From IMG/VR virus record IMGVR_UViG_2690316068_000002: a stretch of 64,000 bases of DNA; one strand, written 5' to 3'. The translations under genes were made by a program, and so were the position numbers. Below, one piece after another: positions 1-64,000 of this stretch (position 1 is the first letter of the stretch; every line of letters starts with the position of its first letter). The notes below the pieces were generated by a model. That model worked only from the letters and a program-made list of their open reading frames with translations, made no database searches and was not told the origin of the DNA. Origin of the DNA: a virus (taxonomy: Duplodnaviria > Heunggongvirae > Uroviricota > Caudoviricetes).

Positions 1-937
1 TGCCTTCCAGCATGGCAGGCCAGAACAGGCTGTGGAAGTAAACAATATCTTTACCGATGAAGTGGTACAGCTCGGCGGTGGAGTCTTTCTTCCAGTATTC
101 ATCGAAGCTGGTGGTATCGCCGCGCTTGTCGCACAGATTCTTGAAGGAACCCATGTAGCCAATCGGCGCGTCCAGCCAGACGTAGAAATATTTGCCCGGC
201 GCGTTCGGAATTTCAAAACCGAAGTAAGGCGCATCTCGGGAGATATCCCACTGTTGCAGGCCGGATTCAAACCATTCCTGCATTTTGTTCGCCACCTGCT
301 CCTGCAACGCGCCGCTGCGGGTCCATGCCTGCAACATTTCGCTGAAAGAAGGCAGATCAAAGAAGAAGTGTTCGGAATCACGCATTACCGGGGTAGCGCC
401 AGAAACCACCGATTTCGGCTCGATCAATTCAGTCGGGCTATATGTTGCGCCGCAGACTTCACAGTTATCGCCGTATTGATCTGGCGCTTTACATTTCGGG
501 CAGGTGCCTTTTACAAAACGATCCGGCAGGAACATGCCTTTTTCCGGGTCGTACAACTGAGAGATAGTGCGGTTTTTAATAAAACCGTTCTCTTTCAGGC
601 GAGTATAGATAAGCTCAGACAACTGACGGTTCTCTTCGCTGTGCGTCGAGTGATAGTTGTCATAGCTGATGTTAAAGCCTGCGAAATCAGTCTGGTGTTC
701 CTGACTCATTTCGCCAATCATCTGCTCCGGTGTGATACCAAGCTGCTGTGCTTTCAGCATGATCGGCGTACCGTGGGCATCGTCGGCACAGATGAAATTA
801 ACCTCGTGGCCGCGCATTCGCTGGTAACGAACCCAGACATCAGCCTGGATGTGCTCCAGCATATGGCCGAGGTGGATTGAGCCGTTAGCGTACGGCAGCG
901 CGCACGTCACCAGAATTTTCTTCGCGACTTGGGTCAT
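1..937 (-). CDS. metG: Methionyl-tRNA synthetase, N-terminal part (3' end runs off the window start)
   Basis: Reverse-complement translation from ATG at 937 reads [19 protein letters not shown]..., matching the enterobacterial MetG N-terminus as recalled. Plus-strand ORF 32..880 is its antisense shadow. Divergent from mrp as in Enterobacteriaceae. Confidence 0.9.
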
Positions 938-1094
938 AGTAGGCATTACTTCTTTGTAGTGAAAAGGGGCTTGATAGTAACAAAATGGCCTTATGTCTGC
1001 CATGTGATAACAGCATTTCTCATAAATGATTAAATGTCGTAGCTGGAGTACACTACAAGGCGACAATTGCGCAAATTAAAATAAAGGAGACGGG

Positions 1095-2195
1095 ATGAGC
1101 GAGTCCAAATCGCCGGATGCCCTGAGAGCAATGGTAGCCGGTACGCTGGCTAATTTTCAGCACCCAACCCTGAAACACAACCTGACTACGCTTAAAGCGT
1201 TACACCATGTTGCGTTGATGGATGACACACTGCATGTCGAACTAATCATGCCTTTCGTGTGGAATAAGCCTTTTGAAGACCTGAAAGAGCAATGTAATGG
1301 TGATCTGCTCCGTATCACTGGCGCAAAGGCTATTGACTGGAAGCTGTCGTACAACATTGCCACGCTTAAGCGCGTCAAAAACCAACCAGGTATTAATGGC
1401 GTTAAGAACATTATCGCCGTCAGCTCAGGCAAGGGCGGCGTGGGTAAATCCTCCACGGCGGTAAACCTGGCACTGGCGTTGGCTGCTGAAGGTGCGAAAG
1501 TTGGTATTTTGGATGCCGATATCTATGGTCCATCAATTCCAACCATGCTGGGCGCGGAAAACCAACGTCCAACCTCACCTGACGGTACTCACATGGCACC
1601 TATCATGTCTCATGGCCTGGCAACCAACTCTATTGGTTATCTGGTCACCGACGACAATGCAATGGTGTGGCGTGGACCGATGGCCAGCAAGGCGCTGATG
1701 CAGATGTTGCAGGAAACTCTATGGCCTGATCTGGACTATCTCGTTCTCGATATGCCGCCGGGCACTGGTGATATTCAGTTGACGCTGGCGCAGAACATTC
1801 CTGTAACTGGTGCGGTTGTGGTAACTACGCCGCAAGACATCGCGCTGATCGATGCGAAGAAAGGCATTGTGATGTTCGAAAAAGTCGAAGTGCCGGTACT
1901 GGGTATCGTCGAAAACATGAGTGTGCATATTTGCAGTAACTGCGGTCATCACGAGCCAATTTTTGGCACCGGTGGCGCACAGAAACTGGCCGAGAAATAC
2001 AACACGCAGTTGTTAGGCCAAATGCCACTTCATATCTCTCTTCGTGAAGATCTGGATAACGGAACACCAACCGTTATTAGTCGTCCAGATAGCGAATTTA
2101 CGGCTATTTATCGTGACCTCGCAGATCGCGTTGCTGCCCAAATGTATTGGCAAGGTGAAGTAATACCTGGCGAAATCGCATTCCGCGCAGTGTGA
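1095..2195 (+). CDS. mrp: Fe-S cluster carrier ATPase Mrp/ApbC
   Basis: 366 aa; P-loop SSGKGGVGKSS; near-identical over most of its length to E. coli Mrp as recalled, with a different N-terminus. GGAG Shine-Dalgarno upstream. Confidence 0.93.
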   Translation: MSESKSPDALRAMVAGTLANFQHPTLKHNLTTLKALHHVALMDDTLHVELIMPFVWNKPFEDLKEQCNGDLLRITGAKAIDWKLSYNIATLKRVKNQPGINGVKNIIAVSSGKGGVGKSSTAVNLALALAAEGAKVGILDADIYGPSIPTMLGAENQRPTSPDGTHMAPIMSHGLATNSIGYLVTDDNAMVWRGPMASKALMQMLQETLWPDLDYLVLDMPPGTGDIQLTLAQNIPVTGAVVVTTPQDIALIDAKKGIVMFEKVEVPVLGIVENMSVHICSNCGHHEPIFGTGGAQKLAEKYNTQLLGQMPLHISLREDLDNGTPTVISRPDSEFTAIYRDLADRVAAQMYWQGEVIPGEIAFRAV

Positions 2196-2201
2196 TAAAA
2201 A

Positions 2202-2220
2202 GGCGGTGCATTGCACCGCC
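2202..2220. terminator. GC-rich hairpin between convergent mrp and the UmuD'-like gene; bidirectional terminator candidate
   Basis: ggcggtgcattgcaccgcc perfect stem-loop; T-run on the minus-strand side. Confidence 0.5.
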
Positions 2221-2232
2221 TAATCAGTTCTC

Positions 2233-2622
2233 CTACATCACGGGACAATCATCAAACTCGCCACTTCTTGCGTCGTTGATAATGTGAGTGATCACACCAA
2301 ACACGGCATTGCTGCCCGTGCATCCATCGTCATCCTTTGGCAATGCTTCCTTCTTACCGGTTCTTAAATCCTCCAGATGCTGACGTGGATACTTCCGGTA
2401 TCTTTTTACGCGATATTCCCCATCCAGAGCGCATACAAGCAGAGAACCATCAACCGGGGTAAGTGAGGAATCGACCACCAGCAATGCACCCTGTAATATT
2501 CCCTCACGATGATGACTATCAGCTGCCCTCATGAAGTAGGTCGCTGAAGGATGTCTAATTATCTGCTGATCAAGAGAAATACGGCTCTCAGCATAATCCG
2601 CCGCAGGAGAAGGGAAGCCCAT
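2233..2622 (-). CDS. UmuD'-like S24 peptidase (HumD-like, pre-truncated form)
   Basis: 129 aa; begins at GFPSPAADY, the position of the UmuD autocleavage site; Ser-Lys dyad context retained (DSH...VKRY). No umuC partner downstream. Confidence 0.8.
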   Translation of the reverse strand: MGFPSPAADYAESRISLDQQIIRHPSATYFMRAADSHHREGILQGALLVVDSSLTPVDGSLLVCALDGEYRVKRYRKYPRQHLEDLRTGKKEALPKDDDGCTGSNAVFGVITHIINDARSGEFDDCPVM

Positions 2623-2638
2623 AATACTCGCCTCTTAA

Positions 2639-2658
2639 TACTGTATATACATACAGTA
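2639..2658. promoter_or_regulatory. LexA (SOS) box upstream of the UmuD'-like gene
   Basis: TACTGTATATACATACAGTA: CTGT-N8-ACAG with AT-rich spacer, 17-36 nt upstream of the minus-strand ATG at 2622. Confidence 0.8.
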
Positions 2659-2958
2659 TATGTTGAAGCTATATATTTTTGAACTCTATCTCTTAAAAAA
2701 GATGTTAATAAGATGCTAACTATTGAAAGGCATAAATATATACAATTCCAACAAACGTTATTTTTAACAAATTTTTTCTCTCTGTTGACTTTTGCGAAAG
2801 CCTTGTCTGGCCTAAATTGCGCGGAAGCTACTTTTTCCTTCCTGAGTTATCCACAGAGTTATGCACTTGCATGCATAACCTATACACACTATCTTAATTC
2901 GCAAGACACTGATGTTGCGGTATTGAAGGTTCATTGGGTTAAAAATAGACATTAAAAA

Positions 2959-2984
2959 GCCCAGTTGACTAGGCTGGGCTTTTT
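2959..2984 (+). terminator. Rho-independent terminator-like hairpin
   Basis: gcccag-N-ctgggc stem followed by TTTTT; A-run on the other side. Confidence 0.45.
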
Positions 2985-3284
2985 AAAAGGAAACAGAGTT
3001 TGCGGCTCTGTTCCTGAGCCATAAGTATCTGGCGACTGAATTAAGATTAACCGAATGTACTGGATTCATCAAGAAACGTTGAGTGGTCATACCAGGTAAT
3101 AATGACCATTTACTAAACATCGTTGTTCTCAAAGAAGATTTAAGTCCAGGTTTTTGGTGACTCTAAAACCTTACCTTAACTCGAAATCGTGCCGTAAGTA
3201 TCTGGCGACTACAGATATTGCAACTGCAAAGGCAAGCCCAAAGGTATTTGCAGCTAGGCGCGATAAAACTAAGTGAGGCCTGTT

Positions 3285-3368
3285 ATGGTTAACTTACTGT
3301 TCAAAATCGTGCCGCCGATGTTCGCGATTATCAAAGCGATCATTGAGTACGTAAACCAGCGTCCATAA
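3285..3368 (+). CDS. Small hydrophobic peptide (27 aa), candidate membrane peptide
   Basis: ATG preceded by GAGG Shine-Dalgarno at about 6 nt; MVNLLFKIVPPMFAIIKAIIEYVNQRP; followed by a strong terminator hairpin. Below ORF-track size cutoff. Confidence 0.25.
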   Translation: MVNLLFKIVPPMFAIIKAIIEYVNQRP

Positions 3369-3381
3369 CGCTAGTTGCTAC

Positions 3382-3410
3382 AGGCCCCATCAAGAGCATG
3401 GGGCCTCTTT
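3382..3410 (+). terminator. Rho-independent terminator
   Basis: aggcccca/tggggcct 8-bp stem followed by CTTTAT. Confidence 0.5.
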
Positions 3411-3423
3411 ATCGTACTATTGC

Positions 3424-4050
3424 TTATTTTTTACGGACTGAGTTGTTCACTGCTCTGGCAATCTTCTCCCGCAATTGCTGCGTTCCGTGGTACTGAACCG
3501 CAATATCTCTCAACTCGTTCACCAGTTCTCGAATCTGGTGATCTTTAAGCTCATTATTTGGGTGATTGGTAACAACTCTGGTTAATTCACCCTTGTCTTT
3601 TGCTCTTACGTATGCAGCTCTTGTGCATTCGACCCATGTATTACCGCCTACATTAACTTCGTAGATTAGGCTGGACTTATCTGTCAATTCGGAACAAATA
3701 CGGGCCGTGGTCTGGCAACTAGAGCATTCGCAGTTATCGCGGAAACCGTGATCTACCGGTCGAGAAAGAGGTTTAACTTTTTCATCCAACTTCATCACAG
3801 CATCGTGATAAGCGTTCCAGCCGTCATCTTTACCAAGTTGATAAATCTCTGAAGGCTCCATGTAGTCTATATCGCAACCTTCTTCATCCGATCTATCTGG
3901 TCGCTTCCCTGGTAATCGCTCATAAAAACAATTTCTGTCTCGACGTTCGGCTCTCAGTGCTAACGCAAGAAGTTGCTCAAGCGAGGTATTTGCACCAGCA
4001 ATAATTTCATTGAGAATATCTTCTGTGAGATCTTTCGCTACCGTGCTCAT
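3424..4050 (-). CDS. Hypothetical protein (Cys-rich)
   Basis: 208-aa ORF; first of a tightly packed, overlapping minus-strand gene array. Confidence 0.5.
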   Translation of the reverse strand: MSTVAKDLTEDILNEIIAGANTSLEQLLALALRAERRDRNCFYERLPGKRPDRSDEEGCDIDYMEPSEIYQLGKDDGWNAYHDAVMKLDEKVKPLSRPVDHGFRDNCECSSCQTTARICSELTDKSSLIYEVNVGGNTWVECTRAAYVRAKDKGELTRVVTNHPNNELKDHQIRELVNELRDIAVQYHGTQQLREKIARAVNNSVRKK

Positions 4051-4430
4051 TTATCTCTCTCAGTATGTTGCGATGGCGTAAATTTGACGACATCAAATAT
4101 TTTGGATGGCATCAACTTTATCCGCGAGCTTAGTTCGGCTCTTCTCTGTAATGCGGTTAATAATGTTTTCGTTCTGACGCCTTCGTGTATCCTCATCCCT
4201 GGCACAAGAACTACATCGCAGGGGAGATGCTCAGGTGACAAATCATTTTGGGCATCGCTAATCAGTCGTGTAATCTCTCTTTCAAGCCGACCGCCTAGCT
4301 CTGTTTTAGTGCAATGTTCTGACCAATCGCCAGCCTCAAGCAGCGCGAGAATGCTTAAAATATCGTCCAATAGATCAGTGGTATTATCGACTTCCTTCTG
4401 AAACTCACCGGCTACTGATTTATGCATCAT
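4047..4430 (-). CDS. Hypothetical protein
   Basis: 127-aa ORF; 4-nt overlap with the downstream gene. Confidence 0.5.
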   Translation of the reverse strand: MMHKSVAGEFQKEVDNTTDLLDDILSILALLEAGDWSEHCTKTELGGRLEREITRLISDAQNDLSPEHLPCDVVLVPGMRIHEGVRTKTLLTALQRRAELSSRIKLMPSKIFDVVKFTPSQHTERDK

Positions 4431-5080
4431 TCGTCATCCTCATCCGAGTCATCCTCATCAAAGGATGAGAGTAGTGGGTTAGTCATTCGCCCTACTTGAG
4501 TGGCGTAGCCACGCCGACAGAGATTGCGCAGCACACTGTATATTTCGAACATCTCGGTTCGTTCATCGCCAACATCAAGCTCAGATGCTATAGCGTGGCA
4601 TTCAGTCGCGAGAGCCGATATTTTCTGAAATAACTCTGCATTATTCACTGTTCGACTCCTGCGGCGTTCTGGTAGTGGCATCCAGTGTGTGACATTGCTA
4701 ATCAGACCATATTCATTAGTTTGAGGATGGTTGCCGTTATCGTCTCCGTATTTAAGACTCTCCATAAAGCCATAATGCCTATCACCATTAACGCTCACAA
4801 AGCCGTAATAAGCAGGTATAACGCCGATCTCACACGTAACCAGTAAAGGAAAACTAGTTCTCCAATTTAGCTCGCCAATTACAGGCATTCGCTCACTACA
4901 GCTTATCCAACCATCCTTAGATGCGGCTGTATTGGCATAGGCCTTACGGTGCTTCTGTAGCTCTGCTGCAATCGCTCTCACGACTTCAACTGGTGCCCTT
5001 GCAGCAAACTCAATGTTGGTGATCAGCTCATTAAGATATTTCTCGCTTGGGTAGCATTTCTTATTGTTAACGGTGGTCAT
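4427..5080 (-). CDS. Hypothetical phage protein, DUF551-like
   Basis: 217 aa; ...THWMPLPE motif reminiscent of DUF551; acidic C-terminal tail. Confidence 0.45.
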   Translation of the reverse strand: MTTVNNKKCYPSEKYLNELITNIEFAARAPVEVVRAIAAELQKHRKAYANTAASKDGWISCSERMPVIGELNWRTSFPLLVTCEIGVIPAYYGFVSVNGDRHYGFMESLKYGDDNGNHPQTNEYGLISNVTHWMPLPERRRSRTVNNAELFQKISALATECHAIASELDVGDERTEMFEIYSVLRNLCRRGYATQVGRMTNPLLSSFDEDDSDEDDE

Positions 5081-5265
5081 TAGGCAGCTCTCTCAACAAC
5101 AAGCAATTCGTCGTAGTCATAATCAGTTTCGGAACCATCCGTACCGAACAGAGTCACTTTGTCATTTTCCATCCAAAAAGATTTAACCGCACATTGTTGA
5201 CCTTTAGATGTTATGAGCACATCACCAGGGATTACGTCTTCAGCGCGAACCTCTAGTGTTCTCAT
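5080..5265 (-). CDS. Hypothetical small protein
   Basis: 61-aa ORF, coupled to neighbours. Confidence 0.4.
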   Translation of the reverse strand: MRTLEVRAEDVIPGDVLITSKGQQCAVKSFWMENDKVTLFGTDGSETDYDYDELLVVERAA

Positions 5266-5792
5266 CGTGCTGCCCCCTCTTTGGTGAAAATGCCTGCTGC
5301 AATGCTGTTTATGATGCTGTCAGTGCATGGAGTAGAAAGCTGGGCATCTCCAGCAATTTTCATGACCTCAACATCCGCATATCGAATACCGAGGTGTATC
5401 AGACCGGCTATACCTGACTTAAGTCGAACATTTTCCATAAACAGATCTTTTTCCCGCTGTTTAGCGGCTTCCAACTCCATCGACAATTTTTCCAACTGCT
5501 CTTTATGCTTCTTGTATTCCTGATACGCGTGCCAAGACTGACCTTTGCGCACACTATCAGCGATATCAGCAACCTGCTCTGGTGTTAGCGTGGTCAGTGG
5601 CTGTGATGGAAAAATCATCACTTGCCCGGCATCCCAATCAAAACCCGCCTGAATTGACTGAACCTCAACTGATGGTGTTGAACCGATGCGACCAGGCGAA
5701 TGAACAACGATCGTTACATCCATATCGCGACGATGGCTGTGGTTGTTGGACAAAATACGATTCACCAACTCAGAAAATTTGGATAATTTCAT
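5262..5792 (-). CDS. Hypothetical protein
   Basis: ORF-track 5262..5921 trimmed to internal ATG at 5792, which overlaps the upstream stop (ATGA). Confidence 0.45.
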
Positions 5793-6112
5793 GCTGATCT
5801 CTCTTTCTCTCCCCGGATAATTCTGTTGCACACATCCACACACTCGTCGCAGATGAAAACGGCGTCCCCAGCAATTAACTTTTTGACGGCGTACTGGGAT
5901 TTGTTGCAGAAGCTGCAACAAAGTGTTCGCCTGACTGATAAGGATGGAGCGCCAGATGTCAGCCGCTCCATATCGTTCTTGCGACGCAATATCACACGGC
6001 TGAACTCAACCAGTTTCTCCGGGGATATCTCCTCCTCCGTAGCGAGCGTCTCTAGTCGTTCGAGTATGTTGAAGGCTTTTTCTTGGGTAATAGCAGAGTG
6101 CGATGTGGTCAT
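5789..6112 (-). CDS. ClpX-type zinc-finger domain protein
   Basis: 107 aa; C-terminus [35 protein letters not shown] matches the ClpX N-terminal C4 zinc-binding domain pattern. Confidence 0.55.
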
Positions 6113-6510
6113 TTTCTTTCACCTTCAATGTTCGTGGCGCTGGCAAGATTGTCCTTGCGAAGAAGAGCGGCTATGCGCTTACTTCCATCCGAGATAACGC
6201 CCTCGTAATACTCACGCTGCTCGTTGAGTTTTGATTTTGCCAACTCCAGTTGTTTTGTTAGTTCCGCAATACGGCAAACATCGTTGATACGCGTTTCCTC
6301 TAATGCGTTGATCTCATCCAGTAGTGCCAGCACGGTTTCTGGTCCGGCCAGAAATTTGAAGGCGTTGAGGGCATCAATATCAACACCGCTATCTTTAAGT
6401 TCCTGTTCGCATATCAGATCATCATCAACTGGCAACATTAACAGGCGTTCCATTGCCGGAATTGCACGCTCTGCCGCCTCACGCAGTGCCTGATAGTCAA
6501 TCTTGCTCAC
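6109..6510 (-). CDS. Hypothetical protein, Ead/Ea22-like
   Basis: 133 aa; N-terminus [14 protein letters not shown]... resembles lambdoid early-region Ea22-like proteins. Confidence 0.4.
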
Positions 6511-7007
6511 TGGATGACTCCTTTACGAAGCTGTTCAGCAATACTTACGCATATCTCTGCGCCTCTAATCAGCCCCGGAACGTTCTTGTTTGGCCCAACT
6601 TCACCATCAACAAAATCAATCATCGCGTTACGAGCCATATCCACGCCCTGCGCACGTACTTCAGCCAGAAAAGCATCGGTGGCTGGAGTCTCCGTTAATT
6701 CGCTAACCCAATTATCTCCGTGTTCCTCGGCACACATCGCATCGAATGCTCGCTCAGATTCTTTCAGGGCTGCATTCTCCGCCGCTAATGCGTCTCTCTG
6801 CGCTCGCAACTTCTCAATTTCGGCAGCCATGTAGTAACCAACCATAGCGAAAGTGGCGAAAGGGTAGTCAGAATCATCAGGAGATACGGAGGCCATTAGC
6901 AGACCATCGTGCATGTTCTGGCTTCCATCAGTGATGGATACCGCATAAGAATCGCTGGTTTCCCGTTTATACAATACGACGACCGGGTTCTTGATTTTCT
7001 CTCTCAT
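6507..7007 (-). CDS. Hypothetical protein
   Basis: 166-aa ORF, coupled. Confidence 0.45.
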   Translation of the reverse strand: MREKIKNPVVVLYKRETSDSYAVSITDGSQNMHDGLLMASVSPDDSDYPFATFAMVGYYMAAEIEKLRAQRDALAAENAALKESERAFDAMCAEEHGDNWVSELTETPATDAFLAEVRAQGVDMARNAMIDFVDGEVGPNKNVPGLIRGAEICVSIAEQLRKGVIQ

Positions 7008-7561
7008 TACGATGCCTCTAACTTATCTAACTCTTTCAGCCCTTCACGTACCGCGTTCACAATGCGTTCCAGATACTGGTATTTCGGGTTTGGTACCGTT
7101 GGCCAGTCGGCATACCACGGATCATCACCAAAGAGATTCAGCAGTTTGTTACCGACGCCGAAACAACAGCAGCTTTCTTTTACGTCATCGGTGTTTTCCG
7201 CCTCGTCCCACATTTCACGAGCCAGTACGGCGTCGATTTCTCTCTCTCTTCGTAACTTTATGATTTCTGACTTCACGAAAAGCAGATTTGCATCGTTGTC
7301 ATCGTCGACCGTGCTTCGCAGTTGAGAGTCGAAATAGCCGATTAGATACTCGTTGCTGACCCGCTTAATGAACGTCTGCACATCATCACCGCCCATAGCA
7401 AACCAAGCCGCAGTCCACGCTTTTCCGTAGCAGATGATGGTGATTCTTCCCTTACCAGGTTCGTAGTTTTCAATCATCACTCGAACCGGATCGAGGCGTT
7501 CCAGATCCGTCAGCACAAAGGAAAGAACATCTATTTTTTCGACCTTCATGCAGCCTCCCAC
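7007..7561 (-). CDS. Hypothetical protein
   Basis: 184-aa ORF. Confidence 0.45.
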   Translation of the reverse strand: MGGCMKVEKIDVLSFVLTDLERLDPVRVMIENYEPGKGRITIICYGKAWTAAWFAMGGDDVQTFIKRVSNEYLIGYFDSQLRSTVDDDNDANLLFVKSEIIKLRREREIDAVLAREMWDEAENTDDVKESCCCFGVGNKLLNLFGDDPWYADWPTVPNPKYQYLERIVNAVREGLKELDKLEAS

Positions 7562-8187
7562 GCGCTCCAGATCAGCGATTTGTGTTTTTCATAACGTTTG
7601 ATGTGTACCGGTTTCAGAAGCGCAATACCTTCAGTGACTTTCGCCATTGCGCTTAATAGCAACGGGTGTTCTATACCTATCCTCTCCATGTACTCGACAA
7701 CATCAGCGTTGGCACCAATCTCTTTGCCGTGAAAGAGTACGTCCAGCATCAGTTCTTTCTCTGCGAGGTAGACAGCTGAAAACTCGGGATCGCGACTCAC
7801 GATAGAAGAGGTATTGTCGAGCAGGTCAGCCAGCTTGATCATGCGCGTCTGCATGTCGAGATTTTGCTCCAGCTCCCGGACATTGATGATGAAACGCTGT
7901 ATTCGATTGCCGTCTTCTGGCCTTGCAATGTTGGTCAGAGCCTGAACCATTTCAGCTACGCGCTCACCGAAGTGATCACGAACCATCTCTATGGTTACAT
8001 GGGTGTCTTCGACCACATCATGCAGAAGCGCCGCGATTTGCATCTCCACGGTTCCGTCATGCAATGCAACAATCTCTCGGACAGCAACCGGGTGGTTGAT
8101 GTAGTCTTCGCCGGTATATTTTCTTTTCTGACCAACGCCACCATGAGCGCCAGCGGCGAACATATGAGCTTCGGAAATACTAGACAT
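7546..8187 (-). CDS. HD-domain phosphohydrolase, SpoT/Mesh1-like (p)ppGpp hydrolase family
   Basis: 213 aa; HPVAV...AALLHDVVEDT HD motif aligns with the SpoT hydrolase domain. Confidence 0.6.
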   Translation of the reverse strand: MSSISEAHMFAAGAHGGVGQKRKYTGEDYINHPVAVREIVALHDGTVEMQIAALLHDVVEDTHVTIEMVRDHFGERVAEMVQALTNIARPEDGNRIQRFIINVRELEQNLDMQTRMIKLADLLDNTSSIVSRDPEFSAVYLAEKELMLDVLFHGKEIGANADVVEYMERIGIEHPLLLSAMAKVTEGIALLKPVHIKRYEKHKSLIWSAWEAA

Positions 8188-8255
8188 TCTTAACTCCGTT
8201 GTTTTCTAGTTGTGGTTATTTTCACAAATAAGAAAAGGTAGAAAACAATTTATTT

Positions 8256-8280
8256 AAGGCCACAACTTATGGCCTTTATT
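8256..8280. terminator. Terminator-like hairpin
   Basis: aaggcc-N-ggcctt stem with T-rich 3' flank on the plus strand. Confidence 0.3.
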
Positions 8281-8306
8281 TATTCATGCCGAAGGATTTG
8301 TAGCGT

Positions 8307-8687
8307 CTAATTGCCGGATAAAATGGGGTGAGGTGCTTGCCAGTAGGCTCCACCGGTCCATGTGAACCCCATGCGAATAAGAGTGTTTATTGCGGCTTTG
8401 GTAGACTCCGATTCGACACTGGCTTTTCGAAACTCTTGAACCTCTTTCGCCAACTTGTATGTAATTGTGCAGGGGACGATTGCAGCCCAGCCTTTCTCAT
8501 GACTGTTAATGACCATCTGGATGTGACCATCCAGAATAGGTTGATTAGGCATGTTATTGAAAATGTCTGCCTGTTTTTGAATGTGAAGAAAAAGCCTTGC
8601 CAGCTCCATTTGCTCACTACGAGACAAGGGATTATCAAGAGGGCTTTTTGCAAAAGCGGCTATACGCTGTGCGTCAATGCCAAACAT
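8307..8687 (-). CDS. Hypothetical protein
   Basis: 126-aa ORF. Confidence 0.45.
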   Translation of the reverse strand: MFGIDAQRIAAFAKSPLDNPLSRSEQMELARLFLHIQKQADIFNNMPNQPILDGHIQMVINSHEKGWAAIVPCTITYKLAKEVQEFRKASVESESTKAAINTLIRMGFTWTGGAYWQAPHPILSGN

Positions 8688-9391
8688 CAGCGCACCTCAC
8701 CATCTTTATGGCTGGAGTTAACTTCCGCCATTAAATGTCTGACGTAATCGACAAGAGAGCCACCTGGTGGAATCTGGCATTCCTCAACTAACTGGAAGTA
8801 GATATCCGCTGCATTACGTGTATTGCTACCCGCACATATTCTTTCTTCCCGAAGTGCATGAAGCTCGTTGATCAAACGGTCACACTCTCCGTTACGCTGA
8901 TCCACAACGGCCTCAAGCTCTGCGACGCGTTCACCTGGCGTCTTACCTTCTTTGCGTTGGATGGTAACGACGAAATCGCCAATTGCAGGGACGTTGTAAT
9001 CCAGCTCAAGGTAGTTTTTGGCACCGCTGCGGACGAACTCACCCGCGAACATGGTGGCGAACATCGCAGAGGCCACTTCGCCGTTGAAAAGTGACTCCAG
9101 ATCTAACGGAGTCCCGGCATCAAGAGCCTCTTTTGCTGTATCCATTGCATCCATGAACCGATCAAACTCATTGGCGCGCTTTTCCAGGTTTTTCCATTGC
9201 TCGCTCCAACGTTTGGCAACGAAGTCTATGAATGTTTTCGCGGATTCATCAAAATCCCCCTCAAACTTAACGATGCCTTTATCAATAATGATCTGGCCTA
9301 CCGCATCCTCTGCATAACCTTTCAATGTAAACTTGAAAGGAAAATCAGAATGGCCTGTGACGTTAAAATGCTCTAACTGGAGGTTGTTCAT
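8687..9391 (-). CDS. Hypothetical protein
   Basis: 234-aa ORF; stereotyped ribosome-binding context upstream. Confidence 0.5.
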   Translation of the reverse strand: MNNLQLEHFNVTGHSDFPFKFTLKGYAEDAVGQIIIDKGIVKFEGDFDESAKTFIDFVAKRWSEQWKNLEKRANEFDRFMDAMDTAKEALDAGTPLDLESLFNGEVASAMFATMFAGEFVRSGAKNYLELDYNVPAIGDFVVTIQRKEGKTPGERVAELEAVVDQRNGECDRLINELHALREERICAGSNTRNAADIYFQLVEECQIPPGGSLVDYVRHLMAEVNSSHKDGEVR

Positions 9392-9452
9392 GTGTTTTTC
9401 TCTTATCGTTTAGTAACTACATTCTTACACAAATTAGGTAAGTATTTACCTA

Positions 9453-11138
9453 TCATTTAACGCGTTTGAAAACGTATACGCTGACTGTGATCCCTGTGTC
9501 TTCAAACTCGTTGGTAAACGACTTCCCTCTGGCATAAACGTAATTATCCATCGTCATCCAGTCCAGTATTGGCGCAGTGCCCGGCAATACTGCTACAAGA
9601 CGCCCGCCGACTTTCAGATGCCCCAGCGCAGCCAGCGTGTGCTCTCTATGACGACCAAGCGAGTACGGCGGGTTCATAACGATTTTGTCGAACTGATAAC
9701 CTACGTTGTCCTCAGACCACTTTATGAAGTCGCAGCAAATCGTGTTCGTATACCCTTTTCCGCGCAGGATATCAGCGAAGAGAGGTGCGATTTCTATGCA
9801 GGTAACATCTTCCAGATCGGCGTTGATATAGGCCAGAAGATCCCCACGTCCGGCTTGAGGCTCCAGCAGCTTCTCACCAGACTTCAATTCAGTGGCTCTG
9901 GCAACGTACTCAGCAATCAAGCGTGGGGTAGGGTAGAACTGGTGTGATTTTGTATCCGGTATTAATCCGGTAGCCACAATCGTATTTAGCGTATGGCCGA
10001 TCTCATACGGGAACTGCCAGTGCTTTTTCTCCTGCACGCCGCCAATGAAGCTCAGTGTGCGCTCAAGCTCTTCCACCTGCGACTTCTGGAGAGCTGAATC
10101 AGAGAAGTACCATACGCCTTTGTCTTTGCTTAATCGCCCGTCACGAAGCGCAGTGCGAACCGGCACGGAGATCGTCTTCTGGATTAACCCGAACTGCTTT
10201 GGTGCCCGTGTTTTTGGCGCGGTGCGACATGGCGCGGGGATTGCAGCAGGCATACTGTAAGCCAGCACCTCATTCAACTTCCAGGCCACGTCAGGATGTA
10301 TTTCAAAGTGAACGTTGCCGTTCTTGAACATCTTCACGCGCATTAGATTTCCATCGACGTTCATCCAGTCACCGGTCTGGCAGTCGTTTGCCCGATACGC
10401 AGCTGATAGCACCTCAGCAGTGCGGTTGATGGTAATAAATTCTTTGTGCGCGAAGAAATGAAGCAAGACACGCAGATCGTCGATATAGTCCTCTTTGCGA
10501 TAGTTCACACTAACGCTGTCCCGCCAGAAATCAGAAATGCAGTCAGCGATTATCAGACGTTCGCTGAAACCGTTTGTCTTATTTGTCTTGTGCGCAGGAC
10601 TCAGCGCCTTAAACAAGCCATACACGCGCTCAGAGAGATATTTGTGCCTGTCATTCAGCAAATTAAGCATCGTGGGTATGACCGTTTCTGCTTTGAACTC
10701 CGGTACACCAACGAACTCTTTAACCTTCATCTGGTAGCCGGTTCTGTCAGTTTTGATGACTTCCTGTTTGCCCTCTATAAACTGCTCGCGCCACTCATCT
10801 CGACGGGAAGCTGGCATGATCAGCAAAACGTTAGTCATGTCCGTGACCTTCCTCCAGTACTCGGCCCAAATATTCTGTTTCACCCATTCCAGATCGACTT
10901 TATCCAACCAACCTCGATTTAAACGCGAGCGATCTTCATCTGGTCGATGGTTTAGTCTCAGCAGGCGATTAATCATGTTGTGGCGTTCGTCGCCATAAAC
11001 GAAGTCGTGTACCTGATACATGAAGGCGATCTCTTTCTCGCACTCGGCCACAATTTCGTGGATGACGTTCATTTCCTGCCGATAGTCGATAGCAGTGTTT
11101 GAGTTGGCATCGTCGATGATGGAAAGGGCTGTATTCAT
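9453..11138 (-). CDS. DNA methyltransferase (N6A/N4C class) with large N-terminal domain of unknown function
   Basis: 561 aa; C-terminal FYPTP...LEPQAGRG...VMNPPY motifs. Confidence 0.65.
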   Translation of the reverse strand: MNTALSIIDDANSNTAIDYRQEMNVIHEIVAECEKEIAFMYQVHDFVYGDERHNMINRLLRLNHRPDEDRSRLNRGWLDKVDLEWVKQNIWAEYWRKVTDMTNVLLIMPASRRDEWREQFIEGKQEVIKTDRTGYQMKVKEFVGVPEFKAETVIPTMLNLLNDRHKYLSERVYGLFKALSPAHKTNKTNGFSERLIIADCISDFWRDSVSVNYRKEDYIDDLRVLLHFFAHKEFITINRTAEVLSAAYRANDCQTGDWMNVDGNLMRVKMFKNGNVHFEIHPDVAWKLNEVLAYSMPAAIPAPCRTAPKTRAPKQFGLIQKTISVPVRTALRDGRLSKDKGVWYFSDSALQKSQVEELERTLSFIGGVQEKKHWQFPYEIGHTLNTIVATGLIPDTKSHQFYPTPRLIAEYVARATELKSGEKLLEPQAGRGDLLAYINADLEDVTCIEIAPLFADILRGKGYTNTICCDFIKWSEDNVGYQFDKIVMNPPYSLGRHREHTLAALGHLKVGGRLVAVLPGTAPILDWMTMDNYVYARGKSFTNEFEDTGITVSVYVFKRVK

Positions 11139-11179
11139 AATTGCACCATTAAGAAGTGATTTGTTTAATGGTGCAATTA
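11139..11179. promoter_or_regulatory. Perfect 14-bp inverted repeat abutting the methyltransferase start codon
   Basis: aattgcaccattaa-N13-ttaatggtgcaatt. Confidence 0.4.
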
Positions 11180-11241
11180 TTTCAAAAATGAAAAGGTACT
11201 AAATAGAAATAAACAGGCAATCCTTCAAATAAAGGCATTGG

Positions 11242-11856
11242 CTAATCATACTTGGAGGTATTTATCACCAGAATTTTGTTTGTATAAATCTTCTTAATAT
11301 CCCATGTGACATTACCGGAATACCATTGACCGTTATATACTTGGTTTCCAGTTGCACCTGTCATTGTTACATAGACAGGTCTGTCGTAATCGGTTCGTCT
11401 ATAGTTATATACCCCAACCATAGCAGGCATTACCGCACATGGATACCCCATATCTATTGTAAATTGAGGGTCAGAAATAGTGATAAGTTTCGCATCAAGG
11501 GGCATCATCTCACCGTGATACACCATTGCGCCTGCGCTGTTATACATGGCAATGCCATAGCCAGAATGTGGTAACACCATATCAGAAAAAGCATAAACTG
11601 TTATTGTTCCGGGGCTACCATTTACCTGATGCAATCTGAGAGCATTGTATCCGTTACTATGCTCATGAATAAACATCATGTTCGCCTTATTACTGCTTTT
11701 TATGAAGAAAAAGCATGATTTGTTTGATGGGATTGATGTTTGAAAAACAGAACCTTTAGATGTAGACATTGTCCCTTTATTAATCAGATTTTGCGGAGTA
11801 AATTCTGGACTCATCCACAAACTTCCATCTGATTGAGTAATTGACATCCCGAACAT
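11242..11856 (-). CDS. Hypothetical protein (low-GC cassette, gene 2)
   Basis: ORF-track 11242..11913 trimmed to ATG at 11856, 2 nt after the upstream stop; AT-rich. Confidence 0.35.
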   Translation of the reverse strand: MFGMSITQSDGSLWMSPEFTPQNLINKGTMSTSKGSVFQTSIPSNKSCFFFIKSSNKANMMFIHEHSNGYNALRLHQVNGSPGTITVYAFSDMVLPHSGYGIAMYNSAGAMVYHGEMMPLDAKLITISDPQFTIDMGYPCAVMPAMVGVYNYRRTDYDRPVYVTMTGATGNQVYNGQWYSGNVTWDIKKIYTNKILVINTSKYD

Positions 11857-11858
11857 AA

Positions 11859-12140
11859 TTATCCCCAGTATGTGTATATGTAAGAACCAAGCCCCGTATA
11901 TAAATTTGACCAACTAACCGTATTTCCATTAATAGTAACTGTTGGAACAGGTAAATTAATGTAGTTGTCGTTGTTAAGAGGCATCAATGACCACACGGCA
12001 TGTAGCGATTTACCCGGTGGCGGATTGGAGTACGTCTTAGAGCCTGATGACGCAGTAAATCGATCAAGAAAAAAAATAGGAGTAAGGAAGCCAGTAACGT
12101 TAATTCCTTTATTGTTGTAAATCCCTGTACCGTATGCCAT
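11859..12140 (-). CDS. Hypothetical protein (low-GC cassette, gene 1)
   Basis: 93 aa; AAGGA Shine-Dalgarno before ATG at 12140. Confidence 0.35.
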   Translation of the reverse strand: MAYGTGIYNNKGINVTGFLTPIFFLDRFTASSGSKTYSNPPPGKSLHAVWSLMPLNNDNYINLPVPTVTINGNTVSWSNLYTGLGSYIYTYWG

Positions 12141-12195
12141 TTTTCATCCTTGTTTTTTATCAACACAATATGGCCGATCATGCGGCCATATCAGA

Positions 12196-12765
12196 TCAAT
12201 TAGAGCTTTGAAAGGCTTTGTGTGGCTGTGTTGCGAGGTTATGTCGATGGCTTAACTCACGCATCATGTCTTCAAGCCGACTCTTTGTGTCGTCGAGTTG
12301 GTCGGCCATTGCTCCCAAAAGCTGACGAACGGCCATCGGATCATCGCTGTTTAGTGATGGCATTTTATAACCCGCCTGAGAAGACATAAGATTGAACGCA
12401 GACATCAACATCGTTAGAGAGGATGTAAGCCCAGCAATTTCACGATCTTTGCTGGCAATAATCGCCTCACTCTTGTTAGTGTCATCAGTTCGTTGAGTCT
12501 CGCTCACCATATCCAAAGTCGCCTGCAACTTATCAGCGCGCTCTTTTTCAGCAAGATAATGAACACCGAAATGATGTGCTAAAGCTACAACCTGAGTTGG
12601 CTCTTCAAAGGTGGACTCAAAATTAAGTGCTGTAACCACTCTCTCAAATATGGAAACGTCTTCTATTCCTCGAAGAATGGCTAACATTTTGACCAGTTCA
12701 TTAGCATCCATTTCTTCGAATAAGGCGTTTTGTTCATCAGCTATCGCTTTGCATTTCTTGCACAT
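12196..12765 (-). CDS. Hypothetical protein
   Basis: 189-aa ORF; conserved upstream motif and ribosome-binding context. Confidence 0.5.
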   Translation of the reverse strand: MCKKCKAIADEQNALFEEMDANELVKMLAILRGIEDVSIFERVVTALNFESTFEEPTQVVALAHHFGVHYLAEKERADKLQATLDMVSETQRTDDTNKSEAIIASKDREIAGLTSSLTMLMSAFNLMSSQAGYKMPSLNSDDPMAVRQLLGAMADQLDDTKSRLEDMMRELSHRHNLATQPHKAFQSSN

Positions 12766-13062
12766 GTGTTTTTCCTAATGCTTAAACAAGTTGTTTTCTT
12801 ATTGGCTTTATTGTGATGTGGCATAAAAGGGGAGCAAGCTAAACGTAAAGGTGCAAACTCTCTATTTCGGTCAACGAAACACAAGGGCCATTTGGCCCTT
12901 GTCATTAACACGTTGCTTTACGGACTAGCGGATAAGCGAAGTAGATCGCCAGACCAATGAGGACGCCATCAGAAATGACAGACATCATCTTTCCCGTAAA
13001 ATCCACCAACACCGCCATCACCAGAAGAGCAATGACGGTCACAAGCCGGAATCTCTCAAGCA

Positions 13063-13488
13063 TTAGAGATAAGCATCCAGTGACAACTGAAGCGCCTGTG
13101 CGATCTTTTTCAGGGCCAGCTCTTCTTGTTCGCCAATACCGTCTTGGTCGGCAATATCAAGGCACAGACACAGTACATCTACTGCATCATTAGTCCCGGC
13201 CACATCAGCCAGCTCACGTAAAGCCTGGGCATTAGCGCGGCGCGGTGAGGCTTCGTATTGAGCACGGATATTGGCGCTCATTTGGGCAATCTCACCAGCA
13301 AACGGAGAAAACGCAGGCAGAGCTGCAATTGTTTTCTCAAGAATGGAAATTTCCTTTGCGTCGCATGTGCCATCGGCATAGGAGATCATGTACGCGCCCC
13401 ACACGGTGGCTTCAACCGCATCTCGGTTCTCCATTTTTTTGACCTCGATAACAGCTTTACGAGTTTTCTTTTTGAATAAACCTAACAT
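13063..13488 (-). CDS. Hypothetical protein, TerB-like fold suspected
   Basis: 141 aa; weak motif-level resemblance to TerB. Confidence 0.35.
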   Translation of the reverse strand: MLGLFKKKTRKAVIEVKKMENRDAVEATVWGAYMISYADGTCDAKEISILEKTIAALPAFSPFAGEIAQMSANIRAQYEASPRRANAQALRELADVAGTNDAVDVLCLCLDIADQDGIGEQEELALKKIAQALQLSLDAYL

Positions 13489-13581
13489 GTGCTTTCCTTT
13501 TGTTATTTGTTAAAACAAGTTGTTTTCTAGTTACATGAATTGCTTACGAAAAGACGGTCAATGCATATGCACTAACAACCG

Positions 13582-13779
13582 TCAGAAATAACCAAGTACC
13601 GAACCGACTGGAAAAACAAAAATCCCAACAACACGAGCCAAGGTCATACCAGCCTGAAACTGGAGATCACCAGAGCAAACGAGTTTTACAATGTTCGATA
13701 CCCAACCGGCGGCCATGAGAGCTATGAAAGCCAGAATCGCCAGCCAAGTTTTTCCAAAGTGATTTGAAAACCAGTTCAT
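13582..13779 (-). CDS. Small membrane protein (2 predicted TM helices)
   Basis: 65-aa hydrophobic ORF; 4-nt overlap with upstream ORF. Confidence 0.4.
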   Translation of the reverse strand: MNWFSNHFGKTWLAILAFIALMAAGWVSNIVKLVCSGDLQFQAGMTLARVVGIFVFPVGSVLGYF

Positions 13780-14027
13780 ACAACCGCCTTAGTCACAGCA
13801 TGATCCTGAGTAACTGGATGAACTTGAGGTATCGCATCCACCGTCATCCCATCCAGAGTGACAGGACGCTCTACTGGAGTGGTGGTAATTGTCGTCGACG
13901 GAGGTGTGGTGATGGATGAACCCGGCATCAAAAGGCTCTGGCCGGCTGGAACGGCTACCGTCGCCAGTGAAACTATAATGAGAACGTAGGCCATTGGTTT
14001 CAGCCTCTTTCTTTGAAAATTTTCCAT
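13776..14027 (-). CDS. Small Pro/Thr-rich protein with signal-peptide-like N-terminus (alternative frame)
   Basis: 83-aa ORF embedded out of frame in the 3' half of 13789..14283. Confidence 0.3.
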   Translation of the reverse strand: MENFQRKRLKPMAYVLIIVSLATVAVPAGQSLLMPGSSITTPPSTTITTTPVERPVTLDGMTVDAIPQVHPVTQDHAVTKAVV

Positions 14028-14283
14028 TCGAACTGTCCTTGTTGTTTTTCTCCTTCACTAAAGGCCGTGTACTTTTCGCTTCGCGTGAAGAACCAGAGGT
14101 AACAATCGCCCCCACGTTCGCAACAACTGACGCTTGCTTATCTAAACGTTCATTCAGCAACCGAACGGCAGTCTCTAGTTCATCAAGACGTGACAGAACA
14201 CGACCGCTAAATAATTCGGCCAAAATTTGACGTAGTGAACGAGGACGTTTAGTTGCAGAAGTGAAATAGGTTTGACGTGCCAT
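13789..14283 (-). CDS. Hypothetical protein (C-terminal half low-complexity)
   Basis: 164-aa ORF starting at ATG 14283; overlaps an alternative-frame ORF. Confidence 0.35.
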   Translation of the reverse strand: MARQTYFTSATKRPRSLRQILAELFSGRVLSRLDELETAVRLLNERLDKQASVVANVGAIVTSGSSREAKSTRPLVKEKNNKDSSNGKFSKKEAETNGLRSHYSFTGDGSRSSRPEPFDAGFIHHHTSVDDNYHHSSRASCHSGWDDGGCDTSSSSSYSGSCCD

Positions 14284-14428
14284 GTGGACTCCATCCAGTG
14301 TCAGAAAGAGTTGCGGCTGGCGATTGCCAGCCGCCTTTCTCGTTCCATCCTGGAACTGTGTCTTACCGACACATTGTCATCCTGACGCCGATAAGATACA
14401 TGATTTAAAATGATAGGTAAACACTTAC

Positions 14429-15073
14429 TTACTGCTTGTTGTAAACAAAACCAATATCTTTCTTGTGAGGCATATCTGCTGCGGAAAAAGCTGCGATCTT
14501 CGCGAGTCGATCACATATTTCATTTTCACGATGCCCGGCGTGACCTTTAACCCACTTCCAGCGAACATTATGTCGACTTGCAGCCTCATCCAGACGCTTC
14601 CACAGATCAACATTCTTTACCGGTTTTTTATCAGAAGTCATCCATCCATTACGTTTCCACCATTTCATCCACTGTGTCATGCCGTTTTTCAGATACTGGC
14701 TATCAGAGTACAAAATAACGTTGCATGGATATTTCAAACGCTCCAGCCCGATAAGTGCGCCCATCATCTCCATGCGGTTATTGGTGGTGCTATGAAAACC
14801 ATCTGAGAACTCGCGTTCCTCACCACGATACTGGAGAACGATACCGTAACCGCCCGGGCCACCCGGATTTTTAAGGCAAGAGCCATCACTAAAGATTTTC
14901 ACGGTTTTGAGCTGGGGATTGAACTCTACGACAGGCGTTGTGGGATTGGTGCGGGGAGATTTTTTGTTTTTGGCTTTTTTGCGAGTTTTTGCTTGCGATC
15001 GGGCTGGTGTCTTCGTCGTCATATAAACTCCTGAATCAAGCGCCGCGCCGATTTTTTCCTCGCGCGTGCGCAC
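14429..15073 (-). CDS. Ribonuclease HI with N-terminal basic extension
   Basis: [21 protein letters not shown]...[10 protein letters not shown]...[16 protein letters not shown] aligns to E. coli RNase HI catalytic residues. True start may be an internal Met. Confidence 0.8.
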
Positions 15074-15604
15074 ACGCGTGCGTGTTAATAATTATTAAAA
15101 TAAACAAATTACTTCCCAGAACAGGTTTTTATAAACCTGAACTGAACGAACGAAGTGAGTGAAGTTCACCTCGAACGAAGTGAGAGGTTGTCTTTTCAGG
15201 TAATACTCTCCCAGGGAGGTGAGTATAAAATTCCTCACCAACCTGGTCGTTTCATAACCTGAAAAGCTATGGTCTAAGTCTACTGCCAGCTTAGACTTGG
15301 GAAGTTATGGATGACAGCACCCCAGAACCGAGATCTTCCCACACTTTATGAAGGGGAGTACTGGATTCAACCTCTCGAAACACCCCAGACTCGACAATCA
15401 TAAAGTGACCCTTGTCTCTGCTCACTTTGGTTCCCCCTTCCCCGACACCTAAACGGCACCGGTTCTACGCTGGTAGTGAGCTTTTTTAAACCTGACGCCA
15501 GTGACGCTTACCCCCACCCATCAGGTCGAGTCTCCAGTCTACGACTGGAAACTATCAGATCTTAGCACTTACAATTCACTTTATAAATAGTTTGTACTTA
15601 TCTA

Positions 15605-15859
15605 TCATTGTGATTGATTATTTTCTCGACCATGTAGTTGAACATTCAAGGCAAACACCTCATTGATCAACTCACCTAAAAGCTGTTCAACAAGTTCGCG
15701 ATGCTCGCCAAGATGCAAGCACTTAATTGCCCACTCGTACAAGTTGAAAGCCTGCTCACGATCTTTCATCATTTCACGAGCCTGGGCCAGAAAATCGCTC
15801 TCTACGAGCGCAACGACATTAGTCGGGTATGACATGTTGGTTTCCTTAAAGTGGTTCAT
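15605..15859 (-). CDS. Hypothetical protein
   Basis: 84-aa ORF. Confidence 0.4.
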   Translation of the reverse strand: MNHFKETNMSYPTNVVALVESDFLAQAREMMKDREQAFNLYEWAIKCLHLGEHRELVEQLLGELINEVFALNVQLHGRENNQSQ

Positions 15860-15940
15860 AAAATCGATTTTAAAGCGTCTGGGAAGGGGTTCTAGTGGAT
15901 TCTGTAGTGATGTTCAGGTCTGGAGTCTCTGATACAAAAC

Positions 15941-15999
15941 AGCCTGCTTCCGTATATTAATAATTAATATGTAGTTATTTATATATACAGAAGCAGGCT
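15941..15999. repeat. Palindromic element, copy 1 (17-bp arms, AT-rich loop)
   Basis: agcctgcttccgtatat ... atatacagaagcaggct; near-identical arms recur at about 63013-63069. Confidence 0.6.
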
Positions 16000-16020
16000 A
16001 ATTACAGACGCCAGAACAAA

Positions 16021-16614
16021 CTAAGCAGCCTTCTTTGATGGTCTTTTTTTCCTGATCACATTCGCAGGATCATACCCTCCCAGACTTTTCATGACGTCCA
16101 AAGGGATCTTGCTTATAGAGTGCCCAGCGTCCTGACAGAATCCTCGAAAAACAACGAGCATACTGCCACCGGGGTTGATGTTTACTTCTACCTGACCCAA
16201 ATTGACGTCAGGCTCGACAAACGCTACGCGGCCACCAGACAGAATAATCGTCTCATTCGCATACTCTGTTGCACGCTCATACCACTTTGTATCGAGGGAT
16301 TGAGGAATTAGCATCACTGTTGTAACTCCGCGAGCCTGCTCACGTATAGCAGCATCAATCCAGGGGGAGATTTTGGAGTAGGGTGGATTGAGGAAGGCAA
16401 TTGTACCTGGCTGTCCCCATTCAGATTTCAAAGCATCACGCTCAATGCCTATGAAATTAGGCAGCTTTGCGTTGTCCTTGTTGCAGGCAACGTCAACATC
16501 AAATGTCACTCCAAGATAACGTTGAATGGCAGAAAACAGCCAATCAGGTGTTCTCCAGAGGTCACGAAGAGAGTTGTCGCGCTTTCGCTGTTTGATTTTT
16601 TCGGCTGCAATCAT
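16021..16614 (-). CDS. Phage Dam-family N6-adenine DNA methyltransferase
   Basis: 197 aa; NPPYS catalytic motif. Confidence 0.7.
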   Translation of the reverse strand: MIAAEKIKQRKRDNSLRDLWRTPDWLFSAIQRYLGVTFDVDVACNKDNAKLPNFIGIERDALKSEWGQPGTIAFLNPPYSKISPWIDAAIREQARGVTTVMLIPQSLDTKWYERATEYANETIILSGGRVAFVEPDVNLGQVEVNINPGGSMLVVFRGFCQDAGHSISKIPLDVMKSLGGYDPANVIRKKRPSKKAA

Positions 16615-16682
16615 CTTCTTTCTCGATAGGTAAGTGATTACCTATTTTTGCATTTGATTTTATGTCTGGCAATCAAATAAAA

Positions 16683-16723
16683 CGCGCCAGAAATGCAAAC
16701 GAGAAGCTCTCTGGCGCGTTTTT
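16683..16723. terminator. Rho-independent terminator (bidirectional candidate)
   Basis: cgcgccag-N20-ctggcgcg followed by TTTTT. Confidence 0.5.
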
Positions 16724-16797
16724 GTGGTGCTGGATATGTGATTGGCTTACCCAGCACTATAAAGCTCTCTATGGGCTTTATTTTCAGTAGGGGGACG

Positions 16798-17607
16798 TCA
16801 TCCAATAGTGTACTCCGCTACAAACTTCTTAACGATCGGTGATTCTTCGTTCAATGTTAGATTTCCACCGTCTCTAACGGCAACTCCTGTCGCTGGAAAT
16901 ACAGCCATCATTTGCCCAGCCTGAGTTGACGCAGTGTTAAGCGGATACGGTTTTTCTGGATTGCTCATTAAAGCAATCTTAATACTATTACTTGTAGCCT
17001 TCTTTTCTGTGAGAAGGTGTCTCATGGAAATTACCGTGTAAACACTAATATCTGGACCTCCGCTAAACCAATTAAGAAGGTTTAATATCTTATCCTTTGC
17101 TTTGACAGGCGCGTTTTCGTAAGCGTCTAAGAAAATATCTGTTTCTAATCCTGCTTTATTGAAAAACGAATCATCTTTATCACTTAAAGTAAAACGAGGA
17201 CCTCTTGCAGTACGCGCTTTTTTATTTGTGTTGCTATCATTTGACTGTTGAACTTTTAATTCATCATTAACATCAACACACTCTTCAACCTCAATCAATC
17301 CCAATTGTTCTGGCTCGTTTTCGGCAGATTCAACACTTTCAGCGTTAATTACGTTTATAGGCTCATGCGCTAACTCCAACTCATTTAAAGCAGAGCTGAA
17401 ATCACCTGCTTTTTCTTCATTGAACAGTTCTTCGGCAACATCATCAGAACTCATGGCTACGCCAGCATCGAGGCCGAGCAGCAGATCGTCAATATCATCA
17501 GTATTTTCAACCTGTGCGGCTTTTTTTACTGGTTCATCAAGTGATTGCAACATGGCTGTCAGCTCGTCCAGATCATCATTTGTCATTACATTTTCAACCG
17601 AACTCAT
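16798..17607 (-). CDS. Hypothetical acidic protein
   Basis: 269-aa ORF, Asp/Glu-rich. Confidence 0.5.
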   Translation of the reverse strand: MSSVENVMTNDDLDELTAMLQSLDEPVKKAAQVENTDDIDDLLLGLDAGVAMSSDDVAEELFNEEKAGDFSSALNELELAHEPINVINAESVESAENEPEQLGLIEVEECVDVNDELKVQQSNDSNTNKKARTARGPRFTLSDKDDSFFNKAGLETDIFLDAYENAPVKAKDKILNLLNWFSGGPDISVYTVISMRHLLTEKKATSNSIKIALMSNPEKPYPLNTASTQAGQMMAVFPATGVAVRDGGNLTLNEESPIVKKFVAEYTIG

Positions 17608-17767
17608 GTAAGTCTCCTTCTGCTTGGTTACATTTGCGTTTCGATAGCTACATTTTGACTAAACCTATCAGGCGGAAAAGTATTAAATACAGGCAGGAAA
17701 TGATTGAAAGGCGGCTGTTCTTTAAAAGAAAGCCTGCTTTAAACTCTCTTTAAAGCAGGCTTTTGTT

Positions 17768-18322
17768 TTACACAATTTCAGAGGGTAATTTAAAAAATCC
17801 GTACTTATTACGTGCCTTAAAGAAGCATTGCATCATTAAGTTTGTGTCATATAAGGCACTATGTGCTTTAGTATGATCGTACATAAAGCCAAGAGAGAAG
17901 GCCAACTCTTCAAGGCGGGGACGTTTACCGTCTTCTGTGGCCCACAGGGAAAATATAGTGTCAATCAATGGGATGTCTGGAAGCGAAAAACCGTAACTTT
18001 TCAGCTCATGCCTAATAAACGGAATATCGAACGCTTCGCCGTTGTGGGCTATCCAAATATCGGAAGAAGAGAGATACGAAGCGACAGATGAAGCGTGATC
18101 GGCTAGTAACGGCTCGGCGGCTAAATCTTCAAGACTGATGCCGTGTACCGCTTGCGCTTTCGGATCGATACTGCGACGCGGGTTGAACCGCATTACAAAA
18201 CTATCAACCATTGTCTGTGTCTCCAGTTCATAGCGGGTAATTGCGATTTCAATAATTTTATGACCAGCAAGGAAATCCAGTCCCGTAGACTCGATATCGA
18301 TGCCTGCAACAATCGTTGTCAT
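17768..18322 (-). CDS. DnaQ-like 3'-5' exonuclease (Pol III epsilon-like proofreader)
   Basis: 184 aa; GIDIESTG (Exo I), H-x4-D near C-terminus; DEDDh pattern. Confidence 0.75.
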   Translation of the reverse strand: MTTIVAGIDIESTGLDFLAGHKIIEIAITRYELETQTMVDSFVMRFNPRRSIDPKAQAVHGISLEDLAAEPLLADHASSVASYLSSSDIWIAHNGEAFDIPFIRHELKSYGFSLPDIPLIDTIFSLWATEDGKRPRLEELAFSLGFMYDHTKAHSALYDTNLMMQCFFKARNKYGFFKLPSEIV

Positions 18323-18331
18323 CAGAACTCC

Positions 18332-18751
18332 TTACAACTTCTTAGCGCCCTTAAGTAGTGCGCTACGTACAAATTGAGCCGCTTTTTTCAAAGTTTCTTC
18401 ACTGGTTTCACAGACAATCGGATCTTTCCACTTACCTGACGCAGTGTTGAGAATATTGATTTGGTTGCTATCCAGACAAACAGAGATATAAAGCACCGTG
18501 CCACCAGCCAGCATCAAATGCATAGGAAACAGAGGCTTTTTACTGTCTTCACTGAACTGAGACATGGCGATGTTAATGGCTTCACCTACTTGTGCGCCAA
18601 CAAGCCCTTGCGCAATTTCGAATACGGTACGAATAGCCAGACGAGCCTCTCGATCGCTCATAAGCGACCGGGAATGTTCGTCCGCTACACGAATCAAAGC
18701 CTCTGTTGTTTTCCGATCCAGTTCATCTTCAAGTAACATTTCACTAAACAT
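18332..18751 (-). CDS. Hypothetical protein
   Basis: 139-aa ORF. Confidence 0.5.
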   Translation of the reverse strand: MFSEMLLEDELDRKTTEALIRVADEHSRSLMSDREARLAIRTVFEIAQGLVGAQVGEAINIAMSQFSEDSKKPLFPMHLMLAGGTVLYISVCLDSNQINILNTASGKWKDPIVCETSEETLKKAAQFVRSALLKGAKKL

Positions 18752-18812
18752 TTTTTATCCTTAACCCATTTTGAGAGTTTTATTGTCGCAATGTCGAAGA
18801 GGCGAACAATTT

Positions 18813-19457
18813 CTAATGAACGGTTACTCGGCCACAGAACCGGTTTTCTATCTTTTCTACAGCGTTATCTAGCATTCTCATCACTGATCTGGCTCTTGCT
18901 TCAACCGTGCGATATCGGTTGGAAACGACGAAGGTTTGCAGATCTCCCCTTTGCGGATGCAGGTGAATTTTTGTCAGTTCCCCGCACATCAACGCATCAA
19001 TACGAGCGACATACAGACGGTCTAATGATGCTCGTTGTGATCGCAAGTAATCTCGCTCTGAGAGAGCGACCCCCGGGCGTAGGCCAGCAATGGCGTTAAA
19101 GTTTGAAATAGCAGTTTTGTGGCAAAACTTTTCGATATCGAGGGCTAACTCAATACACCGATCTTCATTTGTATGGCCAACCAAATCCAACGTGTAGGCC
19201 ATAACATCAGCAGGTGTGCGATCGATAACAAAGCCTTCAACACCACGTGTAAGTAGCTCTATATGCTTTGCTATTTCCATTTGAATCTGAAGCCGCTCAT
19301 ATAGAGGCATAGACTCACCTACTCGAACACCGAGGCGGCTCATCAAACTTCCGACACCAGCATCCACGTAAGGGATTCCGTAATGTTTGTCGATATATTT
19401 AGCCAGGGTTGTTTTCCCACTGCCCTGAGCACCAGTGATCCCAATCCGGTAATCCAT
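18813..19457 (-). CDS. P-loop nucleotide kinase, dNMP kinase-like
   Basis: 214 aa; Walker A GAQGSGKTT; 1-nt junction with DHFR gene. Confidence 0.5.
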   Translation of the reverse strand: MDYRIGITGAQGSGKTTLAKYIDKHYGIPYVDAGVGSLMSRLGVRVGESMPLYERLQIQMEIAKHIELLTRGVEGFVIDRTPADVMAYTLDLVGHTNEDRCIELALDIEKFCHKTAISNFNAIAGLRPGVALSERDYLRSQRASLDRLYVARIDALMCGELTKIHLHPQRGDLQTFVVSNRYRTVEARARSVMRMLDNAVEKIENRFCGRVTVH

Positions 19458-19933
19458 TACGACCTTCTGTATACGATCTGCGAAAAGCCAGGCTCTTCCT
19501 CGCTGGCTCGTTGGGTATAAGCTGTTTCAACAGGCACAAAGCCTAAGTTACGCATCATGCTTGCCGGGAAGAATGCATCGGCGTTTGGTACATCAACGCC
19601 GATGTGGGAGAGCCAAATCTCTTCAACATGCGGCATGAATAGCGAGTAAATTTGTTCCCCGCCAATCACCCACACAGGCTCTGGTAATCGCAACACATCA
19701 TCCACACCAGCAGGGTAGAATCCATTTGGTACAAAGCCATGAGAGCGCGTCAAAACGAGGTTATGACGCTCTGGAAGAGGGCGTTTGAGACTTTCCATCG
19801 TTTTACGCCCCATAACGACAGTGGCGTTTTTGGTGAGTCTCTTAAATAGCTTCAGATCGGTAGAACAACGCCAGGGCAGTTCGTTCGCTATGCCGATCTC
19901 ATAGTTACGGCCAACAGCAGCGATCATCTTCAT
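19457..19933 (-). CDS. Dihydrofolate reductase
   Basis: 158 aa; MIAAVGRNYEIG...LPW...VVMGRKT DHFR signature. Confidence 0.85.
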   Translation of the reverse strand: MKMIAAVGRNYEIGIANELPWRCSTDLKLFKRLTKNATVVMGRKTMESLKRPLPERHNLVLTRSHGFVPNGFYPAGVDDVLRLPEPVWVIGGEQIYSLFMPHVEEIWLSHIGVDVPNADAFFPASMMRNLGFVPVETAYTQRASEEEPGFSQIVYRRS

Positions 19934-20343
19934 TTGCTCACCTCATAGATGACCGGTCGATGGTGAGAGTCGGCTAAAGCGGCACGGAGTCGAGGATCGT
20001 GCACCAGCGCAGCGATAAGCAGATCGCCTTTATGCTCCGCTAATGTGCGCTTAATATGCTTCTCATAACTGGTGCCATTCGGTACGAGATGAAGCCAGTC
20101 ATAATCAACGCCAAAATCTTTCAGCCATCGTTTAGTTGGCGCTTCAAGAGTTTCAGAGCGGCTACTGATAAGCACCACTTCAGCCCCTGAGCGAGCAAAA
20201 CCACGCAACATACGGCTGGTGGGGAAAATGAGTTCATCACCGGCAATGAGCTGGCCTGCATCCGCGTCAGATACTGATTTACGATGGCTGGCATTTGCCA
20301 GCACACCTTCAATTTCGCATAAGACATACATACCTCTTGCCAT
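19930..20343 (-). CDS. Hypothetical protein
   Basis: ORF-track 19930..20391 trimmed to ATG 20343 to avoid overlap with thyA. Confidence 0.4.
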   Translation of the reverse strand: MARGMYVLCEIEGVLANASHRKSVSDADAGQLIAGDELIFPTSRMLRGFARSGAEVVLISSRSETLEAPTKRWLKDFGVDYDWLHLVPNGTSYEKHIKRTLAEHKGDLLIAALVHDPRLRAALADSHHRPVIYEVSK

Positions 20344-20344
20344 A

Positions 20345-21448
20345 TCACACCGCCACTGGAACCTTGATCCACGGTAGAGGGTCATAGCCAAGAATTAAAA
20401 CCTCGTCCCATTTGAAATCATCCAACTCTGACCATTCATGAGGGAAAATAACGACCGGATCTGAATGCTCTGGAGCCTGTCGTTTCATTAGCTCACACAC
20501 ACCTTCCATGTGGTTGTTGTACAAATGCACGTCAAAGCCAAAATGCACAAATGCACCGGCCATGTGACCCGTAATCTTCGCGAGAAAATGAGTGAGAATG
20601 CCATAGCCAGCAATATTGAATGGCATACCAACAAAAGTGTCTACGCTACGCTGTACGAGGCAGGAGTTGAGGATGCGTTTGGGGATTCCAAGTTCATCCA
20701 GTTCAGCTTCAGTAACACTGCCGTCCATCTCCAGATCGTATAGCATCTTGGTGTAGATAGACTCGTAACCGAGGCGACTGTGTTGAAGACCAATGTCAGT
20801 TGCCATCGTTAAACGGGTTTCAAAATCCAGCTCACGACTCCACAAAGAGAAGACAAAGTGGCAAGGTGGCAGTTTCATATCCTCAAGCTCGCCTACGTTC
20901 CATGCGTTAAGCATGATGCGACGATCGGTAGGGTTCGTGCGCAGTGTATCGACAATACGCTGTAGCTGATCGATTTCACGGGACAGCACTACGCGATCTT
21001 CACTGATACCCAGGTATCCCTCGACTTTGTACCCGCGTTCACGGAAAGTAGCGATCTTGCTCAGATATTCACTATGGCTCACGATGCGGGTATCTTCCCA
21101 TCGACGCCACTGCTTACCGTAAACCGGCCCCAAATCGCCATTCTCATCGGCCCATGCATCCCAAATCTTAACGCCGTTATCCTTGAGAAATTGGATGTTG
21201 CCCGTGCCTTTCAGATACCACTCAAGTTCGACAAGTAGTGGCTTAAGATTTACCGCCTTTCCAGAAATAAGCGGCACAGTCCCACCAGTAAGCATGTAGT
21301 AAGAGGGAACGTAGCAGGTGCTTAAAGTGCCAGTGCCTGTGCGATCATCAGCCTGCACGCCGCTTTTAAGCACCGTCTCAATAACTTTTGCATACGATGC
21401 GTTTGTTACCTGACCGTTCGTATGCTCTCGATTCAAAAGGAGTGACAC
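20345..21448 (-). CDS. thyA: Thymidylate synthase family protein with insertions
   Basis: 367 aa; DRTGTGT, WADENGDLGPVYGKQWR, LPPCH and PFNIAGY motifs. Confidence 0.8.
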   Translation of the reverse strand: MSLLLNREHTNGQVTNASYAKVIETVLKSGVQADDRTGTGTLSTCYVPSYYMLTGGTVPLISGKAVNLKPLLVELEWYLKGTGNIQFLKDNGVKIWDAWADENGDLGPVYGKQWRRWEDTRIVSHSEYLSKIATFRERGYKVEGYLGISEDRVVLSREIDQLQRIVDTLRTNPTDRRIMLNAWNVGELEDMKLPPCHFVFSLWSRELDFETRLTMATDIGLQHSRLGYESIYTKMLYDLEMDGSVTEAELDELGIPKRILNSCLVQRSVDTFVGMPFNIAGYGILTHFLAKITGHMAGAFVHFGFDVHLYNNHMEGVCELMKRQAPEHSDPVVIFPHEWSELDDFKWDEVLILGYDPLPWIKVPVAV

Positions 21449-21618
21449 AAAAACCTCACAAAGATAAGTAATTACTTATTCATCGTGTGAGTTTACATTC
21501 ATTGAGAGAACAAGACCAGACAGATAAAAAAATGGTGGCCATAGGCCACCAAAACGAATAGTCATTCCAGAGTTTTATTACGCATGTTAAATATACACAG
21601 ATAGATAACTACCTACAA

Positions 21619-22488
21619 TTATTTTTTGATCATTCCGTACATTGCTGAGGCTTTAGCTTGCTCAACAAAGGAGGATAAATCGACATCACTATAGGTTGGA
21701 GACTTCAGAATCTTTCCATCGGAAATTCGAAAACCGATCATCTTATCGGTGCCATCAGCATGGCGGAATCCCAGATCTGAAGAGTCGTATTTGCAGTTGG
21801 CCACAGCCTGGCGACGTTCCTCAACATCAGCAGGCCATAATTTTGTCATGTTAGACCGATGAATTTCGCCAACCAGCTCGACGACATTGATACCGAGGAA
21901 ATCAGCCAGTCGATAAGTCATCATGCACGCCACATAGATTTTGTTCATTACACGGCGCAGTTCCTGAATCAGCTCAGAATCCTTAACAGTCTTCTTCTCA
22001 AGTTTATCTGCCAGCTCTTCGAGCATACATGACGCCTCACGAGCTTCCTGAAATGGCATTGCCATATCATCGAAAACAGTGTTACCGGGCACAAAAATTG
22101 TCTGCATAAAGCGATCAATGCTCTGTTCCTGCGTGTAATAGGTCATGCCGGTAGAAATACCACCTTTGATGGAGACCATCGTACCAACACCAACGTATAA
22201 AAAGTCGGCCATTGCATCCAGCAGTTGCTCAATATCCCCATTCATTGCGGCTGGAATACCTTCCACTACAGCTTCTTCATGAATCAGGCTTGCACGGAGA
22301 CGAAGCAGCTCTGGTGTCGGCATAACGCGTCTCGGATGCTGGAAGAGTTCATGAAACTGATCGACCATCTTGTAAATACTTTCAGTGGCTACACCATGGC
22401 CTTCATGCAACTCATATGGTTCTGGCTTAAATCCAATGAGTCGATCGGTGGCAAGTTTCAGGTGGTCAGTCAGTTTGGTAAAGTTCAT
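21619..22488 (-). CDS. Hypothetical protein, possible MazG-like NTP pyrophosphohydrolase
   Basis: ORF trimmed to internal ATG 22488 with AAGGA Shine-Dalgarno; alpha-helical with EE-x-E-x-D-like acidic pattern. Confidence 0.35.
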   Translation of the reverse strand: MNFTKLTDHLKLATDRLIGFKPEPYELHEGHGVATESIYKMVDQFHELFQHPRRVMPTPELLRLRASLIHEEAVVEGIPAAMNGDIEQLLDAMADFLYVGVGTMVSIKGGISTGMTYYTQEQSIDRFMQTIFVPGNTVFDDMAMPFQEAREASCMLEELADKLEKKTVKDSELIQELRRVMNKIYVACMMTYRLADFLGINVVELVGEIHRSNMTKLWPADVEERRQAVANCKYDSSDLGFRHADGTDKMIGFRISDGKILKSPTYSDVDLSSFVEQAKASAMYGMIKK

Positions 22489-22565
22489 GCTAGTTTTGTT
22501 CCTTCTTAATTCTTGTGATCCATTGTGGCCCAGCGTTGCCAGGCCACATAATGCTTTGTATCGGT

Positions 22566-23708
22566 TTACAGGTCTGCAAACTGGCTTAGAGAAGCCTTGT
22601 CCACGGTAGAATCGATCTGACCTACCAGATATGTGCTTTGCTCTGCCTCTTGTGGTGCAATTTGCAGTGTGTCGGTTAACAACCACTTGTTCATCCAGAC
22701 CAGCGGATCAGTGGTAACTTCTGGAAATAAAGCCTTCAGGCCAAGACGATTCATAGCCAGATTGGTTCGGTATTTTACATAGGTCTTCAGAATATCCGCG
22801 TTTAAACCAATCATCGAACCGTCTTTGAAGAGATAGTCTGCCCAGTTCATTTCTTGTTCGGCGACTGATTTCATGGTGTCGTAAATGACGTTTTCTTCAT
22901 CAGCAGCAATCTCTTTCCACAATAAACCTTCGCGACCGGTACGCATGAAGCGGATCATGCGTTCAGTTCCTTCGCAATGCAGAGCTTCATCACGGGCAAT
23001 AAAGCGCATAATTTTGGTGTTACCCTCAAGCAACTTCCGTTCGCCAAAGGCAAACGTACATGCAAAACTTACATAGAAACGGATCGCCTCAAGCGCATTA
23101 ATGGACACTAACGTGCGGAAAAGCTGACGGTGCAAAGGATATGGCTCCCAGCCATATTCATTTACGTACAGACGCTCAAATTCCTTCTCGCCTAACGACT
23201 GGCGATCGCAGGTCATCCCATAAAGCCTGTCATATTCAGCAGAGATACTGATGGCTCGGTTGATGATTTCTTCATCCGTAACAATACCGTCAAAAACAAT
23301 ACTCGGATCGTCCACCATGCCACGAATAATGTGGGTGTAGCTGCGGCTATGGATAGTCTCAGAGAAAGACCACGTTTCAACCCACGTTTCCAGTTCAGGA
23401 ATAGAGATAAGCGGCAGCAGAGTTGCGTTTGGGCTACGTCCCTGAACTGAATCGAGCAACGTTTGATAACGGAGATTACTCAGGAAAATGTGGCGTTCGT
23501 GGTCCCGCAGCTTCGTATTGAAGTCGATGCGATCGCTCGAAATATCAACTTCTTCCGGCCGCCAGAAGAAAGACAATTGACGTTCAATCAACTTTTCAAA
23601 ATCACGGTATTTTTGTTGATCGTAACGAGCCACGTTGACAGATTGTCCGAGGAACATAGGCTCTTTGGTTGCATCATTAGCACCCAAACGGAACGTTGAA
23701 TATGACAT
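22566..23708 (-). CDS. nrdB: Ribonucleotide reductase class Ia beta subunit
   Basis: 380 aa; near-collinear with E. coli NrdB. Confidence 0.92.
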
Positions 23709-23808
23709 GTGTTTTTCCTTTTTTGATGTGTTTAAACAAGTTGTTATCTTATGTGTTTAAACAAGGCTTACAAATCAAAGATAAGGTGGGGATATACCCC
23801 ACCATATG

Positions 23809-26124
23809 TCAGATTTTGCAGGCTCCGTCGCACTCATCTTCTGGCTCGACGGCTACAGCTTGCGTAAGTGGATTCTGCGCTTCGTCGTCATCACGCTTTC
23901 CTGCACCATCTCTGGTGTTGTGGTAGTAAAGCGTTTTAACTCCCATCTTGTAGGCGAGAAGCAAATCTGACAGTAGCGTCATCATTGGGACTTTATCGCC
24001 TTCAAAGCGAGAAGGGTCATAGTTGGTATTAGCTGAAATAGCCTGGTCAAAGAACTTCTGGATGATCGCCACCTTTGTCAGATAGCCGCGGTTGTCCGGC
24101 ATATCCCACAGGTATTCATACTGTTCCTTCAGTTTTTCAAACTCAGGCACGACCATCTTAACGATGCCGTCCTTAGAAGATTTCACCGACACCGGGCCAC
24201 GAGGCGGTTCGATGCCGTTGGTGGAATTAGTGATCTGGCTGGAAGTCTCGCATGGCATTTGTGCCGTCAGAGTGGAGTTGCGAAGGCCGTATTTTGCAAT
24301 ACGTTCACGCAGTTCTTCCCACGGCATCTTTAACTCAAAGTTGGTTTCGCCGCTTTCGTCTAATGAAGAACGGTAATGGTCGATCGGCAACTGACCAATT
24401 GCGTATTTGGTCTGCTCAAACCAGTCACACTCACCTTTTGCTTCAGCAAGTCGGCAGCTGGCGTCAAGAAGGTAATACTGGATAGCTTCGAACGTTTCAT
24501 GCACCAGTTTATTGCCAGCGGTATCAGAATAACGAACGCCATTCTTTGCCAGGTAATAAGCAAAGTTGGTTACACCAATTCCCAGGCTACGACGAGCTTT
24601 GGCAGGCACTTCGGCTGCCTCCATCGGATAGTCTTGATAATCCAGTAACGAATCCAGTGCAGCAACGGCATAGAACGCCACCTCTTTAAGAGACTCCAGT
24701 GAACGGATGGCTCCGAGGTTAAAAGCGGATAAAGTGCATAGCGCGATCTCACCGTTCGGGTCGTCGGTAAATGCCAGTGGACGGGTGGGTAGAGTGATCT
24801 CCATGCACAGGTTTGACTGGCGAACAGGTGCAAGAGCAGGAATGAAAGCGCCATGCTCGTTAATATGATCGACGTTCGCAATATAAATTCGGCCCGTGGA
24901 CGCTCGTTCCTGCATCAGAGATGAGAACAGCTCAATGGCAGGTACTGACTTCTTGCGAATTGAATCATCGGCTTCGTATTTATGGTACAGCTTTTCAAAC
25001 AGATCCTGGTCTGTGAAGAAGGCTTCGTACATATCAGGCACATCATGCGGGCTGAACAGAGTGATGTTCTCGCTTCTGACGAGTCGACGGTACATTAGAC
25101 GGTTACTCATGACGCCGTAATCAAGATGGCGAACGCGGTTTTCATCAATACCACGGTTATTTTTCACCACCAGCAGACTTTCAACCTCAAGATGCCAAAT
25201 CGGGTAAAACGCTGTTGCTGCGCCACCACGAACACCACCTTGCGAACAAGATTTAACAGCCGTCTGGAAATGCTTCAGGAATGGAATAACTCCGGTATGG
25301 GTGGCTTCACCATTGCGGATCTCGCTGCCCAGCGCACGGATACGGCCAAAACCAATACCAATTCCAGCACGACGTGAAACGTAGTCGATAATTGCGGCTG
25401 AAGCTGCACTAATCCCTTTCAGACTATCGCCAGACTCAATCAGCACACAACTGGAGAACTGACGGGTTGGAGTACGGACGCCGGCCATGATTGGTGTGGG
25501 CAGAGACAGTTTGAACGTACTTGTAACGTCATAGAAACCTTTGACCATCTCCATACGTGTTTTGCCAGCGCAGTCGTCTTCCCAATTCTGGAACAGACAC
25601 ATGCCTACCAGCATATAGATATGTTGCGGCCCCTCATGAATCTCACCAGTAACACGGTTTTGAACGAGGTATTTGCTTTGCAACTGCACCGTAGCTGCAT
25701 AGCCAAAAAGATCGTCACGTTTCGGCTTAATGTAATTGCCGAGTTCTTCGATCTCTTCAAACGAATAATGTGTCAGCAAATCCTTGTCATAAACGCCCTT
25801 GTTAACGTTCTTGACAATGTGTTGGTAGAAGTTCGGATAGTCGTAACGACCGAAGGCATCTTTGCGGATTTTAAAAATGTTCAGGCGGGCAGCCACCTGT
25901 GAGTAATTTGGTGCTTCTGGTGAGATCAAATCAGCGGCAGATTTAACCAAAGCCTCATGCAACTGGCTGGTGGTAATCCCATCAAAAATGCTGGCCGCAG
26001 CTCCCATTGCTACAGCGGATGCGCTTACACCACGAATGCCTTCTACGCCATACATTACGACGCGGTTGTATTTTTCTTCGGATAACGGCTCTGTTTGGCC
26101 GTTACGTTTTACGATGCTTATCAT
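23809..26124 (-). CDS. nrdA: Ribonucleotide reductase class Ia alpha subunit
   Basis: 771 aa; collinear with E. coli NrdA including catalytic core. Confidence 0.95.
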   Translation of the reverse strand: MISIVKRNGQTEPLSEEKYNRVVMYGVEGIRGVSASAVAMGAAASIFDGITTSQLHEALVKSAADLISPEAPNYSQVAARLNIFKIRKDAFGRYDYPNFYQHIVKNVNKGVYDKDLLTHYSFEEIEELGNYIKPKRDDLFGYAATVQLQSKYLVQNRVTGEIHEGPQHIYMLVGMCLFQNWEDDCAGKTRMEMVKGFYDVTSTFKLSLPTPIMAGVRTPTRQFSSCVLIESGDSLKGISAASAAIIDYVSRRAGIGIGFGRIRALGSEIRNGEATHTGVIPFLKHFQTAVKSCSQGGVRGGAATAFYPIWHLEVESLLVVKNNRGIDENRVRHLDYGVMSNRLMYRRLVRSENITLFSPHDVPDMYEAFFTDQDLFEKLYHKYEADDSIRKKSVPAIELFSSLMQERASTGRIYIANVDHINEHGAFIPALAPVRQSNLCMEITLPTRPLAFTDDPNGEIALCTLSAFNLGAIRSLESLKEVAFYAVAALDSLLDYQDYPMEAAEVPAKARRSLGIGVTNFAYYLAKNGVRYSDTAGNKLVHETFEAIQYYLLDASCRLAEAKGECDWFEQTKYAIGQLPIDHYRSSLDESGETNFELKMPWEELRERIAKYGLRNSTLTAQMPCETSSQITNSTNGIEPPRGPVSVKSSKDGIVKMVVPEFEKLKEQYEYLWDMPDNRGYLTKVAIIQKFFDQAISANTNYDPSRFEGDKVPMMTLLSDLLLAYKMGVKTLYYHNTRDGAGKRDDDEAQNPLTQAVAVEPEDECDGACKI

Positions 26125-26197
26125 GTATCACCAAATAAAGAGGGCCACTAAATATAGTGGCCCATGTTAATAGATAAGCACTTACCTATCAATGAAA

Positions 26198-26767
26198 TCA
26201 AATGAGAGACTTAAGAACATCGCGCACCTGGCGGAACTGATCTGTTTGCATACCGGTATGGATGGCAGCCACCGCATCAGCCAAATGTTCGTTTTTGTTC
26301 ACGAGAACATCCTGTCCAGATTGCTTACGACGCAGCCACGGTGCTTTAGGGTGTTTTTTCGTAGCCCACTGGATAATCTCTTCTTTCGATGTAGTAAGTT
26401 TATTGCCGACAAAATGCTTGATTTCGTTTGGAGTAACCTGGATCAATGGCTTATCCACACACGCAAGTACACCGATACAAATACCGTAAGACGTCTGCGA
26501 ACGAGAGTTTTGGCTCCCAACCGGTAGCTCACAAAAAACCATATTTGCCTTATCAATGATTGGCTTCGCAACACGCCATATTTCACTGGCGCGGCGCAGA
26601 TCGTCACTGTTCACACGAACGGTCTTTTTGTTACTCCCCGCTTTAGTCTCAACAAGAGTAAGGCCGTGAATCTCAAGTTCGTCCGTCTCAAGGTCTAAAG
26701 TGCCCACAGCAAGCCCAAAGTTGCTCATTGAGGGATCAACACCAACTACGCTGATTTTTTTACTCAT
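26198..26767 (-). CDS. RuvC-like Holliday junction resolvase
   Basis: 189 aa; N-terminal VVGVDPS pattern typical of RuvC-fold resolvases. Confidence 0.5.
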   Translation of the reverse strand: MSKKISVVGVDPSMSNFGLAVGTLDLETDELEIHGLTLVETKAGSNKKTVRVNSDDLRRASEIWRVAKPIIDKANMVFCELPVGSQNSRSQTSYGICIGVLACVDKPLIQVTPNEIKHFVGNKLTTSKEEIIQWATKKHPKAPWLRRKQSGQDVLVNKNEHLADAVAAIHTGMQTDQFRQVRDVLKSLI

Positions 26768-26776
26768 ATAGTCTCC

Positions 26777-27520
26777 TTACCATGTTCCCCATATAGGGTT
26801 TTCCAATAATCTCGCCTCCAACGAATTGGCTACTATTGCCGTTTGCAACGTTGGTTGGGGATAGTTTGCAAAGTCTGAATACTCATTTTCCTGCGTGACA
26901 CGTTTATCTGCGGCATGTTTAACACCACTTGCTATGAAATGACGCATGATGCCCAATAGCCTCCGACTGTCTGCACTATCGTTTGCTAAAACATGAGGGA
27001 GCTGAAGTTCGATTTCTACCATTTCTCCATACTTACCAACAAACTGTAGTTTGTCCGCACTGTACTTTTTATCCCTCCTTTGGATAAGGAAACCAGTAAA
27101 AGCATCACCTGGCGATGCCAAACTATCCACCCGCTTATTGGCAAGTCGAATAAGGTTCGTGAAAGCCATACAGTGATGCGCACCCATTCCCCCAAAGAAC
27201 CCTTCGCTATTAATGTTAAGATCTTCAGTTTCATGGGATGCAATAAACCCAGGCCCGACGTTGGGAAGATATCCCCCCTCAACAAAAGGATTAATCAGGA
27301 TCGGCGCAATACATCCAGGTGGTAGTGATTTCAAACTTTGCATCAATGGCGTCTCGGATATTAGACCAAGCAACGCGGCGAATTGTACTCCGTCAATATT
27401 GTTGCTGCCCCACAGAATACGTGGAGCCGCACCATTGGAAGTATGCCCATTGATCAGTTTTATCGACTGCATCACTGCAAATACCTGCAAAAACTGCGAG
27501 CGGCTTAATTTAAACGACAT
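26777..27520 (-). CDS. Hypothetical protein
   Basis: 247-aa ORF. Confidence 0.5.
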   Translation of the reverse strand: MSFKLSRSQFLQVFAVMQSIKLINGHTSNGAAPRILWGSNNIDGVQFAALLGLISETPLMQSLKSLPPGCIAPILINPFVEGGYLPNVGPGFIASHETEDLNINSEGFFGGMGAHHCMAFTNLIRLANKRVDSLASPGDAFTGFLIQRRDKKYSADKLQFVGKYGEMVEIELQLPHVLANDSADSRRLLGIMRHFIASGVKHAADKRVTQENEYSDFANYPQPTLQTAIVANSLEARLLENPIWGTW

Positions 27521-29426
27521 AGCTGCGCCCCTCTTTAACTTCCAGCGTAATAGTTTCCCGGAACCATGACTTCATCTCTTTATGGGAGATAATCAGCACA
27601 GTACCTCGCTCGCGAGCTTTGGACTCCAGAATACCCATGAGACGTTCAAGACCGGCTGTATCGAGTGCATCGTCAATTTCGTCGCCGATAAACAAATCGA
27701 TGTTTTTACTCGCCCGGTTACTAACCAGATCCTGCAATGCCAAAGAACACGCAATGCGAACCTTCCGCTTCTCACCACCAGAGAGGGTTTGGAACGACTT
27801 ACTTGAACCTTTCTTCTGCACACTAATGTTGAATTTGTCGCGATACTCACCTTTTTTAGTGACATCCATCGTCGACCACTCAGCAGTAATATTCCCGTCA
27901 GACAACGTATTGAGATACTCGGCAGTGCGTGTATTCAGGAAAGGCGTAACAGACGTCAAAATATGAGAACGCACCCCGGCAGGAGAGTAGACCTGACGAG
28001 CTTTTTCCAATAGCAACGTTTGTTCCTGAATAGCCTTTAACTCATCTTTTAAGGACTTGAAGGTAGACTTACTGGATACCAAGTTATCTTCGTGTCTGGC
28101 GATAAGAGCAATAAACGGATTAATCTCTTTTGATATACGATCGACCTCAGTACGAGCACGAGTCACAAGAGACTCAATAGCAACAACCTCCTTCTCACGA
28201 TGACGCAAAGATGAGAGTTGTTTCGTAAGCTCTTCAATCCGGGCAATGATAGCCGTTACATCAGGTGTCGTTTTAACAAGGGCAGACTCAATGCTTAACG
28301 CTTTCTCAAGATTCGTTTTGTGTTTAGCCATTGCCTCTGCAAGTGTCTTCGCCTGACCAATTTCCTGACGTGCTTGTTCAATGAAATTCTCCTTCACCGT
28401 TGATAGATCTTCTTCGCAGTAGGCTTTGCCACAAGTAGGGCATGGTGATCCCACTTTAGTACCAACCTCTTCTGCTTTGGTCTTAAAATTACGCGCGCGG
28501 TTCATTGCATCAGCCTGACTATTTTCTGTAGCTTTGATGCTTGCCCGAATATCAGTTATCGCACCACGAACTTTGAGCAACTTGGCGTCATGTTCTTCTT
28601 TTGAGGCTAACTTTTTGCGCTCACTTTCGATTGCCTTCTCGGTATCACGTATCTGTTCGGGAAGAGTGCGGATCTCAAGTTCAACTTCCGTTAACTCAAC
28701 TTCGGCACTGGCCAGCCCAGCCAGGGCATCGTCATAACGTTTAGAACGCTCTTGCTCCCATGATTCAGAGGAGGCTTTCGCTGACTCAATTTCTGACTGT
28801 GTTGCCTCAATGGTCGAGATTGTCGACTCCAATTTGGTTTTAACCACATCCATACGTGCGGCAGCTGCATTAGCTCGCTCACGAGCAATAGCGTAGGCGC
28901 GTGTCAGTCTGTCAACGCCAGCGGCTTCTTCTACGATGGTTTTGAGGTTTTTGTCGGACATTCCAGGTAAATCTGGCATAGCTTCTTGGCTCGCATAGAT
29001 GGAAGCCATGAAAACCTCTTTAGATGCACCGATCAGACGCTCGACGAACTCCTGCGTCAGCGCATCTTTGCCTTTCGTCATATCGCCATCTTCACCACGA
29101 ACGATAAGACGATTTTTGAACTCTTTGTGTTTACGGTGACGAATGATTGCGTATCTCTTGCCTTCATCCTCGATGGTTACTGCAACACGACAGTTCTTTT
29201 CATGGTCGGTAGACAACACATCGTCACCCTTCACACCATGAGCTGTTTCGCCATAAAGACACCACATCAGGCTATTCATTAGAGTTGACTTTCCAGAGCC
29301 ATTACTTGATGCGGAACTATCATCACTATTAACACCCTGAATGAGCACTAAACCACGCTGATCTAACTCGACCTCCGCGCTGGCGATAGCCATAAAATTC
29401 TCAACCTGGAGTTTTAAAAACTTCAT
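27510..29426 (-). CDS. SbcC/Rad50-like ATPase (T4 gp46 analogue)
   Basis: 638 aa; N-terminal Walker A, long coiled-coil with CPTCG zinc hook, C-terminal signature/Walker B. Confidence 0.8.
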   Translation of the reverse strand: MKFLKLQVENFMAIASAEVELDQRGLVLIQGVNSDDSSASSNGSGKSTLMNSLMWCLYGETAHGVKGDDVLSTDHEKNCRVAVTIEDEGKRYAIIRHRKHKEFKNRLIVRGEDGDMTKGKDALTQEFVERLIGASKEVFMASIYASQEAMPDLPGMSDKNLKTIVEEAAGVDRLTRAYAIARERANAAAARMDVVKTKLESTISTIEATQSEIESAKASSESWEQERSKRYDDALAGLASAEVELTEVELEIRTLPEQIRDTEKAIESERKKLASKEEHDAKLLKVRGAITDIRASIKATENSQADAMNRARNFKTKAEEVGTKVGSPCPTCGKAYCEEDLSTVKENFIEQARQEIGQAKTLAEAMAKHKTNLEKALSIESALVKTTPDVTAIIARIEELTKQLSSLRHREKEVVAIESLVTRARTEVDRISKEINPFIALIARHEDNLVSSKSTFKSLKDELKAIQEQTLLLEKARQVYSPAGVRSHILTSVTPFLNTRTAEYLNTLSDGNITAEWSTMDVTKKGEYRDKFNISVQKKGSSKSFQTLSGGEKRKVRIACSLALQDLVSNRASKNIDLFIGDEIDDALDTAGLERLMGILESKARERGTVLIISHKEMKSWFRETITLEVKEGRSYVV

Positions 29427-29655
29427 ATAACACCTCTGATACCGTGTGTTAGTTTTTGGCCTTCTTTCAATCTGAACTCCGTATGCGCCGGGAAGGATCT
29501 GCGCCTCAATACGCCTTTTCTGGTTAACCTTCCAAGATAAAACGCTACGGGATTTCCTTGTGGCGGGTAGGGCTTGTGAAACATCACCGTCTGGCCTCGT
29601 TCAAGTCTTTTCATCGTGATGGCAAAGTCTCGAAAGCTCCCATAACGACTTTGCC

Positions 29656-30741
29656 TCACACAGCCTCCGAACTCTCCGCTTCGGTGAGGATTTCCTGACA
29701 CAAAATATCCAACTTGCTCAGATCAAATCCGCCGTCAGTATCGTGGACAATCTTGCAATAAGCAGATACCGACTCTCCCAGGCTATCGATTTTGCTGGTT
29801 TCCGTTGTGCTTGCTGTCCCTTCCATCATTGATGACTTACGGATGAAGTTGCACACAACACCTTTTGCACCCATTGTTTTGAGGATGTTCTGGTACTTAA
29901 TGCCTTCTTCGTCGTTCTCGATTACGGCGCGGAAACGCACGTAGTTGCCGCGAATTTGGTCATCAGCAACATAATCTTCCAGGTTAATGAATTTAGGCGC
30001 ACTAGTTTCGTAGTGACTAAAACTGCCGTCCGGGTTTACGATCATGTAACCAGCCAGAGAGCCAACATCCCCCCAATTTTGATGGGTCAGTGCACCGACA
30101 CTGATAACTCCAGGAATGACCTCTTTGTGGTTGTGGTAATGCCCACTAAGCACGAGACGAAAGCCGATATCCTTTAACTCCTGCGCATCAATACCGACGT
30201 CAGGCATTGTTGGAATGGCTTTGTTGATGGATGTATGGATAACAACGTCATGGTTATCACCTTCTACGCTCTTACGTAACGTTTTCAGATCGCTGATAAG
30301 CTCCGCATGATTGTTACGCCAGCTAATCAGGTGGACAGTGACATCACCAATTTTTATTGAGTGTGGGCGTTTTCCACATACGATTACCACGCCGATAGAA
30401 CTCAGCGATGCTGCTGCGTTGGCGCTATATACTGAATCGTTGGTTTCAAGATCGTGATTACCGGCCAGCATTACTACTGTCAGATCAAGCTCGTTGATAA
30501 TCCACTTGTACGTTTCAGTTACGTAATGCAGAACAGAAGGGGACACAGTTCCTCGGACGTGAAATGTATCACCGGCAACCAACATGTACTTACAACCAGC
30601 CTTCTTCATGGCGATGGCGGCTTCTTTCGTTGCTTCCAACTGTATTTCAAGTCTGGAGTTAAGCCCCTCAGCGTTCGTCGTGGAGAACGCATCCCATTTG
30701 TGGTAGTGGCAGTCAGAAATGACGCCGTATGGCAAAGTCAT
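29656..30741 (-). CDS. SbcD/Mre11-like nuclease (T4 gp47 analogue)
   Basis: Start moved to internal ATG 30741 with conserved ribosome-binding context; calcineurin-like phosphoesterase motifs. Confidence 0.8.
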   Translation of the reverse strand: MTLPYGVISDCHYHKWDAFSTTNAEGLNSRLEIQLEATKEAAIAMKKAGCKYMLVAGDTFHVRGTVSPSVLHYVTETYKWIINELDLTVVMLAGNHDLETNDSVYSANAAASLSSIGVVIVCGKRPHSIKIGDVTVHLISWRNNHAELISDLKTLRKSVEGDNHDVVIHTSINKAIPTMPDVGIDAQELKDIGFRLVLSGHYHNHKEVIPGVISVGALTHQNWGDVGSLAGYMIVNPDGSFSHYETSAPKFINLEDYVADDQIRGNYVRFRAVIENDEEGIKYQNILKTMGAKGVVCNFIRKSSMMEGTASTTETSKIDSLGESVSAYCKIVHDTDGGFDLSKLDILCQEILTEAESSEAV

Positions 30742-30967
30742 GTGTTTTTCCTTTGTGGTTATTTTGATACAGATATTAAGTGTGTTTGAGAGGCGAACAA
30801 TCCAGATAACACGGCCATTAAGAATGTTCACAGACACATGATTATGGCAAATTCATAGGTAAGTGAATACCTATTTTTATGGGCAGCAAAGATTTCTAGA
30901 TGTTACAAGCCACTCTATAATCGCAGTCACTTAATGATGACAACCAAACGAAAAAGGAGAACTGACG

Positions 30968-31471
30968 GTGAAACGCGTAATTATAGGGACGATGGCCATT
31001 GCTCTGATCGGATGCGTACCAAAACCACCTCAAGATGAAAAGTCAGCTGGCGGGTACGTTGATATTTACTCCACTTCAAGCGTAGCAATTGCCCAAGACA
31101 GAGCCGACAAATTGTGTGGAAGCCATGCCTATTATGTCTCTAACGACAATGATTTAACCAAAGTCATGGGTAGATACGCGCCTTCATTCCCAAAAATCAG
31201 GTTCAACTGTGATCTTGAAATGGCCGCTTATCTGGGCAGCAAAGAGGCAAAGGAGATCAAAATGAAACGCATAGAGGAAGCCTACAAGGAGATGTACAAG
31301 GCCCAATATGAGCTGAAAGAAGTGCGCCGTAAGAACGCTGATCCGAAGAAGCTGGAGTCTTACACAGAACGCGATCCGGACGGTACTATTCGCAGCTACA
31401 GCTTCTTGAATGGCAAGTCGTGCGAATCAATCGTGTACCCAGACGGCACGGGCAAAACGACTTGTGATTAA
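30968..31471 (+). CDS. Lipoprotein (plus-strand moron)
   Basis: 167 aa; GTG start after AGGAG; signal peptide with lipobox LIGC; terminator follows. Confidence 0.6.
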   Translation: MKRVIIGTMAIALIGCVPKPPQDEKSAGGYVDIYSTSSVAIAQDRADKLCGSHAYYVSNDNDLTKVMGRYAPSFPKIRFNCDLEMAAYLGSKEAKEIKMKRIEEAYKEMYKAQYELKEVRRKNADPKKLESYTERDPDGTIRSYSFLNGKSCESIVYPDGTGKTTCD

Positions 31472-31480
31472 TTCTTCAGG

Positions 31481-31509
31481 AGCACCTCGTATGGGGTGCT
31501 TTTTATTTT
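31481..31509 (+). terminator. Rho-independent terminator
   Basis: agcacc-N-ggtgct stem followed by TTTTATTTT. Confidence 0.6.
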
Positions 31510-31942
31510 GGGTCGCGAAACAGCATGTCGGCCATTTGCGAGGATTTGACGTAGCACTTTGCCATCATCGGCTGACTAGGGTTTGATGCGATCATGTCGG
31601 ACACCAGCATTGACCCATAGCCTTTTCCGCGAAGCTCTTTGACAATACTGACGGCACGGAGTTCAAGTCAAGGTGCGCCAGTCGGATCGAGTGCGGCACA
31701 GAACCAGATTAGTCCTACTTTTTGTCATCAGAACGATGCAGCAGGATGTAGATAAAATGCCCGGAGTATTGGCCCCGCTCGTTCGTCTTGATTGCCAGTC
31801 TGGTCTGCTGCTCAAAGGTTTTACCCCCCCTTTGATGTGAGGATCTCTTCGTAGAAGTGACCTTTGCGTGCGCCGTCCTCGAACTCAGCCATGATAAAAG
31901 GCATGTCTGTCACAGTTGCTGCCCTTGAATAAAATTCACTCA
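31505..31942 (-). pseudogene. Disrupted GNAT-like acetyltransferase remnant with poly-C tract
   Basis: ATG at about 31942; frame breaks at a C7 homopolymer (about 31824-31830); downstream fragment carries LRGKGYG motif in another frame. Confidence 0.35.
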
Positions 31943-32018
31943 TGTATTAATCCTAAAAGCCCTCAGTGTCTTTCTAATGCACCATATTTTATGCCTCGGT
32001 TAAACCCTGAGATTACGT

Positions 32019-32663
32019 TTAAAACGTCTCAGTGGGCTTTTTACGCGCTGCGTTTATGCTTATGACGCCAGCTTTTGGACGTGGGTCAACAAGGTTAAGC
32101 TCTTCTTCACTGTGGTATTCGAGGTCGAACTCACGTTTTACATGTCTGATGTAGATTGCGGTGAGCAGGCTATCTTTGGTCAGAAAGTGTCCGTAGGATT
32201 TGCGGATCACTTCTTCTACCTTCTCGATTTTCTCACCACCCATACAGAGATGATTAAACCGGCTGTGTTTCCGCAACATTTCGTCTACTGGGCCTGAGTA
32301 AACCTTGTCTACTTTCCCAAAACGGATGATTTTCCCTGTGTCTGCGGATACGAGGCAAATCAGCTTGTCTGGTGATAAACGATCTCGCCACGTCACACCT
32401 GAACGGAGTGTGTTGAAGTAGGGAGCATCCAATCCGATGATCGGTTTACGAAATGCGAGTAATGGAACGTACCTGATGCAACTGTTTAAATGAAAATTCA
32501 CACCAGCCTTATCAAGTTTAATTCTGGTTTCGTAGATCGGGCACTTCGCCGCTATACCGCAGATGTCACAAAGCAACTTCTGCTTATTCAGGTTGGAATT
32601 CGATTCGATAGTGTAGGAGCCGTCTTCAAGACGACGAACCCAGCGCGTGCGTTTTAGATCCAT
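32019..32663 (-). CDS. Hypothetical protein
   Basis: 214-aa ORF divergent from the rep gene. Confidence 0.5.
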   Translation of the reverse strand: MDLKRTRWVRRLEDGSYTIESNSNLNKQKLLCDICGIAAKCPIYETRIKLDKAGVNFHLNSCIRYVPLLAFRKPIIGLDAPYFNTLRSGVTWRDRLSPDKLICLVSADTGKIIRFGKVDKVYSGPVDEMLRKHSRFNHLCMGGEKIEKVEEVIRKSYGHFLTKDSLLTAIYIRHVKREFDLEYHSEEELNLVDPRPKAGVISINAARKKPTETF

Positions 32664-32750
32664 ATGTCATTTTTCTGTGATTGTTAGCCGAGGCAACGAT
32701 AACCCACCAGGTGCGCCGAAGGTAGTAAATGCCTGTTTTAATTATTCACA

Positions 32751-32759
32751 TTATCCACA
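32751..32759. promoter_or_regulatory. DnaA box (consensus 9-mer)
   Basis: TTATCCACA perfect match, just upstream of GATC cluster and iterons. Confidence 0.6.
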
Positions 32760-32764
32760 GGATA

Positions 32765-32823
32765 GATCCTAATAAAGAGATCCATAGATAGATCCTTGTA
32801 TAGATCAAATAAGATCCCCGATC
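32765..32823. promoter_or_regulatory. GATC (Dam-site) cluster in AT-rich origin region
   Basis: Six GATC sites within about 59 bp, several within AGATCC heptamers. Confidence 0.65.
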
Positions 32824-32864
32824 GCTGTAAGCCGCGCCACGACTGGTCTGAAGCCATGTTCATG

Positions 32865-32965
32865 TATGCTGTCAGCGGTAATTGATAGTCTGTCAGCGGT
32901 TCACCGTATGCTGCCAACTGTTTTTGGTATTCTGTCAGCGGCAAATCAAGTATGCTGTCAGCGGT
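32865..32965. repeat. Origin iterons, upstream set (5 direct repeats, about 21-bp periodicity)
   Basis: TATGCTGTCAGCGGT and variants starting at about 32865, 32886, 32907, 32928, 32951. Confidence 0.85.
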
Positions 32966-32985
32966 TGAATGACAAAGGTGTCCAC

Positions 32986-34080
32986 ATGTCCACAAAAAAT
33001 AAAAAAGGTAAAAATAACAAAGAAGTAGAAGATAACATCGACAACTTTGAAGAAGGTTCCCTTGAATTGTACACAGGGGAACTTGTCCCTAATAGCAACA
33101 ATACAGTCCAACCAATTGCGTTGATGCGACTGGGGTTGTTCGTCCCCACGCTTAAGGGAACAAAATACAGTAAACGTAACAAGCCAAATGAGATCGATGC
33201 TTCAAAGGAGCTTGTCCAGCTCGAAGTAGCCCGTTCTGAAGGCTATTCCGATATCAAGATAACCGGCCCTCGCCTGGACATGGATCATGATTTCAAAACG
33301 TGGGTGGGCGTTGTGCGTTCGCTGGCAGAATACGGCGAACCTAATGGTCGTGTCGAGTTAAGCATCACGAAATTTGCGAAGTTTTGTGGCTATCCATCGT
33401 CACAGATCCGCAAAACACTCCGCGACCGGCTTACAAACAGTCTTTTGAAGATCATGCGTACAACTCTGTCTTTCCAGAGAACGTATGAAGAAAAGAACGT
33501 CGACGGCTCTAACAAGATCTCGCTTCTGATGGTGCACCTCATCAATAGCGTGGACTACAACGAGCAGAAAGATACGGTGGTGTTCTATGCAGAACCGAAG
33601 CTGGCCGAACTATATCGCTTTGACCATAAGGTTCTTTTGCAGTTAAAGGTTATCAATAAGCTACCACGCAAAGAAACAGCACAGGCTCTGTACACCTTCA
33701 TCGAAAGTCTTCCAACCAAGCCTGCGCCGGTATCGCTTGCTCGATTGCGTGCGCGACTCAATTTGAGTAGCAGGAATGTCAGCTCGCAGAATCAGACTAT
33801 ACGTAACGGCTTAAAAGCTCTCCAAGATTTGGGCTATCTCGAATACAGCGAGATTAAGCGTGGGCGGTCGATCTATATCCAGATTCACAGCCGCAATCCA
33901 AAACTCAAAGTCGCACCGCCAAAACCTGAAGACATCGAACCCAAAAAACCAGATGAGAAAGCTGGGGAAATTGATGCCAAACAGAACATTATCAACAAGA
34001 TAACCGAACTTTCGCAGAATTTGACGCCTGAAAATATCAAGATGATTGAGATCCTTTCCAATAGTCTCAAACTGCTTTGA
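32986..34080 (+). CDS. repA: Plasmid-type replication initiator (iteron-binding Rep)
   Basis: 364 aa from internal ATG 32986; flanked by iteron sets, DnaA box and GATC cluster. Family assignment by architecture and recalled similarity. Confidence 0.75.
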   Translation: MSTKNKKGKNNKEVEDNIDNFEEGSLELYTGELVPNSNNTVQPIALMRLGLFVPTLKGTKYSKRNKPNEIDASKELVQLEVARSEGYSDIKITGPRLDMDHDFKTWVGVVRSLAEYGEPNGRVELSITKFAKFCGYPSSQIRKTLRDRLTNSLLKIMRTTLSFQRTYEEKNVDGSNKISLLMVHLINSVDYNEQKDTVVFYAEPKLAELYRFDHKVLLQLKVINKLPRKETAQALYTFIESLPTKPAPVSLARLRARLNLSSRNVSSQNQTIRNGLKALQDLGYLEYSEIKRGRSIYIQIHSRNPKLKVAPPKPEDIEPKKPDEKAGEIDAKQNIINKITELSQNLTPENIKMIEILSNSLKLL

Positions 34081-34197
34081 TATGCTGTCAGCGGTGAAAT
34101 GTATGCTATCAGCGGCTATTTTTCTGAAAAGTATGCTGTGAACGGTTAAAGATATGCTACCAGCGGTATAGTGAGATAAACGTATGCTGTGAGCGGT
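34081..34197. repeat. Iterons, downstream set A (5 copies)
   Basis: TATGCT(G/A)(T/C)(C/G)A(G/A)CGG(T/C) at about 34081, 34102, 34132, 34154, 34183. Confidence 0.85.
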
Positions 34198-34358
34198 AAA
34201 TCATCTATCACCACTCAATGCTCTGGCATACCTCCCCAGTGGTTACTAACCTCGAAGAGTGCATTCCATATAGGTTTGCGCTCACTAACATTCTATTGCC
34301 GTTGCGCTGATTGCTTGTAGTGAAAGGCATTTATTGCCTGCTGCTCCCTGATAGAACG

Positions 34359-34612
34359 TATGCTGTCAGCGGTGTTTTATTGAGGAATTTTTGTTTGGAT
34401 ATGCTATCAGCGGTAATTAATGGTATATGTCAGACCTTCGTATGCTGCCAGCGGTAATTTTGTTCTGGTTATACCCATACCGGTACACATTATTCATGCA
34501 ATGTCTTAAGTATGCTGTCAGCGGTAAAAAATCGAGTAAAGTATGCTGTGAGCGGTGAGATAAACTCTCGATATGCTATCAGCGGTAATTGATTGTGTAT
34601 GCTGTCAGCGGT
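34359..34612. repeat. Iterons, downstream set B (7-8 copies)
   Basis: Copies at about 34359, 34400, 34441, 34511, 34542, 34572, 34598 plus a degenerate copy near 34425. Confidence 0.85.
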
Positions 34613-34628
34613 GACGACTATGAAATAT

Positions 34629-34650
34629 GACTGCGGCACGTGCCGCAGTC
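34629..34650. promoter_or_regulatory. Perfect 22-bp palindrome bordering the iteron array
   Basis: gactgcggcac|gtgccgcagtc. Confidence 0.4.
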
Positions 34651-34659
34651 AGTTTGCAT

Positions 34660-34872
34660 TTAGTGTATTTTCTTTAACAGACCCCAAAGTGTTCCGGCTT
34701 TTGTAGTCAGTTTTCCTGTTTCTGGATCGTACATACGCCATTCACGCCGCTGGTGGACGATATACCCATCTTCACGTTCCAGACGCTCAAGAATGCCAGG
34801 CTGCTTGAAACCCTTAGCACGCCAGTAGCCGCTTGTTTTCTCGATTTCCAGACCTGCCAGTGTTAATGCCAT
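34660..34872 (-). CDS. Hypothetical protein
   Basis: 70-aa ORF. Confidence 0.4.
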   Translation of the reverse strand: MALTLAGLEIEKTSGYWRAKGFKQPGILERLEREDGYIVHQRREWRMYDPETGKLTTKAGTLWGLLKKIH

Positions 34873-35207
34873 TATCCAACCTCCTTGCAGTCATCGAAAA
34901 GGTAGCTTTGCTGAGAAGCGTGAACGCCATAGAAGCCCTTGTATTTGTTGTATACGAAGTGGTCTTCTCCTACGCCGGTTAATTTGCCATTACGGTTTGT
35001 GAGATATGGGGATGACAATACTCGATCGTCACGCACTACATAGAACTGGTCGCCGCTGTCTACGACCATCGCGCCATATGGTGCTTTTATGACGTCGGTA
35101 AAAGCGCCATTCTTAATGTCGGCTACAGACATTTCACACTGATAAACAGTGGTGTCGGCCACAACGATCGAAGAAAGGAACAACAGAGCGAATGGGATGG
35201 CCTTCAT
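34872..35207 (-). CDS. Secreted or periplasmic protein
   Basis: 111 aa; N-terminal signal peptide. Confidence 0.5.
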   Translation of the reverse strand: MKAIPFALLFLSSIVVADTTVYQCEMSVADIKNGAFTDVIKAPYGAMVVDSGDQFYVVRDDRVLSSPYLTNRNGKLTGVGEDHFVYNKYKGFYGVHASQQSYLFDDCKEVG

Positions 35208-35383
35208 GCTGCCACCTCTTTGATTACATCAAATGCTGAATTAAATACGAGCACGATAGCCAAAGCGTTTATGACTACTTCGTTCACCGGGGAAAAGACT
35301 TTACGAATGACACCAGTGAAAATGCAGTCGATGACAAAAGCTATTGACACGATGAGTAACAAGTATTCAATAAAAATCTTCAT
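35204..35383 (-). CDS. Small membrane protein (59 aa)
   Basis: Hand-translated; ATGA overlap with downstream gene; two hydrophobic segments. Below ORF-track cutoff. Confidence 0.3.
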   Translation of the reverse strand: MKIFIEYLLLIVSIAFVIDCIFTGVIRKVFSPVNEVVINALAIVLVFNSAFDVIKEVAA

Positions 35384-35422
35384 GATAGGTAGATACTAAC
35401 TTATATAAATTTTACTGTAAAC

Positions 35423-35698
35423 TCACTCAAAAGTGCTGATGCTTAAAATACGCTCAAGATGTGCGGCATCTTCATCACTGATTTGTTGAGTCTCTTCTAC
35501 GTACCAACAGTTGCCGTTATGCCAACAAACACCATCATCATCAACCATCACTGAATCAGCGTCATGACCTGTATATTCAACGAGAATGCGCTGGATCAGC
35601 GCGTCAGTTTCTTCGTCGTTAAGGCCATCGGCTTTGACCATAAAAAGCGGAAACACGTCATAGACAGTGCTGGTAACGATTCGAACTAAAACTCTCAT
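35423..35698 (-). CDS. Hypothetical protein
   Basis: 91-aa ORF with conserved ribosome-binding context. Confidence 0.45.
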   Translation of the reverse strand: MRVLVRIVTSTVYDVFPLFMVKADGLNDEETDALIQRILVEYTGHDADSVMVDDDGVCWHNGNCWYVEETQQISDEDAAHLERILSISTFE

Positions 35699-35753
35699 GT
35701 GTTTTTCCTTTTGTGGTTAGTGTTTACTTATTTTGTTAGTTATGAATAGGCGA

Positions 35754-36179
35754 TCAATCTTCTTGTTTAGGGAAAAACTGTTCAATAACTCTGTCAACGG
35801 CTGTGTCTATATGGAGTAGATGCCACACAACCATATCTTTGCTTCCCATGCCTTGTGTGAATATCACGTCATACTTACGCCATGCGCAGTGGAACCAATA
35901 TGCTGAGTCATCAATTGGTAAATCCTCTCCCGCCTCTTTGAAGTATTTCAGCAGCATTGCCTGCTCTGCCGTTGGCGTTGGACCTATTTCCTGAGCGTAC
36001 ATACGGATGAATCGCTGCCAGTCTGTCTCGTCGGGGGTTGGATCTGGTGGGGTCATTTCTGCGATAGCGTTTCGTAGCTGATGCGCCCAATCAGGTTCAG
36101 GAAAGCCTTTTGCTACTTCATCATCAATAACATCCAGAGCCACGTTTGCGGCATCGTAGAGTTTCTTAATAGCTGTCAT
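35754..36179 (-). CDS. Hypothetical protein
   Basis: 141-aa ORF with conserved upstream motif. Confidence 0.5.
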   Translation of the reverse strand: MTAIKKLYDAANVALDVIDDEVAKGFPEPDWAHQLRNAIAEMTPPDPTPDETDWQRFIRMYAQEIGPTPTAEQAMLLKYFKEAGEDLPIDDSAYWFHCAWRKYDVIFTQGMGSKDMVVWHLLHIDTAVDRVIEQFFPKQED

Positions 36180-36270
36180 GTTTTCTTATCCTTTTAAACA
36201 AATTGTTTTCTTAATAAGATAATTGCGATAAAAAAGGCGTCCAACTGGACGCCTGAACTTTTTAGGGGAG

Positions 36271-37101
36271 TTATTTCACTGTAATGAAAGGAGTGTTAGC
36301 CCCTTGAGTCATGTACTGCGGTAACTGGCCATTCCATTTATTGATGGCTTCCAGTTCCATAACGTTCGGGTTTTGACGCAGAGCTTCACCGCGCAGACGA
36401 ATGGCGTCTGCTTCTGCTTGCGCACGAGCACGGATAGCATCAGCTTCACCATTAGCCTGTTCACGTAGCATATTCGCCTCAGCTTTACGCTGTTCAACTT
36501 CCTGCTGACGTTGCAGAGTACGCTGGTTAGCCGTTACTTTGGCGTTAATAGATTCAATGACGGTTTTTGGGTAATCAGGCTTTCCAACCCATGACAGGCT
36601 CAGTACCTCAATACCAACCGGAGACATCTCTTTCTGAATATCTTTCAGTGCGTTGTCCAGCAATTGTGCCTTACCACCGTCGATAAATGAGTCAGTGGTC
36701 ATACGGCTGGCCAAACGGTTTAGAGAGTCGGCAATTTTCTGACGCAGATCTGATTCGGTGATATCGTCTACGCCTTTGCGATAGGTCTGGAACACCGTCG
36801 TTACCTTGTCACGATTAACCAGATACGCAACGCCAATTTTGTGACCAATAGCAGTACCGTCACTCATCTGGAATGTGAACGGCTCGTCGTAGGTCTTCAT
36901 TTGTTTGAAGGTCGGGAATACGTAAAGTTCGGTGTTAAGACCTGTCCATTGGCGACCAACGCCAACCACTTCACCAATCCCTTTGTCTTCACCTAATTTG
37001 TTTACTTTGATGCCAACGTATCCAGGCTCCACGCGATCACAGCCAGTAAGACCCATTGTGCAAATAGCCGCCAGAGCAACTGCAAGTAAACCTTTCTTCA
37101 T
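36271..37101 (-). CDS. SPFH/band-7 domain lipoprotein
   Basis: 276 aa; lipobox LTGC; Ala/Glu-rich coiled-coil C-terminus. Confidence 0.65.
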   Translation of the reverse strand: MKKGLLAVALAAICTMGLTGCDRVEPGYVGIKVNKLGEDKGIGEVVGVGRQWTGLNTELYVFPTFKQMKTYDEPFTFQMSDGTAIGHKIGVAYLVNRDKVTTVFQTYRKGVDDITESDLRQKIADSLNRLASRMTTDSFIDGGKAQLLDNALKDIQKEMSPVGIEVLSLSWVGKPDYPKTVIESINAKVTANQRTLQRQQEVEQRKAEANMLREQANGEADAIRARAQAEADAIRLRGEALRQNPNVMELEAINKWNGQLPQYMTQGANTPFITVK

Positions 37102-37104
37102 TAC

Positions 37105-37305
37105 TTATTTCCCCTTTGCTTTGATTAATGAGTTGATAAACTTACGACCAGCAATAAGACCGATTACAGGAGCACCAAAACCAACGATAACTCCAAACAT
37201 GACGGCTAAATCACTCTTGGTAGAAATCAGCGACGGAACCAGTAAACCGTAGATGAGAGCCACTGAAAGGCCTGTGGCTACTGCCAATAGATAGATTTTG
37301 ATCAT
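37105..37305 (-). CDS. Small membrane protein (2 TM)
   Basis: 66 aa, hydrophobic; 3-nt gap to SPFH gene. Confidence 0.5.
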   Translation of the reverse strand: MIKIYLLAVATGLSVALIYGLLVPSLISTKSDLAVMFGVIVGFGAPVIGLIAGRKFINSLIKAKGK

Positions 37306-37397
37306 GTGTTTTCCTATGTGGTTGTTATGCGAAAATAATAAGTAAGTGCTTATATATTTTCAAGAGATAAAAAAGGCGTCCTGTGGACGCCTTGTGT

Positions 37398-38471
37398 TTA
37401 CTCTTCTACTGACTCGGTGGGGTTGTCTTTTGCTCTTCGGTCGTCGATTGCCTGCAAAGCCGCAATGATTTCAGCCAGTGGCTTCTCCCGATACATCTCG
37501 ACGATCTGCGATTTGGTGTATTTCTTGTCACCAATTTCAACTCGCCCGCTGGCGTTCTTTGGCAGGTATCCTTCTTCCAGCATGTACTCGACGAGCGATT
37601 CGATAACGTCGAGGCCACGAGTAGGATCGAAGTAGAATTTCCAGGTGCATTTGCCATACGGTGGTGCAACTTTGTTTTTGATGCATTCTGCGCCTACGTC
37701 CTGGCCGATCTTCTCTTTACCATCCTTCATCACCGATGCACCAAGACGGATACGTACAGAAGCGTAGAACTTCGGTGAATCTCCACCTGGCGACGTAGTA
37801 GGGTCGCCAAACATTACACCGATTTTTGTGCGAACCTGATTCAAGAAGATGATGCAGGCGTTGTATTTGCGTGCCCACAAAGCCAGAGTAGGGAAGTTCG
37901 CACTCGTCGCACGAGCCAGTGCCGTATTGTCGTTCATGTTTAGCTGATCTTTGTCTTTGGCAGTGCCTTCAGCCATCTTTTCGAACTTCTCGGCTTTGGA
38001 GTTCGGAACCATAGACGCAAGAGAGTCAGCCACGATACAGATTGGTGCTGATTCGGGGATAAGCTCTTCATCACGAACCAATTTAAGTATTGTGCCGATC
38101 AACTCTACAGAGTCTTCGAAGGTATCTGGCTGCTTGTATACCCACTGACCGTCATCCTCATCTGCGTTCAGGCCATTGGCGACAGCCAGGCCAACGTCAA
38201 AACTGTTTTCATGATCGAGGAATACCGCCAGACCATCTTGTTTTTGAGCGGAGATCATCGCTGCTGTTGCAAGGAACGTTTTCCCTGCACTTGGAGGACC
38301 GAATACTTCGACGATACGACCACATGGGAAGCCGCCATCGTAACGACCAGAAATAGCTTTGTTTAACGGTGGAAAGCCTGTATCAATCCAATGAGTTACT
38401 TTCTGAATTTCGTCGTTGCTACCGATTTTCTTTTTCAGAGCAAGTGCCAGTGCGGATTTTCCTTTTGCCAT
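37398..38471 (-). CDS. RecA-family recombinase
   Basis: 357 aa; Walker A GPPSAGKT; FLNQVRTKIGVMFGDP...KFYASVRI aligns to the RecA core. Confidence 0.85.
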   Translation of the reverse strand: MAKGKSALALALKKKIGSNDEIQKVTHWIDTGFPPLNKAISGRYDGGFPCGRIVEVFGPPSAGKTFLATAAMISAQKQDGLAVFLDHENSFDVGLAVANGLNADEDDGQWVYKQPDTFEDSVELIGTILKLVRDEELIPESAPICIVADSLASMVPNSKAEKFEKMAEGTAKDKDQLNMNDNTALARATSANFPTLALWARKYNACIIFLNQVRTKIGVMFGDPTTSPGGDSPKFYASVRIRLGASVMKDGKEKIGQDVGAECIKNKVAPPYGKCTWKFYFDPTRGLDVIESLVEYMLEEGYLPKNASGRVEIGDKKYTKSQIVEMYREKPLAEIIAALQAIDDRRAKDNPTESVEE

Positions 38472-38473
38472 GA

Positions 38474-38746
38474 TCAGGCTCCTTTTGTTTCGTTGATTCG
38501 TTTTAAAGCGGCGGATTCATCGAATACAATCGCATCGTGGTTAAGGAGTCTGGATACACGAGCGAGGATTTTTACGACCTGCTCGCTGACTAATCCAAAC
38601 TCGCGATCTGTCGCTTTCATTCCGGCAGCGCCTAGAATTGACGGCAGTGCGATGACAGCGTACTCACCGTGATAAAAGACAATCTCTTTTGCCAGTTGGG
38701 CAGGGGTGGTTGTAGCGCCATTGATAATCGATTTAAGCATTAGCAA
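38474..38746 (-). CDS. Hypothetical protein
   Basis: 90-aa ORF. Confidence 0.45.
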   Translation of the reverse strand: MLMLKSIINGATTTPAQLAKEIVFYHGEYAVIALPSILGAAGMKATDREFGLVSEQVVKILARVSRLLNHDAIVFDESAALKRINETKGA

Positions 38747-39735
38747 TACCTTTCGAATGGAAGAACAAACACTTCAAGGTCTTCAAGGAACGAACGGAAA
38801 TTCAGCTCGTAGCACAGTTGCTCGAATGCTTTCACGTCACGATTGCCTTTGATTGTTTCGATTTCGGTAGGCGGAAACTTCGTCTCAATCAGGTTCATTA
38901 GCGTGATGTTTCTCTTGAACGCTTCGAGCATTCGACAGCCTGTTTTCTCGTTGAAGGCATTCTTCGCTAGTTTGTTGAAGGCGGTCTTATGACGCCCTTT
39001 ATTAACCACGATTGAGCCGTCGTTGATGCCGCGTACCATCGTTGCGACACTTCCCCATTCATGCAGCAGCTCTTTCGCACCGCCAGCACCAATGCCACCA
39101 ACACCGCTAATGTTGTCCGAGTTATCGCCTTGTAATGCTTTTGCTTCCAAAAATGCGCGAGGCGTGGCGAATCCTGTCAGCTCCGCAAATTGCTCAAAAT
39201 TAACCTGCTTGTTTTTGGCGTCTTCACGCAGGCTTACCCAGCTTACGTTTTCACGAACTAACTGAAGCCAGTCGCTATCGCCTGTTAACAGATAGATGTG
39301 TTCAACGGTTGGCTGCGGTGCCATGCGGGATACCAGCAGCCCGGCCAGATCATCCGCTTCTGCATCTTTTGCAATGAGTTGGGTAACTCCAAGCGCGGTC
39401 ATCATTTTGAGGATGTATGGCTTCTGGATAGCAAAGCCTTCCTTCATCTTTTTCATATCAGGATCGTCGTCGCGATTTGCTTTGTAGTCCGGGTAAAAGT
39501 CGCGACGCTTGTCACTAAATCCATCCCAAAGAATCATAGGTCGGGCATGGAGGATGGAGGCATAACGACGGACGTTCTTAACAAAGCCGAAAGCAGCCTG
39601 TACTTCCATTTCGCCGTTGTGCAATTTGTCAGATTGTTGATGGTAATAACCCAGGCTATTGCCATCTACGAAGAGATAATTCACCGGTACATTCCTTCCA
39701 AAAAGTAAGGCGTCCGTAGACGCCTTACTGGTCAC
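38740..39735 (-). CDS. 5'-3' exonuclease / flap endonuclease (T4 RNase H-like)
   Basis: 331 aa; N-terminal YLFVDGNSLGY motif and acidic clusters. Confidence 0.75.
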   Translation of the reverse strand: MTSKASTDALLFGRNVPVNYLFVDGNSLGYYHQQSDKLHNGEMEVQAAFGFVKNVRRYASILHARPMILWDGFSDKRRDFYPDYKANRDDDPDMKKMKEGFAIQKPYILKMMTALGVTQLIAKDAEADDLAGLLVSRMAPQPTVEHIYLLTGDSDWLQLVRENVSWVSLREDAKNKQVNFEQFAELTGFATPRAFLEAKALQGDNSDNISGVGGIGAGGAKELLHEWGSVATMVRGINDGSIVVNKGRHKTAFNKLAKNAFNEKTGCRMLEAFKRNITLMNLIETKFPPTEIETIKGNRDVKAFEQLCYELNFRSFLEDLEVFVLPFERYC

Positions 39736-39744
39736 GTAATGGGA

Positions 39745-40773
39745 TTACAGAGAGTCCAGCTCTCTCAGTAGGTCATCCAGACCTTCATCTTCCGTCGCAG
39801 ATGCGGTTGCTACAGATGTCGCTGCGACTGCTTCAGACTCTTTGACTGATACGGCAACGGCAGCGGAACTTGCCTCTGGTTTAAATTCAGTTTCAACGGC
39901 ACGGAGGATTTCTTCATCAACCAGACTGGTTGGTTCAGAAGCCGGTGTGTGCGCGGTTGCTACAGCCGTCGCTCCTTCTGTATGACCAGTGACAGAGCCA
40001 AATCCAGGTAGTGCCGCAGCCGATGTTTTCGCGGTTGAGGAAATTGCTGGTGCAGATGCTGCGGCAGTTGGTGCAGCGATGCCAATCAGACGACCCATAG
40101 TGCGAACTGTCGACAGAAGACGAGTTTCATCAGCCTGATTTGCGTATGCGATCAGATCATGCTGGGTGTTCCAGAATTTATCTTCGATATCGCCTTTGTA
40201 GACTTTACGCTTAGGCGAGACGTCATATTTGGTATCGCGACCAGAGCCAGTACGTTTAATCAGGAATGCGTAGCCTTCCTCTTTGCTCAGTGGATTGCCG
40301 ATATCATCAGCGATGTCTTCGGTGATTGCTTTGCAGATATCATCGAATACAGTAGACGGCAGCTCGATTAACTGGCATTTCTCAGCATCTGCGAAATCCT
40401 CACGAGCAGAAAGAATGCCGTTGACCAGGTAGCGAGGAGTGGCACGCATTTGACCGATGCGTTCTTCCATTGCTTTGTTACCCTTGTGACGAGCGCGACC
40501 TTCCATAACCATTTCGCATAGCTGACAAGCGCGACCGTGAGTATGTTGCTCACAAATATAAGCGTTGGTTGCTTCTTTACCTTCCTCGTTCTGATACTTA
40601 ACGTAGTGCATACCGAAAGTCTGGAAGAACTTACCGTTTGGGTCGTCTTTATTCGGGAAGATGCGGATATAGTTGACGCCGTCTTTTAAGCGAGTCAGAT
40701 CAACGTTGTTGCCACGTTTGGCGGCAATGTCTTCACGAGTTTTGTTAAGCAAATCAAGTAATGTCTTAGACAT
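39745..40773 (-). CDS. Single-stranded DNA-binding protein, gp32-like
   Basis: 342 aa; H-x-C-x-C-x2-C zinc site (HTHGRACQLCE), Ala/Ser-rich linker, acidic C-terminal tail DDLLRELDSL. Confidence 0.7.
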   Translation of the reverse strand: MSKTLLDLLNKTREDIAAKRGNNVDLTRLKDGVNYIRIFPNKDDPNGKFFQTFGMHYVKYQNEEGKEATNAYICEQHTHGRACQLCEMVMEGRARHKGNKAMEERIGQMRATPRYLVNGILSAREDFADAEKCQLIELPSTVFDDICKAITEDIADDIGNPLSKEEGYAFLIKRTGSGRDTKYDVSPKRKVYKGDIEDKFWNTQHDLIAYANQADETRLLSTVRTMGRLIGIAAPTAAASAPAISSTAKTSAAALPGFGSVTGHTEGATAVATAHTPASEPTSLVDEEILRAVETEFKPEASSAAVAVSVKESEAVAATSVATASATEDEGLDDLLRELDSL

Positions 40774-40890
40774 GTGTTTCTCCTTGTTGTGATTTGGCCG
40801 ATGGCGCTATGCGCGTTGGGCTTTCGTTCATTCGTGGCTCTTTCGAGCTGTTAAATGATAGATCAGTACTTACTTATTATCTATCAAAAA

Positions 40891-41322
40891 TCAACGGGGA
40901 GTAATAAAGCGTTCAGAGCCTAATCGCTCTAATTCAACGATGGCCATCTTTGACGCCTGAACGATCATGTCTCGGCGATGCGAAAAGGCGGCGACAGCAT
41001 GTTTGTATATGTCTGCGATGTGCCGTGCTTCATCCAACTTCTGCCGTTTAGACAGATACTGTGGGTTTGTTTTAACCTTAGCGTCCAGTACAGACTCGTT
41101 GAACTTAATGCCGTTCATACTCAAGTTCTTACGCTCTGTGTCGTATAGCTTTGCTTCAACAGCTTCAAGGTTAAGTTTTGCCTCTGCGACATCTCGATCT
41201 GCCTGCGCTAGTTTTGACCCATACTCCATTAAAAGCCGTGGCTGTTTACGCCATACTTCCTCAAGGTTGTCGCGGTCGAACTCCAGATCGGCCATGATTT
41301 TAGAAAAAATATCAGTGTTCAC
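40891..41322 (-). CDS. Hypothetical coiled-coil protein (UvsY-like mediator possible)
   Basis: 143 aa; adjacent to SSB and RecA-like genes. Confidence 0.35.
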   Translation of the reverse strand: MNTDIFSKIMADLEFDRDNLEEVWRKQPRLLMEYGSKLAQADRDVAEAKLNLEAVEAKLYDTERKNLSMNGIKFNESVLDAKVKTNPQYLSKRQKLDEARHIADIYKHAVAAFSHRRDMIVQASKMAIVELERLGSERFITPR

Positions 41323-41529
41323 TCTAATAGGTTCCTACTTATAAAATCTGTATCAATTATATCAAACAGAGAACGGGTTTATGGCGTCATGTCAACTTTG
41401 TTCAGGGGAAAATATTGAGATCACCGAAGATAATTAGTTGTCTTATTTTGGTAAGCTGTGCTGACCATCTTTAGGTCACATACATGAGATGGATGGGGGT
41501 GTGGCATGAACGGATGAAATTCAGTCGCC

Positions 41530-41559
41530 GTTGACAGATGTCAACACTGTGAATAGAAT
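41530..41559 (+). promoter_or_regulatory. Sigma70-type promoter with overlapping palindromic operator
   Basis: TTGACA-N17-TAGAAT; -35 lies inside palindrome GTTGACAGATGTCAAC; AGGCG Shine-Dalgarno and ATG at 41577 follow. Confidence 0.6.
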
Positions 41560-41576
41560 ACTATTATCGGAGGCGA

Positions 41577-41801
41577 ATGAAGCAACATCCGAATAAGCAT
41601 ATTCAAGCAGCCATTGACTATGCATTAAGTAAAGGCTGGATCTGGGTAGCTGCTGGTGGTGCTGCACATTGTTTTTGCAGACTGCGATGCGGTAATCCAG
41701 AAGGTGAACACAAAACTCACCAAATGAGCGTATGGTCGACTCCGGGTAATCCCGAAAACCATGCCAAACAGATCAAACGAATGGTTGATCGTTGTAAATG
41801 A
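41577..41801 (+). CDS. Small protein, possible HicA-like toxin
   Basis: 74 aa; GW...G-AH...IKRMV pattern loosely HicA-like; Cys-rich. Confidence 0.3.
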   Translation: MKQHPNKHIQAAIDYALSKGWIWVAAGGAAHCFCRLRCGNPEGEHKTHQMSVWSTPGNPENHAKQIKRMVDRCK

Positions 41802-41861
41802 TTTCAAGGCGGCATTAGCCGCCTTTTGCAGAAACTGTCCAACTATCTTCAAAGGAAAACT

Positions 41862-42425
41862 ATGGCGCTTTATAACTTCACTCTGACGCTCTCAGGCGTA
41901 TCGTATGAGACGGAAGGACTGGAAGACGCGCTGTACCAAAACGGCTGTGACGATGCGCTAATTTGCGCATATGGAAACTCCGTCTATGTAGAATTTGACC
42001 GCGAAGCACAATCACTTGATGCAGCTATCGCATCTGCGGTCGACAATATTGAATCAGCCGGTATCGGTGCAATTGTTGAATCCGTCGACTCGGCTCTTGT
42101 GGGCTTAAGCGATATCGCGGAACTGACAGACCTGTCTCGCCAGGCAGTGGCGTTGCTCAAAGACGGTAAGCGCGGAAGCGGCGACTTCCCTTGCCCTGTA
42201 CAACGCATAAAAGGCCAGTCTCCTCTCTGGGATTGGGCTGATGTGGCTGAATGGCTCATGAATAACGGACGACTTAAAGAGGGCGATCAAATTGTCCAAA
42301 ATGCCCGAACTTTGAGTAAATGGAATCTGGCGCTTCGAAACAGCGTCTCGAAAGATTTCAACGAAATAGAGCAAATTGCGGAGAAACTGATTAAACGCCG
42401 CAAAGATATTGCGAAATGCGCATAA
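41862..42425 (+). CDS. HTH-containing protein, possible antitoxin or regulator
   Basis: ATG at 41862 with AAGGA Shine-Dalgarno; C-terminal LSDIAELTDLSRQAVALL HTH-like segment. Confidence 0.4.
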   Translation: MALYNFTLTLSGVSYETEGLEDALYQNGCDDALICAYGNSVYVEFDREAQSLDAAIASAVDNIESAGIGAIVESVDSALVGLSDIAELTDLSRQAVALLKDGKRGSGDFPCPVQRIKGQSPLWDWADVAEWLMNNGRLKEGDQIVQNARTLSKWNLALRNSVSKDFNEIEQIAEKLIKRRKDIAKCA

Positions 42426-42428
42426 TGA

Positions 42429-42448
42429 TGCCCGCCAATTGGCGGGCA
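42429..42448 (+). terminator. Terminator-like hairpin
   Basis: gcccgcc-aatt-ggcgggc. Confidence 0.4.
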
Positions 42449-42754
42449 TCTGTTCTCTGTAAAGGTGTCTGGCATCGTCTGGTTCGTTAACGTTTACTAA
42501 ACCAATGGTGACAAAAATTAGTTATCTTTGAAAAATAAAGGTTGCATGAAAAGAAGGGGTATGCGTTAATAGCATCGTTGGTTTGCAAGACAGACCTTAT
42601 GTAAGCAGTTTTAGTAAAGCAGTCTCAGTTCAGTGTTATCTTCTGATTTCCCTTCTTCGTGAGTCTCCTCCTTAAGTGCCTAAGTAAGTCCCAATCTATA
42701 CAGATCAAATTCTCGCCGCACTATGTGGCTCACAAAATTAAGAAGGTAATATCT

Positions 42755-42970
42755 ATGTCTAATAAAATGACTGGTTTAGTAAAATGGTTTAACTCTGATA
42801 AAGGCTTTGGCTTTATTTCTCCTGCTGATGGCAGTAAAGATGTTTTTGTACATTTTTCGGCAATTCAGAGTAATAATTTCCGCACTTTGGAAGAAGGCCA
42901 GCAGGTCGAATTCTCTATCGAGAATGGGGCTAAAGGCCCAGCAGCAGCAAATGTCGTTGCTCTAAGTTGA
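42755..42970 (+). CDS. Cold-shock protein, CspA family
   Basis: 71 aa from ATG 42755; [13 protein letters not shown]...[13 protein letters not shown]-track start 42659 lies in the long leader. Confidence 0.9.
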
Positions 42971-43245
42971 TTCAACGCTGATGATCCTCATTTCTACAAT
43001 AACGAAGACGGTGTAAGCCTGAGTGGATAGATTTGTAGGATTGTACAAGTTGAATAAATTAGCATGGTAAGGCCATGCTAATTAAATCGACACAACGGCC
43101 AGTTTATTCCATAAAAGTGAATTGCCCATTGTGGCGAAATGCGGGGTTGCCGCATGAATAGTCAAAGGCAGAAGCTAACTGCCGGCATGGCAAAACAAAG
43201 TGCGTAAGAGGAGTGACTTCCTCAACAAGCGCCATAATTCTTTAT

Positions 43246-43272
43246 AAACCCGCCAACAGGCGGGTTTTCTTT
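43246..43272. terminator. Rho-independent terminator (bidirectional)
   Basis: aaacccgcc-aacag-gcgggtttt. Confidence 0.6.
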
Positions 43273-43273
43273 A

Positions 43274-46200
43274 TTACTTATTTATTGTCTCCGCGATATC
43301 AGCCAGAATGGCCTCCAGTCGCTCTCCTTCTTCCGGTCGGAAGTACAGGATATTCGGGTTAAATCCGTAGAAGACGGTTGCATCAAGCTCTGGGAAGTAC
43401 TCCTTACGACCAATCAGATCTGATGGTTTACTCTTATTGTTAAATAGTGCGGTTGAACGACTACCACACGTCAAAATGTAGGTCGGACGCACCAGATTGA
43501 TCTCTTCACGCATAAAGTCGGTGAACTGGCCGATCTCGTCTTTGGTGTAGTCTTTTTCTTTGTCTTTAACCTTCTTGCAAACGCCTGTGACATAGAGATC
43601 GCCCATGCGTAAATCTCCAGCCGTCAATAGCTTGGCCTTAAAGTCGTCGTATCCGTTCTCCATGAAGTAACCGGTTCGAGCATCATTGCCGTTCGCATTG
43701 TCCAGAATGATCATGATTTTCGGCTTAATACCAATGTTGGGGCGGATTAGTTCATCACCTAAGCCCATTTCAGCCGCCATCCGTGTCATGAGCACGTTAA
43801 TCTCAGCCGAACGTTTGGGGTTCATCTCAAACGGACGTGAGGCTTTAACTGCGTCTATGACAAGGTTTCCCATCAATTCAGCCTGGTCGCGTAGGCGCTC
43901 TGGATCAGTTGCTGGCAGACTACCTGGCTCGATGGATGCAAACGCCCCTACTTTTTGCAGCGATTCGCGCACTCGACTATTACAGGCACGTTTCTCGACA
44001 GCTTCTTCGAATTGCGCCAGTGACTCGAATTTGCCGCCAACTTTTTCTCGCGCTCTCATGATGGCTTGGCAGCCATTCTCAGAACACCCCTTCACAGCAG
44101 AGAAGGGCGCATACAGCACCTGGCTGCCATCTTCAAGCGTGCGGATCTCGATTCGGTTAGATGACACGTTAACGTCTGGTGGCAATACGCGAATACCATA
44201 GGTCAGCGCATCTTTAACCAGCCCCTGGTGTTTATCTTCGCCAAGAATAGTGAGAGCAGCAGCGAAAAACTCTGCGGGATAATGAGTTTTCAACCACATA
44301 GATTGATAACTGATTAAGGAGTAGGCAACAGAGTGTGATTTATTGAACTGGTAGGCACCATTTTTTTCGAATGCGGTCCAGATCTCCTTCGCTTTCATCT
44401 CTGATAGCCCTGGATGTGACGCTGTAACGCGTACTGCGTTTATAGGTAGTTTTGCGCCGTGCTCAAGTGCCTCTTCGACAGTTTTCAGAGTTCCGTCTTC
44501 GCATTTAAAATGTTCCGCACGGTGAATGCGCTGTGTAGTGCCATCTTCCAGCTCAACGTCTATCCAGCCAGCTTGAGCCTGAACGATGAACTTCTCGCCC
44601 ATGCTCTTCATTTTTTCCATGTTCTTCTTACCGATTGCGGAACGCACACCGTCAGCTTCAGCCATTGTGAAGCCGGCAAGCAATCGAGTCGCGTTCATCG
44701 TCTGTTCCTGATAGAGAATCACGCCATTTGTTTCCGCGGTAAGTTCATCAAGAACGGGGTGTAATGATTCCGGCGTCATAAAGCCTTTGGCGACAGAAAC
44801 ATAGTCGTCCAACATGCCGGATTGGATCGGGCCAGGTCGGAAGAGTGCGGTCGTGGCGACAACGGTTTTAAAGCTCATTGGCTCAATGCCACCGCCTAGA
44901 TCTTTAAGCAGCTTGCGCATGGGGCCGGACTCCAGCTGGAATACGCCCTGTGTATACCCTGCAGCAAAACCATCCAGCACCTTGCGATCTTCAAGAGAAA
45001 TGGCATCAAGATTGATATCTTCACCTGTGTTCTCTTTTATGTAGCGTTTTGCACTATCGAGCAAATCGAGAGTTGCCAGGCCAAGCACGTCCAGCTTAAT
45101 TAGGCCCATAGCCTCGCAGTAACGCTTGTCAAATGCGATACAACGCGCGTCACCACGGCGCTCAACCGGTGTACGTTCTGTCAGAGGAACACCTGCTACA
45201 ATCATCCCTGCCGCATGTCTACCAAAGCCACGCATAAGGCTTTGTAACTTGCAGGCTGCATTGAATGCATCAGGATATTTTGTTGCGTATTTGTCGAGAC
45301 TTGCCAGTTGTTCGCGCAGCTCTTCCAATGGAAGGCTATCATCCTCGACGTTCTTCAGTTCTTTTGATACCGCCATATCTGCGGACTCCACACCATAAAT
45401 ACGAGCGGTGTCACGTAGTGCAGAGGCTGCGCCCAGGTAGGTGAAGTTCGGAATGCCTGCAACGTAATCTTCGCCGTAGCGTTCATTCAGATACTCGATC
45501 ACCTCATGGCGACGTGCCTGGCTGAAGTCCAAGTCCGCATCCGGCAAGTCGAGACGCTCAGGGTTGATGAAACGCTCAAACAGAAGACCGTGACGGATTG
45601 GGTCGACGTTGGTTATGCCTATGCACCACGCCACCAGAGAACCGGCAGAGGAACCACGACCAGGCCCGACAGGAATGCCAGTTTCACGGCTGTGATTCAT
45701 CAGATCGCGTACCATCAGGAAGTAACCACAAAATCCCAGGCGAGTCAGCGTGTTCATTTCGTACTTTAGCCGCTCAACATAAACCCTGTTCTCAGAAGCA
45801 GGTGGTGTGTATCCAAACTCTTTTGTGGTAAGACGTTTACGCAGCCCTGCAACAGCCAGTTTCATCAGCGTTGCAGGTTCGTCGTCTGCCATCTTGGGCA
45901 GTGCTGGTGGCAATTCATGCCAGCGCCATGTGCAGGCATCGATAATGGAGTCCTGCGTTGTTGAGGCCATTGCAGCTGTTACCGGCACATCCATGCGAAC
46001 GGAGAAGGCTTTAAGCGCCTCAAGGAGATGGCGACGACCATTGATGGCGTTATCTCGCTGGTGGGGGATACGCAGACGATGCGGCTGGTCGATTTTTATG
46101 TTGTTCGTAACCATGTGCGCAATGTCTTTAATGTCTGCATCGTCGATCGATTCGTAATAAGCGGGATAGAACGCTACTGGCTCTATTTTCAGTGCGCTGG

Positions 46201-46792
46201 CTACTTTCATCGCTCGGACGTTAATCTGGTCGTAGAATGGGGTAGGGTGCGGATAAACCACGCTATAGAAGTTGTCTTTCCCGCCCGCTGTAATCAGTGA
46301 GCTTATGATTTTTGCAAAATCGTTGCGTTGGAACACGCTACCGATGTCGGAAGTGAGCAGGATGATGTTGCCTTTGGCATATGTAGAAACCAACTGTTCG
46401 AGCGAGAGACGCGGTACAAAGTAGAACTGTTCTCGTGTGTTGGCCACCGTCATTAGTTCGCAGATGTCGCGATATCCTTGCTCATTTTTAATTAGAGCGG
46501 TAAACGAGTAGTTACGTCCCCGCTCTAATGATTCCATACATCTCATAGATTCTTTAGCAAGTTTAGCCCGGTGCTCGTATGTGGGATCATCAACGATATT
46601 TAGTTTCACACCACAAATAACCGCCATGTCGTCACCAGCGGCACGTTGTAGTGGAATAACGCTCGCAATATTCATGCTATCTGCTGAAATTACAGCGGTG
46701 TAGCCAGCTTCTCTGGCAATCTTCACCGCGTTTTCTGCTTTTAGAGCCGACTCCCCAAGTGAGAAGTCAGTTCGAACCATCAGTGCCTTCAT
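43274..46792 (-). CDS. DNA polymerase III alpha-type (DnaE family) replicative polymerase
   Basis: 1172 aa; N-terminal PHP domain; GPGRGSSAGSLVAWCIGITNVDP motif; conserved ribosome-binding context. Confidence 0.9.
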   Translation of the reverse strand: MKALMVRTDFSLGESALKAENAVKIAREAGYTAVISADSMNIASVIPLQRAAGDDMAVICGVKLNIVDDPTYEHRAKLAKESMRCMESLERGRNYSFTALIKNEQGYRDICELMTVANTREQFYFVPRLSLEQLVSTYAKGNIILLTSDIGSVFQRNDFAKIISSLITAGGKDNFYSVVYPHPTPFYDQINVRAMKVASALKIEPVAFYPAYYESIDDADIKDIAHMVTNNIKIDQPHRLRIPHQRDNAINGRRHLLEALKAFSVRMDVPVTAAMASTTQDSIIDACTWRWHELPPALPKMADDEPATLMKLAVAGLRKRLTTKEFGYTPPASENRVYVERLKYEMNTLTRLGFCGYFLMVRDLMNHSRETGIPVGPGRGSSAGSLVAWCIGITNVDPIRHGLLFERFINPERLDLPDADLDFSQARRHEVIEYLNERYGEDYVAGIPNFTYLGAASALRDTARIYGVESADMAVSKELKNVEDDSLPLEELREQLASLDKYATKYPDAFNAACKLQSLMRGFGRHAAGMIVAGVPLTERTPVERRGDARCIAFDKRYCEAMGLIKLDVLGLATLDLLDSAKRYIKENTGEDINLDAISLEDRKVLDGFAAGYTQGVFQLESGPMRKLLKDLGGGIEPMSFKTVVATTALFRPGPIQSGMLDDYVSVAKGFMTPESLHPVLDELTAETNGVILYQEQTMNATRLLAGFTMAEADGVRSAIGKKNMEKMKSMGEKFIVQAQAGWIDVELEDGTTQRIHRAEHFKCEDGTLKTVEEALEHGAKLPINAVRVTASHPGLSEMKAKEIWTAFEKNGAYQFNKSHSVAYSLISYQSMWLKTHYPAEFFAAALTILGEDKHQGLVKDALTYGIRVLPPDVNVSSNRIEIRTLEDGSQVLYAPFSAVKGCSENGCQAIMRAREKVGGKFESLAQFEEAVEKRACNSRVRESLQKVGAFASIEPGSLPATDPERLRDQAELMGNLVIDAVKASRPFEMNPKRSAEINVLMTRMAAEMGLGDELIRPNIGIKPKIMIILDNANGNDARTGYFMENGYDDFKAKLLTAGDLRMGDLYVTGVCKKVKDKEKDYTKDEIGQFTDFMREEINLVRPTYILTCGSRSTALFNNKSKPSDLIGRKEYFPELDATVFYGFNPNILYFRPEEGERLEAILADIAETINK

Positions 46793-46976
46793 GTGTTTTT
46801 ACCTTTCTGGTTTTTTTGATTTTGTCATTTGGGAAGCCTACGAACTTCCCATGCATCGAAATCGCAACTTCTTTTGCTGATTGGTGACAATCGGGCTTGT
46901 CTGGACACACCAGACAAGCCTTACCAGTTTCAGAAGCAGCGATAAGAGAGCCGAAACATCCTTTACGCACGATCAA
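46767..46976 (-). CDS. Small Cys-containing protein (possible zinc ribbon)
   Basis: 69-aa ORF between CobS-like and DnaE genes; overlaps DnaE start by 26 nt. Confidence 0.25.
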   Translation of the reverse strand: MIVRKGCFGSLIAASETGKACLVCPDKPDCHQSAKEVAISMHGKFVGFPNDKIKKTRKVKTHEGTDGSN

Positions 46977-48208
46977 CCAAATATTTTTTGAACAACTTCA
47001 CGAGCCGCTTGTGCAGAAGCTGAAGGGAGTTTGTTAATGAAAGAACGCTCAATACCTGTCACAAAGTCGCCTCGCATCATTCCAATCTTGGCCGACAACA
47101 AAAGTTCACGAGGGCCAATTGGCTGACTGATAAGGTGTTCTTCGTATCCATCGCGAACGATACCGGCAAACTTAACCATCTTTTCTGCGTATTCATCCAC
47201 GATACCGGCATTTATCAACATGTTGATCTCTGCCTCTTTGCTCATGTATTTCACATTCGAAACGATGCCAAAACGCGAAAAGTTCGCGGCGTTCTGGATG
47301 TTTGTACCCTGGTACAAGCCGGTTTCATCACCAGATCCGTTCGTGTTGCCAGTGCCAATGAAAGCAAACCGTTCATGCGGAGTAATGCGACGCCATTCTG
47401 GAGTCGCCTCTTTGATGACCAACGCTTCACCTTCCAGCACTGGCTGATACACGCCAAGAATCTGTGGAAACGCAAAGTCGTATTCATCCGCGAGGTAAAC
47501 CCAGCCATGCTTCATTGCGAGCGCAAGCAAGCCAGGCTCGAAATACGTAGAGCCATCACGCGCCAGAATTTGTCCCGTAACATGAGCCTCTTCCATTGAT
47601 GCTGTATGTTGGGCACGGATTAACGGACGATTGAGCAAAGCACATAGTTGTGTAGGCAATGAAGATTTGCCTGTTCCTGCATGACCCCACAAATAGCCAG
47701 GTATGCCAAGTTCAAGCATCATGAAAATGTCTTTGATCAGTTCGAAGTCGCCATATACGTATCCCTTCTTCACTTCTGGAACGAACTCTGGAAACGGCGT
47801 ATTGACGTTGACGCTAACCATGAGCGGCGTCCCACGTTTTGTTCCGAGTTCTTTCACCGTTACATTTAGCAGTTCGTGAGCTGCGACCAGATCTGTCTTG
47901 TACTCAACTGTGCCTGTGTAGCCTGGGCTACTGGTCACGCCAGATGATTTGGCCATTTCGCTTTTTTGCTCGGCACGTTTAGCTTGAATTGCATCAAGTG
48001 CCTTTTTCGATAGCGTTGGCTCATCTGGAAACTGTGTTGTGTACATTTTCAGTACGGTGTCAGGATCGGCATCTTTTACTGACTCAGGAATGCCCTCGCA
48101 ATTACCATTGGCAACATGGGACTTAAAATAGTGAAATGATTTTCCGCACCACTTGCAAACAAGGTAATCAGAAGGATTTTTTTCATTTTGCAGTGCAGTA
48201 GTAGTCAT
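46973..48208 (-). CDS. AAA+ ATPase, CobS/MoxR-like
   Basis: 411 aa; Walker A GHAGTGKSS; FAFIGTGNTNGSGDETGLYQGT CobS-like motif. Confidence 0.6.
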   Translation of the reverse strand: MTTTALQNEKNPSDYLVCKWCGKSFHYFKSHVANGNCEGIPESVKDADPDTVLKMYTTQFPDEPTLSKKALDAIQAKRAEQKSEMAKSSGVTSSPGYTGTVEYKTDLVAAHELLNVTVKELGTKRGTPLMVSVNVNTPFPEFVPEVKKGYVYGDFELIKDIFMMLELGIPGYLWGHAGTGKSSLPTQLCALLNRPLIRAQHTASMEEAHVTGQILARDGSTYFEPGLLALAMKHGWVYLADEYDFAFPQILGVYQPVLEGEALVIKEATPEWRRITPHERFAFIGTGNTNGSGDETGLYQGTNIQNAANFSRFGIVSNVKYMSKEAEINMLINAGIVDEYAEKMVKFAGIVRDGYEEHLISQPIGPRELLLSAKIGMMRGDFVTGIERSFINKLPSASAQAAREVVQKIFG

Positions 48209-48303
48209 GCGTTTTTCCTTTGTTTTCTAATGAGCGTTCAACTTCTTATATAAATATATCATTATCTATCGTAAGTGGTTACTTATCATTAAGGCTGTTT
48301 TAT

Positions 48304-50412
48304 TCACTTCAAAATGATACGAGATAGTTCAGTAACTACAGATGAACCAAGACTATCAACGCTCGTTACCAGGGCATGATTTGAGTAAAATCTCTCCGGT
48401 GCGTCAGTCATGATGCCAATTGCCATCAAATCAATGTCAGTCTGCGTTTCAATTTGCTTCGCAACCGAACGCAAATGAGCGTCAAAACCTCTCCCAACAG
48501 CCCACGGCTCGCCATCGCTCAGAACAAGCATGATCTTCCTGTCCTCCATGCGACCGGAAAATAACGATGCAAGGCTGGCTATGCTTTCACCATCCACGTT
48601 ATTAAGAAGTGGGAATGTGTAGCCTACGCACCCCATACGTGAGCGAACTTCGCGAGAATTTACCTTTTCATTCCAATTTTTGATGATAGGTAGCATTAAA
48701 GATTCAAAGCGAGAGAACTCATACTTGACAGCCTTAAGTTCTCCTGCCGCCATATGACTACCAAATGTAGTGAAGCCGGTGATAATGTTGGGAACATTTA
48801 TTCGATCAAGGGCATCGGCGATGGTATATGCACTTGCAAGAGCCAATTGTATCGTTATACCCCTCATTGAACCTGATAAATCAATCACTTGTTGAACACA
48901 GGCGTTAACGGCTTTAGATTCTTCTTTTTTACGAAACACGCGATCATCATTCATTGCTAATCTGTAGATACTAGAACCATGAATGCGCCCCCGACGCTGG
49001 CCCGGTATAAACTGAACTCTGTTTCTGCTTGCTATTGCTCGCTCCAGGTCTTTTGCCAGCGTCGACGAAACACCTGACGAAAGATGCTTTTCAATATATT
49101 TGTCGAAGAGCTGGTTGCCTTCAGGAACGATGCGATAGCGGCTGATTGGACATCCTCCTAAATCAATATCGGAGAATGTTTTAATAAGCCGTTTGATATG
49201 GGCTTCTGCCTGATCAATCGAGCCGATGAAGTCGTATGAGCGATTGTATGGCCTGTATTCGCTTTTCGAGCTTTCTGTTAACTCGCTTTTAATCGTTTCG
49301 GATAGAGCATCTTCTGTCATGCCTCCGACTTCATCTTCTATGCTATCCAGCTCCTCTAAAGCCTCTTCCAGACTCATTTTTGACGGAGTTGGAATATCTG
49401 AAGAGCCGTCTTCTGTCGTTTTTCTTTTTTCGTGGTCAGCGGTTAATGATTCTGACGCCGCGTTATCAGAAGCATCAGAATCTGATACCTCTTTATCATT
49501 TTCTGTATCATCGAATATTGTTTCTGATGATTCAGAATTATCTGAATCATCACTGTCGTTATTATCATGTTTGTGCTTACTGTGTGATTCTGATTTGATA
49601 GATTTGTGATTATCTAACGATGAGGGTGTCTCATGATCTTCGTTGTCTTCATTGTTTTCTCCAGAGGCATCCGTCTGGTCAGCGTCTGAAGGATCGGAAG
49701 TTTTTCCCGGAGCTGACTCCTTACCTTTGCTTTCACTTTCAGTGTCTTTGAGGATCTTAGCTATGGTCGCAGCCACCTTTACACAATCCTCGGTGCAAGA
49801 CATGTTACGCACGGCCACATCGATACCATGTTCTTTTAATAATGAAATTGGTTTCTCAATGACAGGCCAGTATTCATCCATGAAATCTACGAACGGTGCT
49901 TGGCCATCCCAGGCTCTTACAACCGGACAGAGAAAGAAGTTTAGAAAAAGCGCGCGCTGATCTTTGCCACAATAAGCAATAGCCTCTGAAGCCTTTGGTT
50001 TAAAGACTTTTTCGATTATAAGGCGCTGAGTTGCCATCAGATTACGTCTTGTTCCGTTAAAGACCTGACCCATTTTTCGCTCGATGAACACGTCTTCTAA
50101 GGCATTCCATAGCGACCAGGAAGGAACGCGTCCTTTTTCTCTCATTTTGTTGGACACACGAATATCGGTAAACAAAATGTGAGCAACCTCATGATCGAGA
50201 AATCCGCGCACAGCATTCATCAATGCCGGTGTTGCGTTATCCGGGATTGATGGGATGTTTACGAGAATTGGCTCTCCATCATCGTTATAGCGTACATAAG
50301 CGTCGTCCCCTCGTTCTGCAACAGGGATGTTTTTACCTGAAAGGAGAGCGACTACTCGTTTTACACTGTCACGGAAGTCCTGAACCTCTTTGATGGAACG
50401 TTTTTTAGACAT
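48304..50412 (-). CDS. von Willebrand factor A domain protein, CobT-like
   Basis: 702 aa; MIDAS motif DLSGSM; long Asp/Ser/Glu-rich region. Confidence 0.6.
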   Translation of the reverse strand: MSKKRSIKEVQDFRDSVKRVVALLSGKNIPVAERGDDAYVRYNDDGEPILVNIPSIPDNATPALMNAVRGFLDHEVAHILFTDIRVSNKMREKGRVPSWSLWNALEDVFIERKMGQVFNGTRRNLMATQRLIIEKVFKPKASEAIAYCGKDQRALFLNFFLCPVVRAWDGQAPFVDFMDEYWPVIEKPISLLKEHGIDVAVRNMSCTEDCVKVAATIAKILKDTESESKGKESAPGKTSDPSDADQTDASGENNEDNEDHETPSSLDNHKSIKSESHSKHKHDNNDSDDSDNSESSETIFDDTENDKEVSDSDASDNAASESLTADHEKRKTTEDGSSDIPTPSKMSLEEALEELDSIEDEVGGMTEDALSETIKSELTESSKSEYRPYNRSYDFIGSIDQAEAHIKRLIKTFSDIDLGGCPISRYRIVPEGNQLFDKYIEKHLSSGVSSTLAKDLERAIASRNRVQFIPGQRRGRIHGSSIYRLAMNDDRVFRKKEESKAVNACVQQVIDLSGSMRGITIQLALASAYTIADALDRINVPNIITGFTTFGSHMAAGELKAVKYEFSRFESLMLPIIKNWNEKVNSREVRSRMGCVGYTFPLLNNVDGESIASLASLFSGRMEDRKIMLVLSDGEPWAVGRGFDAHLRSVAKQIETQTDIDLMAIGIMTDAPERFYSNHALVTSVDSLGSSVVTELSRIILK

Positions 50413-50510
50413 GGCTAATCCTTTGTTATGAAAACAAATTATTTACTAGTGTGTTTAATGTAGCACTGCGCGAACAGGGAACTAAGCCATTCGCGCAGGG
50501 AGAAGAGGGG

Positions 50511-50723
50511 TTAACAGATTCTGACGGCTAAAGACCAGGAGCCGGTATTGAGAAGCGTGAAGCGTTTGTTGTTAAGTTCGAATATAAAGCCAGTTGTGTC
50601 ATTCACACCAACCTGAATCTGCTCATTCGGTAGATCGGTGAGGATGTCAGCTACACACTCATCAGCTAATTTCTGTACGTGTCCGATCTCAAGAGCGATT
50701 AGGCTGGAAATAGTGGTGTTCAT
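50511..50723 (-). CDS. Hypothetical protein
   Basis: 70-aa ORF. Confidence 0.4.
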   Translation of the reverse strand: MNTTISSLIALEIGHVQKLADECVADILTDLPNEQIQVGVNDTTGFIFELNNKRFTLLNTGSWSLAVRIC

Positions 50724-50974
50724 TCAATCAATCCATTCTAACTTATACTATGGTAAGGAATACTACTAAAATTTGTATCAATACTGAATACATTCATATC
50801 ATATGCAAGTTGATTTTCTTACCTGTTTTGGGCTAATTTTTCTCCGTGCAATGGCCTTTAACCGGTCTTTTAAGTGCCTATCGAAAAAAATGATAATAGC
50901 TTTACAACCCTAACCTTTGATGTAATATCGGTAAGCACTTACCAGAGAGAATTGAACGCGCAAAGGTTGTAACC

Positions 50975-51361
50975 ATGTCTGATAACAAGATTGAATTTAT
51001 AGAAAGTCGCTACGCTGCTTTTATCGCAGGGTTGATTGAATCCTCACCTATGAGCCAGGCCCAGATAGCCAAAACAATTGGGTATAAAAACGCCAACAAC
51101 CTTTCTTTAATTAAAAGCGGCAAAATTCCTTTGCCTATCGATAAGGTTCGTCCGCTGGCGCTGGCACTGGGCATTGAGCCAAGTCGTCTTATGATGATGG
51201 TGCTGGAAGAACGCCAACCCGAACTCGCAGCATTTTTATACAAAGAAGGCACTGCTCCTCTTAACGAGGACGAAAAACAGGTTCTTGCTGCATATAACGA
51301 GCGATTCGGTAAAGAGAAAGGCGCATCACAAAAGGTTGTTGAGGCCATAAAGTCTCTATGA
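50975..51361 (+). CDS. HTH (XRE/Cro-CI family) transcriptional regulator
   Basis: 128 aa; SQAQIAKTIGYKNANNLSLIKSGK HTH; convergent with integrase. Confidence 0.6.
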   Translation: MSDNKIEFIESRYAAFIAGLIESSPMSQAQIAKTIGYKNANNLSLIKSGKIPLPIDKVRPLALALGIEPSRLMMMVLEERQPELAAFLYKEGTAPLNEDEKQVLAAYNERFGKEKGASQKVVEAIKSL

Positions 51362-52459
51362 AAAATTTACACGAATAAGCTCTGTTGATAGACGATCTCC
51401 CTTAAATTTGTGGTCAATTTCGTCTAAATCCGGTTGCTCTACGATTGATGCGATGTACGTCGAGAAACTTTCTAAGGCGTCTCGCATCTCGTCCATATAA
51501 TCGTGCCGGTCGTAGACCCGATCTATCCCCTCAAGACTGTGGTTCATGATTTTACGTGATACCTCCTGGCTTATGCCTAATGCTGGGAAGTAACTACGCG
51601 CAGTACGGCGCAAATCTCGGGGTGTAAATGGCTCAAGCTCCATCAGTTCTGGTCGTTCCAGAATACGACGTAATGCCTGGGCTATTGCCACTTTAGACAT
51701 AGGAAGGTCTTTCCCGATTTTTTTATTCGAAGGCACGAGCCACTGGCTGTCTTTACCATATTCGAACAACTCTTCAATACAAGTGCGCATTAATGAGCTT
51801 AAAGGCAGAGAATGCTCACGGGCAGATTTGTTCCTCTTGCCTTGATTCCAAACCCCACGCTTAAGATTGAACTCACTTTTTTTAGCCCGCAGTACTTCGT
51901 CAGGTCGTCTTGCGGATACAAGACATAGCCTGGCCGCCCATTTTGTACCAGCACACACATTGAAGTAGTCCCATATATTCCAGAACACCCATACCTCTGC
52001 GTCGGTCAGCTTCCGCTCGCGAGGTGTGGGCTTTGCGCCACCGGCAACTTTGTTAAGTGACATATCGTTTAACGGTGACACGTCTATCATCCCCTGGAAG
52101 GCGCACCAGCTAAGGAACTGCTTCATCAGAGAGAAAACGCGGCGGCCCATAACAATTTTGCCATCCAGTATTAGTGGGTTGACCAGTTGGTTCACCATGA
52201 ACCTATTAATGTCACTTACTTTTACATCGGCAATGTGCGGCAAAACATGTATCAAAATACAATGAACAGCGATCTCTGGCCGACGTCTGGTTATCAGCAG
52301 AGATAAGCGAGTGAATAACATGAATGCGTCCGAGAATCTCATGTCATTGCTGACCTGGGAGATCATAACGGCCTGCATTTGAGATGCTCTTTCGAGATAC
52401 TCTATCGCCTCTTTTGAGGTGTTCTCCGCAGCGCGTGCTCTGTCAAAGCTATTTTTCAT
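51356..52459 (-). CDS. Tyrosine recombinase / phage integrase family
   Basis: 367 aa; C-terminal RDLRRTARSY...NHS...VYDRHDY catalytic motifs. Confidence 0.8.
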   Translation of the reverse strand: MKNSFDRARAAENTSKEAIEYLERASQMQAVMISQVSNDMRFSDAFMLFTRLSLLITRRRPEIAVHCILIHVLPHIADVKVSDINRFMVNQLVNPLILDGKIVMGRRVFSLMKQFLSWCAFQGMIDVSPLNDMSLNKVAGGAKPTPRERKLTDAEVWVFWNIWDYFNVCAGTKWAARLCLVSARRPDEVLRAKKSEFNLKRGVWNQGKRNKSAREHSLPLSSLMRTCIEELFEYGKDSQWLVPSNKKIGKDLPMSKVAIAQALRRILERPELMELEPFTPRDLRRTARSYFPALGISQEVSRKIMNHSLEGIDRVYDRHDYMDEMRDALESFSTYIASIVEQPDLDEIDHKFKGDRLSTELIRVNFS

Positions 52460-52557
52460 ATGACAATCACCGAGTTACGCCGATGCACTGTATAAGTAAA
52501 CAGTATATTAGGCATAGATTCTTATAGGATCAAGAGTAAAAGTAACTCATTTTCAGC

Positions 52558-52590
52558 AATGATTCCATACATAGTAGGTATGGAATCATT
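52558..52590. promoter_or_regulatory. Palindrome upstream of integrase: inverted GTATGGAATCATT
   Basis: aatgattccatac-N7-gtatggaatcatt; single copies of the 13-mer recur near 55402 and 56414. Confidence 0.5.
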
Positions 52591-52671
52591 TAGACGTCGT
52601 TTTTTAAATTTTAAGGTAAACAGGAGTGAGTTTGGTGGGGAATAAAAAACGGCTCCTGTGAGCCGTTAAAA

Positions 52672-52920
52672 TCAGAGGGTGCTGACGTATGCAGCCAGTT
52701 CTGTGTATCCGCCAATCGGCTGGCCATCGATCAGCACCTGGGGGATAGTCTCTACCGGTTTATCAACAATTTCACTTAGTTTTTCCTTGTCGATACCGGC
52801 AGTGGTGATGTCGATGTACTCATAATCACCGTAGCCATGTCCCTTTAGTTGCTTCGCCAGCTCAACCGCACGTTTGCAGTATGAGCAGTTATCTCGTCCG
52901 TAGATAACGACTTTCATCAC
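52672..52920 (-). CDS. Glutaredoxin (Grx1-like)
   Basis: 82 aa; VVIYGRDNCSYCKRA CxxC site; aligns with E. coli GrxA. Confidence 0.85.
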   Translation of the reverse strand: MMKVVIYGRDNCSYCKRAVELAKQLKGHGYGDYEYIDITTAGIDKEKLSEIVDKPVETIPQVLIDGQPIGGYTELAAYVSTL

Positions 52921-53102
52921 TTCACCTCGTGCAACTGCTGTTCATTAACGATGATTGTGTCAATTTCGTAGCCGTGGATGCGTGGCTTTGGCTTCACTGC
53001 CTGACGAGCTGCGCGACGCGCCTGTTTACGTTTGTTTCCCATATAGAGTCCTTTCAAGTGAGTAAGTGTCGTGACTATAGCTAAAATGAATAGGTGAGTC
53101 AT
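52917..53102 (-). CDS. Hypothetical small basic protein
   Basis: 61-aa ORF, 4-nt overlap with grx. Confidence 0.3.
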   Translation of the reverse strand: MTHLFILAIVTTLTHLKGLYMGNKRKQARRAARQAVKPKPRIHGYEIDTIIVNEQQLHEVK

Positions 53103-53191
53103 TACCTATTTAATGTGTTTGGTTACTAAGCAGAAATGGCTTTGTGAGGTTGACACATTAGAAACGGCAAGACAGCTTTAAACTAGCTGAA

Positions 53192-54481
53192 ATGGTATGG
53201 TCGATTAGGTATCATTCAGTTTCAAAATTAACCAAAGACACTGATAAAATGCCTGTTTTGTTAATCCTCATACTTGGGACAGTGATGATTATTTTCTGGG
53301 ATACCGTCAAGGAAAACGTAGAGGTCATAGGTACACTTGCCACTTCACTTGCATTTTTCGCCACAGCATGGGCCGCTTACGAGGCAAGGCATAGTGCAAA
53401 GGCAGCAATGAGGGCCACTAGGCTGACGGCAGCTTCACTCCTTGAAATGAAAAAAGCCTCTTTTAAGGAATGGTACGGCATATTACTTGAACAGCATAAT
53501 AGATTACTTGAGGATGTTAACAAGACCTTGCAGGATGATAGGGAACTTAATGCAAAACTGGGAACGAATCTCATCAAGGCTATTTATTACCATGTAACCA
53601 AAAACTCCGTTTACATTAAATATATTAACCACATAGTTTTAATTCTTGATTATTTAGATAAAGACTTCTATTCGCCGTCATCAGCCGATTATGAAAAGAG
53701 AGCTTACATAGAACAGCTGCGCAACAGCATTAGTCCTAATGTAAGCCTGCTGATAGCTACATTCGGCCTTAATATTGACACTAATAAAACCTATGACGCA
53801 AAGAGGCTTTACAGCCTGCTAAGCAAGTATAACTTCTTCGAAGGCCAACTTTTTTTTGAAGAAGCAATATCGAAAGTTCATTATTTGGACTCTTATGCTG
53901 CTGTGATATTTGATAACGAATACCGAAAAGATGTAGAGTTTTATGTTGAAGAAATGGTTCGAGGTCGTGAGACCCCTAAAATCGATTCAAGATATCGTCA
54001 TTTAAGGGCTACGTTCGCAATTCTGTGGTCTTACAACAACCCCTGCCGACAACATTTGCTTCAAAGATTTAATGACCTACCTATGCATATGCGAAACAGC
54101 ATTGAGCTGAGGATGGAAAATGCAGCCGATAAAGTAGCTGAGTTCAACTCTTTGTTACTTGGTTTTATAGGCTGGGAGCTTAGAATCGCAGGTAATAAAG
54201 TGAGGGTGATCAAGGATGAAAAACATTTAAAGAGGCTAATAAAACTCAACGATAAGTATCCAATTCCCCCCCGAGAGAAAGGTATTCTGTTAACCAATGG
54301 TTTCACCAATAGATTCGCTGATGAGATTAAAAATAGTCTGTCTATGTATAAGTTAGAAAATGCCTATTTAGCACTCAACTCTAATCAACACAAAGAAAAG
54401 GTGATTGATGAAATTGTTGTTGAAGTTGAGAAAATTGTCGATAAATTTAAAGCAGAACTTGATTCTTTGGATTTCAACTAA
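53192..54481 (+). CDS. Hypothetical membrane-anchored protein (AT-rich, plus strand)
   Basis: 429 aa; N-terminal hydrophobic helix; lower GC than neighbours; own terminator. Confidence 0.5.
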   Translation: MVWSIRYHSVSKLTKDTDKMPVLLILILGTVMIIFWDTVKENVEVIGTLATSLAFFATAWAAYEARHSAKAAMRATRLTAASLLEMKKASFKEWYGILLEQHNRLLEDVNKTLQDDRELNAKLGTNLIKAIYYHVTKNSVYIKYINHIVLILDYLDKDFYSPSSADYEKRAYIEQLRNSISPNVSLLIATFGLNIDTNKTYDAKRLYSLLSKYNFFEGQLFFEEAISKVHYLDSYAAVIFDNEYRKDVEFYVEEMVRGRETPKIDSRYRHLRATFAILWSYNNPCRQHLLQRFNDLPMHMRNSIELRMENAADKVAEFNSLLLGFIGWELRIAGNKVRVIKDEKHLKRLIKLNDKYPIPPREKGILLTNGFTNRFADEIKNSLSMYKLENAYLALNSNQHKEKVIDEIVVEVEKIVDKFKAELDSLDFN

Positions 54482-54485
54482 GCAA

Positions 54486-54510
54486 AAAGGGGCCGAAGCC
54501 CCTTTAATTA
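54486..54510 (+). terminator. Rho-independent terminator
   Basis: aaaggggc-cgaa-gcccctt followed by T-rich tract. Confidence 0.6.
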
Positions 54511-54580
54511 TTTGCGCTGAAAAAAGTGTTGCTAGGATGTTAGCAAGCTATGGTTAAGAACGTCTGCCGCAATTGTCTAT

Positions 54581-54658
54581 CACAGCGTTGAGCGGTCTGG
54601 TTTATGTTAGCGGAGTCTTAATCTGGGTGATTAAAAGGCCAAACCGCTCAACGCTGTG
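54581..54658. repeat. Long inverted repeat (20-bp arms, 1 mismatch) abutting the 3' end of tRNA-Ser
   Basis: cacagcgttgagcggtctgg ... ccaaaccgctcaacgctgtg. Confidence 0.6.
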
Positions 54659-54660
54659 TC

Positions 54661-54747
54661 TGGCGGAGAGTAATGGAATCGAACCATCATCGCTTGCGCA
54701 ATGGGACGGTTTTCAAGACCGCTTGAGCACCATGCTCCCTACTCTCC
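54661..54747 (-). tRNA. tRNA-Ser (anticodon UGA), type II
   Basis: Hand-folded: GGAGAGT/ACTCTCC acceptor, G discriminator, encoded CCA, anticodon loop CUUGAAA, long variable arm, TTCGATT T-loop. Confidence 0.75.
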
Positions 54748-54960
54748 AGTTGTTGTGGTGCCGGGGGCTTCCCGGTGTCCTTTGGCTGGTTATCCACCGT
54801 GGACGGAGCCAATAGTCATCACAAAGGATCAATATAACCATTTCCCCGCGTGCGCTTAGCCGCATTCACCACAACGAAAAGAGCACTGTATGACGTTTGC
54901 ACGGACTTACGCTTAAAACAGGGCAGTCTCGGCGGTTCTCAATGCTCTTTCCTGTTGTGT

Positions 54961-55036
54961 TGGTGCCGGTTAACGGATTCGAACCGCCGACCATTCGCTT
55001 ACAAGGCGACTGCTCTACCAACTGAGCTAAACCGGC
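54961..55036 (-). tRNA. tRNA-Thr (anticodon UGU)
   Basis: GCCGGTT/AACCGGC acceptor, encoded CCA, anticodon loop CUUGUAA, TTCGAAT T-loop. Confidence 0.75.
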
Positions 55037-55040
55037 AATT

Positions 55041-55127
55041 TGGTGGGGAGTGATGGAGTCGAACCACCCGAGTCGCAATGACAGTAGATTTACAGTCTAC
55101 ACCGCTACCTCTACGGACTAACTCCCC
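55041..55127 (-). tRNA. tRNA-Tyr (anticodon GUA), type II
   Basis: GGGGAGT/ACTCCCC acceptor, encoded CCA, anticodon stem-loop GACUGUAAAUC, long variable arm. Confidence 0.75.
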
Positions 55128-55132
55128 TAAAT

Positions 55133-55207
55133 TGGCGATGGTGGGTGGATTCGAACCACCGACCAGTTGGTTAACAGCCAACTGCTCTACCGCTGAGCTA
55201 CACCATC
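55133..55207 (-). tRNA. tRNA-Asn (anticodon GUU)
   Basis: GATGGTG/CACCATC acceptor, encoded CCA, anticodon loop CUGUUAA, TTCGAAT T-loop. Confidence 0.75.
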
Positions 55208-55473
55208 AATTCGGCACTGCCAGTATTTATTACTCAACAGTGCCAATCGCGACGGTTTAGTTTCTGCCAGGAAACGCACCGCTACTTGCACTTTTCGTTA
55301 GTGCCAGACGCTTTCGACTTCGCTCAATAGTAGAAGGCAAAATCTTTAAGTAGATGATGTTTCTGAGGACAGCACCTACTTTGTAATTTATACAATGTGA
55401 TGTATGGAATCATTTGTTGTGAAAACAGGCACCAATGGCAACAGTGGTTAAACCTACACAACAATCCTGTCTT

Positions 55474-55595
55474 CACAACGTTGAGGCCACTACTCCGATT
55501 GAATGTTTGCCCAACATGTTACATATCAACGCTCGCCGGTATCTCTGTGAATAGAACCTTAGAATTGATAAAAATGTAATGGCCTCAACGTTGTG
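55474..55595. repeat. Long inverted repeat (15-bp perfect arms, about 92-bp loop) upstream of the tRNA cluster
   Basis: cacaacgttgaggcc ... ggcctcaacgttgtg; arm related to the 54581 repeat. Confidence 0.55.
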
Positions 55596-55985
55596 TGCTG
55601 GCTAACCATACCAGCCGGGCTACGTCGCCGCTTTTTAACCCAGTATAAACGACATAATTGAACAAAATGACGTAACAGGATGGGCGGTCAGTGGCTAAGA
55701 ATCCGGGAGTCATATGGAGTTGAAAATATACCAACCGCCCATTCTGTTACTTCATCGGAGGGAACATGAATGTTCCCTCCTGCGTTCTGCAATCACACTC
55801 GCTCAGTGTGTCCCATTTCGGTAACGAGGCTGGAAACTGACCTCGCTGGTGTTTGGCTTATTAGGCTACTGCCAGATAGACTTCTTCGTTTGCACTTGTA
55901 TTTAAGTTCAAACAGTCGCGTCTCAACGAAAACAAAGTCATCTTATACATAAAAGATAAGTAAGTAAATACTTATTATTGTATTT

Positions 55986-56276
55986 TTATTCGGTTGTGAC
56001 TTTTTTGATCAAGGCCACTCTACGACTAGGTGTTCTTGTGATGGTGGCAGTGAATCGTTTCGCTTGGATAGTAATGGTTTCGTTCTCCTTAAGTTGCCCG
56101 TAGCGAGTTTCCACCAGGGTGCCAAGACGCCACAGACCATCATCGATACGTTTATGACTAGCAAATTTAATCAGCAACAGTTTTACGACTAACTGACCTA
56201 CGTAAAAGGCGAATGCGACTCCGGCCGCTAAGCAATAGGTGGCCAACCACCAGTCCCAAGAAGTTAAATTGCTCAT
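55986..56276 (-). CDS. Hypothetical membrane protein
   Basis: 96 aa; N-terminal TM segment. Confidence 0.4.
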   Translation of the reverse strand: MSNLTSWDWWLATYCLAAGVAFAFYVGQLVVKLLLIKFASHKRIDDGLWRLGTLVETRYGQLKENETITIQAKRFTATITRTPSRRVALIKKVTTE

Positions 56277-56421
56277 TTTCTAACCTTTGTTTCATGAACT
56301 ACCCGATACACACGCTTTCCGATGCACAGTGTTTTGGTTTTAAGTTCCTGCTTAATTAAATCACGACAGATGCCGAAGCCGATAAGGAAGCCACTCATAA
56401 AAGCTAATGAGATGTATGGAA

Positions 56422-56637
56422 TCATTTTAACACTCCTGATTCTACTAATTGCTGTAGCAATACTTTCCCTTTATCAGTTAACTGGTAGTTGGCCGAACAC
56501 TTCGTTTCAGAAACGTTTGCAACCAACCCTAACCGCTCTAACTTAGCCCGCGTTTTAGGCTTCCAGTACTCAGGGAACTCTGACCACTTACTGATTTCAT
56601 GAAGCGTTTCCTTCTCCCGCTTACTTAATACGATCAT
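56422..56637 (-). CDS. Hypothetical protein
   Basis: 71-aa ORF overlapping the stop of the upstream small ORF. Confidence 0.4.
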   Translation of the reverse strand: MIVLSKREKETLHEISKWSEFPEYWKPKTRAKLERLGLVANVSETKCSANYQLTDKGKVLLQQLVESGVLK

Positions 56638-56800
56638 CCTTAATCTCCTTCACTGTGTGGGTTATTTCTACAATGCGATAAATACGACCGCGTCGTTCTA
56701 TAACACCGCTTTTAATGTAGTCATTGATGCAACTGGACATCACCACAATACCGATTAAAAAACCAACCGCTAAAAATGCAATCATCCAGCCGAGCATCAT
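56621..56800 (-). CDS. Small membrane peptide (59 aa)
   Basis: Hand-translated; ATGA overlap with ligase stop; single TM. Below ORF-track cutoff. Confidence 0.3.
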   Translation of the reverse strand: MMLGWMIAFLAVGFLIGIVVMSSCINDYIKSGVIERRGRIYRIVEITHTVKEIKDDRIK

Positions 56801-58119
56801 TCTTTATCTCCGATTCGATCTTCTGTATCGCGTAAGCAACGCGGCCATTTCAGTCGTGGGTGGCGTAAGCTGCCGTCCGGTGTTTTCTCGTGACAATGAA
56901 CCTCGACAATACGACCACGGTACTTCTCTTTGTTGTTCCAGATCTCGTCCAGATATTTATGCTTAATGCCGCTCGCACGAACGATGACGCCGTTTTCAAG
57001 ACGAATAACAATTTTTCCAAGTGTGTTGGCAAAACCAGAGTCCGGGTCGCCCGGCTCAAAGTCGATAATTTCACCATCTTCTGAATCTTCGTCTTTTAAC
57101 TTCCACCAGCTGCGGGTACGTTTAAACTCGTAAACAGAGTTCGGATCTTTGCCCATCTCCCCTTCTTCGTTATCGTCCAGGCGTTTCATGAAGCGTTCGA
57201 TGAAGTCTTCGTGGCTATGGATGATGTAGAACGGATGTAGGTGAATGTCTTGCGCGTAGTCTTCACTGCGATCGTTTTTGAACAACGCCACGAGAATAGC
57301 CAGGCGCTCTTTCAGCTTCATACCTGTCTTTGCATACTCTTTGGATTTAGCCTGTGCCCGCCATTCCGGTAGGAAGAAGTCGAAAACATGATAAATAGCG
57401 CCAATTGCCTGCACGTTCTTTTTGCGCAATGCAGATACGGACTGGTTAAATGAACCGGCTGTTCCTTCACCATCGAAGAAGATGTGTTTGTGGCCTGAAA
57501 GTTTGCCTAATTCGAGCATGGCTGGCTTTAGGTGATCGAGAGACGTGATTGGATTACCAGTACGAGAAAGGAAGTTCACCTCTTCCTCGTCAACAATAAC
57601 CTCACAAATTACTCGCAAACCATCGAGCTTAAGGCTGCCAATCATCGGCCATTTGGCTTTAGGATTTGGCTTGAAGGGGTATTTGTCGCCTTTTTCTTTA
57701 TACGGTGACGCCAGCTGCACCTCAAATTTCGGAATGGGATTTTCAAAAACCTTGTTGCATAGGCTAATCCCAACGCCAGCTTTCGGATCTTTTAAGAGGA
57801 AACGACGGAACACGTCCTGCCCATCGGCGCACATTGACGCCACGATAGACTCAACAGCAGCTATTGCTGCGTTCCCCGTCAGCTCGCGAGAGGCCAGCTT
57901 ATTCAGTATATCAATGGCTTTTTCGTCACTTGGGACGGACTCACTAAGCGGCTCTGCCACTTTGTATTTCTTTACCCCAAAACGGATGAAAGGGTTGAGC
58001 ATCAATGAAACCATGCTTTGCTCGAAGTCATCCATGTTGGCCAATGCCTCTTTTTTTGCATTGGTTCCCATAGCTTTCATTTCGTCCAGCTTATGCTTAA
58101 GTGCGATCAACTTTTTCAT
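56797..58119 (-). CDS. ATP-dependent DNA ligase
   Basis: 440 aa; adenylation motif I KLDGLR. Confidence 0.8.
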   Translation of the reverse strand: MKKLIALKHKLDEMKAMGTNAKKEALANMDDFEQSMVSLMLNPFIRFGVKKYKVAEPLSESVPSDEKAIDILNKLASRELTGNAAIAAVESIVASMCADGQDVFRRFLLKDPKAGVGISLCNKVFENPIPKFEVQLASPYKEKGDKYPFKPNPKAKWPMIGSLKLDGLRVICEVIVDEEEVNFLSRTGNPITSLDHLKPAMLELGKLSGHKHIFFDGEGTAGSFNQSVSALRKKNVQAIGAIYHVFDFFLPEWRAQAKSKEYAKTGMKLKERLAILVALFKNDRSEDYAQDIHLHPFYIIHSHEDFIERFMKRLDDNEEGEMGKDPNSVYEFKRTRSWWKLKDEDSEDGEIIDFEPGDPDSGFANTLGKIVIRLENGVIVRASGIKHKYLDEIWNNKEKYRGRIVEVHCHEKTPDGSLRHPRLKWPRCLRDTEDRIGDKE

Positions 58120-58598
58120 TGTTGTTTTGCCTCCATATGTTGATCGATTTGCTCATGTGTTTCTTTTGTTGTTTCTTCAAGCAACGCCGCATACACGTCA
58201 GTGATCGCTGTTTGTGATGTGGTGCTCTTCTTAACCATGCCATTAATCGTTACACTGTCACGTTTTCGTTTTATAGTTCTGGCTTGTTTATTCCGTTCTT
58301 CAACCTCCTTAATGAGCGCGGTCATATCTTCGAAATACAGAGATTCTCCTTTACGAATCTCTTCAACCATCATTTTTAACGCCTTGCATTTGCCTGCTTT
58401 GATAGCGGTTGCGCACGACTGGAATGAAGTTCGAGGAAGACGGTTTTCTTTGAAGGCAAGAATGGTGTGCTGGCAAACGGAGTAGCTGCAATATGCCGAC
58501 TCACCGTTTATCTTTACTTCCTCACAACGAAGTGAATAACCATTATTTCCTGAAATAGAGGGGATTTTTGACAAATCAGCTTTCACAACTACCGCCAT
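58116..58598 (-). CDS. Hypothetical protein
   Basis: 160-aa ORF, 4-nt overlap with ligase. Confidence 0.5.
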   Translation of the reverse strand: MAVVVKADLSKIPSISGNNGYSLRCEEVKINGESAYCSYSVCQHTILAFKENRLPRTSFQSCATAIKAGKCKALKMMVEEIRKGESLYFEDMTALIKEVEERNKQARTIKRKRDSVTINGMVKKSTTSQTAITDVYAALLEETTKETHEQIDQHMEAKQQ

Positions 58599-58652
58599 AA
58601 ATAATCTTGTACTTACCTATCGTTATTTGCGTAAAAACGACGCACGGAGAGA

Positions 58653-59435
58653 TTACCAACTTCCCCAGCTAACCATCTTGCGCTGATTGCTTTCTAAGCG
58701 ATAGGGGACAAGAAGCTCTGTGACATGATTGGTGGCGTATGATTTAGCCTCTTGCTCTATCATCGGTAATTCGTTAGCAATCCTGACCATCTTCCCAGCA
58801 AATTCCGCCATTACGCCATCACATGCCTTCCCAGCATCAATAACGATATGCACCAGATCCAACTGGCTTTTGCACATGTCGCAAAGAGACGCATACTCAC
58901 TCTCTCTGATTACATTTACGGCATCATTAGCCCCTTTATTAAGCAAGACTTCCAACAGGTTTGTCGGGGTAACGAAATCGGCTTTAAGTGACAATGTTCT
59001 CTCACCTTTTATCGACCGTAAGTACTCTTCGTAGTTTTGCTTGTCTTCCAGCAAAACTAAGCTATGCATAGTTAGAAGTGATTCCTGAATAGCCTCTTCA
59101 ATAATACTGTCGTTTGGCGCACAAAAAACGGTATTTGTGTAGATCACTTTGCCATCCATCCATGCACCAACCTGCACTTTAAGACTGAGCGGGTTTTCTT
59201 TGCTAATAAAAACAACTAATGCAGAACGCCGTGCACAAGAAGGTTCACCCCATACGTGTAACTCAACTTTCAGATAAGGTAGCCCTGGTAGCGGGATCTC
59301 AACCAAACGAGTGGCGATATGATCCATTGCTGTTTTTACCGCTTTTTCAATGATGTCTAGTCGATTGCTCTCGCTGATTTCTAAACCAGTTTTATCAATG
59401 ATGTCGCAGGCTAATTTCTGAATTTCGTCTTTCAT
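58653..59435 (-). CDS. Hypothetical protein
   Basis: 260-aa ORF. Confidence 0.5.
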   Translation of the reverse strand: MKDEIQKLACDIIDKTGLEISESNRLDIIEKAVKTAMDHIATRLVEIPLPGLPYLKVELHVWGEPSCARRSALVVFISKENPLSLKVQVGAWMDGKVIYTNTVFCAPNDSIIEEAIQESLLTMHSLVLLEDKQNYEEYLRSIKGERTLSLKADFVTPTNLLEVLLNKGANDAVNVIRESEYASLCDMCKSQLDLVHIVIDAGKACDGVMAEFAGKMVRIANELPMIEQEAKSYATNHVTELLVPYRLESNQRKMVSWGSW

Positions 59436-59510
59436 ACCAACTCCTAGCTAACAGATGAAAGTATTCTCACAGAAAGATAAGTAATCATCTACTTATTTTA
59501 AAGGTGATTG

Positions 59511-60692
59511 TTATGATAGAGCCTTAATGCCCAAAACCTTGCTTTGCAACTCCAACTGTTTGGTATACGGTTTTGCCCGATAATAGGCTTTGATAATTTG
59601 TTCTGGCGTTGCACCGCCCGGGTCGAGTCCTTCCTCACCCAAACACGCAACTTTGACATTAAGACCGATACTGGTCAGTCGCCTGGCTGCGGCCATAGTG
59701 TTGCGTATAGCTTGCTTTTCACTATCCCACATCATGATCACATTACGTAACCCACGCGCCTTGAGCGTCAGGAACGCGCCTAACTGATCTTCTGCATCCT
59801 GAGTGGTGTTACCAGATAGATGCATCCCGAACGTTCCTATTGGTTCCACGTAATCACGTAATGTTTCTTCGTCAAAAATAGCTCGTTTAACCCCCATAAC
59901 ATCGAACGCCCCCTCACAGACAACTACAGTCTGTTTGCCGACTGCATTATGGCCGTTGTAGAGAAACTTACCTGAAGCTGGAAGTTGCATAGGAAAGAGG
60001 TAGCGGCGTTCTGCTGTACCGGTAATGTCTCGTCCCTGAAATGTCTTCATTACCCCATCCAGATCGTAAACCGGTATCAGTATTCGCATATCGAATATCT
60101 GTCCTTTAACCTGATCTGTATACGGATCTACATAAGCGTGCTTGCCTTCGACGCAGTATCGTAGGTCAAAATACTTTGCCATTTCAGGTGATATGTTTCG
60201 TTCAACCAGATAGTCTGGAAGACGGCCATCTATAGGAAGTTCGTAATGACGAGGGAGTGCAAGTGGTCCCTCTAACTCGACTGTGCTTGCAAGCACTATC
60301 TCTTCTTTCTTTGGTGCCCACCCCTGGGAAAGAAGGGCGTTCTGCACATATTCCTCGAACTGTCGTCGTGATTTGCCGCTGTAGTGCTTGAGGAAGACCA
60401 GCTTATTGAACTGAATCTCTTCGGGATGATCACCAGCAAAGCATTTGCCGACGCCACTGGTCAGATTGAAATATACCTTCCAGTTGGAGCTGCCGCATAC
60501 CGGACATTCCTTGATATTCACTTCACGACCGCGAGCACTCACGCCTCCACGTCGATAAACGATACCTTCAGTATCCAACCATTGTTCAAAATCTAATTCG
60601 GCAATTAGCTCTTTCAGCTCGCTCACGATAATTCCACTTTTAACAGGCAATATTGTGACCAACCTAAATGTTGATATAACATAAAGGCTCAT
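59511..60692 (-). CDS. DNA primase (zinc ribbon + TOPRIM)
   Basis: Start moved to ATG 60692 with conserved ribosome-binding context; CPVCGSS...C zinc ribbon; VVVCEGAFDVMG TOPRIM. Confidence 0.8.
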   Translation of the reverse strand: MSLYVISTFRLVTILPVKSGIIVSELKELIAELDFEQWLDTEGIVYRRGGVSARGREVNIKECPVCGSSNWKVYFNLTSGVGKCFAGDHPEEIQFNKLVFLKHYSGKSRRQFEEYVQNALLSQGWAPKKEEIVLASTVELEGPLALPRHYELPIDGRLPDYLVERNISPEMAKYFDLRYCVEGKHAYVDPYTDQVKGQIFDMRILIPVYDLDGVMKTFQGRDITGTAERRYLFPMQLPASGKFLYNGHNAVGKQTVVVCEGAFDVMGVKRAIFDEETLRDYVEPIGTFGMHLSGNTTQDAEDQLGAFLTLKARGLRNVIMMWDSEKQAIRNTMAAARRLTSIGLNVKVACLGEEGLDPGGATPEQIIKAYYRAKPYTKQLELQSKVLGIKALS

Positions 60693-60773
60693 GTGTTTTT
60701 CTTTTGTGGTTTGGCAAAAGAAAAGTTGTTTCACAAATGAATCAAGCGTGGAGGTGTTCTCCACGCTTATTTT

Positions 60774-62114
60774 TTAGGTAACGTCTAAGATTCGCTCAAT
60801 GAAACGCATTTGTTCGAGGTTTTGTTTAACGCGAATGCTGATCCCACCCTGCTGGTTACGTGAACCAGCAAAGTAGAGACGAGCCTCTCCTTTCGCTTCT
60901 TCTTCTTCGGTTTTGTTGATCGTTATTACCAGGTCAGCAATACGTACTTTTTCGATGTTATCGGCGGCGTGCATCATTGTGGCAACTTCTGACGCGCCAC
61001 CTTCACGGTTTGTCTGCGATGCCGTGATCCCAGCAACGTTATGCTTGTCATAAAGAGCACGTAAATCGGTGTAGATACTACGAATGTTGGCGCGATCATC
61101 ACGAAGGTCATAACTGGCACGCATCAAATCTGCGTAGTCGACAACAACCATGTCAGGCACCATGCCGTTGGCTTTCATGCTGTTAAGCATACGGTCCAGA
61201 TCTGCCGGTGACATACTTCCTGACGGACGCTCAACAACCCACAAACTACCAATCCCCTTAGAGGCTCCCAACTCTGCCAACTTACGATGAACTTCATCGC
61301 GCCGTTCCACCAACTTGGACATTTCCGTCTCCGACAATCTTGCATCAAAACGGTCGGACAAAATGTTGGTGTGAACCTCCAGCGAGAGATACAGAACATT
61401 GTAGCCAGCAAGCGTTGCGTTTATGGAAAACTCACCCATTGCGGTCGATTTACCGGATTTAGCGAACCCCATGAAGAGCACCATTTCACGCTTCGCCCAG
61501 CCTTTTTGGTACAGCAACCTATCGAGCAGAGGGAGTCCAGTTGTAATGCTGTTTGGCACATACTCCTCTGAGGCCTCATATTCACGCGCTTTCAGTCGCT
61601 CACTTGCTGAGGTGTAGTAGTCATAGATTCCGGTTGCTTCGTTCGAGCCTATCTGCTGAACCTTGGCCATGATTGCCATCGCCCCCTGAAAGTCGCCCTT
61701 CTCTTTCAGTTCAGCAGCCTTAATCAGAGCATCATCAAACGCTACGCTTTTTGCGAAGGTTGATACCTGGTCAACCATGTACGAGGTATCGGACAATTTT
61801 TCTGCAAGGATGCGCTTAAACGCAGCAACAACATCGGCGAATAGTTCCTCACGGATAGTCTTATCGCGTTTCGCACGCTTAAGCATATCCAGAATTGCAG
61901 ATGAAGAGGGCGCGCTCTTGTACATACGGTAATAGCCCGAAACCATATTAACCAATATGGCATTGGCCGCATTGGCAAATTGGTTAGGCACAACCAGATC
62001 TCCCGCACGAGTAAGAAACTCGTGATCACGACAAAAATATGCCGTCAGTCTGTTCTGGAAATCTTCATCAAACTCTTCGGACAGCCCGCGTCCTGTATGG
62101 CAAAGTTCGGTCAT
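60774..62114 (-). CDS. DnaB-like replicative helicase
   Basis: 446 aa; Walker A GFAKSGKS, Walker B VVVDY, ASQTNREG H3 motif. Confidence 0.85.
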   Translation of the reverse strand: MTELCHTGRGLSEEFDEDFQNRLTAYFCRDHEFLTRAGDLVVPNQFANAANAILVNMVSGYYRMYKSAPSSSAILDMLKRAKRDKTIREELFADVVAAFKRILAEKLSDTSYMVDQVSTFAKSVAFDDALIKAAELKEKGDFQGAMAIMAKVQQIGSNEATGIYDYYTSASERLKAREYEASEEYVPNSITTGLPLLDRLLYQKGWAKREMVLFMGFAKSGKSTAMGEFSINATLAGYNVLYLSLEVHTNILSDRFDARLSETEMSKLVERRDEVHRKLAELGASKGIGSLWVVERPSGSMSPADLDRMLNSMKANGMVPDMVVVDYADLMRASYDLRDDRANIRSIYTDLRALYDKHNVAGITASQTNREGGASEVATMMHAADNIEKVRIADLVITINKTEEEEAKGEARLYFAGSRNQQGGISIRVKQNLEQMRFIERILDVT

Positions 62115-62157
62115 GTGCTTTCCTTTGTTTTTTAAACAAATTGTTTTCTAGTATTAG

Positions 62158-62907
62158 TTAATTAGATAGGGGATCAATAAACCGCCGTGCTTCTTCCAGT
62201 TCTTCTGGAAAGTGGGCGGAAATAAGGCGTTCTGGAACGATTTCCATTAGCCAGATAGCGGAGAAAATTGCGCGTATGCGCTTGCTGCGAGGGATGGTGC
62301 GCAAACGCTCCAGAATCCACTCAAAATAGCTTTCCTGAATCGGGTTGAACTGCATGTCTCCCATATGCTTAAAGCTAACCAGAGAGTCATCCAGACGGGT
62401 TGTTGCGCGTCTGGCTAATTTCTCTTCAAATATCTCAATCAGTTCTGGCTGCCACAAATGCTGTGGGCGCGGCAGCTTGTCCCACAGCCGTCGTGCAGCT
62501 GCGGAAAGAACGGTGGAGATAAAGTAGTCGTATGAGCAGCAATAGCGATCCGCAAACTGGCGTGCTTTCCATAGCGACGTTTTATTGGCAGTCGACAACT
62601 CCTGATAAGGCAGGCGTTTTAACCCGGTGGTGAACGGAGCTGTTTCAAAGTGTTCGCGACCGTGCGTCAGCATGATATTTGAGTACTGACGTTTGTATGC
62701 CTCCGTAAAAAGACAGGTGGCCATGAGAGGATGCATGTCGCGGTAATCAAACCACTTCGTCTCGAAGAGTTCAGCCTCGTCTTTACAGCGCGACAAACCA
62801 ATGTTTTCAGCGACCCACTTGTCCATAACAGCGGTATTCCACTCTGTCATGAAGTCGTACTGGTCGTTGTCGATGGTATCGAAAAAGATTTGGCTCATGT
62901 GGCTCAC
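62158..62907 (-). CDS. Hypothetical protein
   Basis: 249-aa ORF with GTG start. Confidence 0.5.
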   Translation of the reverse strand: MSHMSQIFFDTIDNDQYDFMTEWNTAVMDKWVAENIGLSRCKDEAELFETKWFDYRDMHPLMATCLFTEAYKRQYSNIMLTHGREHFETAPFTTGLKRLPYQELSTANKTSLWKARQFADRYCCSYDYFISTVLSAAARRLWDKLPRPQHLWQPELIEIFEEKLARRATTRLDDSLVSFKHMGDMQFNPIQESYFEWILERLRTIPRSKRIRAIFSAIWLMEIVPERLISAHFPEELEEARRFIDPLSN

Positions 62908-63012
62908 CTGGTAGGTAGTTACTTACTTATCACAATGAGCGGATGATAGCGACTGGTGGCAGTTTTTGGAAGTGGAAACGGAAGGGACTTGTTCTGGTGG
63001 GTGTCTTTAAAA

Positions 63013-63069
63013 GACCTGCTTCTGTATATATATAAATACTAATTTACTTATTATATACAGAAGCAGGTC
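63013..63069. repeat. Palindromic element, copy 2 (18-bp perfect arms)
   Basis: gacctgcttctgtatata ... tatatacagaagcaggtc; related to copy at about 15941-15999. Confidence 0.6.
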
Positions 63070-63091
63070 ATAATTGTTGATACTACCAATA

Positions 63092-63847
63092 CTAGTATCC
63101 AAGAAAATCAGTATCTTTCTCTAATCTTATTTTTTCCAGCTTATACGATCCTGGAGGGCACTTCATTTTGTAGATTTCGATACCTGAATCAAATAGTTGA
63201 TGAACATAATTTTGAAGTTGACTGCTAGCCTTACAACCTATTGTTATTTCCTTAATTAAGGATTTATCAAATAATTTCACGCCACAATTCTCGGTTACGA
63301 TTCTAACCTCCTCTTCATATTCCCAGACATCGCTTTTATTTAGGCAAAGAGCCGCTGCAATCTCTTTATCTGAGTCGGTAAAAAAATTTACAACCGGAAC
63401 ATCAGAGGAATATTTGACCTCACCGCGAACAAAAAAACCATCATCAAACGCATTTATAAAACCATCATCAAATCCGATGCAAAAACCAGAGTGAGAATGC
63501 GCATAATGCGACCACATAAGATAATTATCTGGTCTTTTTGTCAAACAAATAACTCCCCGACACTGCAGAAAAGTTGTTCTAATCATATAGTTATCAAAAC
63601 TGCGACTATGTTCTGTTTGACTCAATAACCAGCGTTCAAATTCATCATTGTGATGATTAGGCCAAAGCTCAAAAAATCTTTTCTTAATGGCGTCTATATC
63701 AGCATCATAATCAAAATTAACTTTAAACTCGGCAGGATCGTTGAAATCATTCGGACGAGTTGCTCGAATTTTCCCATCTTCTAAGTAATACTTTAAATAC
63801 TTTATTGTGTCTTCCGGGACGCTACTTCCAACATATTTGTAAAGCAT
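63092..63847 (-). CDS. DUF2971-like protein (AT-rich accessory gene)
   Basis: Start moved to ATG 63847 (MLYKYVGS...); LYKY...FNDP.EF N-terminal pattern and MWSHYA..HSGFCIGF core resemble DUF2971 as recalled. Confidence 0.45.
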   Translation of the reverse strand: MLYKYVGSSVPEDTIKYLKYYLEDGKIRATRPNDFNDPAEFKVNFDYDADIDAIKKRFFELWPNHHNDEFERWLLSQTEHSRSFDNYMIRTTFLQCRGVICLTKRPDNYLMWSHYAHSHSGFCIGFDDGFINAFDDGFFVRGEVKYSSDVPVVNFFTDSDKEIAAALCLNKSDVWEYEEEVRIVTENCGVKLFDKSLIKEITIGCKASSQLQNYVHQLFDSGIEIYKMKCPPGSYKLEKIRLEKDTDFLGY

Positions 63848-63891
63848 AAATATACCTTTTAAGAGAAGGCGTCTAATCACGCCTTCTCTTA

Positions 63892-64000
63892 TCAACCTTT
63901 CTTCATCAACTCGCGTTTGATTTCATCGGTACGCATCGTTACGTCGGCAGCTGTGATCGCCTCGTTAAGTTTCACGATGTCCTCGATTTCCTGCGGTGAC
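63892..64000 (-). CDS. Hypothetical protein, C-terminal fragment (5' end beyond window)
   Basis: Open frame to window edge ending ...IKRELMKKG-stop. Confidence 0.35.
   Translation of the reverse strand, partial: SPQEIEDIVKLNEAITAADVTMRTDEIKRELMKKG

What the first reader, a model, noticed from the sequence alone, without database searches (positions are those of the whole stretch)
50975..54510. Integrase, HTH regulator and a membrane-anchored orphan gene next to the tRNA cluster
A tyrosine recombinase and a convergent XRE-type regulator sit about 2 kb from the tRNA cluster, preceded by a perfect palindrome of GTATGGAATCATT. Between them and the tRNAs is an AT-rich plus-strand gene for a 429-aa protein with an N-terminal membrane anchor and its own terminator. 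This has the look of an integration or accessory hotspot; the integrase could also be a dimer-resolution recombinase.
Basis: partly seen in the sequence, partly recalled or inferred. Interest (0 to 1): 0.5.

Follow-up and report, generated by a model that had tools for sequence, protein, structure and literature searches.

The report
Phage-plasmid recombinase site plus AbiC-like gene
This stretch of an SSU5-type phage-plasmid holds a simple recombinase with its own conserved 33-bp target site (most likely used to keep plasmid copies as monomers), a backbone regulator, and a stand-alone membrane protein distantly related to the AbiC anti-phage protein; it is an ordinary kind of accessory region, but the target site has apparently not been described.

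Summary
The window is an SSU5-like phage-plasmid (about 99% identical to pRHB19-C05_2). The recombinase (51356-52459, minus strand) belongs to a roughly 365-aa lambda/P4-type family that lacks the arm-binding domain. All 62 family loci fetched carry a 13-7-13 inverted repeat 45-252 bp upstream of the gene. The arms differ between clades and change on both sides together. The 7-bp spacer (TTAATAG-like) is conserved but occurs in both orientations. In 5,426 complete E. coli genomes the module is found 255 times, always on plasmids. Relatives without phage genes or the HTH gene sit on megaplasmids. I read it as a Cre/loxP-like multimer-resolution module, not a tRNA-site integrase. Cargo differs between close relatives starting at the outer edge of the arm. 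The "orphan" is really 410 aa (53249-54481) with two N-terminal transmembrane helices. It is a divergent member of the putAbiC superfamily (hhalign probability 100%). Homologues sit as single genes in P2-like and lambdoid prophages, so it is a candidate single-gene defence moron. Unexplained: three further exact copies of the arm within 10 kb, all pointing toward the palindrome and conserved across genera. Ordinary kind, new members.

The parts
50975..51361 (+). HTH (XRE-like) regulator, 128 aa. It is a backbone gene of SSU5-type phage-plasmids and is annotated as 'putative repressor' in phage Cyrano.
   Evidence: phrog_8 E 1.3e-11; Pfam HTH_19 E 7.8e-4, below cut-off. The orthologue CYRAN_45 is expressed 10x above background in lysogens (PMC9928086). 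By tblastn it is found only where CobT-type phage-plasmid backbone genes are also present, and not next to int on megaplasmids.
51356..52459 (-). Tyrosine recombinase, 367 aa, made of a lambda/P4-type core-binding domain plus a catalytic domain, with no arm-binding domain.
   Evidence: PF00589 E 2.9e-10; PF22022 weak hit. Catalytic R185, K211, R284, H307 and Y316 are conserved; His-II is replaced by Arg281 in the whole family. The AF2 model has pLDDT 83. The best PDB match is lambda Int(75-356) bound to a COC' core site, TM 0.72. Remote relatives carry PF13356; this family does not.
52558..52590 (.). Putative core recombination site: 13-nt arm AATGATTCCATAC, 7-nt spacer ATAGTAG, 13-nt inverted arm.
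   Evidence: The same 13-7-13 architecture lies upstream of int in 62 of 62 family loci. Arms co-vary with the recombinase clade, and the spacer is conserved in either orientation. Homology between close relatives breaks at the outer edge of the arm.
52648..52667 (-). Intrinsic terminator of the grx operon.
   Evidence: 8-bp stem followed by TTTTATT.
52672..52920 (-). Glutaredoxin (GrxA-like), a backbone gene.
   Evidence: PF00462 E 4.7e-11; RefSeq annotation.
52917..53102 (-). Remnant of the 5' end of phoH. The rest of phoH and the gp49 gene, present in Klebsiella and Enterobacter relatives, are deleted here.
   Evidence: phrog_27585 matches residues 21-61. The region aligns to the phoH start region of L005. 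The same place is annotated as an incomplete PhoH pseudogene in pTHO-010-2.
53249..54481 (+). AbiC/AbiP-like membrane protein, 410 aa, with two N-terminal transmembrane helices and a helical cytoplasmic domain. The longest ORF starts at 53192.
   Evidence: phrog_18168 E 1e-173. Alignment A1. The A1 profile reaches remote relatives. Of the 20 relatives scanned, 16 match Pfam PF16872 putAbiC at or above its cut-off, and all 13 of the A2 set that were scanned do. hhalign A1 versus A2: probability 100%, E 8.9e-42. AF2 pLDDT 79. No fold match in PDB or BFVD.
54486..54505 (.). Bidirectional terminator hairpin shared by the AbiC-like gene and the convergent tRNA operon.
   Evidence: sequence. The minus strand reads AAAGGGGCTTCGGCCCCTTTTTG.
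54661..55207 (-). tRNA cluster: Ser(TGA), Thr(TGT), Tyr(GTA), Asn(GTT).
   Evidence: ARAGORN; Rfam.
46527..46542 (+). One-armed copy of the site arm plus ATC (AATGATTCCATACATC), inside dnaE and antisense to it.
   Evidence: It is exact in the Klebsiella dnaE although neighbouring codons differ.
55399..55414 (-). One-armed copy of the arm plus ATC, about 195 nt upstream of the tRNA operon.
   Evidence: It is a conserved island in a region that otherwise cannot be aligned between the window and Klebsiella.
56411..56426 (-). One-armed copy of the arm plus ATC, coinciding with the start codon of the small membrane ORF 56273-56425 (MIPYI...).
51841..51853 (+). Decayed arm copy inside int (10 of 13 positions). 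It is an intact 14-mer in the Klebsiella, Enterobacter, Kluyvera and Yersinia int genes.

Best explanation
This is the maintenance and accessory region of an SSU5-type phage-plasmid.

1. Recombinase and site. The 'integrase' is a simple tyrosine recombinase descended from P4/lambda-type integrases that has lost the arm-binding domain. Two monomers are inferred to bind the two 13-nt arms of the adjacent palindrome and to exchange strands across the 7-bp spacer, as lambda Int does at a COC' core or Cre does at loxP. On a circular, multicopy prophage-plasmid the main job is to turn head-to-tail multimers back into monomers. As a by-product, the same site is the point at which flanking cargo is swapped between related replicons. 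This would explain why cargo differs from the arm's outer edge onward.

2. HTH protein. It is a phage-plasmid backbone regulator, probably a lysogeny regulator. It is not part of the recombination module.

3. The 410-aa gene. It is an independently acquired, AT-rich, single-gene moron. It encodes an inner-membrane protein with two transmembrane helices and a cytoplasmic helical domain, of the AbiC/AbiP superfamily. It most likely protects the lysogen against other phages by abortive infection or exclusion.

What is shown: the gene and site architecture, conservation and covariation of the site, plasmid-only distribution, and homology to putAbiC. What is inferred: binding, strand exchange, resolution, and anti-phage activity.
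For: Recombinase and site:
- Catalytic residues are conserved.
- The fold is closest to the lambda Int core-binding plus catalytic domains on COC' DNA.
- PF13356 is absent from the family but present in remote P4-type relatives.
- 62 of 62 family loci have a 13-7-13 inverted repeat (at least 11 of 13 positions complementary) 45-252 bp upstream of int.
- The arm is AATGATTCCATAC in the SSU5 clade and TGTGACTCCAGAC in the other clade, changed symmetrically.
- The spacer is TTAATAG in 29 loci, CTATTAA in 13 and TTATTAG in 9. A 7-bp spacer is the overlap length of lambda-type integrases (established knowledge).
- The int-plus-site module also occurs on Pantoea, Rahnella and Erwinia plasmids without HTH, CobT or phage genes, among unrelated genes.
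- In E. coli the module is on plasmids in 255 of 255 places and on chromosomes in 0.
- There are at least five different right flanks beginning at the arm edge in plasmids whose int side is 97-99.9% identical.
- Published work lists tyrosine recombinases in the persistent genome of SSU5-type phage-plasmids and says phage-plasmids may use recombinases to resolve dimers (PMC7969092).

AbiC-like gene:
- A1 profile to remote relatives, E 1e-35 to 1e-7 over the full length.
- 16 of the 20 relatives scanned against Pfam match PF16872 at or above its cut-off. That count includes P0070 exactly at the 22-bit cut-off and all 13 scanned members of the A2 set. The four that do not match are the ones nearest the window clade. 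2 of 15 match PADLOC AbiC.
- hhalign probability 100%.
- Two transmembrane helices, as reported for AbiC (PMC13064643).
- Homologues are single, opposite-strand genes in a P2-like prophage (between V and S) and a lambdoid prophage, and in chromosomal islets.
- It is present in only 17 of 5,426 E. coli genomes, against 252 with the int module.
- The neighbouring cargo slot in Cyrano holds a gene expressed 723x above background in lysogens.
Against: - No experiment or direct computational trace of recombination at the site was found. For example, no cointegrate with two sites and no resolved product was seen.
- His-II of the catalytic signature is Arg in the whole family, so activity is assumed, not shown.
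- The palindrome could also, or only, act as an operator.
- Spacer flipping can arise from hairpin-associated small inversions without any recombinase.
- Three further exact one-armed copies of the arm (plus a decayed one in int), conserved across genera, are not predicted by a plain resolution model.
- The window protein itself does not reach the Pfam putAbiC or PADLOC AbiC models. The link is transitive.
- AbiC's own mechanism is unknown, and no fold match gives a biochemical activity.
Confidence: 0.6

Rival explanations
1. The recombinase is a true phage integrase. It would insert the element into a chromosomal site such as a tRNA gene, and the palindrome would be the attP core.
For: The family descends from P4/CP4-57-type integrases, which usually target tRNA genes. 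tRNA genes lie 2.2 kb away. A few homologous contigs are very long.
Against: 0 of 255 E. coli places are chromosomal. There is no arm-binding domain and there are no arm-type repeats near the core. No tRNA-like sequence is present in the site. The same module sits on megaplasmids with no phage genes. Published surveys find SSU5-type elements to be extrachromosomal (PMC9600943).
Confidence: 0.04
2. The palindrome and the one-armed copies are operators. The recombinase-fold protein (or the HTH protein) would bind them to regulate int, the tRNA operon, the small-ORF operon and dnaE. This would resemble the recombinase-fold repressors YopR and SroF of SPbeta-type phages, or the asymmetric, dispersed C1 operators of P1.
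For: There are exact one-armed copies at a gene start, upstream of the tRNA operon, and inside dnaE and int. They are conserved in Klebsiella and Enterobacter where the flanks have diverged. All copies lie within 10 kb and nowhere else in the replicon. YopR and SroF appear among the Foldseek matches. The HTH orthologue is expressed in lysogens.
Against: The catalytic residues are fully conserved, which a pure repressor would not need. The palindrome occurs without HTH and without one-armed copies in the larger clade. The palindrome lies about 35 bp upstream of the best -35 candidate for int rather than over it (sequence). The orientation of the copies does not follow the direction of transcription.
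Confidence: 0.15
3. The recombinase and its site form a cargo-capture system, loosely like an integron's IntI and attI. Circular DNA would be inserted at the palindrome. The one-armed copies would be hybrid-site scars of recombination with secondary sites, comparable to the one-arm-conserved sfx sites of the Rci shufflon.
For: Cargo starts at the arm edge in many relatives. In PhiR41_1 a fimbrial block is bounded by the palindrome on one side and by a non-orthologous one-armed copy on the other. One-armed copies point inward, as hybrid sites flanking an insert would.
Against: Cargo blocks are not flanked by two full or two hybrid sites. The PhiR41_1 replacement also carries an IS remnant. The dnaE and int copies lie inside conserved coding sequence, which is an unlikely place for junctions. 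Megaplasmid relatives show a single site among unrelated genes.
Confidence: 0.12
4. The 410-aa membrane protein is not a defence protein. It would serve the phage-plasmid itself, or act as a lysogenic-conversion membrane factor, and share only ancestry with AbiC.
For: There is no direct hit to the Pfam or PADLOC AbiC models. There is no fold or activity assignment. It holds a fixed position next to phoH in Klebsiella and Enterobacter phage-plasmids.
Against: It is dispensable: absent from Cyrano and most E. coli relatives, and replaced by another gene in pGD31-F25. It moves as a single gene between three unrelated temperate phage types at moron positions. Full-length homology to putAbiC proteins is clear.
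Confidence: 0.3

Closest known systems
Cre/loxP of phage-plasmid P1 (and Cre-like pairs such as Dre/rox, VCre/VloxP)
   Same: A single tyrosine recombinase without accessory proteins, encoded on a phage-plasmid next to a site made of two 13-nt inverted arms around a short asymmetric spacer. The presumed role is multimer resolution.
   Different: There is no detectable sequence relationship. The fold match to Cre is far weaker than to lambda Int (E 0.028 versus 1.5e-7). The spacer is 7 nt rather than 8. The enzyme descends from P4-type integrases. Activity is untested.
Lambda Int core-type (COC') recombination and P4/CP4-57-type integrases
   Same: This is the best structural match and the nearest sequence relatives. 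The 7-bp overlap region and the RKxRH-Y catalytic set are shared.
   Different: There is no arm-binding N-terminal domain (PF13356) and there are no arm-type sites. The core arms are long and perfect (13 nt). His-II is Arg. The module is never chromosomal in E. coli.
Plasmid and chromosome resolution by single Xer-type recombinases (XerH/difH, XerS/difSL, XerA) and by plasmid-borne tyrosine resolvases (ResD/rfsF of F)
   Same: One recombinase acts on one palindromic site in a circular replicon. XerH and XerA are among the fold matches.
   Different: It is a different sequence family. No FtsK-type control is known or implied here. The site sequence is unrelated.
Rci/sfx shufflon of IncI plasmids
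   Same: A tyrosine recombinase whose sites have a 7-bp spacer and only one conserved arm. This is the closest precedent for the one-armed copies seen here (from established knowledge; not tested here).
   Different: Here the main site is a perfect palindrome. The one-armed copies lie kilobases apart, partly inside essential genes, and no inversion variants were seen.
AbiC (Prf) and AbiP of Lactococcus (AbiC/P group; Pfam PF16872 putAbiC)
   Same: One or two N-terminal transmembrane helices plus a helical soluble domain. It is a single-gene system on mobile elements. Homology is shown by profile-profile comparison through intermediates.
   Different: It is about 410 aa rather than 344, with a longer C-terminal region. 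It is too divergent to hit the Pfam or PADLOC models directly. It is found in Enterobacterales temperate phages. Phenotype is untested.

Membership tests
Tyrosine recombinase (Pfam PF00589 superfamily) | Catalytic R-K-H-R-H/W-Y signature in a C-terminal catalytic domain | tested here: met
   R185, K211, R284, H307 and Y316 are conserved in alignment A3. His-II is Arg281 in the whole family. PF00589 scores 40.6 bits against a cut-off of 27.1.
Tyrosine recombinase (Pfam PF00589 superfamily) | Two-domain fold: core-binding plus catalytic | tested here: met
   AF2 model with pLDDT 83. Foldseek against lambda Int(75-356)/COC' gives E 1.9e-6, TM 0.72.
P4/lambda-type phage integrase (arm-dependent, chromosomal integration) | N-terminal arm-type DNA-binding domain (PF13356/DUF4102 or equivalent) | tested here: not met
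   No PF13356 hit. It is absent from all close family members and present only in relatives at 26-34% identity.
P4/lambda-type phage integrase (arm-dependent, chromosomal integration) | Integrated copies in chromosomes flanked by attL and attR | tested here: not met
   255 places in 5,426 complete E. coli genomes, all on plasmids.
Simple recombinase/site pair (Cre/loxP-like resolution module) | Inverted binding arms around a short asymmetric spacer, adjacent to the gene, conserved with the gene | tested here: met
   62 of 62 loci. Arms co-vary with the clade. The spacer is conserved.
Simple recombinase/site pair (Cre/loxP-like resolution module) | Recombinase binds and recombines two copies of the site; multimers accumulate without it | not testable with these tools
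   Needs EMSA or cleavage assays, a two-site resolution assay, and a deletion phenotype.
Cre family proper | Sequence or close fold relationship to Cre; 8-bp spacer | tested here: not met
   Cre (2crx) ranks 40th, at E 0.028. The spacer is 7 nt.
AbiC / putAbiC (PF16872) | Match to the putAbiC domain model | tested here: inconclusive
   The window protein has no direct hit at E<=1. The A1 profile is homologous over columns 35-368 to relatives that match PF16872 at or above the cut-off: 16 of 20 scanned, with the nearest relatives failing or at the cut-off.
AbiC / putAbiC (PF16872) | N-terminal transmembrane helices followed by a soluble helical domain | tested here: met
   Two hydrophobic segments at residues 1-17 and 24-42 of the 410-aa form. 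Helical model. AbiC is reported to have two transmembrane helices (PMC13064643).
AbiC / putAbiC (PF16872) | Confers phage resistance by abortive infection | not testable with these tools
   Needs efficiency-of-plating and burst assays on cells expressing the gene.
XRE-family HTH regulator | HTH_3/HTH_19-type domain | tested here: inconclusive
   HTH_19 scores 19.7 bits against a cut-off of 30.2. phrog_8 gives E 1.3e-11. The orthologue is annotated as XRE family in RefSeq.

The most novel reading that the evidence does not exclude
The exact one-armed copies of the recombinase-binding arm are functional polar sites for the recombinase. These are the 16-mer AATGATTCCATACATC in dnaE, upstream of the tRNA operon and at a small-ORF start, plus a 14-mer version inside int itself in relatives. 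Every copy points toward the palindrome. Under this reading the enzyme would have a second role beyond resolution. That role could be long-range regulation or looping of the early/replication region, or directed low-frequency recombination that remodels the accessory region. It would be a recombinase acting at one full site together with a set of oriented half-sites spread over 10 kb, for which I know no precedent.
Probability: 0.15. Interest if true: 0.7.

Novelty: new member of a known kind. Interest (0 to 1): 0.4.

Why it matters
Recombinase and site:
- If the pairing is real, this is a widespread and apparently undescribed simple recombinase/target system of Enterobacterales plasmids and phage-plasmids.
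- It has two natural specificity classes (arms ATGATTCCATAC and GTGACTCCAGAC). That gives ready candidates for orthogonal genome-engineering tools and a natural experiment in recombinase-site co-evolution.
- It also locates precisely where SSU5-type phage-plasmids vary. These elements carry toxins, fimbriae and resistance genes in clinical E. coli, Klebsiella and Enterobacter.

AbiC-like gene:
- It extends a poorly understood defence family from lactococcal plasmids to enterobacterial temperate phages.
- It offers a tractable E. coli model for the mechanism.

Tried and rejected
Searches on the 410-aa protein that gave nothing:
- Direct Pfam, PADLOC and PDB-sequence searches: no hit.
- tblastn against 50,697 phage records: no match.
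- Foldseek against BFVD: nothing at E <= 0.001.
- The AFDB library was unavailable.

Other searches that gave nothing:
- phmmer of the recombinase against PDB sequences: no hit.
- Promoter scan: no more sites than in shuffled sequence, so no promoter claims are made.
- Rfam over 46-58 kb: only tRNAs and sub-threshold hits; nothing at the motif copies.
- Full-text search for the arm sequences: only unrelated primers.
- Searches for a described SSU5/pHCM2/pMT1 resolution site: nothing specific.

Ideas considered and set aside:
- The one-armed copies as 'MIPYI' mini-ORFs or leader peptides. The downstream reading frames are not conserved: stops fall after 5-6 codons in some copies and the frames stay open in others.
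- The one-armed copies as full sites with a degenerate second arm. At most 6 of 13 positions match.
- Spacer flipping as proof of recombinase action. Hairpin-associated small inversions can do the same.

Full report
CONTEXT

The window is part of an SSU5-type phage-plasmid.
- The region 50.4-57.0 kb is 99.3% identical to E. fergusonii plasmid pRHB19-C05_2 (110.8 kb).
- It is 93-98% identical in its backbone parts to the Escherichia phage-plasmids Cyrano, CMS-2020a and PhiR41_1.
- The neighbours are the typical backbone genes: DnaE, CobS-like ATPase, CobT-like protein, DNA ligase and the tRNA block.

CHECK OF THE OBSERVATION

All named features are present:
- A 367-aa tyrosine recombinase at 51356-52459(-).
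- A convergent 128-aa HTH protein at 50975-51361(+), overlapping the recombinase gene by 6 bp.
- A perfect 13-nt inverted repeat, AATGATTCCATAC-ATAGTAG-GTATGGAATCATT, at 52558-52590, 98 bp upstream of the int start.
- Four tRNA genes at 54661-55207(-).
- An AT-rich plus-strand ORF at 53192-54481 (38% G+C against 46% for the window).

Four corrections apply:
- The ORF is over-extended. Homologues, including remote ones with no Met at the PGAP start, begin at 'MPVLLIL' (53249). The protein is therefore 410 aa with two hydrophobic helices.
- It is not an orphan.
- The terminator at 54486-54505 is bidirectional and belongs to the conserved tRNA module.
- The palindrome arm occurs five times exactly in the window.

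THE RECOMBINASE AND ITS SITE

Enzyme:
- The protein belongs to a family of about 365-aa enzymes found in Enterobacterales. Its more remote relatives (26-34% identity) are P4/CP4-57-type integrases that carry the arm-binding domain PF13356. This family lacks that domain.
- The catalytic Arg, Lys, Arg, His and Tyr are conserved. The first His of the signature is Arg throughout the family.
- A confident AF2 model (pLDDT 83) matches the lambda Int core-binding plus catalytic domains bound to COC' DNA best. Tn1549 Int, XerA, XerH and IntI follow. Cre is a distant 40th.

Site:
- I fetched 62 genomic loci of the family at 45-86% identity.
- Every one has a 13-7-13 inverted repeat, at least 11 of 13 positions complementary, 45-252 bp upstream of int.
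- In the SSU5 clade the arm is AATGATTCCATAC. In the larger clade it is TGTGACTCCAGAC. That clade covers Pantoea, Rahnella, Erwinia and Ewingella plasmids, and Xenorhabdus, Photorhabdus and Morganella phage-plasmids. The three differences occur in both arms, so the palindrome is kept by compensatory change.
- The 7-nt spacer is itself conserved: TTAATAG in 29 loci, its reverse complement CTATTAA in 13, and TTATTAG in 9. It flips relative to int even between close relatives. The window has ATAGTAG and PhiR41_1 has CTACTAT.
- 13-nt arms with 20 bp between arm centres and a 7-bp central region is the geometry of a tyrosine-recombinase core site. It is not the geometry of an HTH operator.

The HTH gene is not part of this module:
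- It accompanies int only where phage-plasmid backbone genes are present.
- On megaplasmids, int and the palindrome sit alone among chemotaxis, GGDEF, H-NS and TonB-receptor genes.
- The palindrome therefore goes with the recombinase, not with the HTH protein.

INTEGRATION VERSUS RESOLUTION

- In 5,426 complete E. coli genomes the int-palindrome segment occurs in 252 genomes, at 255 places. All are on plasmids and none on a chromosome.
- There is no arm-binding domain, there are no arm-type repeats, and the site has no tRNA-like sequence.
- The module also occurs on non-phage plasmids.
[quoted passage not shown] They describe no site (PMC7969092). A full-text search for the arm sequences found nothing relevant.
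- I therefore favour a Cre/loxP-like multimer-resolution module. Binding, cleavage and resolution are inferred, not shown.

THE HOTSPOT

Two variable slots exist.

Slot A lies between the palindrome and the grx terminator. Its content differs by element:

| Element | Slot A content |
|---|---|
| The window | empty |
| Cyrano | CYRAN_43 |
| pGD31-F25, Enterobacter | YafO toxin-antitoxin pair |
| Klebsiella | colicin-type immunity gene plus YafO |
| pTHO-010-2, PhiR41_1 | fimbrial operons |

- In plasmids whose int side is 97-99.9% identical, the sequence diverges within 1-2 nt of the arm's outer edge. At least five different right flanks are seen.
- 13 of 40 sampled E. coli hits end at query position 1235-1237, which is window 52590-52592.
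- This is what exchange within the spacer between replicons sharing the site would produce. It is also compatible with a conserved element simply sitting beside a variable region.
- In Cyrano lysogens the slot A gene is expressed 723-fold above the prophage background and the HTH orthologue 10-fold (PMC9928086).

Slot B lies between the phoH promoter region and tRNA-Ser.
- It holds the AbiC-like gene in the window and in Klebsiella and Enterobacter.
- It holds an unrelated 302-aa gene in pGD31-F25.
- In Cyrano the AbiC-like gene and phoH are absent. grx and a gp49-family gene (CYRAN_41) lie next to the tRNA module there.
- In the window, phoH is reduced to a 5' remnant (52917-53102) fused next to grx.

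THE 410-AA PROTEIN

Family size and homology:
- The family is small: 66 clusters at 90% identity, and 89 representatives at 50% identity among 1.84 billion proteins. It is confined to Enterobacterales.
- The window protein has no direct Pfam or PADLOC hit.
- A profile of the family reaches 430-495-aa relatives over the full length.
- I scanned 20 relatives against Pfam. Sixteen match PF16872 (putAbiC) at or above its cut-off. That includes one exactly at the 22-bit cut-off and every scanned member of the remote set. The four nearest the window clade do not match. Two of the 15 scanned match PADLOC AbiC.
- Profile-profile comparison of the two sets gives probability 100%, E 8.9e-42, over columns 35-368.
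- The shared core is the segment around 'IKYINHIxxILxYxDKDFY...YIEQLRNSI', which corresponds to 'SPYMRVLYHLLKHI...YSSLVRSLIRND' in the remote set.

Structure:
- The AF2 model (pLDDT 79, pTM 0.70) is helical with a small beta element.

Genomic context of homologues:
- One sits as a single opposite-strand gene between gpV and gpS of a P2-like prophage.
- One sits between the replication and nin/Q regions of a lambdoid prophage.
- Others sit in chromosomal islets with wide intergenic flanks.
- In E. coli the gene is in 17 genomes, against 252 with the int module.

This is the behaviour of a single-gene moron. Abortive infection or exclusion is the most likely role, but it is inferred only from family membership and context.

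UNEXPLAINED: ONE-ARMED COPIES

- The 13-mer arm extended by ATC occurs exactly at 46527(+), 55402(-) and 56414(-).
  - 46527(+) is inside dnaE, antisense to it.
  - 55402(-) is upstream of the tRNA operon.
  - 56414(-) is at the start codon of a small membrane ORF.
- It occurs nowhere else in the 110-kb replicon, and no 1-2-mismatch variants exist.
- A further copy lies inside int. It is intact in Klebsiella, Enterobacter, Kluyvera and Yersinia and decayed in the window.
- The copies are exact in Klebsiella and Enterobacter although the flanks are about 72% identical or cannot be aligned. In the two coding copies the motif is read in different frames.
- All copies, including a non-orthologous one in PhiR41_1 cargo, point toward the palindrome.
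- None has a second arm.
- The other recombinase clade has none within 7 kb either side.
- Possible readings are secondary recombinase-binding sites with a regulatory role, scars of recombination with secondary sites (Rci/sfx-like), or polar guide sequences. None was tested. This is the only part of the locus that departs from textbook expectation.

VERDICT

The parts are members of known kinds: a simple tyrosine recombinase with its site, a backbone HTH regulator, and an AbiC-superfamily moron. The 13-7-13 site, with its two specificity classes, appears undescribed and is directly testable. The oriented one-armed copies deserve an experiment.

Noticed in passing
window 54725-54893 (-): Sub-threshold Rfam match to the sRNA STnc100 (41.3 bits, gathering score 47) in the spacer between tRNA-Ser and tRNA-Thr. 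This spacer differs from Cyrano, which lacks tRNA-Tyr.
   Followed up: no
window 52917-53102 (-): The 61-aa ORF upstream of grx is a 5' remnant of phoH. The phoH body and the gp49-family gene present in Klebsiella and Enterobacter relatives have been deleted.
   Followed up: partly
window 55986-56800 (-): A run of small ORFs with membrane-like N-termini (96, 50 and 59 aa) plus a 71-aa ORF between them, lying between the tRNA block and the ligase gene. The 50-aa ORF starts exactly with the recombinase-arm 16-mer.
   Followed up: partly
window 63013-63069, 11137-11180, 42427-42450: Other long perfect inverted repeats in the window: 18-nt arms with a 21-nt gap, 16-nt arms with a 12-nt gap, and a 15-nt overlapping palindrome. 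None has the look of a terminator.
   Followed up: no
L090 3665-4573 (+) (pGD31-F25, NZ_CP031294.1): In the slot that holds the AbiC-like gene, this close relative carries an unrelated 302-aa plus-strand gene with no Pfam or PADLOC match. It may be another candidate defence moron.
   Followed up: partly
L008 19931-21245 (-) (P2-like prophage in a 4.76-Mb JGI contig): Next to the portal gene of the P2-like prophage that carries the AbiC-like homologue lies an AAA_15/AAA_21/SMC_N-type ATPase gene and a 225-aa partner. This is the arrangement seen at the known P2 defence hotspot.
   Followed up: no
L010 (Yersinia pestis NCTC5923, 108-kb contig): The pMT1-type plasmid of Y. pestis carries the same recombinase (86% identity), palindrome (spacer CTATTAA) and dnaE one-armed copy. 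It lacks the tRNA-side copies within the fetched 15 kb.
   Followed up: partly
L002/L006 (PhiR41_1, PV340561.1 80.1-86.6 kb): The whole block from the palindrome to the ligase start (window 52591-58091: grx, the AbiC-like gene, tRNAs, small ORFs, ligase) is replaced. In its place are a fimbrial operon with a gadW-like regulator and an IS remnant.
   Followed up: partly

Follow-up and report, generated by a model that had tools for sequence, protein, structure and literature searches.

A modular array of tRNA genes, small-RNA-like cores and related hairpins in an SSU5-like phage-plasmid, probably read as one RNA operon

We describe a conserved array of tRNA genes, related hairpins, small-RNA-like cores and a tmRNA-like tag module on the minus strand of a 64,000-nucleotide stretch of phage DNA (the window). 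We propose that positions 55,970-54,486 form a single non-coding RNA operon in which the hairpins act as RNA punctuation and DNA homology shuffles the modules, a reading that we judge probable while allowing for considerable doubt. Transcription would run from a promoter-like site through the tag module and tandem hairpin and mini-core units, including the upstream of two long inverted repeats, then through tRNA-Asn, tRNA-Tyr, tRNA-Thr, a hairpin with an STnc100-like core, tRNA-Ser and the terminal hairpin to the terminators (Table 1). The 20-bp stems would punctuate this polycistronic precursor, most likely as RNase III-type cleavage sites and/or exonuclease barriers, and, alongside cleavage by RNase P and RNase E at the tRNAs, would free and delimit both the tRNAs and the small RNAs embedded among them. 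The hairpin and tRNA sequences would also supply DNA homology for recombination, shuffling tRNA/sRNA modules within SSU5-like elements and with P1-like phage-plasmids. The sequence comparisons set out below show the elements and how they are conserved, vary and are shared; the single transcript, the identity of the nucleases and the roles of the individual RNAs we infer from them.

Table 1. Features of the array, listed in the direction of the minus strand
Feature	Position	Strand	Remarks
Promoter-like site	55940-55968	minus	TTTACT 55968-55963, 17 nt, TAAGAT 55945-55940
Tag module, tmRNA-like	55800-55935	minus	conserved leader; weak Rfam tmRNA hits over tag part only
Short leader hairpin	55757-55780	minus	perfect 11-bp arms
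Leader hairpin, GUAACAG...CUGUUAC base	55667-55755	minus	conserved
Spacer	55596-55666	minus	conserved; hairpin GCUGG..CCAGC abuts next CACAAC
Upstream repeat, CACAAC-family leader hairpin	55474-55595	minus	20-bp arms, 82-nt loop
Mini-core	55416-55479	minus	GUUGUGAAGACAGG closes with CCUGUUUUCACAAC; GUUGUG common to preceding hairpin
ATGATTCCATACAT motif	55400-55413	minus	one of 5-6 copies in the window
tRNA-Asn(GUU)	55133-55207	minus	ARAGORN; Rfam RF00005 75.5 bits; encodes CCA
tRNA-Tyr(GUA)	55041-55127	minus	ARAGORN; Rfam RF00005 41.6 bits; encodes CCA
tRNA-Thr(UGU)	54961-55036	minus	ARAGORN; Rfam RF00005 69.5 bits; encodes CCA
Third CACAAC-family hairpin	54870-54958	minus	CACAACAGGAAAGAGCAUUG...CAGUGCUCUUUUCGUUGUG; starts 2 nt past tRNA-Thr CCA
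STnc100/PasD-like sRNA core	54752-54875	minus	Rfam RF02076 41.3 bits
tRNA-Ser(UGA)	54661-54747	minus	ARAGORN; encodes CCA
Downstream repeat, terminal hairpin of the family	54581-54658	minus	20-bp arms; loop with conserved AAGACUCCGC
Unit end, likely	54486-54546	minus	two terminator-like sites

The window matches plasmid CP057251.1 (pRHB31-C19_2, 110 kb) at 100% identity and is related to SSU5, Cyrano and CMS-2020a; the carrier is an SSU5-like E. coli phage-plasmid, a type present in ~5% of complete E. coli genomes. The array sits at the end of a block of replication genes, adjoined by primase and ligase genes (ligase at 56797-58119), and its 429-aa neighbour on the other side (53192-54481) has no match in Pfam or PADLOC. 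Related loci were fetched via the ligase (n = 80; 12 of the 80 show no tRNA, mostly ending short of the array), and comparisons of the array itself cover the ~75 related loci whose DNA reaches it.

ARAGORN and Rfam confirm the four minus-strand tRNA genes (Ser, Thr, Tyr and Asn) recognized in a preliminary description of this DNA. The top Rfam model for the long-arm tRNA-Ser is tRNA-Sec (44.6 bits), and its anticodon, UGA, reads Ser. Comparison with K-12 gives 64.2% identity for Ser (serT), 76.6% for Thr (thrU), 67.8% for Tyr (tyrU) and 64.9% for Asn (asnT); at 64-77% identity to the K-12 isoacceptors the tRNAs are not host copies, in line with the earlier view that they are element-encoded and unlike their E. 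coli counterparts. Among the codons of the element, UCA accounts for 19% of Ser codons and ACA for 27% of Thr codons, roughly twice the share in K-12, and this usage is consistent with the Ser and Thr tRNAs serving codon supply.

The two inverted repeats that bracket the array form the longest hairpins anywhere in the 110-kb plasmid. The downstream repeat has 20-nt arms (54581-54600 and 54639-54658), 19/20 complementary and 38 nt apart, and lies 2 nt from the CCA of tRNA-Ser, as expected from its earlier description as a 20-bp-arm hairpin directly 3' of that gene. The upstream repeat had been placed about 270 bp upstream of tRNA-Asn with 15-bp arms; the position stands (266 nt), but the arms measure 20 nt (55474-55493 and 55576-55595), again 19/20 complementary, and are 82 nt apart. 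That the arms of the two repeats are related is also upheld, their shared motif CACARCGTTGAG occurring at four sites in 64 kb, which are exactly the four arms, against 0.70 expected by chance and with 0/100 shuffles reaching four. Minus-strand folding energies for the two repeats are -41.2 kcal/mol (z -9.7) and -47.8 kcal/mol (z -5.9), and the stem length of 20 bp with one G.U reaches the ~20 bp of near-perfect dsRNA typical of RNase III sites. Near-perfect 20-bp palindromes suit DNA-level roles equally well.

Both repeats belong to a family of at least five related hairpins with a CACAAC...GUUGUG base, restricted to this region within the 110-kb plasmid. The CACAAC...GUUGUG stems are placed 0-2 nt past a tRNA CCA or directly before an sRNA core, and in relatives the family likewise recurs right after tRNA 3' ends or ahead of sRNA cores. 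The module is shared by 80 related elements, the ban operon of P1, P1-like phages, ST64B and a lambdoid prophage. Further upstream, the GUAACAG leader hairpin (arms 55755-55734 and 55688-55667; 22 nt, 91% complementary) is found in nearly all related loci covering the site, and the short leader hairpin is swapped in relatives for covarying stems of the AGGGCAUG/CAUGCCCU type; the spacer that follows may form pseudoknots through GUUACGUC/GACGUAAC and GGGUUA/UAACCC. Over the hairpins and leader, no Rfam family, ribozymes and DicF included, matched at E up to 5-10, apart from the weak matches to tmRNA and STnc100. A kissing interaction between the loops of the two repeats was rejected, their complementarity being 6 nt and not kept in relatives, and a search for a pairing partner of the loop motif AAGACUCCGC returned no significant second site. 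The fold of the family is ambiguous in one respect: the pairing partner of GUUGUG may be either the hairpin or the core downstream of it. RNase III, having little sequence specificity, does not account for the conservation of the basal CACAAC/GUUGUG across paralogues.

Several patterns of substitution bear on whether these hairpins act as RNA or as DNA. Compensatory double changes occur at 2/20 pairs of the terminal hairpin and 4/19 pairs of the upstream leader hairpin, and, taking both repeats together, 8/9 one-sided changes yield G.U on the tRNA-sense strand; in the upstream repeat all five one-sided changes give G.U on the minus strand. Wider tallies run to ~30 G.U versus 16 A.C among SSU5-like loci and 33 G.U versus 16 A.C among P1-like loci, a bias of ~2:1 drawn from related and hence non-independent sequences. 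Distal arm sequences differ wholly among paralogues, covarying rather than being conserved, and the hairpin loops are conserved and asymmetric in sequence and orientation, the 82-nt loop of the upstream repeat keeping both in relatives. The compensatory changes, like the G.U bias of the tRNA-sense strand, indicate structure in RNA; the hairpins probably serve to punctuate one tRNA/sRNA transcript for processing or stability, a reading that agrees with the earlier suggestion of processing structures.

Variation among the ~75 loci is confined to the interval between the first tRNA and the terminal hairpin. The distance from leader hairpin to first tRNA is fixed at ~210-270 nt, and the terminal hairpin follows the last tRNA, whichever it is (Asn, an Asn anticodon variant or Ser). 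Additional hairpin copies lie inside the array in relatives, and SSU5 itself has the leader hairpin and tRNA-Asn and lacks the terminal hairpin. Exchange is evident at the level of single modules: the Thr-Tyr-Asn block is 94.8% identical to that of the P1-like phage Ro157c2YLVW, whose flanks are unrelated, the tRNA-Thr of CMS-2020a is closer to P1's (98.7% identity) than to the window's (89.7%), and one related locus (L033) carries a chimeric Asn/Thr tRNA. No empty site between the two repeats was found among the loci whose DNA spans it, which answers in the negative the presence/absence comparison envisaged for a cassette. The proposal that the repeats are the ends of a mobile tRNA cassette is not sustained, the repeats persisting whatever lies between them, with internal copies and with SSU5 lacking the terminal hairpin. 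An inverted-repeat-bounded cassette of the MITE or attC type was likewise rejected for want of presence/absence polymorphism in the ~75 loci.

A looser form of the cassette idea takes the hairpins to be primarily DNA recombination sites, either recombinase targets or hot spots of template switching or homologous exchange, at which tRNA and sRNA modules enter, leave or are swapped. More than 40 architectures occur in the ~75 loci, with module edges falling at hairpin arms or the ends of tRNAs; CACAAC direct repeats flank each unit; and in one relative (L053) the upstream hairpin loop is inverted between its arms, so the arms do recombine as DNA. A tyrosine recombinase gene (51356-52459) also lies 2 kb from the tRNA array, but it is unlinked to the array in SSU5 and Klebsiella relatives. 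Moreover, at no locus do the bracketing hairpins delimit a presence/absence polymorphism, ordinary homology between tRNAs accounts for the deletions, as in the chimeric tRNA, and only one of the two repeats, as read from its sequence, matches attC core sites. Strand-asymmetric retention of G.U pairs and asymmetric conserved loops would not be expected of pure DNA sites, and we regard this account as unlikely.

Two further explanations fare considerably worse. The near-perfect symmetry of the repeats, their location at the end of the replication-gene block and the annotation of the homologous P1 region within the C1-controlled ban operon could be taken to indicate protein-binding DNA palindromes serving as operators, centromere-like sites, or replication or single-strand initiation signals. 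This is very improbable given that the distal arms of paralogues differ completely and covary, that the arms stand 38-82 nt apart around conserved and asymmetric inserts, and that four unrelated phage backbones carry these hairpins joined to sRNA cores; the ATGATTCCATACAT motif looks more like an operator. Transcription terminators or attenuators bounding the tRNA unit, the termination structures of the preliminary description, have in their favour the strong stems on the 5' and 3' sides of the array and a true terminator ahead of the homologous leader in P1. No U-tract follows either stem on either strand, however, terminator-like sites proper lie 35-170 nt further downstream, and internal copies occur between genes that need to be co-transcribed, leaving this the faintest of prospects. 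Punctuation of a single tRNA/sRNA transcript stays our preferred reading.

Candidate signals lie at both ends of the proposed transcript. The promoter-like hexamers are invariant in nine diverged lineages, with a spacer that varies, and would predict a start near 55933; a consensus promoter scan made no call in the region, the TTTACT/TAAGAT site matching 8/12 positions. Besides the conserved hexamers, the placing of the homologous P1 region within the ban operon speaks for an operon. At the far end, a weak site (54546-54520) consists of a hairpin and U6 read from the sequence, and a strong bidirectional terminator (54505-54486), formed by GGGGCUUCGGCCCC and a U-run, is the only terminator-like site that the scan returned in the region. 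The ATGATTCCATACAT motif has six matches in the window against 0.59 expected and none in the plasmid's other 46 kb, and it looks operator-like.

The gap between tRNA-Ser and tRNA-Thr (54748-54960), earlier suspected of holding another RNA, does so: it contains a family hairpin and a sub-threshold STnc100-like core with a covarying helix. The match to RF02076 is full-length; at 41.3 bits it falls short of the gathering score (47), and its E value in a 3-kb search is 6.9e-7. The same model scores 33.4 bits on P1, 35.1 on ST64B, 38 on a P1-like phage and 132 on a lambdoid copy, and the core is 85% identical to positions 70068-70201 of P1. Its closing helix pairs GUUGUGGUG with CACCACAAC, and its terminal hairpin is CCGGGAAGCCCCCGG. 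Across 12 variants, bona fide STnc100 included, 97.2% of cells in the closing helix are paired and 7/9 pairs show compensatory change, a degree of covariation matched by 0/500 shuffles; this helix adjoins the hairpin and reuses its GUUGUG. No terminator of the core's own was found, tRNA-Ser beginning 4 nt after it. The closing helix together with the terminal hairpin resembles an acceptor/T-arm minihelix. The core as an alanine-accepting tRNA-like domain was considered and rejected, with no conserved G3.U70 and no conserved CCA; GCCA follows the core helix in the lambdoid copy only.

At the opposite end of the array, the tag module opens with a conserved GUUUUCGUUGAGACGCGACUGUUUGAAC..UUAAA. 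A resume-type GCA (55893-55891) begins a 10-codon frame, ANEEVYLAVA (55893-55864), followed by two stops (55863-55858), the whole reading GCA AAC GAA GAA GUC UAU CUG GCA GUA GCC UAA UAA (55893-55858); a CGAGG-loop-CCUCG hairpin (55845-55825) and then UUACCGAA come after it. The frame has no start codon and the module no tRNA-like domain. A longer, conventional ORF is excluded, since indels of 1-2 nt immediately ahead of the tag break it and SSU5 has an in-frame UGA. Conventional small ORFs, including MIPYI-type starts at ATGATTCCATACAT, were also discarded, these being unconserved, with a frame of only 6 codons in SSU5. The tag varies mainly at synonymous third positions, and within the YLAVA codons solely so; the frame appears to be under peptide-level selection. 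SSU5-like elements and the lambdoid prophage encode AN(E/D)xxYLAVA, P1 ANDDLMMVAA and a fourth phage type ANDDYIRVAA; in the lambdoid prophage the building blocks stand in a late-gene leader.

A conventional tmRNA is impossible here, given the lack of a tRNA-like domain and Rfam tmRNA scores of 11-20 bits, far below thresholds of 47-84. ARAGORN finds the resume consensus and tag in P1 and SSU5 at a relaxed threshold only; in searches for the tRNA-like domain its default and -ps settings return none, and -ps80 gives implausible domains only. A regular-expression search of the 110-kb plasmid for T-arm, acceptor and CCA retrieved nothing besides the four tRNAs, and Rfam at the gathering threshold gave no tRNA-like domain in the other 46 kb of the plasmid. 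A downstream tRNA acting as the domain in cis was rejected, since no tRNA lies within 7 kb of the lambdoid prophage copy. The leader pairs with host ssrA no better than shuffled controls do. P1 and one further locus (L269) allow an H-type pseudoknot to be drawn; in the window it is not clear. A tentative interpretation, rather doubtful in our estimation, is that the leader may be a portable 'mRNA half' of tmRNA lacking the tRNA-like domain (TLD), with a degron-like tag decoded without a start codon and the hairpin and STnc100-like units as its partners. The literature searched, its scope leaving out the 2004 P1 genome paper, yielded nothing on tRNA-linked hairpins of SSU5 or P1, on a tmRNA-like element of P1 or on the tag module.

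Phage tRNA clusters are usually seen as codon-supply or anti-defence cargo; this one is probably part of a larger RNA operon, conserved and highly recombinogenic, whose building blocks are common to SSU5-like phage-plasmids, the P1 ban operon, ST64B-type phages and a lambdoid prophage. The STnc100/PasD family is thereby extended well beyond Stx-type prophages and physically tied to phage tRNA arrays. Should the TLD-less mRNA half prove true, temperate enterobacterial phages would exploit, reprogram or decoy host trans-translation or, alternatively, use a structure-driven start at an Ala codon. If the tag frame is decoded, it would link ribosome rescue or protein tagging with temperate phages; an undecoded frame would still be an unexplained, strongly conserved RNA.

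STnc100/PasD is a prophage sRNA family (Rfam RF02076; bioRxiv 10.64898/2026.05.13.724894). The gap core has in common with it the 5' (U)GGUGAAU, the closing helix (U)GGUG/CACCA and the terminal CCGGG..CCCGG hairpin, and bona fide STnc100 likewise lies just downstream of a phage tRNA cluster. The core has no terminator of its own here and sits between two tRNAs, and the long hairpin ahead of it is absent from the lambdoid gene. With tmRNA (ssrA) the tag module shares a resume-type GCA after a conserved A at -4 and a 10-codon tag that starts AN(D/E) and ends in small hydrophobic residues. Aligned in register with E. coli ssrA, the tag region agrees at 31/41 nt, including a stop or double stop with a hairpin after it, and the 19-nt resume context of P1 is that of genuine permuted tmRNA genes; the module differs from tmRNA in that no tRNA-like domain exists anywhere in the plasmid. 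The mycobacteriophage DS6A has a partial tmRNA consisting of the tRNA-like domain only (PMC4131195).

Integron attC sites and REP/MITE elements resemble the repeats: both are imperfect palindromes, 60-140 bp long, on either side of gene-sized modules, and a tyrosine recombinase is close by. The attC reading was rejected: a single hairpin fits the GTTRRRY/RYYYAAC core, extrahelical bases and an IntI-type integrase are both lacking, and the recombinase is non-syntenic in relatives. The array also differs from all of these in showing no presence/absence behaviour and a strand bias towards RNA. The T4 tRNA cluster, together with the stable 'species 1 and 2' RNAs (rnaC, rnaD), is processed by RNases P, E and III, and is thus alike as a polycistronic phage tRNA transcript that releases non-tRNA stable RNAs; T4 is virulent, no sequence relationship was seen, and we know of no T4 counterpart to the repeated hairpin module or the tag module.

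A further close system is the P1 ban operon (AF234172, 68.6-71.3 kb), which comprises Pban, a 'dicF-like region', tRNA-Asn, tRNA-Thr, tciABC, tRNA-Ile and ban. Although the backbones of P1 (myovirus-type) and the SSU5-like element are unrelated, they have in common the tag module, the family hairpins and the hairpin-plus-core units, and the P1 tRNA-Asn and tRNA-Thr are 88-90% identical to those of the window. P1 differs in that its units come after the tRNAs and its region runs on into protein genes. In the P1 annotation the hairpins, cores and tag are unnamed, and the CDS plp and upl are placed on the opposite strand over the RNA units, suggesting that these P1 'genes' overlie opposite-strand RNA elements.

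The tRNA cluster is real and, in its basic form, is an ordinary phage-encoded one. What sets it apart is its context, a modular tRNA/sRNA/hairpin operon common to several temperate phage lineages, and the fact that this operon opens with a tmRNA-like tag segment that lacks a tRNA-like domain. The region 54300-55900 is 100% identical to part of the E. coli plasmid pRHB31-C19_2 from cattle faeces (CP057251.1, 110,652 bp) and piecewise 97-98% identical to Escherichia phages CMS-2020a and Cyrano, with Klebsiella phage-plasmids and Salmonella phage SSU5 as more distant relatives. Judged by these matches, the element is an SSU5-like phage-plasmid; tail, capsid, terminase and ParB-type genes are found on the remainder of the plasmid.

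ARAGORN detects exactly the four tRNA genes proposed in the preliminary description, all on the minus strand of the 64 kb, and Rfam concurs. Their suspected divergence from E. coli was borne out, with 64-77% identity to K-12 serT, thrU, tyrU and asnT; identity to the tRNAs that P1 and P1-like phages carry is 88-99%. UCA makes up 19% of serine codons and ACA 27% of threonine codons in the element, above host usage, and the likely task of the tRNAs is to serve such codons, which the element favours over its host; they may also counter tRNA-targeting nucleases. In Cyrano, the annotated coding sequence CYRAN_40 overlaps tRNA-Ser.

Features of the array and of the dispersed repeats (window positions unless stated)
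Feature	Position	Strand	Remark
tRNA-Ser(UGA)	54661-54747	minus	ARAGORN, Rfam
tRNA-Thr(UGU)	54961-55036	minus	ARAGORN, Rfam
tRNA-Tyr(GUA)	55041-55127	minus	ARAGORN, Rfam
tRNA-Asn(GUU)	55133-55207	minus	ARAGORN, Rfam
Terminal hairpin, arms	54581-54600/54639-54658		
Leader hairpin, arms	55474-55493/55576-55595		
Family hairpin	54958-54870	minus	directly 3' of tRNA-Thr
Family hairpin	55755-55667	minus	GUAACAG base
Family hairpin, short	55780-55757	minus	
Gap core	54875-54752		STnc100-like
Tag module	55800-55935	minus	tmRNA-like
ATGATTCCATACAT	46528-46541	plus	
ATGATTCCATACAT pair	52559-52572/52576-52589	plus/minus	head-to-head
ATGATTCCATACAT	55400-55413	minus	
ATGATTCCATACAT	56412-56425	minus	
ATGATTCCATACAT, weaker	21629-21642	plus	
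CCTGCTTC-type hairpin	15941-15999		
CCTGCTTC-type hairpin	63013-63069		
CCTGCTTC-type hairpin	17729-17763		
CCTGCTTC-type hairpin	30221-30275		position in L211

Two related inverted repeats do flank the array, as had been described. Both have arms of 20 nt with one mismatch, so that of the arm lengths originally given (20 and 15 bp) the longer holds and the shorter does not. They share a 12-mer found in their four arms only (0.7 expected), constitute the two longest hairpins in the entire plasmid and fold much better than shuffled sequence (z of -9.7 and -5.9). Read in tRNA sense, each starts with CA(C/U)A(A/G)C and ends with G(U/C)UGUG, and the family they belong to has at least three further hairpins in the window. 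In relatives, the same hairpin type begins 0-2 nt past the CCA of tRNA-Asn or tRNA-Thr, and its 3' GUUGUG usually continues directly into a core closing with CACAAC, yielding units of the form CACAAC-hairpin-GUUGUG-core-CACAAC.

The 213-nt gap between tRNA-Thr and tRNA-Ser, suspected of holding another RNA, consists of one such unit. Its core matches the Rfam model of STnc100, a prophage sRNA related to PasD (bioRxiv 10.64898/2026.05.13.724894; PMC12370729), at 41.3 bits (E 7e-7), below the gathering score of 47, and is 85% identical to P1 70068-70201; a bona fide STnc100 copy, which follows a lambdoid tRNA cluster at a distance of 77 nt, scores 132 bits. In the closing helix of 12 core variants, 97% of cells are paired and 7 of 9 pairs carry compensatory changes, a level that no shuffle or slid register approaches, which establishes the gap element as a genuine structured RNA. 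It is a distant STnc100 relative and not a member of the curated family.

The flanking position of the repeats had suggested the ends of a mobile tRNA cassette, and 80 related loci, fetched via the neighbouring DNA ligase and typed by array, rule this out. The leader order is constant (GUAACAG-type hairpin, ~76 nt, CACAACGUUGAG hairpin, ~210-270 nt, tRNA-Asn), and all variation follows tRNA-Asn: nothing, the terminal hairpin alone, Ser, Thr-Ser or Tyr-Thr-gap-Ser, with Thr-to-Ser gaps of 8 to 668 nt holding zero to about four hairpin/core units of several core alleles. SSU5 carries the leader and tRNA-Asn only, and the terminal hairpin is placed after the last tRNA, whichever that is. The hairpins also bear marks of selection acting mainly on RNA from the tRNA-sense strand, as we conclude from their substitution patterns and loops. 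Double compensatory changes affect two pairs in the terminal and four in the leader hairpin; eight of nine one-sided changes give G.U on the tRNA-sense strand (A.C on the other), with wider G.U:A.C tallies of ~30:16 in SSU5-like and 33:16 in P1-like loci; and the asymmetric loops, such as AAGACUCCGC in the terminal one, are kept in sequence and orientation. On the DNA side, one locus (L053) has the leader-hairpin loop inverted between its arms, indicating that the arms also recombine as DNA. We lean towards a role for the hairpins in RNA-level punctuation, and not as cassette ends. A single transcript would run from ~55,933 to terminators at 54,546-54,486; tRNA processing enzymes would cleave at the tRNAs, and the 20-bp hairpins would be cut as double strands and/or would block exonucleases, so that tRNAs, STnc100-like RNA and leader RNA come apart as defined species. 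RNase III specifically is a tentative candidate for the hairpin nuclease.

Individual arrays show further rearrangements. In locus L033, recombination between two tRNA genes has left a deletion and a chimera whose 5' part is Asn and whose 3' part is Thr, and the 'tRNA-His' of L083 is an SSU5-type tRNA-Asn with its anticodon changed from GTT to GTG. Between tRNA-Asn and tRNA-Ser, L051 has a tRNA-Thr-like gene without an ARAGORN call, in which a ~75-nt insert replaces or interrupts the anticodon-arm region but leaves acceptor, D-arm and T-arm whole; the gene may be disrupted or may contain an unusual intervening sequence.

The leader is preceded by conserved hexamers (TTTACT-17-TA(A/T)GAT), and its first ~180 nt are near-invariant among lineages with ligase divergence of up to 15%. 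Rfam tmRNA models match it weakly, in the tag part only, where ...AAGU GCA AAC GAA GAA GUC UAU CUG GCA GUA GCC UAA UAA encodes ANEEVYLAVA in register with nt 85-125 of E. coli ssrA (ANDENYALAA, double stop); the score of this alignment does not exceed that of shuffled sequence. Relatives encode ANEDTYLAVA, ANEDAYLAVA, ANEDSYLAVA and ANDNQYLAVA. Within YLAVA the sole variation observed is synonymous and third-position (UAU/UAC, CUG/CUA, GCA/GCC, GCC/GCU/GCA), non-synonymous changes being limited to residues 3-5 save for one stop-codon loss, and the post-stop hairpin covaries (CGAGG/CCUCG versus UGAGG/CCUCA). Indels of 1-2 nt immediately before the tag, together with an in-frame UGA that SSU5 has, exclude a conventional ORF; in some plasmids, a PGAP 'C-type natriuretic protein' overlies the module. 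A lambdoid prophage in the E. coli PM4-5 chromosome (L335, 3440-3810) encodes ANEEMYLAVA between the Q antiterminator and holin genes, followed by family hairpin and core, with no tRNA nearby; this core has a closing helix and then G-CCA. P1 has ANDDLMMVAA in the homologous place (variants ANDDLMMAAA and ANDNLMMVAA, plus synonymous changes), and a fourth phage type has ANDDYIRVAA ~150 nt before tRNA-Ile. The 19-nt resume context of P1 is that of genuine permuted tmRNA genes called by ARAGORN at default settings; in P1 and SSU5, the program sees resume consensus and tags at a relaxed threshold only, with implausible tRNA-like domains, and no such domain was found elsewhere in the plasmid. An exhaustive survey places phage ssrA in mycobacteriophages and Bacillus phage G only (PMC4131195), the DS6A version being a tRNA-like domain alone. 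The tag module is therefore a conserved and apparently undescribed orphan, which may be decoded. Three IMG/VR contigs classed as viral (L317, L235, L226) carry genuine circularly permuted, two-piece tmRNA genes according to ARAGORN, with tags ANDSNYALAA and ANDDVYNLALAA, each ending in a double stop.

Elsewhere in the plasmid, an annotated metG (methionine--tRNA ligase; window 1-937, minus strand, running on into plasmid 76571-78604) adds to the tRNAs another function of the element that is related to translation, and a strong Rfam match to the cspA thermoregulator (187 bits; 42577-42994, plus strand) indicates a putative leader of a plasmid-borne cold-shock gene. Convergent on the array, a 429-aa ORF (53192-54481, plus strand) without match in Pfam or PADLOC occurs in the closest plasmids only, so the downstream side looks like a variable accessory-gene spot. 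The 14-mer ATGATTCCATACAT has 5-6 copies in the window (0.59 expected) and none in the remaining 46 kb; one lies ~190 nt upstream of tRNA-Asn and a pair between integrase and glutaredoxin genes, and it looks like a repressor operator resembling the C1 sites of P1. A second, unrelated hairpin family dispersed round the plasmid, with arms (A/G)(G/A)CCTGCTTC(C/T)GTATATA, may represent terminators or centromere/partition sites.

Among 5,426 complete genomes of E. coli, 258 have the leader module, nearly always on a plasmid, and different phage families share parts of the array. The Thr-Tyr-Asn block has a 94.8% identical counterpart in P1-like phage Ro157c2YLVW, within unrelated flanks, and tRNA-Thr alleles cross family lines, that of CMS-2020a being 98.7% identical to P1 and 89.7% to the window. 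In P1 (AF234172, 69472-70041), plp (putative lipoprotein) and upl are both annotated on the strand opposite to tRNA-Thr, a pair of family hairpins, the mini-core and one larger sRNA-like core (the first of two), and may be annotation artefacts; CYRAN_40 of Cyrano and the PGAP 'C-type natriuretic protein' over the tag module are similar cases. P1 has the same architecture inside its C1-repressed ban operon, in the order tag module, hairpin, tRNA-Asn, tRNA-Thr, hairpin plus mini-core and two hairpin-plus-core units, and ST64B carries hairpin-plus-core units within its immunity region.

Follow-up and report, generated by a model that had tools for sequence, protein, structure and literature searches.

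The window analysed here is a stretch of 64,000 nucleotides that, judged by its sequence, is an SSU5-like phage-plasmid. Its positions 60000-64000 share 98.7% identity with Escherichia phage Cyrano/pLF82 and about 81% with Salmonella phage SSU5. Cyrano is pLF82, a plasmid of E. coli LF82, according to the paper that named it (PMC9928086); both records are 108,379 bp long, and pLF82 encodes a DUF2971 protein identical to the one described below. The plasmid pLR-48_2 matches positions 59158-64000 at 99.98% identity and differs elsewhere in the window. The features of interest lie at the right-hand end of the window, except for one related palindrome that is located at 15.9 kb.

62158..62907 (RefSeq start 62898), minus strand: backbone gene of 246-249 aa, the first of the helicase-primase operon (phrog_2500, E 2.8e-113)
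63013..63069, minus strand: 57-nt backbone palindrome, followed by UUUU on the sense strand, separating the par/cargo unit from the replication operon
about 63070..63891, no strand assigned: AT-rich variable cassette, 822 nt, 35.3% GC, delimited by breaks in homology to sister phage-plasmids
63092..63847, minus strand: DUF2971/PDC-S31 gene, the cargo of the slot, 251 aa, starting MLYKY; predicted ADP-ribosyltransferase-fold protein
63860..63891, minus strand: cassette-borne GC-rich hairpin with 13-nt arms and a 6-nt loop (-21.9 kcal/mol, z -6.4)
63892..64000, minus strand: 3' end of a 117-119-aa gene that follows parA, truncated at the window edge (phrog_5111; full-length in Cyrano and pLR-48_2)
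15941..15999, minus strand: second copy of the palindrome family, between an N6-adenine methyltransferase gene and an 84-aa gene

On the minus strand, the order is parA, the 117-119-aa gene, the DUF2971 gene, the palindrome, the 246-249-aa gene, a DnaB-like helicase, a primase, two unknown genes and an ATP-dependent ligase. The neighbours of the DUF2971 gene are thus as a first-pass annotation of this DNA had described them, a 249-aa open reading frame on one side and a gene truncated by the window edge at 64000 on the other. The 249-aa protein has no match in Pfam, NCBIfam, PADLOC or the PDB sequences. With a single exception, the slot loci described below encode it at 87-100% identity, whatever cassette they carry, and it is therefore not a partner of the cargo. 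Upstream of the small 117-119-aa gene, a 222-aa ParA/MipZ-type ATPase is encoded. The small gene itself has no match in Pfam or in the PDB sequences; its deposited label of ‘RelE/ParE toxin’ is unsupported because there is no Pfam match. From its position, it is likely a partition adaptor. Just beyond the window lie a TacA-like antitoxin and a GNAT toxin, a TacAT/KacAT-type pair.

The start of the DUF2971 gene at 63092..63847 is the one annotated by RefSeq in pLR-48_2. The Cyrano record uses a TTG start that gives a protein of 267 aa. This longer version is unlikely because residues 2-5 of the 251-aa protein (LYKY) are at least 90% conserved at the N-termini of its homologues. The first-pass annotation had assigned the gene to DUF2971 from an N-terminal signature, and a profile search bore this out: the protein matches Pfam DUF2971 (PF11185) with an E value of 2.2e-10 and 42.2 bits against a cut-off of 22. 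All 53 aligned homologues, which are 26-59% identical, also match this family. In their alignment, Leu2, Tyr3, Lys4 and Tyr5 are at least 90% conserved and Phe35, Asn36, Asp37 and Pro38 are invariant; the signature is real. The protein also matches phrog_1762 and four PDC-S31 profiles in PADLOC; the best of these, PDLC04990, aligns residues 1-239 with positions 8-255 of 259 (E 9.9e-41). These profile matches identify the product as a real DUF2971 protein. NCBIfam has no model that matches the gene. Lenient Pfam scans of the protein and 52 homologues (E up to 5) gave no recurrent family besides DUF2971, and there is therefore no sequence bridge to DarT or AbiGi.

The family is large, with 36,203 clusters at 50% identity that match the profile at E up to 0.001. 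The best 150 representatives are stand-alone proteins of 234-292 aa, with one 370-aa exception, and domain fusions therefore give no clue to function. DUF2971 has been placed in the ADP-ribosyltransferase superfamily near DarT and AbiGi, with a conserved motif-II tyrosine and an ExE motif III (PMC12522546). We scored motif conservation in the 53-sequence alignment. Trp112-Ser113-His114-Tyr115, Tyr177-Glu178 and Arg182 are invariant and Glu180 is at least 90% conserved, so that Tyr115 and Glu178/Glu180 provide the tyrosine and the ExE motif of the family. In an AlphaFold2 model built with this alignment (pLDDT 94.9, pTM 0.89), Glu178 and Glu180 are located at the start of the β strand 180-185, where motif III is expected; a model from the single sequence had a pLDDT of 35 and was discarded. 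The usual histidine or arginine of motif I is replaced by Tyr-Lys-Tyr in the 251-aa protein, and catalysis is therefore only predicted.

The predicted fold is ADP-ribosyltransferase-like and nearest to DarT, with a modest likeness: identity is 9-14%, and residues 51-96 form a large helical insert relative to DarT. Foldseek searches with the model found no significant match in the PDB or among viral models, and a profile search of PDB sequences returned spurious haemagglutinin matches and no ADP-ribosyltransferase. A DarT-like fold of the modelled protein agrees with two independent papers on DUF2971, the superfamily study and a report on Aristaios, a DUF2971 protein for which an ADP-ribosyltransferase-like fold was reached independently (PMC11381338). 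DarT of DarTG modifies thymidine in single-stranded DNA. Unlike DarT, the 251-aa protein does not match the DarT Pfam family, and no DarG macrodomain antitoxin adjoins it; its neighbours are backbone genes that are present with any cargo. On these sequence comparisons, it may work like DarT at most and is not a member of the DarT family.

The GC content of the DUF2971 gene is 35.6%; the 249-aa gene reaches 49.5%, the helicase gene 48.7% and the window taken as a whole 45.9%. It had been remarked that the gene is much lower in GC than its neighbours, and the flanks are indeed at about 49%. The low-GC region has sharp limits. Homology to PhiR41_1, pRM9131-1 and pTLYA-2 ends at 63071-63077, and homology to SSU5, which carries its own DUF2971 allele in the slot, ends at 63107. 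All four sister elements align again from 63889-63894, where the small par-linked gene has its stop codon. The breaks at 63071-63077 and 63889-63894 therefore define a variable unit of about 63070-63891. It occupies a slot flanked by the small gene after parA on one side and the replication operon on the other, and it contains no credible second open reading frame and no antitoxin or immunity partner.

To describe the slot in related elements, we fetched loci through the conserved 249-aa protein and retained the 84 in which both flanking genes were located. The flanking proteins are 87-100% identical in 83 of them; the exception, at 61-65%, is a divergent metagenome contig. The slot holds:

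28/84 loci: a 255-aa GIY-YIG protein matching PD-T4-3, on the opposite strand
13/84 loci: a 357-aa protein without an assigned family, alone (one copy disrupted)
12/84 loci: DUF2971 alone
6/84 loci: a KAP-NTPase matching PDC-S49
5/84 loci: DUF2971 with two membrane proteins
5/84 loci: membrane-protein pairs
5/84 loci: nothing (empty slot, about 193 nt)
4/84 loci: DUF2971 with the 357-aa protein
2/84 loci: DUF2971 with PD-T7-5
2/84 loci: PD-T7-5 alone (E 4.5e-139)
2/84 loci: singletons

DUF2971 genes are thus present in 23 of the 84 loci. They fall into at least six groups that are mutually 21-54% identical, one of which is inverted. The allele of the window is sharply set apart: in tblastn searches, identities to the 251-aa protein were either at least 95% or below 60%, with none between. 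Of 301 records in a plasmid database that match the flanks, 26 carry this allele. A search of 5426 complete E. coli genomes located the cassette in 21; every copy was carried by a plasmid of 105-115 kb and none by a chromosome. One of the 21 copies is interrupted by IS1; in the other 20 carriers the open reading frame is intact and at least 99.4% identical.

PD-T4-3 and PD-T7-5 are experimentally selected E. coli defence genes. One conserved site thus accommodates mutually exclusive cargo that includes recognised defence families, a pattern which, on the gene content of the 84 loci, is that of a defence hotspot of SSU5-like phage-plasmids. The first-pass annotation had suspected an accessory or defence context, and the defence profiles agree with it, through both the PDC-S31 match and the defence families that share the slot. 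A recent survey of SSU5-group plasmids reports PD-T4-3 and PD-T7-5; it describes no slot and omits DUF2971.

The gene had also been proposed to be an AT-rich foreign moron of unknown function. The first part of this proposal holds, since the gene lies in a discrete cassette of about 35% GC that is absent or swapped in sister plasmids, and the Cyrano copy is listed as a moron. Marks of a prophage moron are found here: dispensable cargo, deviant composition (35.3% against 49.5% GC) and presence or absence among relatives. The second part can be narrowed by the PDC-S31 match, the predicted DarT-like fold and the Pfam family shared with the validated Aristaios.

The palindrome at 63013-63069 begins 22 nt past the DUF2971 stop codon. 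Its 18-nt arms (63013-63030 and 63052-63069) are 100% complementary and 21 nt apart. Folded as minus-strand RNA, it has an energy of -35.4 kcal/mol (z -7.95). It is kept in all 84 related loci, including the five empty slots, where it follows the stop codon of the small gene by about 27 nt. The palindrome therefore belongs to the backbone and not to the cassette. The earlier description of the gene as bounded by a repeated palindrome needs to be revised in this light: the 18-nt arms are exact, but the palindrome lies on one side of the gene only and marks no boundary of the moron. It is repeated in a different sense. The arm sequence has three matches in the window against 0.02 expected, and besides the copy at 15941-15999 there is a third copy in pLR-48_2, just upstream of the packaging genes. 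The idea that the palindrome is an inverted repeat or marks the edge of a mobile cassette was tested and dropped, as the palindrome is conserved in empty slots and lies inside the homology to sister plasmids. The palindrome family is not a general mark of cargo hotspots either: the 15.9-kb copy lies in uninterrupted backbone, and relatives differ near the packaging-side copy by 230-500 nt in length only.

The variation that exists in the arms is informative about the strand. Among 36 distinct versions of the palindrome, whose sequences are related, the non-Watson-Crick positions read on the sense strand comprise 42 G·U and 2 A·C pairs, and two positions show the full series C-G, U·G and U-A. 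This asymmetry is suggestive of a hairpin in the sense-strand RNA. In the alignment, 98.4% of the cells pair, compared with 29-56% in slid controls. Formal covariation analysis gave no excess over shuffles because the arms hardly vary. The U-run is short, and the loop and stem are beyond the limits of the terminator scanner. The palindrome looks like a terminator-like hairpin that would close the par/cargo unit ahead of the replication operon; it could also have a protein-binding role.

The hairpin at 63860-63891 is unrelated to the palindrome and lies on the other side of the DUF2971 gene. It directly follows the stop codon of the upstream gene and extends to 12 nt before the DUF2971 ATG, leaving no room for a separate promoter after it; these 12 nt contain AAAGG. 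The hairpin has no U-run on the sense strand and may act as an attenuator or stabiliser. Eleven of 14 occupied representatives have their own, unrelated GC-rich hairpin at the opening of the cassette. A consensus promoter and terminator scan found no promoter-like site or anything relevant near the DUF2971 gene. In a published RNA-seq study of LF82, CYRAN_30, a near-identical copy of the gene, was 6-fold above the prophage background and the upstream CYRAN_29 was 9-fold above it, and both were listed as morons (PMC9928086). These data show expression of the gene in the plasmid state, and the two levels fit co-transcription from the par promoter.

Homologues outside the slot occupy classic prophage moron positions. 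An E. coli homologue that is 36% identical lies between the tail-fibre assembly and tail-sheath genes of P2-like prophages, which we take to be the Z/fun moron site. A Shewanella homologue (44% identical) is located beside the CI-type repressor of a lambdoid prophage, and a Serratia homologue (50% identical) is found together with CbtA/CbeA and an anti-restriction gene on an integrase island. The slot resembles the hotspots of P2 and P4 (PMC13586616), which are also fixed sites between backbone genes with mutually exclusive, often-swapped, low-GC cargo, a mixture of validated systems and unknowns, and rare empty sites; the P2 slot between tail-fibre assembly and sheath genes itself holds a DUF2971 homologue. 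In the P4 hotspots, six of eight tested loci of unknown function gave defence (PMC13586616). Unlike those hotspots, the slot described here is in an SSU5-like phage-plasmid and lies between the partition and replication modules.

The closest functional precedent is Aristaios, a validated single-gene abortive-infection system formed by a lactococcal DUF2971 protein of plasmid pUCCL641 (PMC11381338), which blocks phage transcription and protein production (PMC11381338, PMC13064643, PMC12967558). Compared by family and fold, the two proteins share the DUF2971 domain, a predicted ADP-ribosyltransferase-like fold and the lack of a partner gene. They differ in size (316 aa for Aristaios, 251 aa here) and in setting, a Gram-positive conjugative or mobilisable plasmid for Aristaios and an enterobacterial phage-plasmid for the 251-aa protein; Lactococcus did not rank among the ten organisms matched most often in the summary of a tblastn search of plasmids with the 251-aa query. 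Aristaios has a known phenotype; the function of the 251-aa protein is predicted from its sequence and model. It also resembles PDC-S31 of PADLOC in its nearly full-length profile match and single-gene architecture. PDC-S31 is a computational candidate class, for which our literature search found no published phenotype, and membership therefore does not establish function.

On these grounds, the DUF2971 gene is most likely an ordinary prophage-borne phage-defence gene. We put the probability at about 0.6 that it provides single-gene, abortive-infection-type defence by an ADP-ribosyltransferase-like enzyme, as Aristaios does. From this analogy we infer the enzymatic activity of the protein, its target, trigger and self-restraint, and its part in defence. 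The gene would be the cargo of an anti-phage slot between the partition genes and the terminator-like palindrome. In the lysogenic state it is transcribed at a low level, probably by read-through from par across the cassette hairpin, and the protein may be inactive until another phage infects. On infection, it would transfer ADP-ribose from NAD+ to a target, either nucleic acid or protein. The modification would shut down phage gene expression in a manner similar to abortive infection, and the host clone and the resident phage-plasmid would thereby be protected.

Other functions have to be weighed against this one. T4 Alt, ModA and ModB are ADP-ribosyltransferases, and by comparison the DUF2971 protein might modify the host RNA polymerase or an immune protein and so aid the lytic growth or establishment of its own phage-plasmid. 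The predicted fold, the phage-borne location of the gene and the reported presence of some anti-defence genes, such as Rad, on SSU5-group plasmids would suit such a host-takeover or counter-defence enzyme. However, the gene is dispensable and replaceable, as seen from the empty slots and the IS1-interrupted copy; it is transcribed in the lysogen; its slot-mates are recognised defence families and not lytic-cycle genes; and the sole tested member of the family is a defence protein. We consider this function unlikely. The position of the gene in a maintenance region, beside parA and close to the TacAT/KacAT-type pair just past the window, raises the question of a plasmid-addiction toxin that stabilises the plasmid by post-segregational killing, and DarT-type ADP-ribosyltransferases do act as toxins (PMC12522546). 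Within the 822-nt cassette, though, no other gene is available as an antitoxin, close relatives are stand-alone proteins (234-292 aa, with the single 370-aa exception), and in many stable sister plasmids the slot is vacant or occupied by nucleases or NTPases, which makes an addiction toxin very improbable.

A lysogenic-conversion effector directed at a non-phage target, either a eukaryotic host or competing bacteria, has been proposed for some Legionella DUF2971 proteins. About 18% of DUF2971 proteins are predicted to be secreted effectors (PMC12522546), and the best-studied carrier of the allele is the adherent-invasive strain LF82. The protein nevertheless has no obvious signal peptide in its sequence and no secretion-associated neighbour, it shares its slot with defence genes, and its homologues are found at moron positions in prophages of many non-pathogens; an effector role appears highly improbable. 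The gene could also be a neutral hitchhiker or a decaying gene with no current function, since it has no known phenotype and is a minority allele (21 of 5426 complete E. coli genomes). Its intact open reading frame, which is at least 99.4% identical across the 20 carriers without an IS1 insertion, its transcription, and the invariance of catalytic-type residues across homologues that are only 26-59% identical speak against decay, and we regard this explanation as quite unlikely.

Single-gene phage defence may also be part of a broader picture, which we put forward as a tentative and rather doubtful extension. DUF2971 would be a very large class of self-contained, DarT-like nucleic-acid ADP-ribosyltransferases, in which sensing and restraint reside within one 250-aa protein and no antitoxin is needed, and each of the at least six alleles of the slot would recognise different competing phages. 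The slot would be fed by read-through from par, closed by a dedicated terminator and built for the expression of swappable immunity genes, and the 357-aa protein and two membrane-protein pairs, of 214+136 aa and 253+140 aa, would be new defence systems.

The family was already listed among defence candidates and one relative had been validated, and hotspots of this kind have been documented for P2 and P4. Our literature search found no description of this SSU5-like slot, the depth of its DUF2971 allele turnover or its unannotated occupants. More than 36,000 clusters of DUF2971 proteins include one member with a phenotype and none with a known substrate or trigger. The locus offers a handy enterobacterial model for the family: the gene is short and stands alone, plasmids that are otherwise near-identical provide natural alleles both empty and alternative, and the host, LF82/Cyrano, is characterised. 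The slot also gives a short list of candidate defence genes. E. coli, Shigella, Salmonella, Klebsiella and Enterobacter, clinical lineages among them, commonly carry SSU5-like phage-plasmids, and a swappable immunity slot in these elements helps to explain and predict phage sensitivity, which is relevant to phage therapy.

In 17 of the 84 related loci surveyed, the slot (the variable cassette site between the small gene after parA and the backbone palindrome) is occupied by a protein of 351-374 aa. It is the sole cargo in 13 of these loci, with one copy disrupted, and accompanies a DUF2971 gene in the other four. Pfam and PADLOC returned no match for this protein. Its location in the slot makes it a candidate for a new defence gene. 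Two related two-gene sets encoding predicted membrane proteins also take turns in the slot, at times alongside DUF2971; a defence-database search found no match for either pair. Representative occupants are as follows.

Slot of L027, strand opposite to the backbone genes: 357-aa ORF; same protein type in 16 further loci, e.g. L021, L077 and L084
Slots of L089 and L006: membrane-protein pair, 253-255 aa and 140-141 aa
Slots of L062, L059 and SSU5 (L003 6961-8005): membrane-protein pair, 214 aa and 136 aa

Empty slots were found in L013, L034 and L038, relatives of L029, where ~27 nt separate the upstream stop codon from the palindrome. A similar short stretch runs from the DUF2971 stop codon to the palindrome both in the window (63070-63091) and in SSU5 (L003 ~6075-6100). 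The resemblance suggests one of two histories: insertion of DUF2971 cassettes immediately behind the stop codon, or their clean deletion to leave the empty sites. In one E. coli plasmid (H193, NZ_JBQRBK010000004.1 31005-32603), the exact DUF2971 cassette of the window is interrupted by an IS1A element. The gene can therefore be lost while the plasmid is kept.

Several features outside the slot were also located.

pLR-48_2 record ~62014-62072 (L093 30515-30573): third copy of the palindrome family
Window 1-2195: metG (methionyl-tRNA synthetase), inside which the window begins, then a full apbC/mrp-type iron-sulfur carrier gene
Window 2233-2622: S24-peptidase (repressor-like) gene, adjoining the metG and apbC/mrp pair
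Cyrano L001 9203-10037, beyond parA and just past the window end: TacA-like antitoxin and GNAT acetyltransferase toxin

The third palindrome copy lies 22 nt past one gene and ~115 nt ahead of the small gene upstream of the large terminase, in an interval that is 230-500 nt longer in many relatives. The metG and apbC/mrp-type genes form a housekeeping-type pair aboard the phage-plasmid. A second variable region is seen when window 2661-10690 is compared with pLR-48_2 (L100 6902-13695). In the window it consists of ~8 kb of small phage-type genes, including those for DUF551, an HD-domain protein and a 561-aa DUF4942 protein; in pLR-48_2, which is otherwise close to the window, their place is taken by the hsdM, hsdS and hsdR genes of a type I restriction-modification operon. 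On the far side of parA, the related elements PhiR41_1 and pTLYA-2 carry two different genes (~250 aa and 127-132 aa) in place of the TacA-like/GNAT pair. Given this difference in gene content, the site beyond parA looks like another cargo slot.
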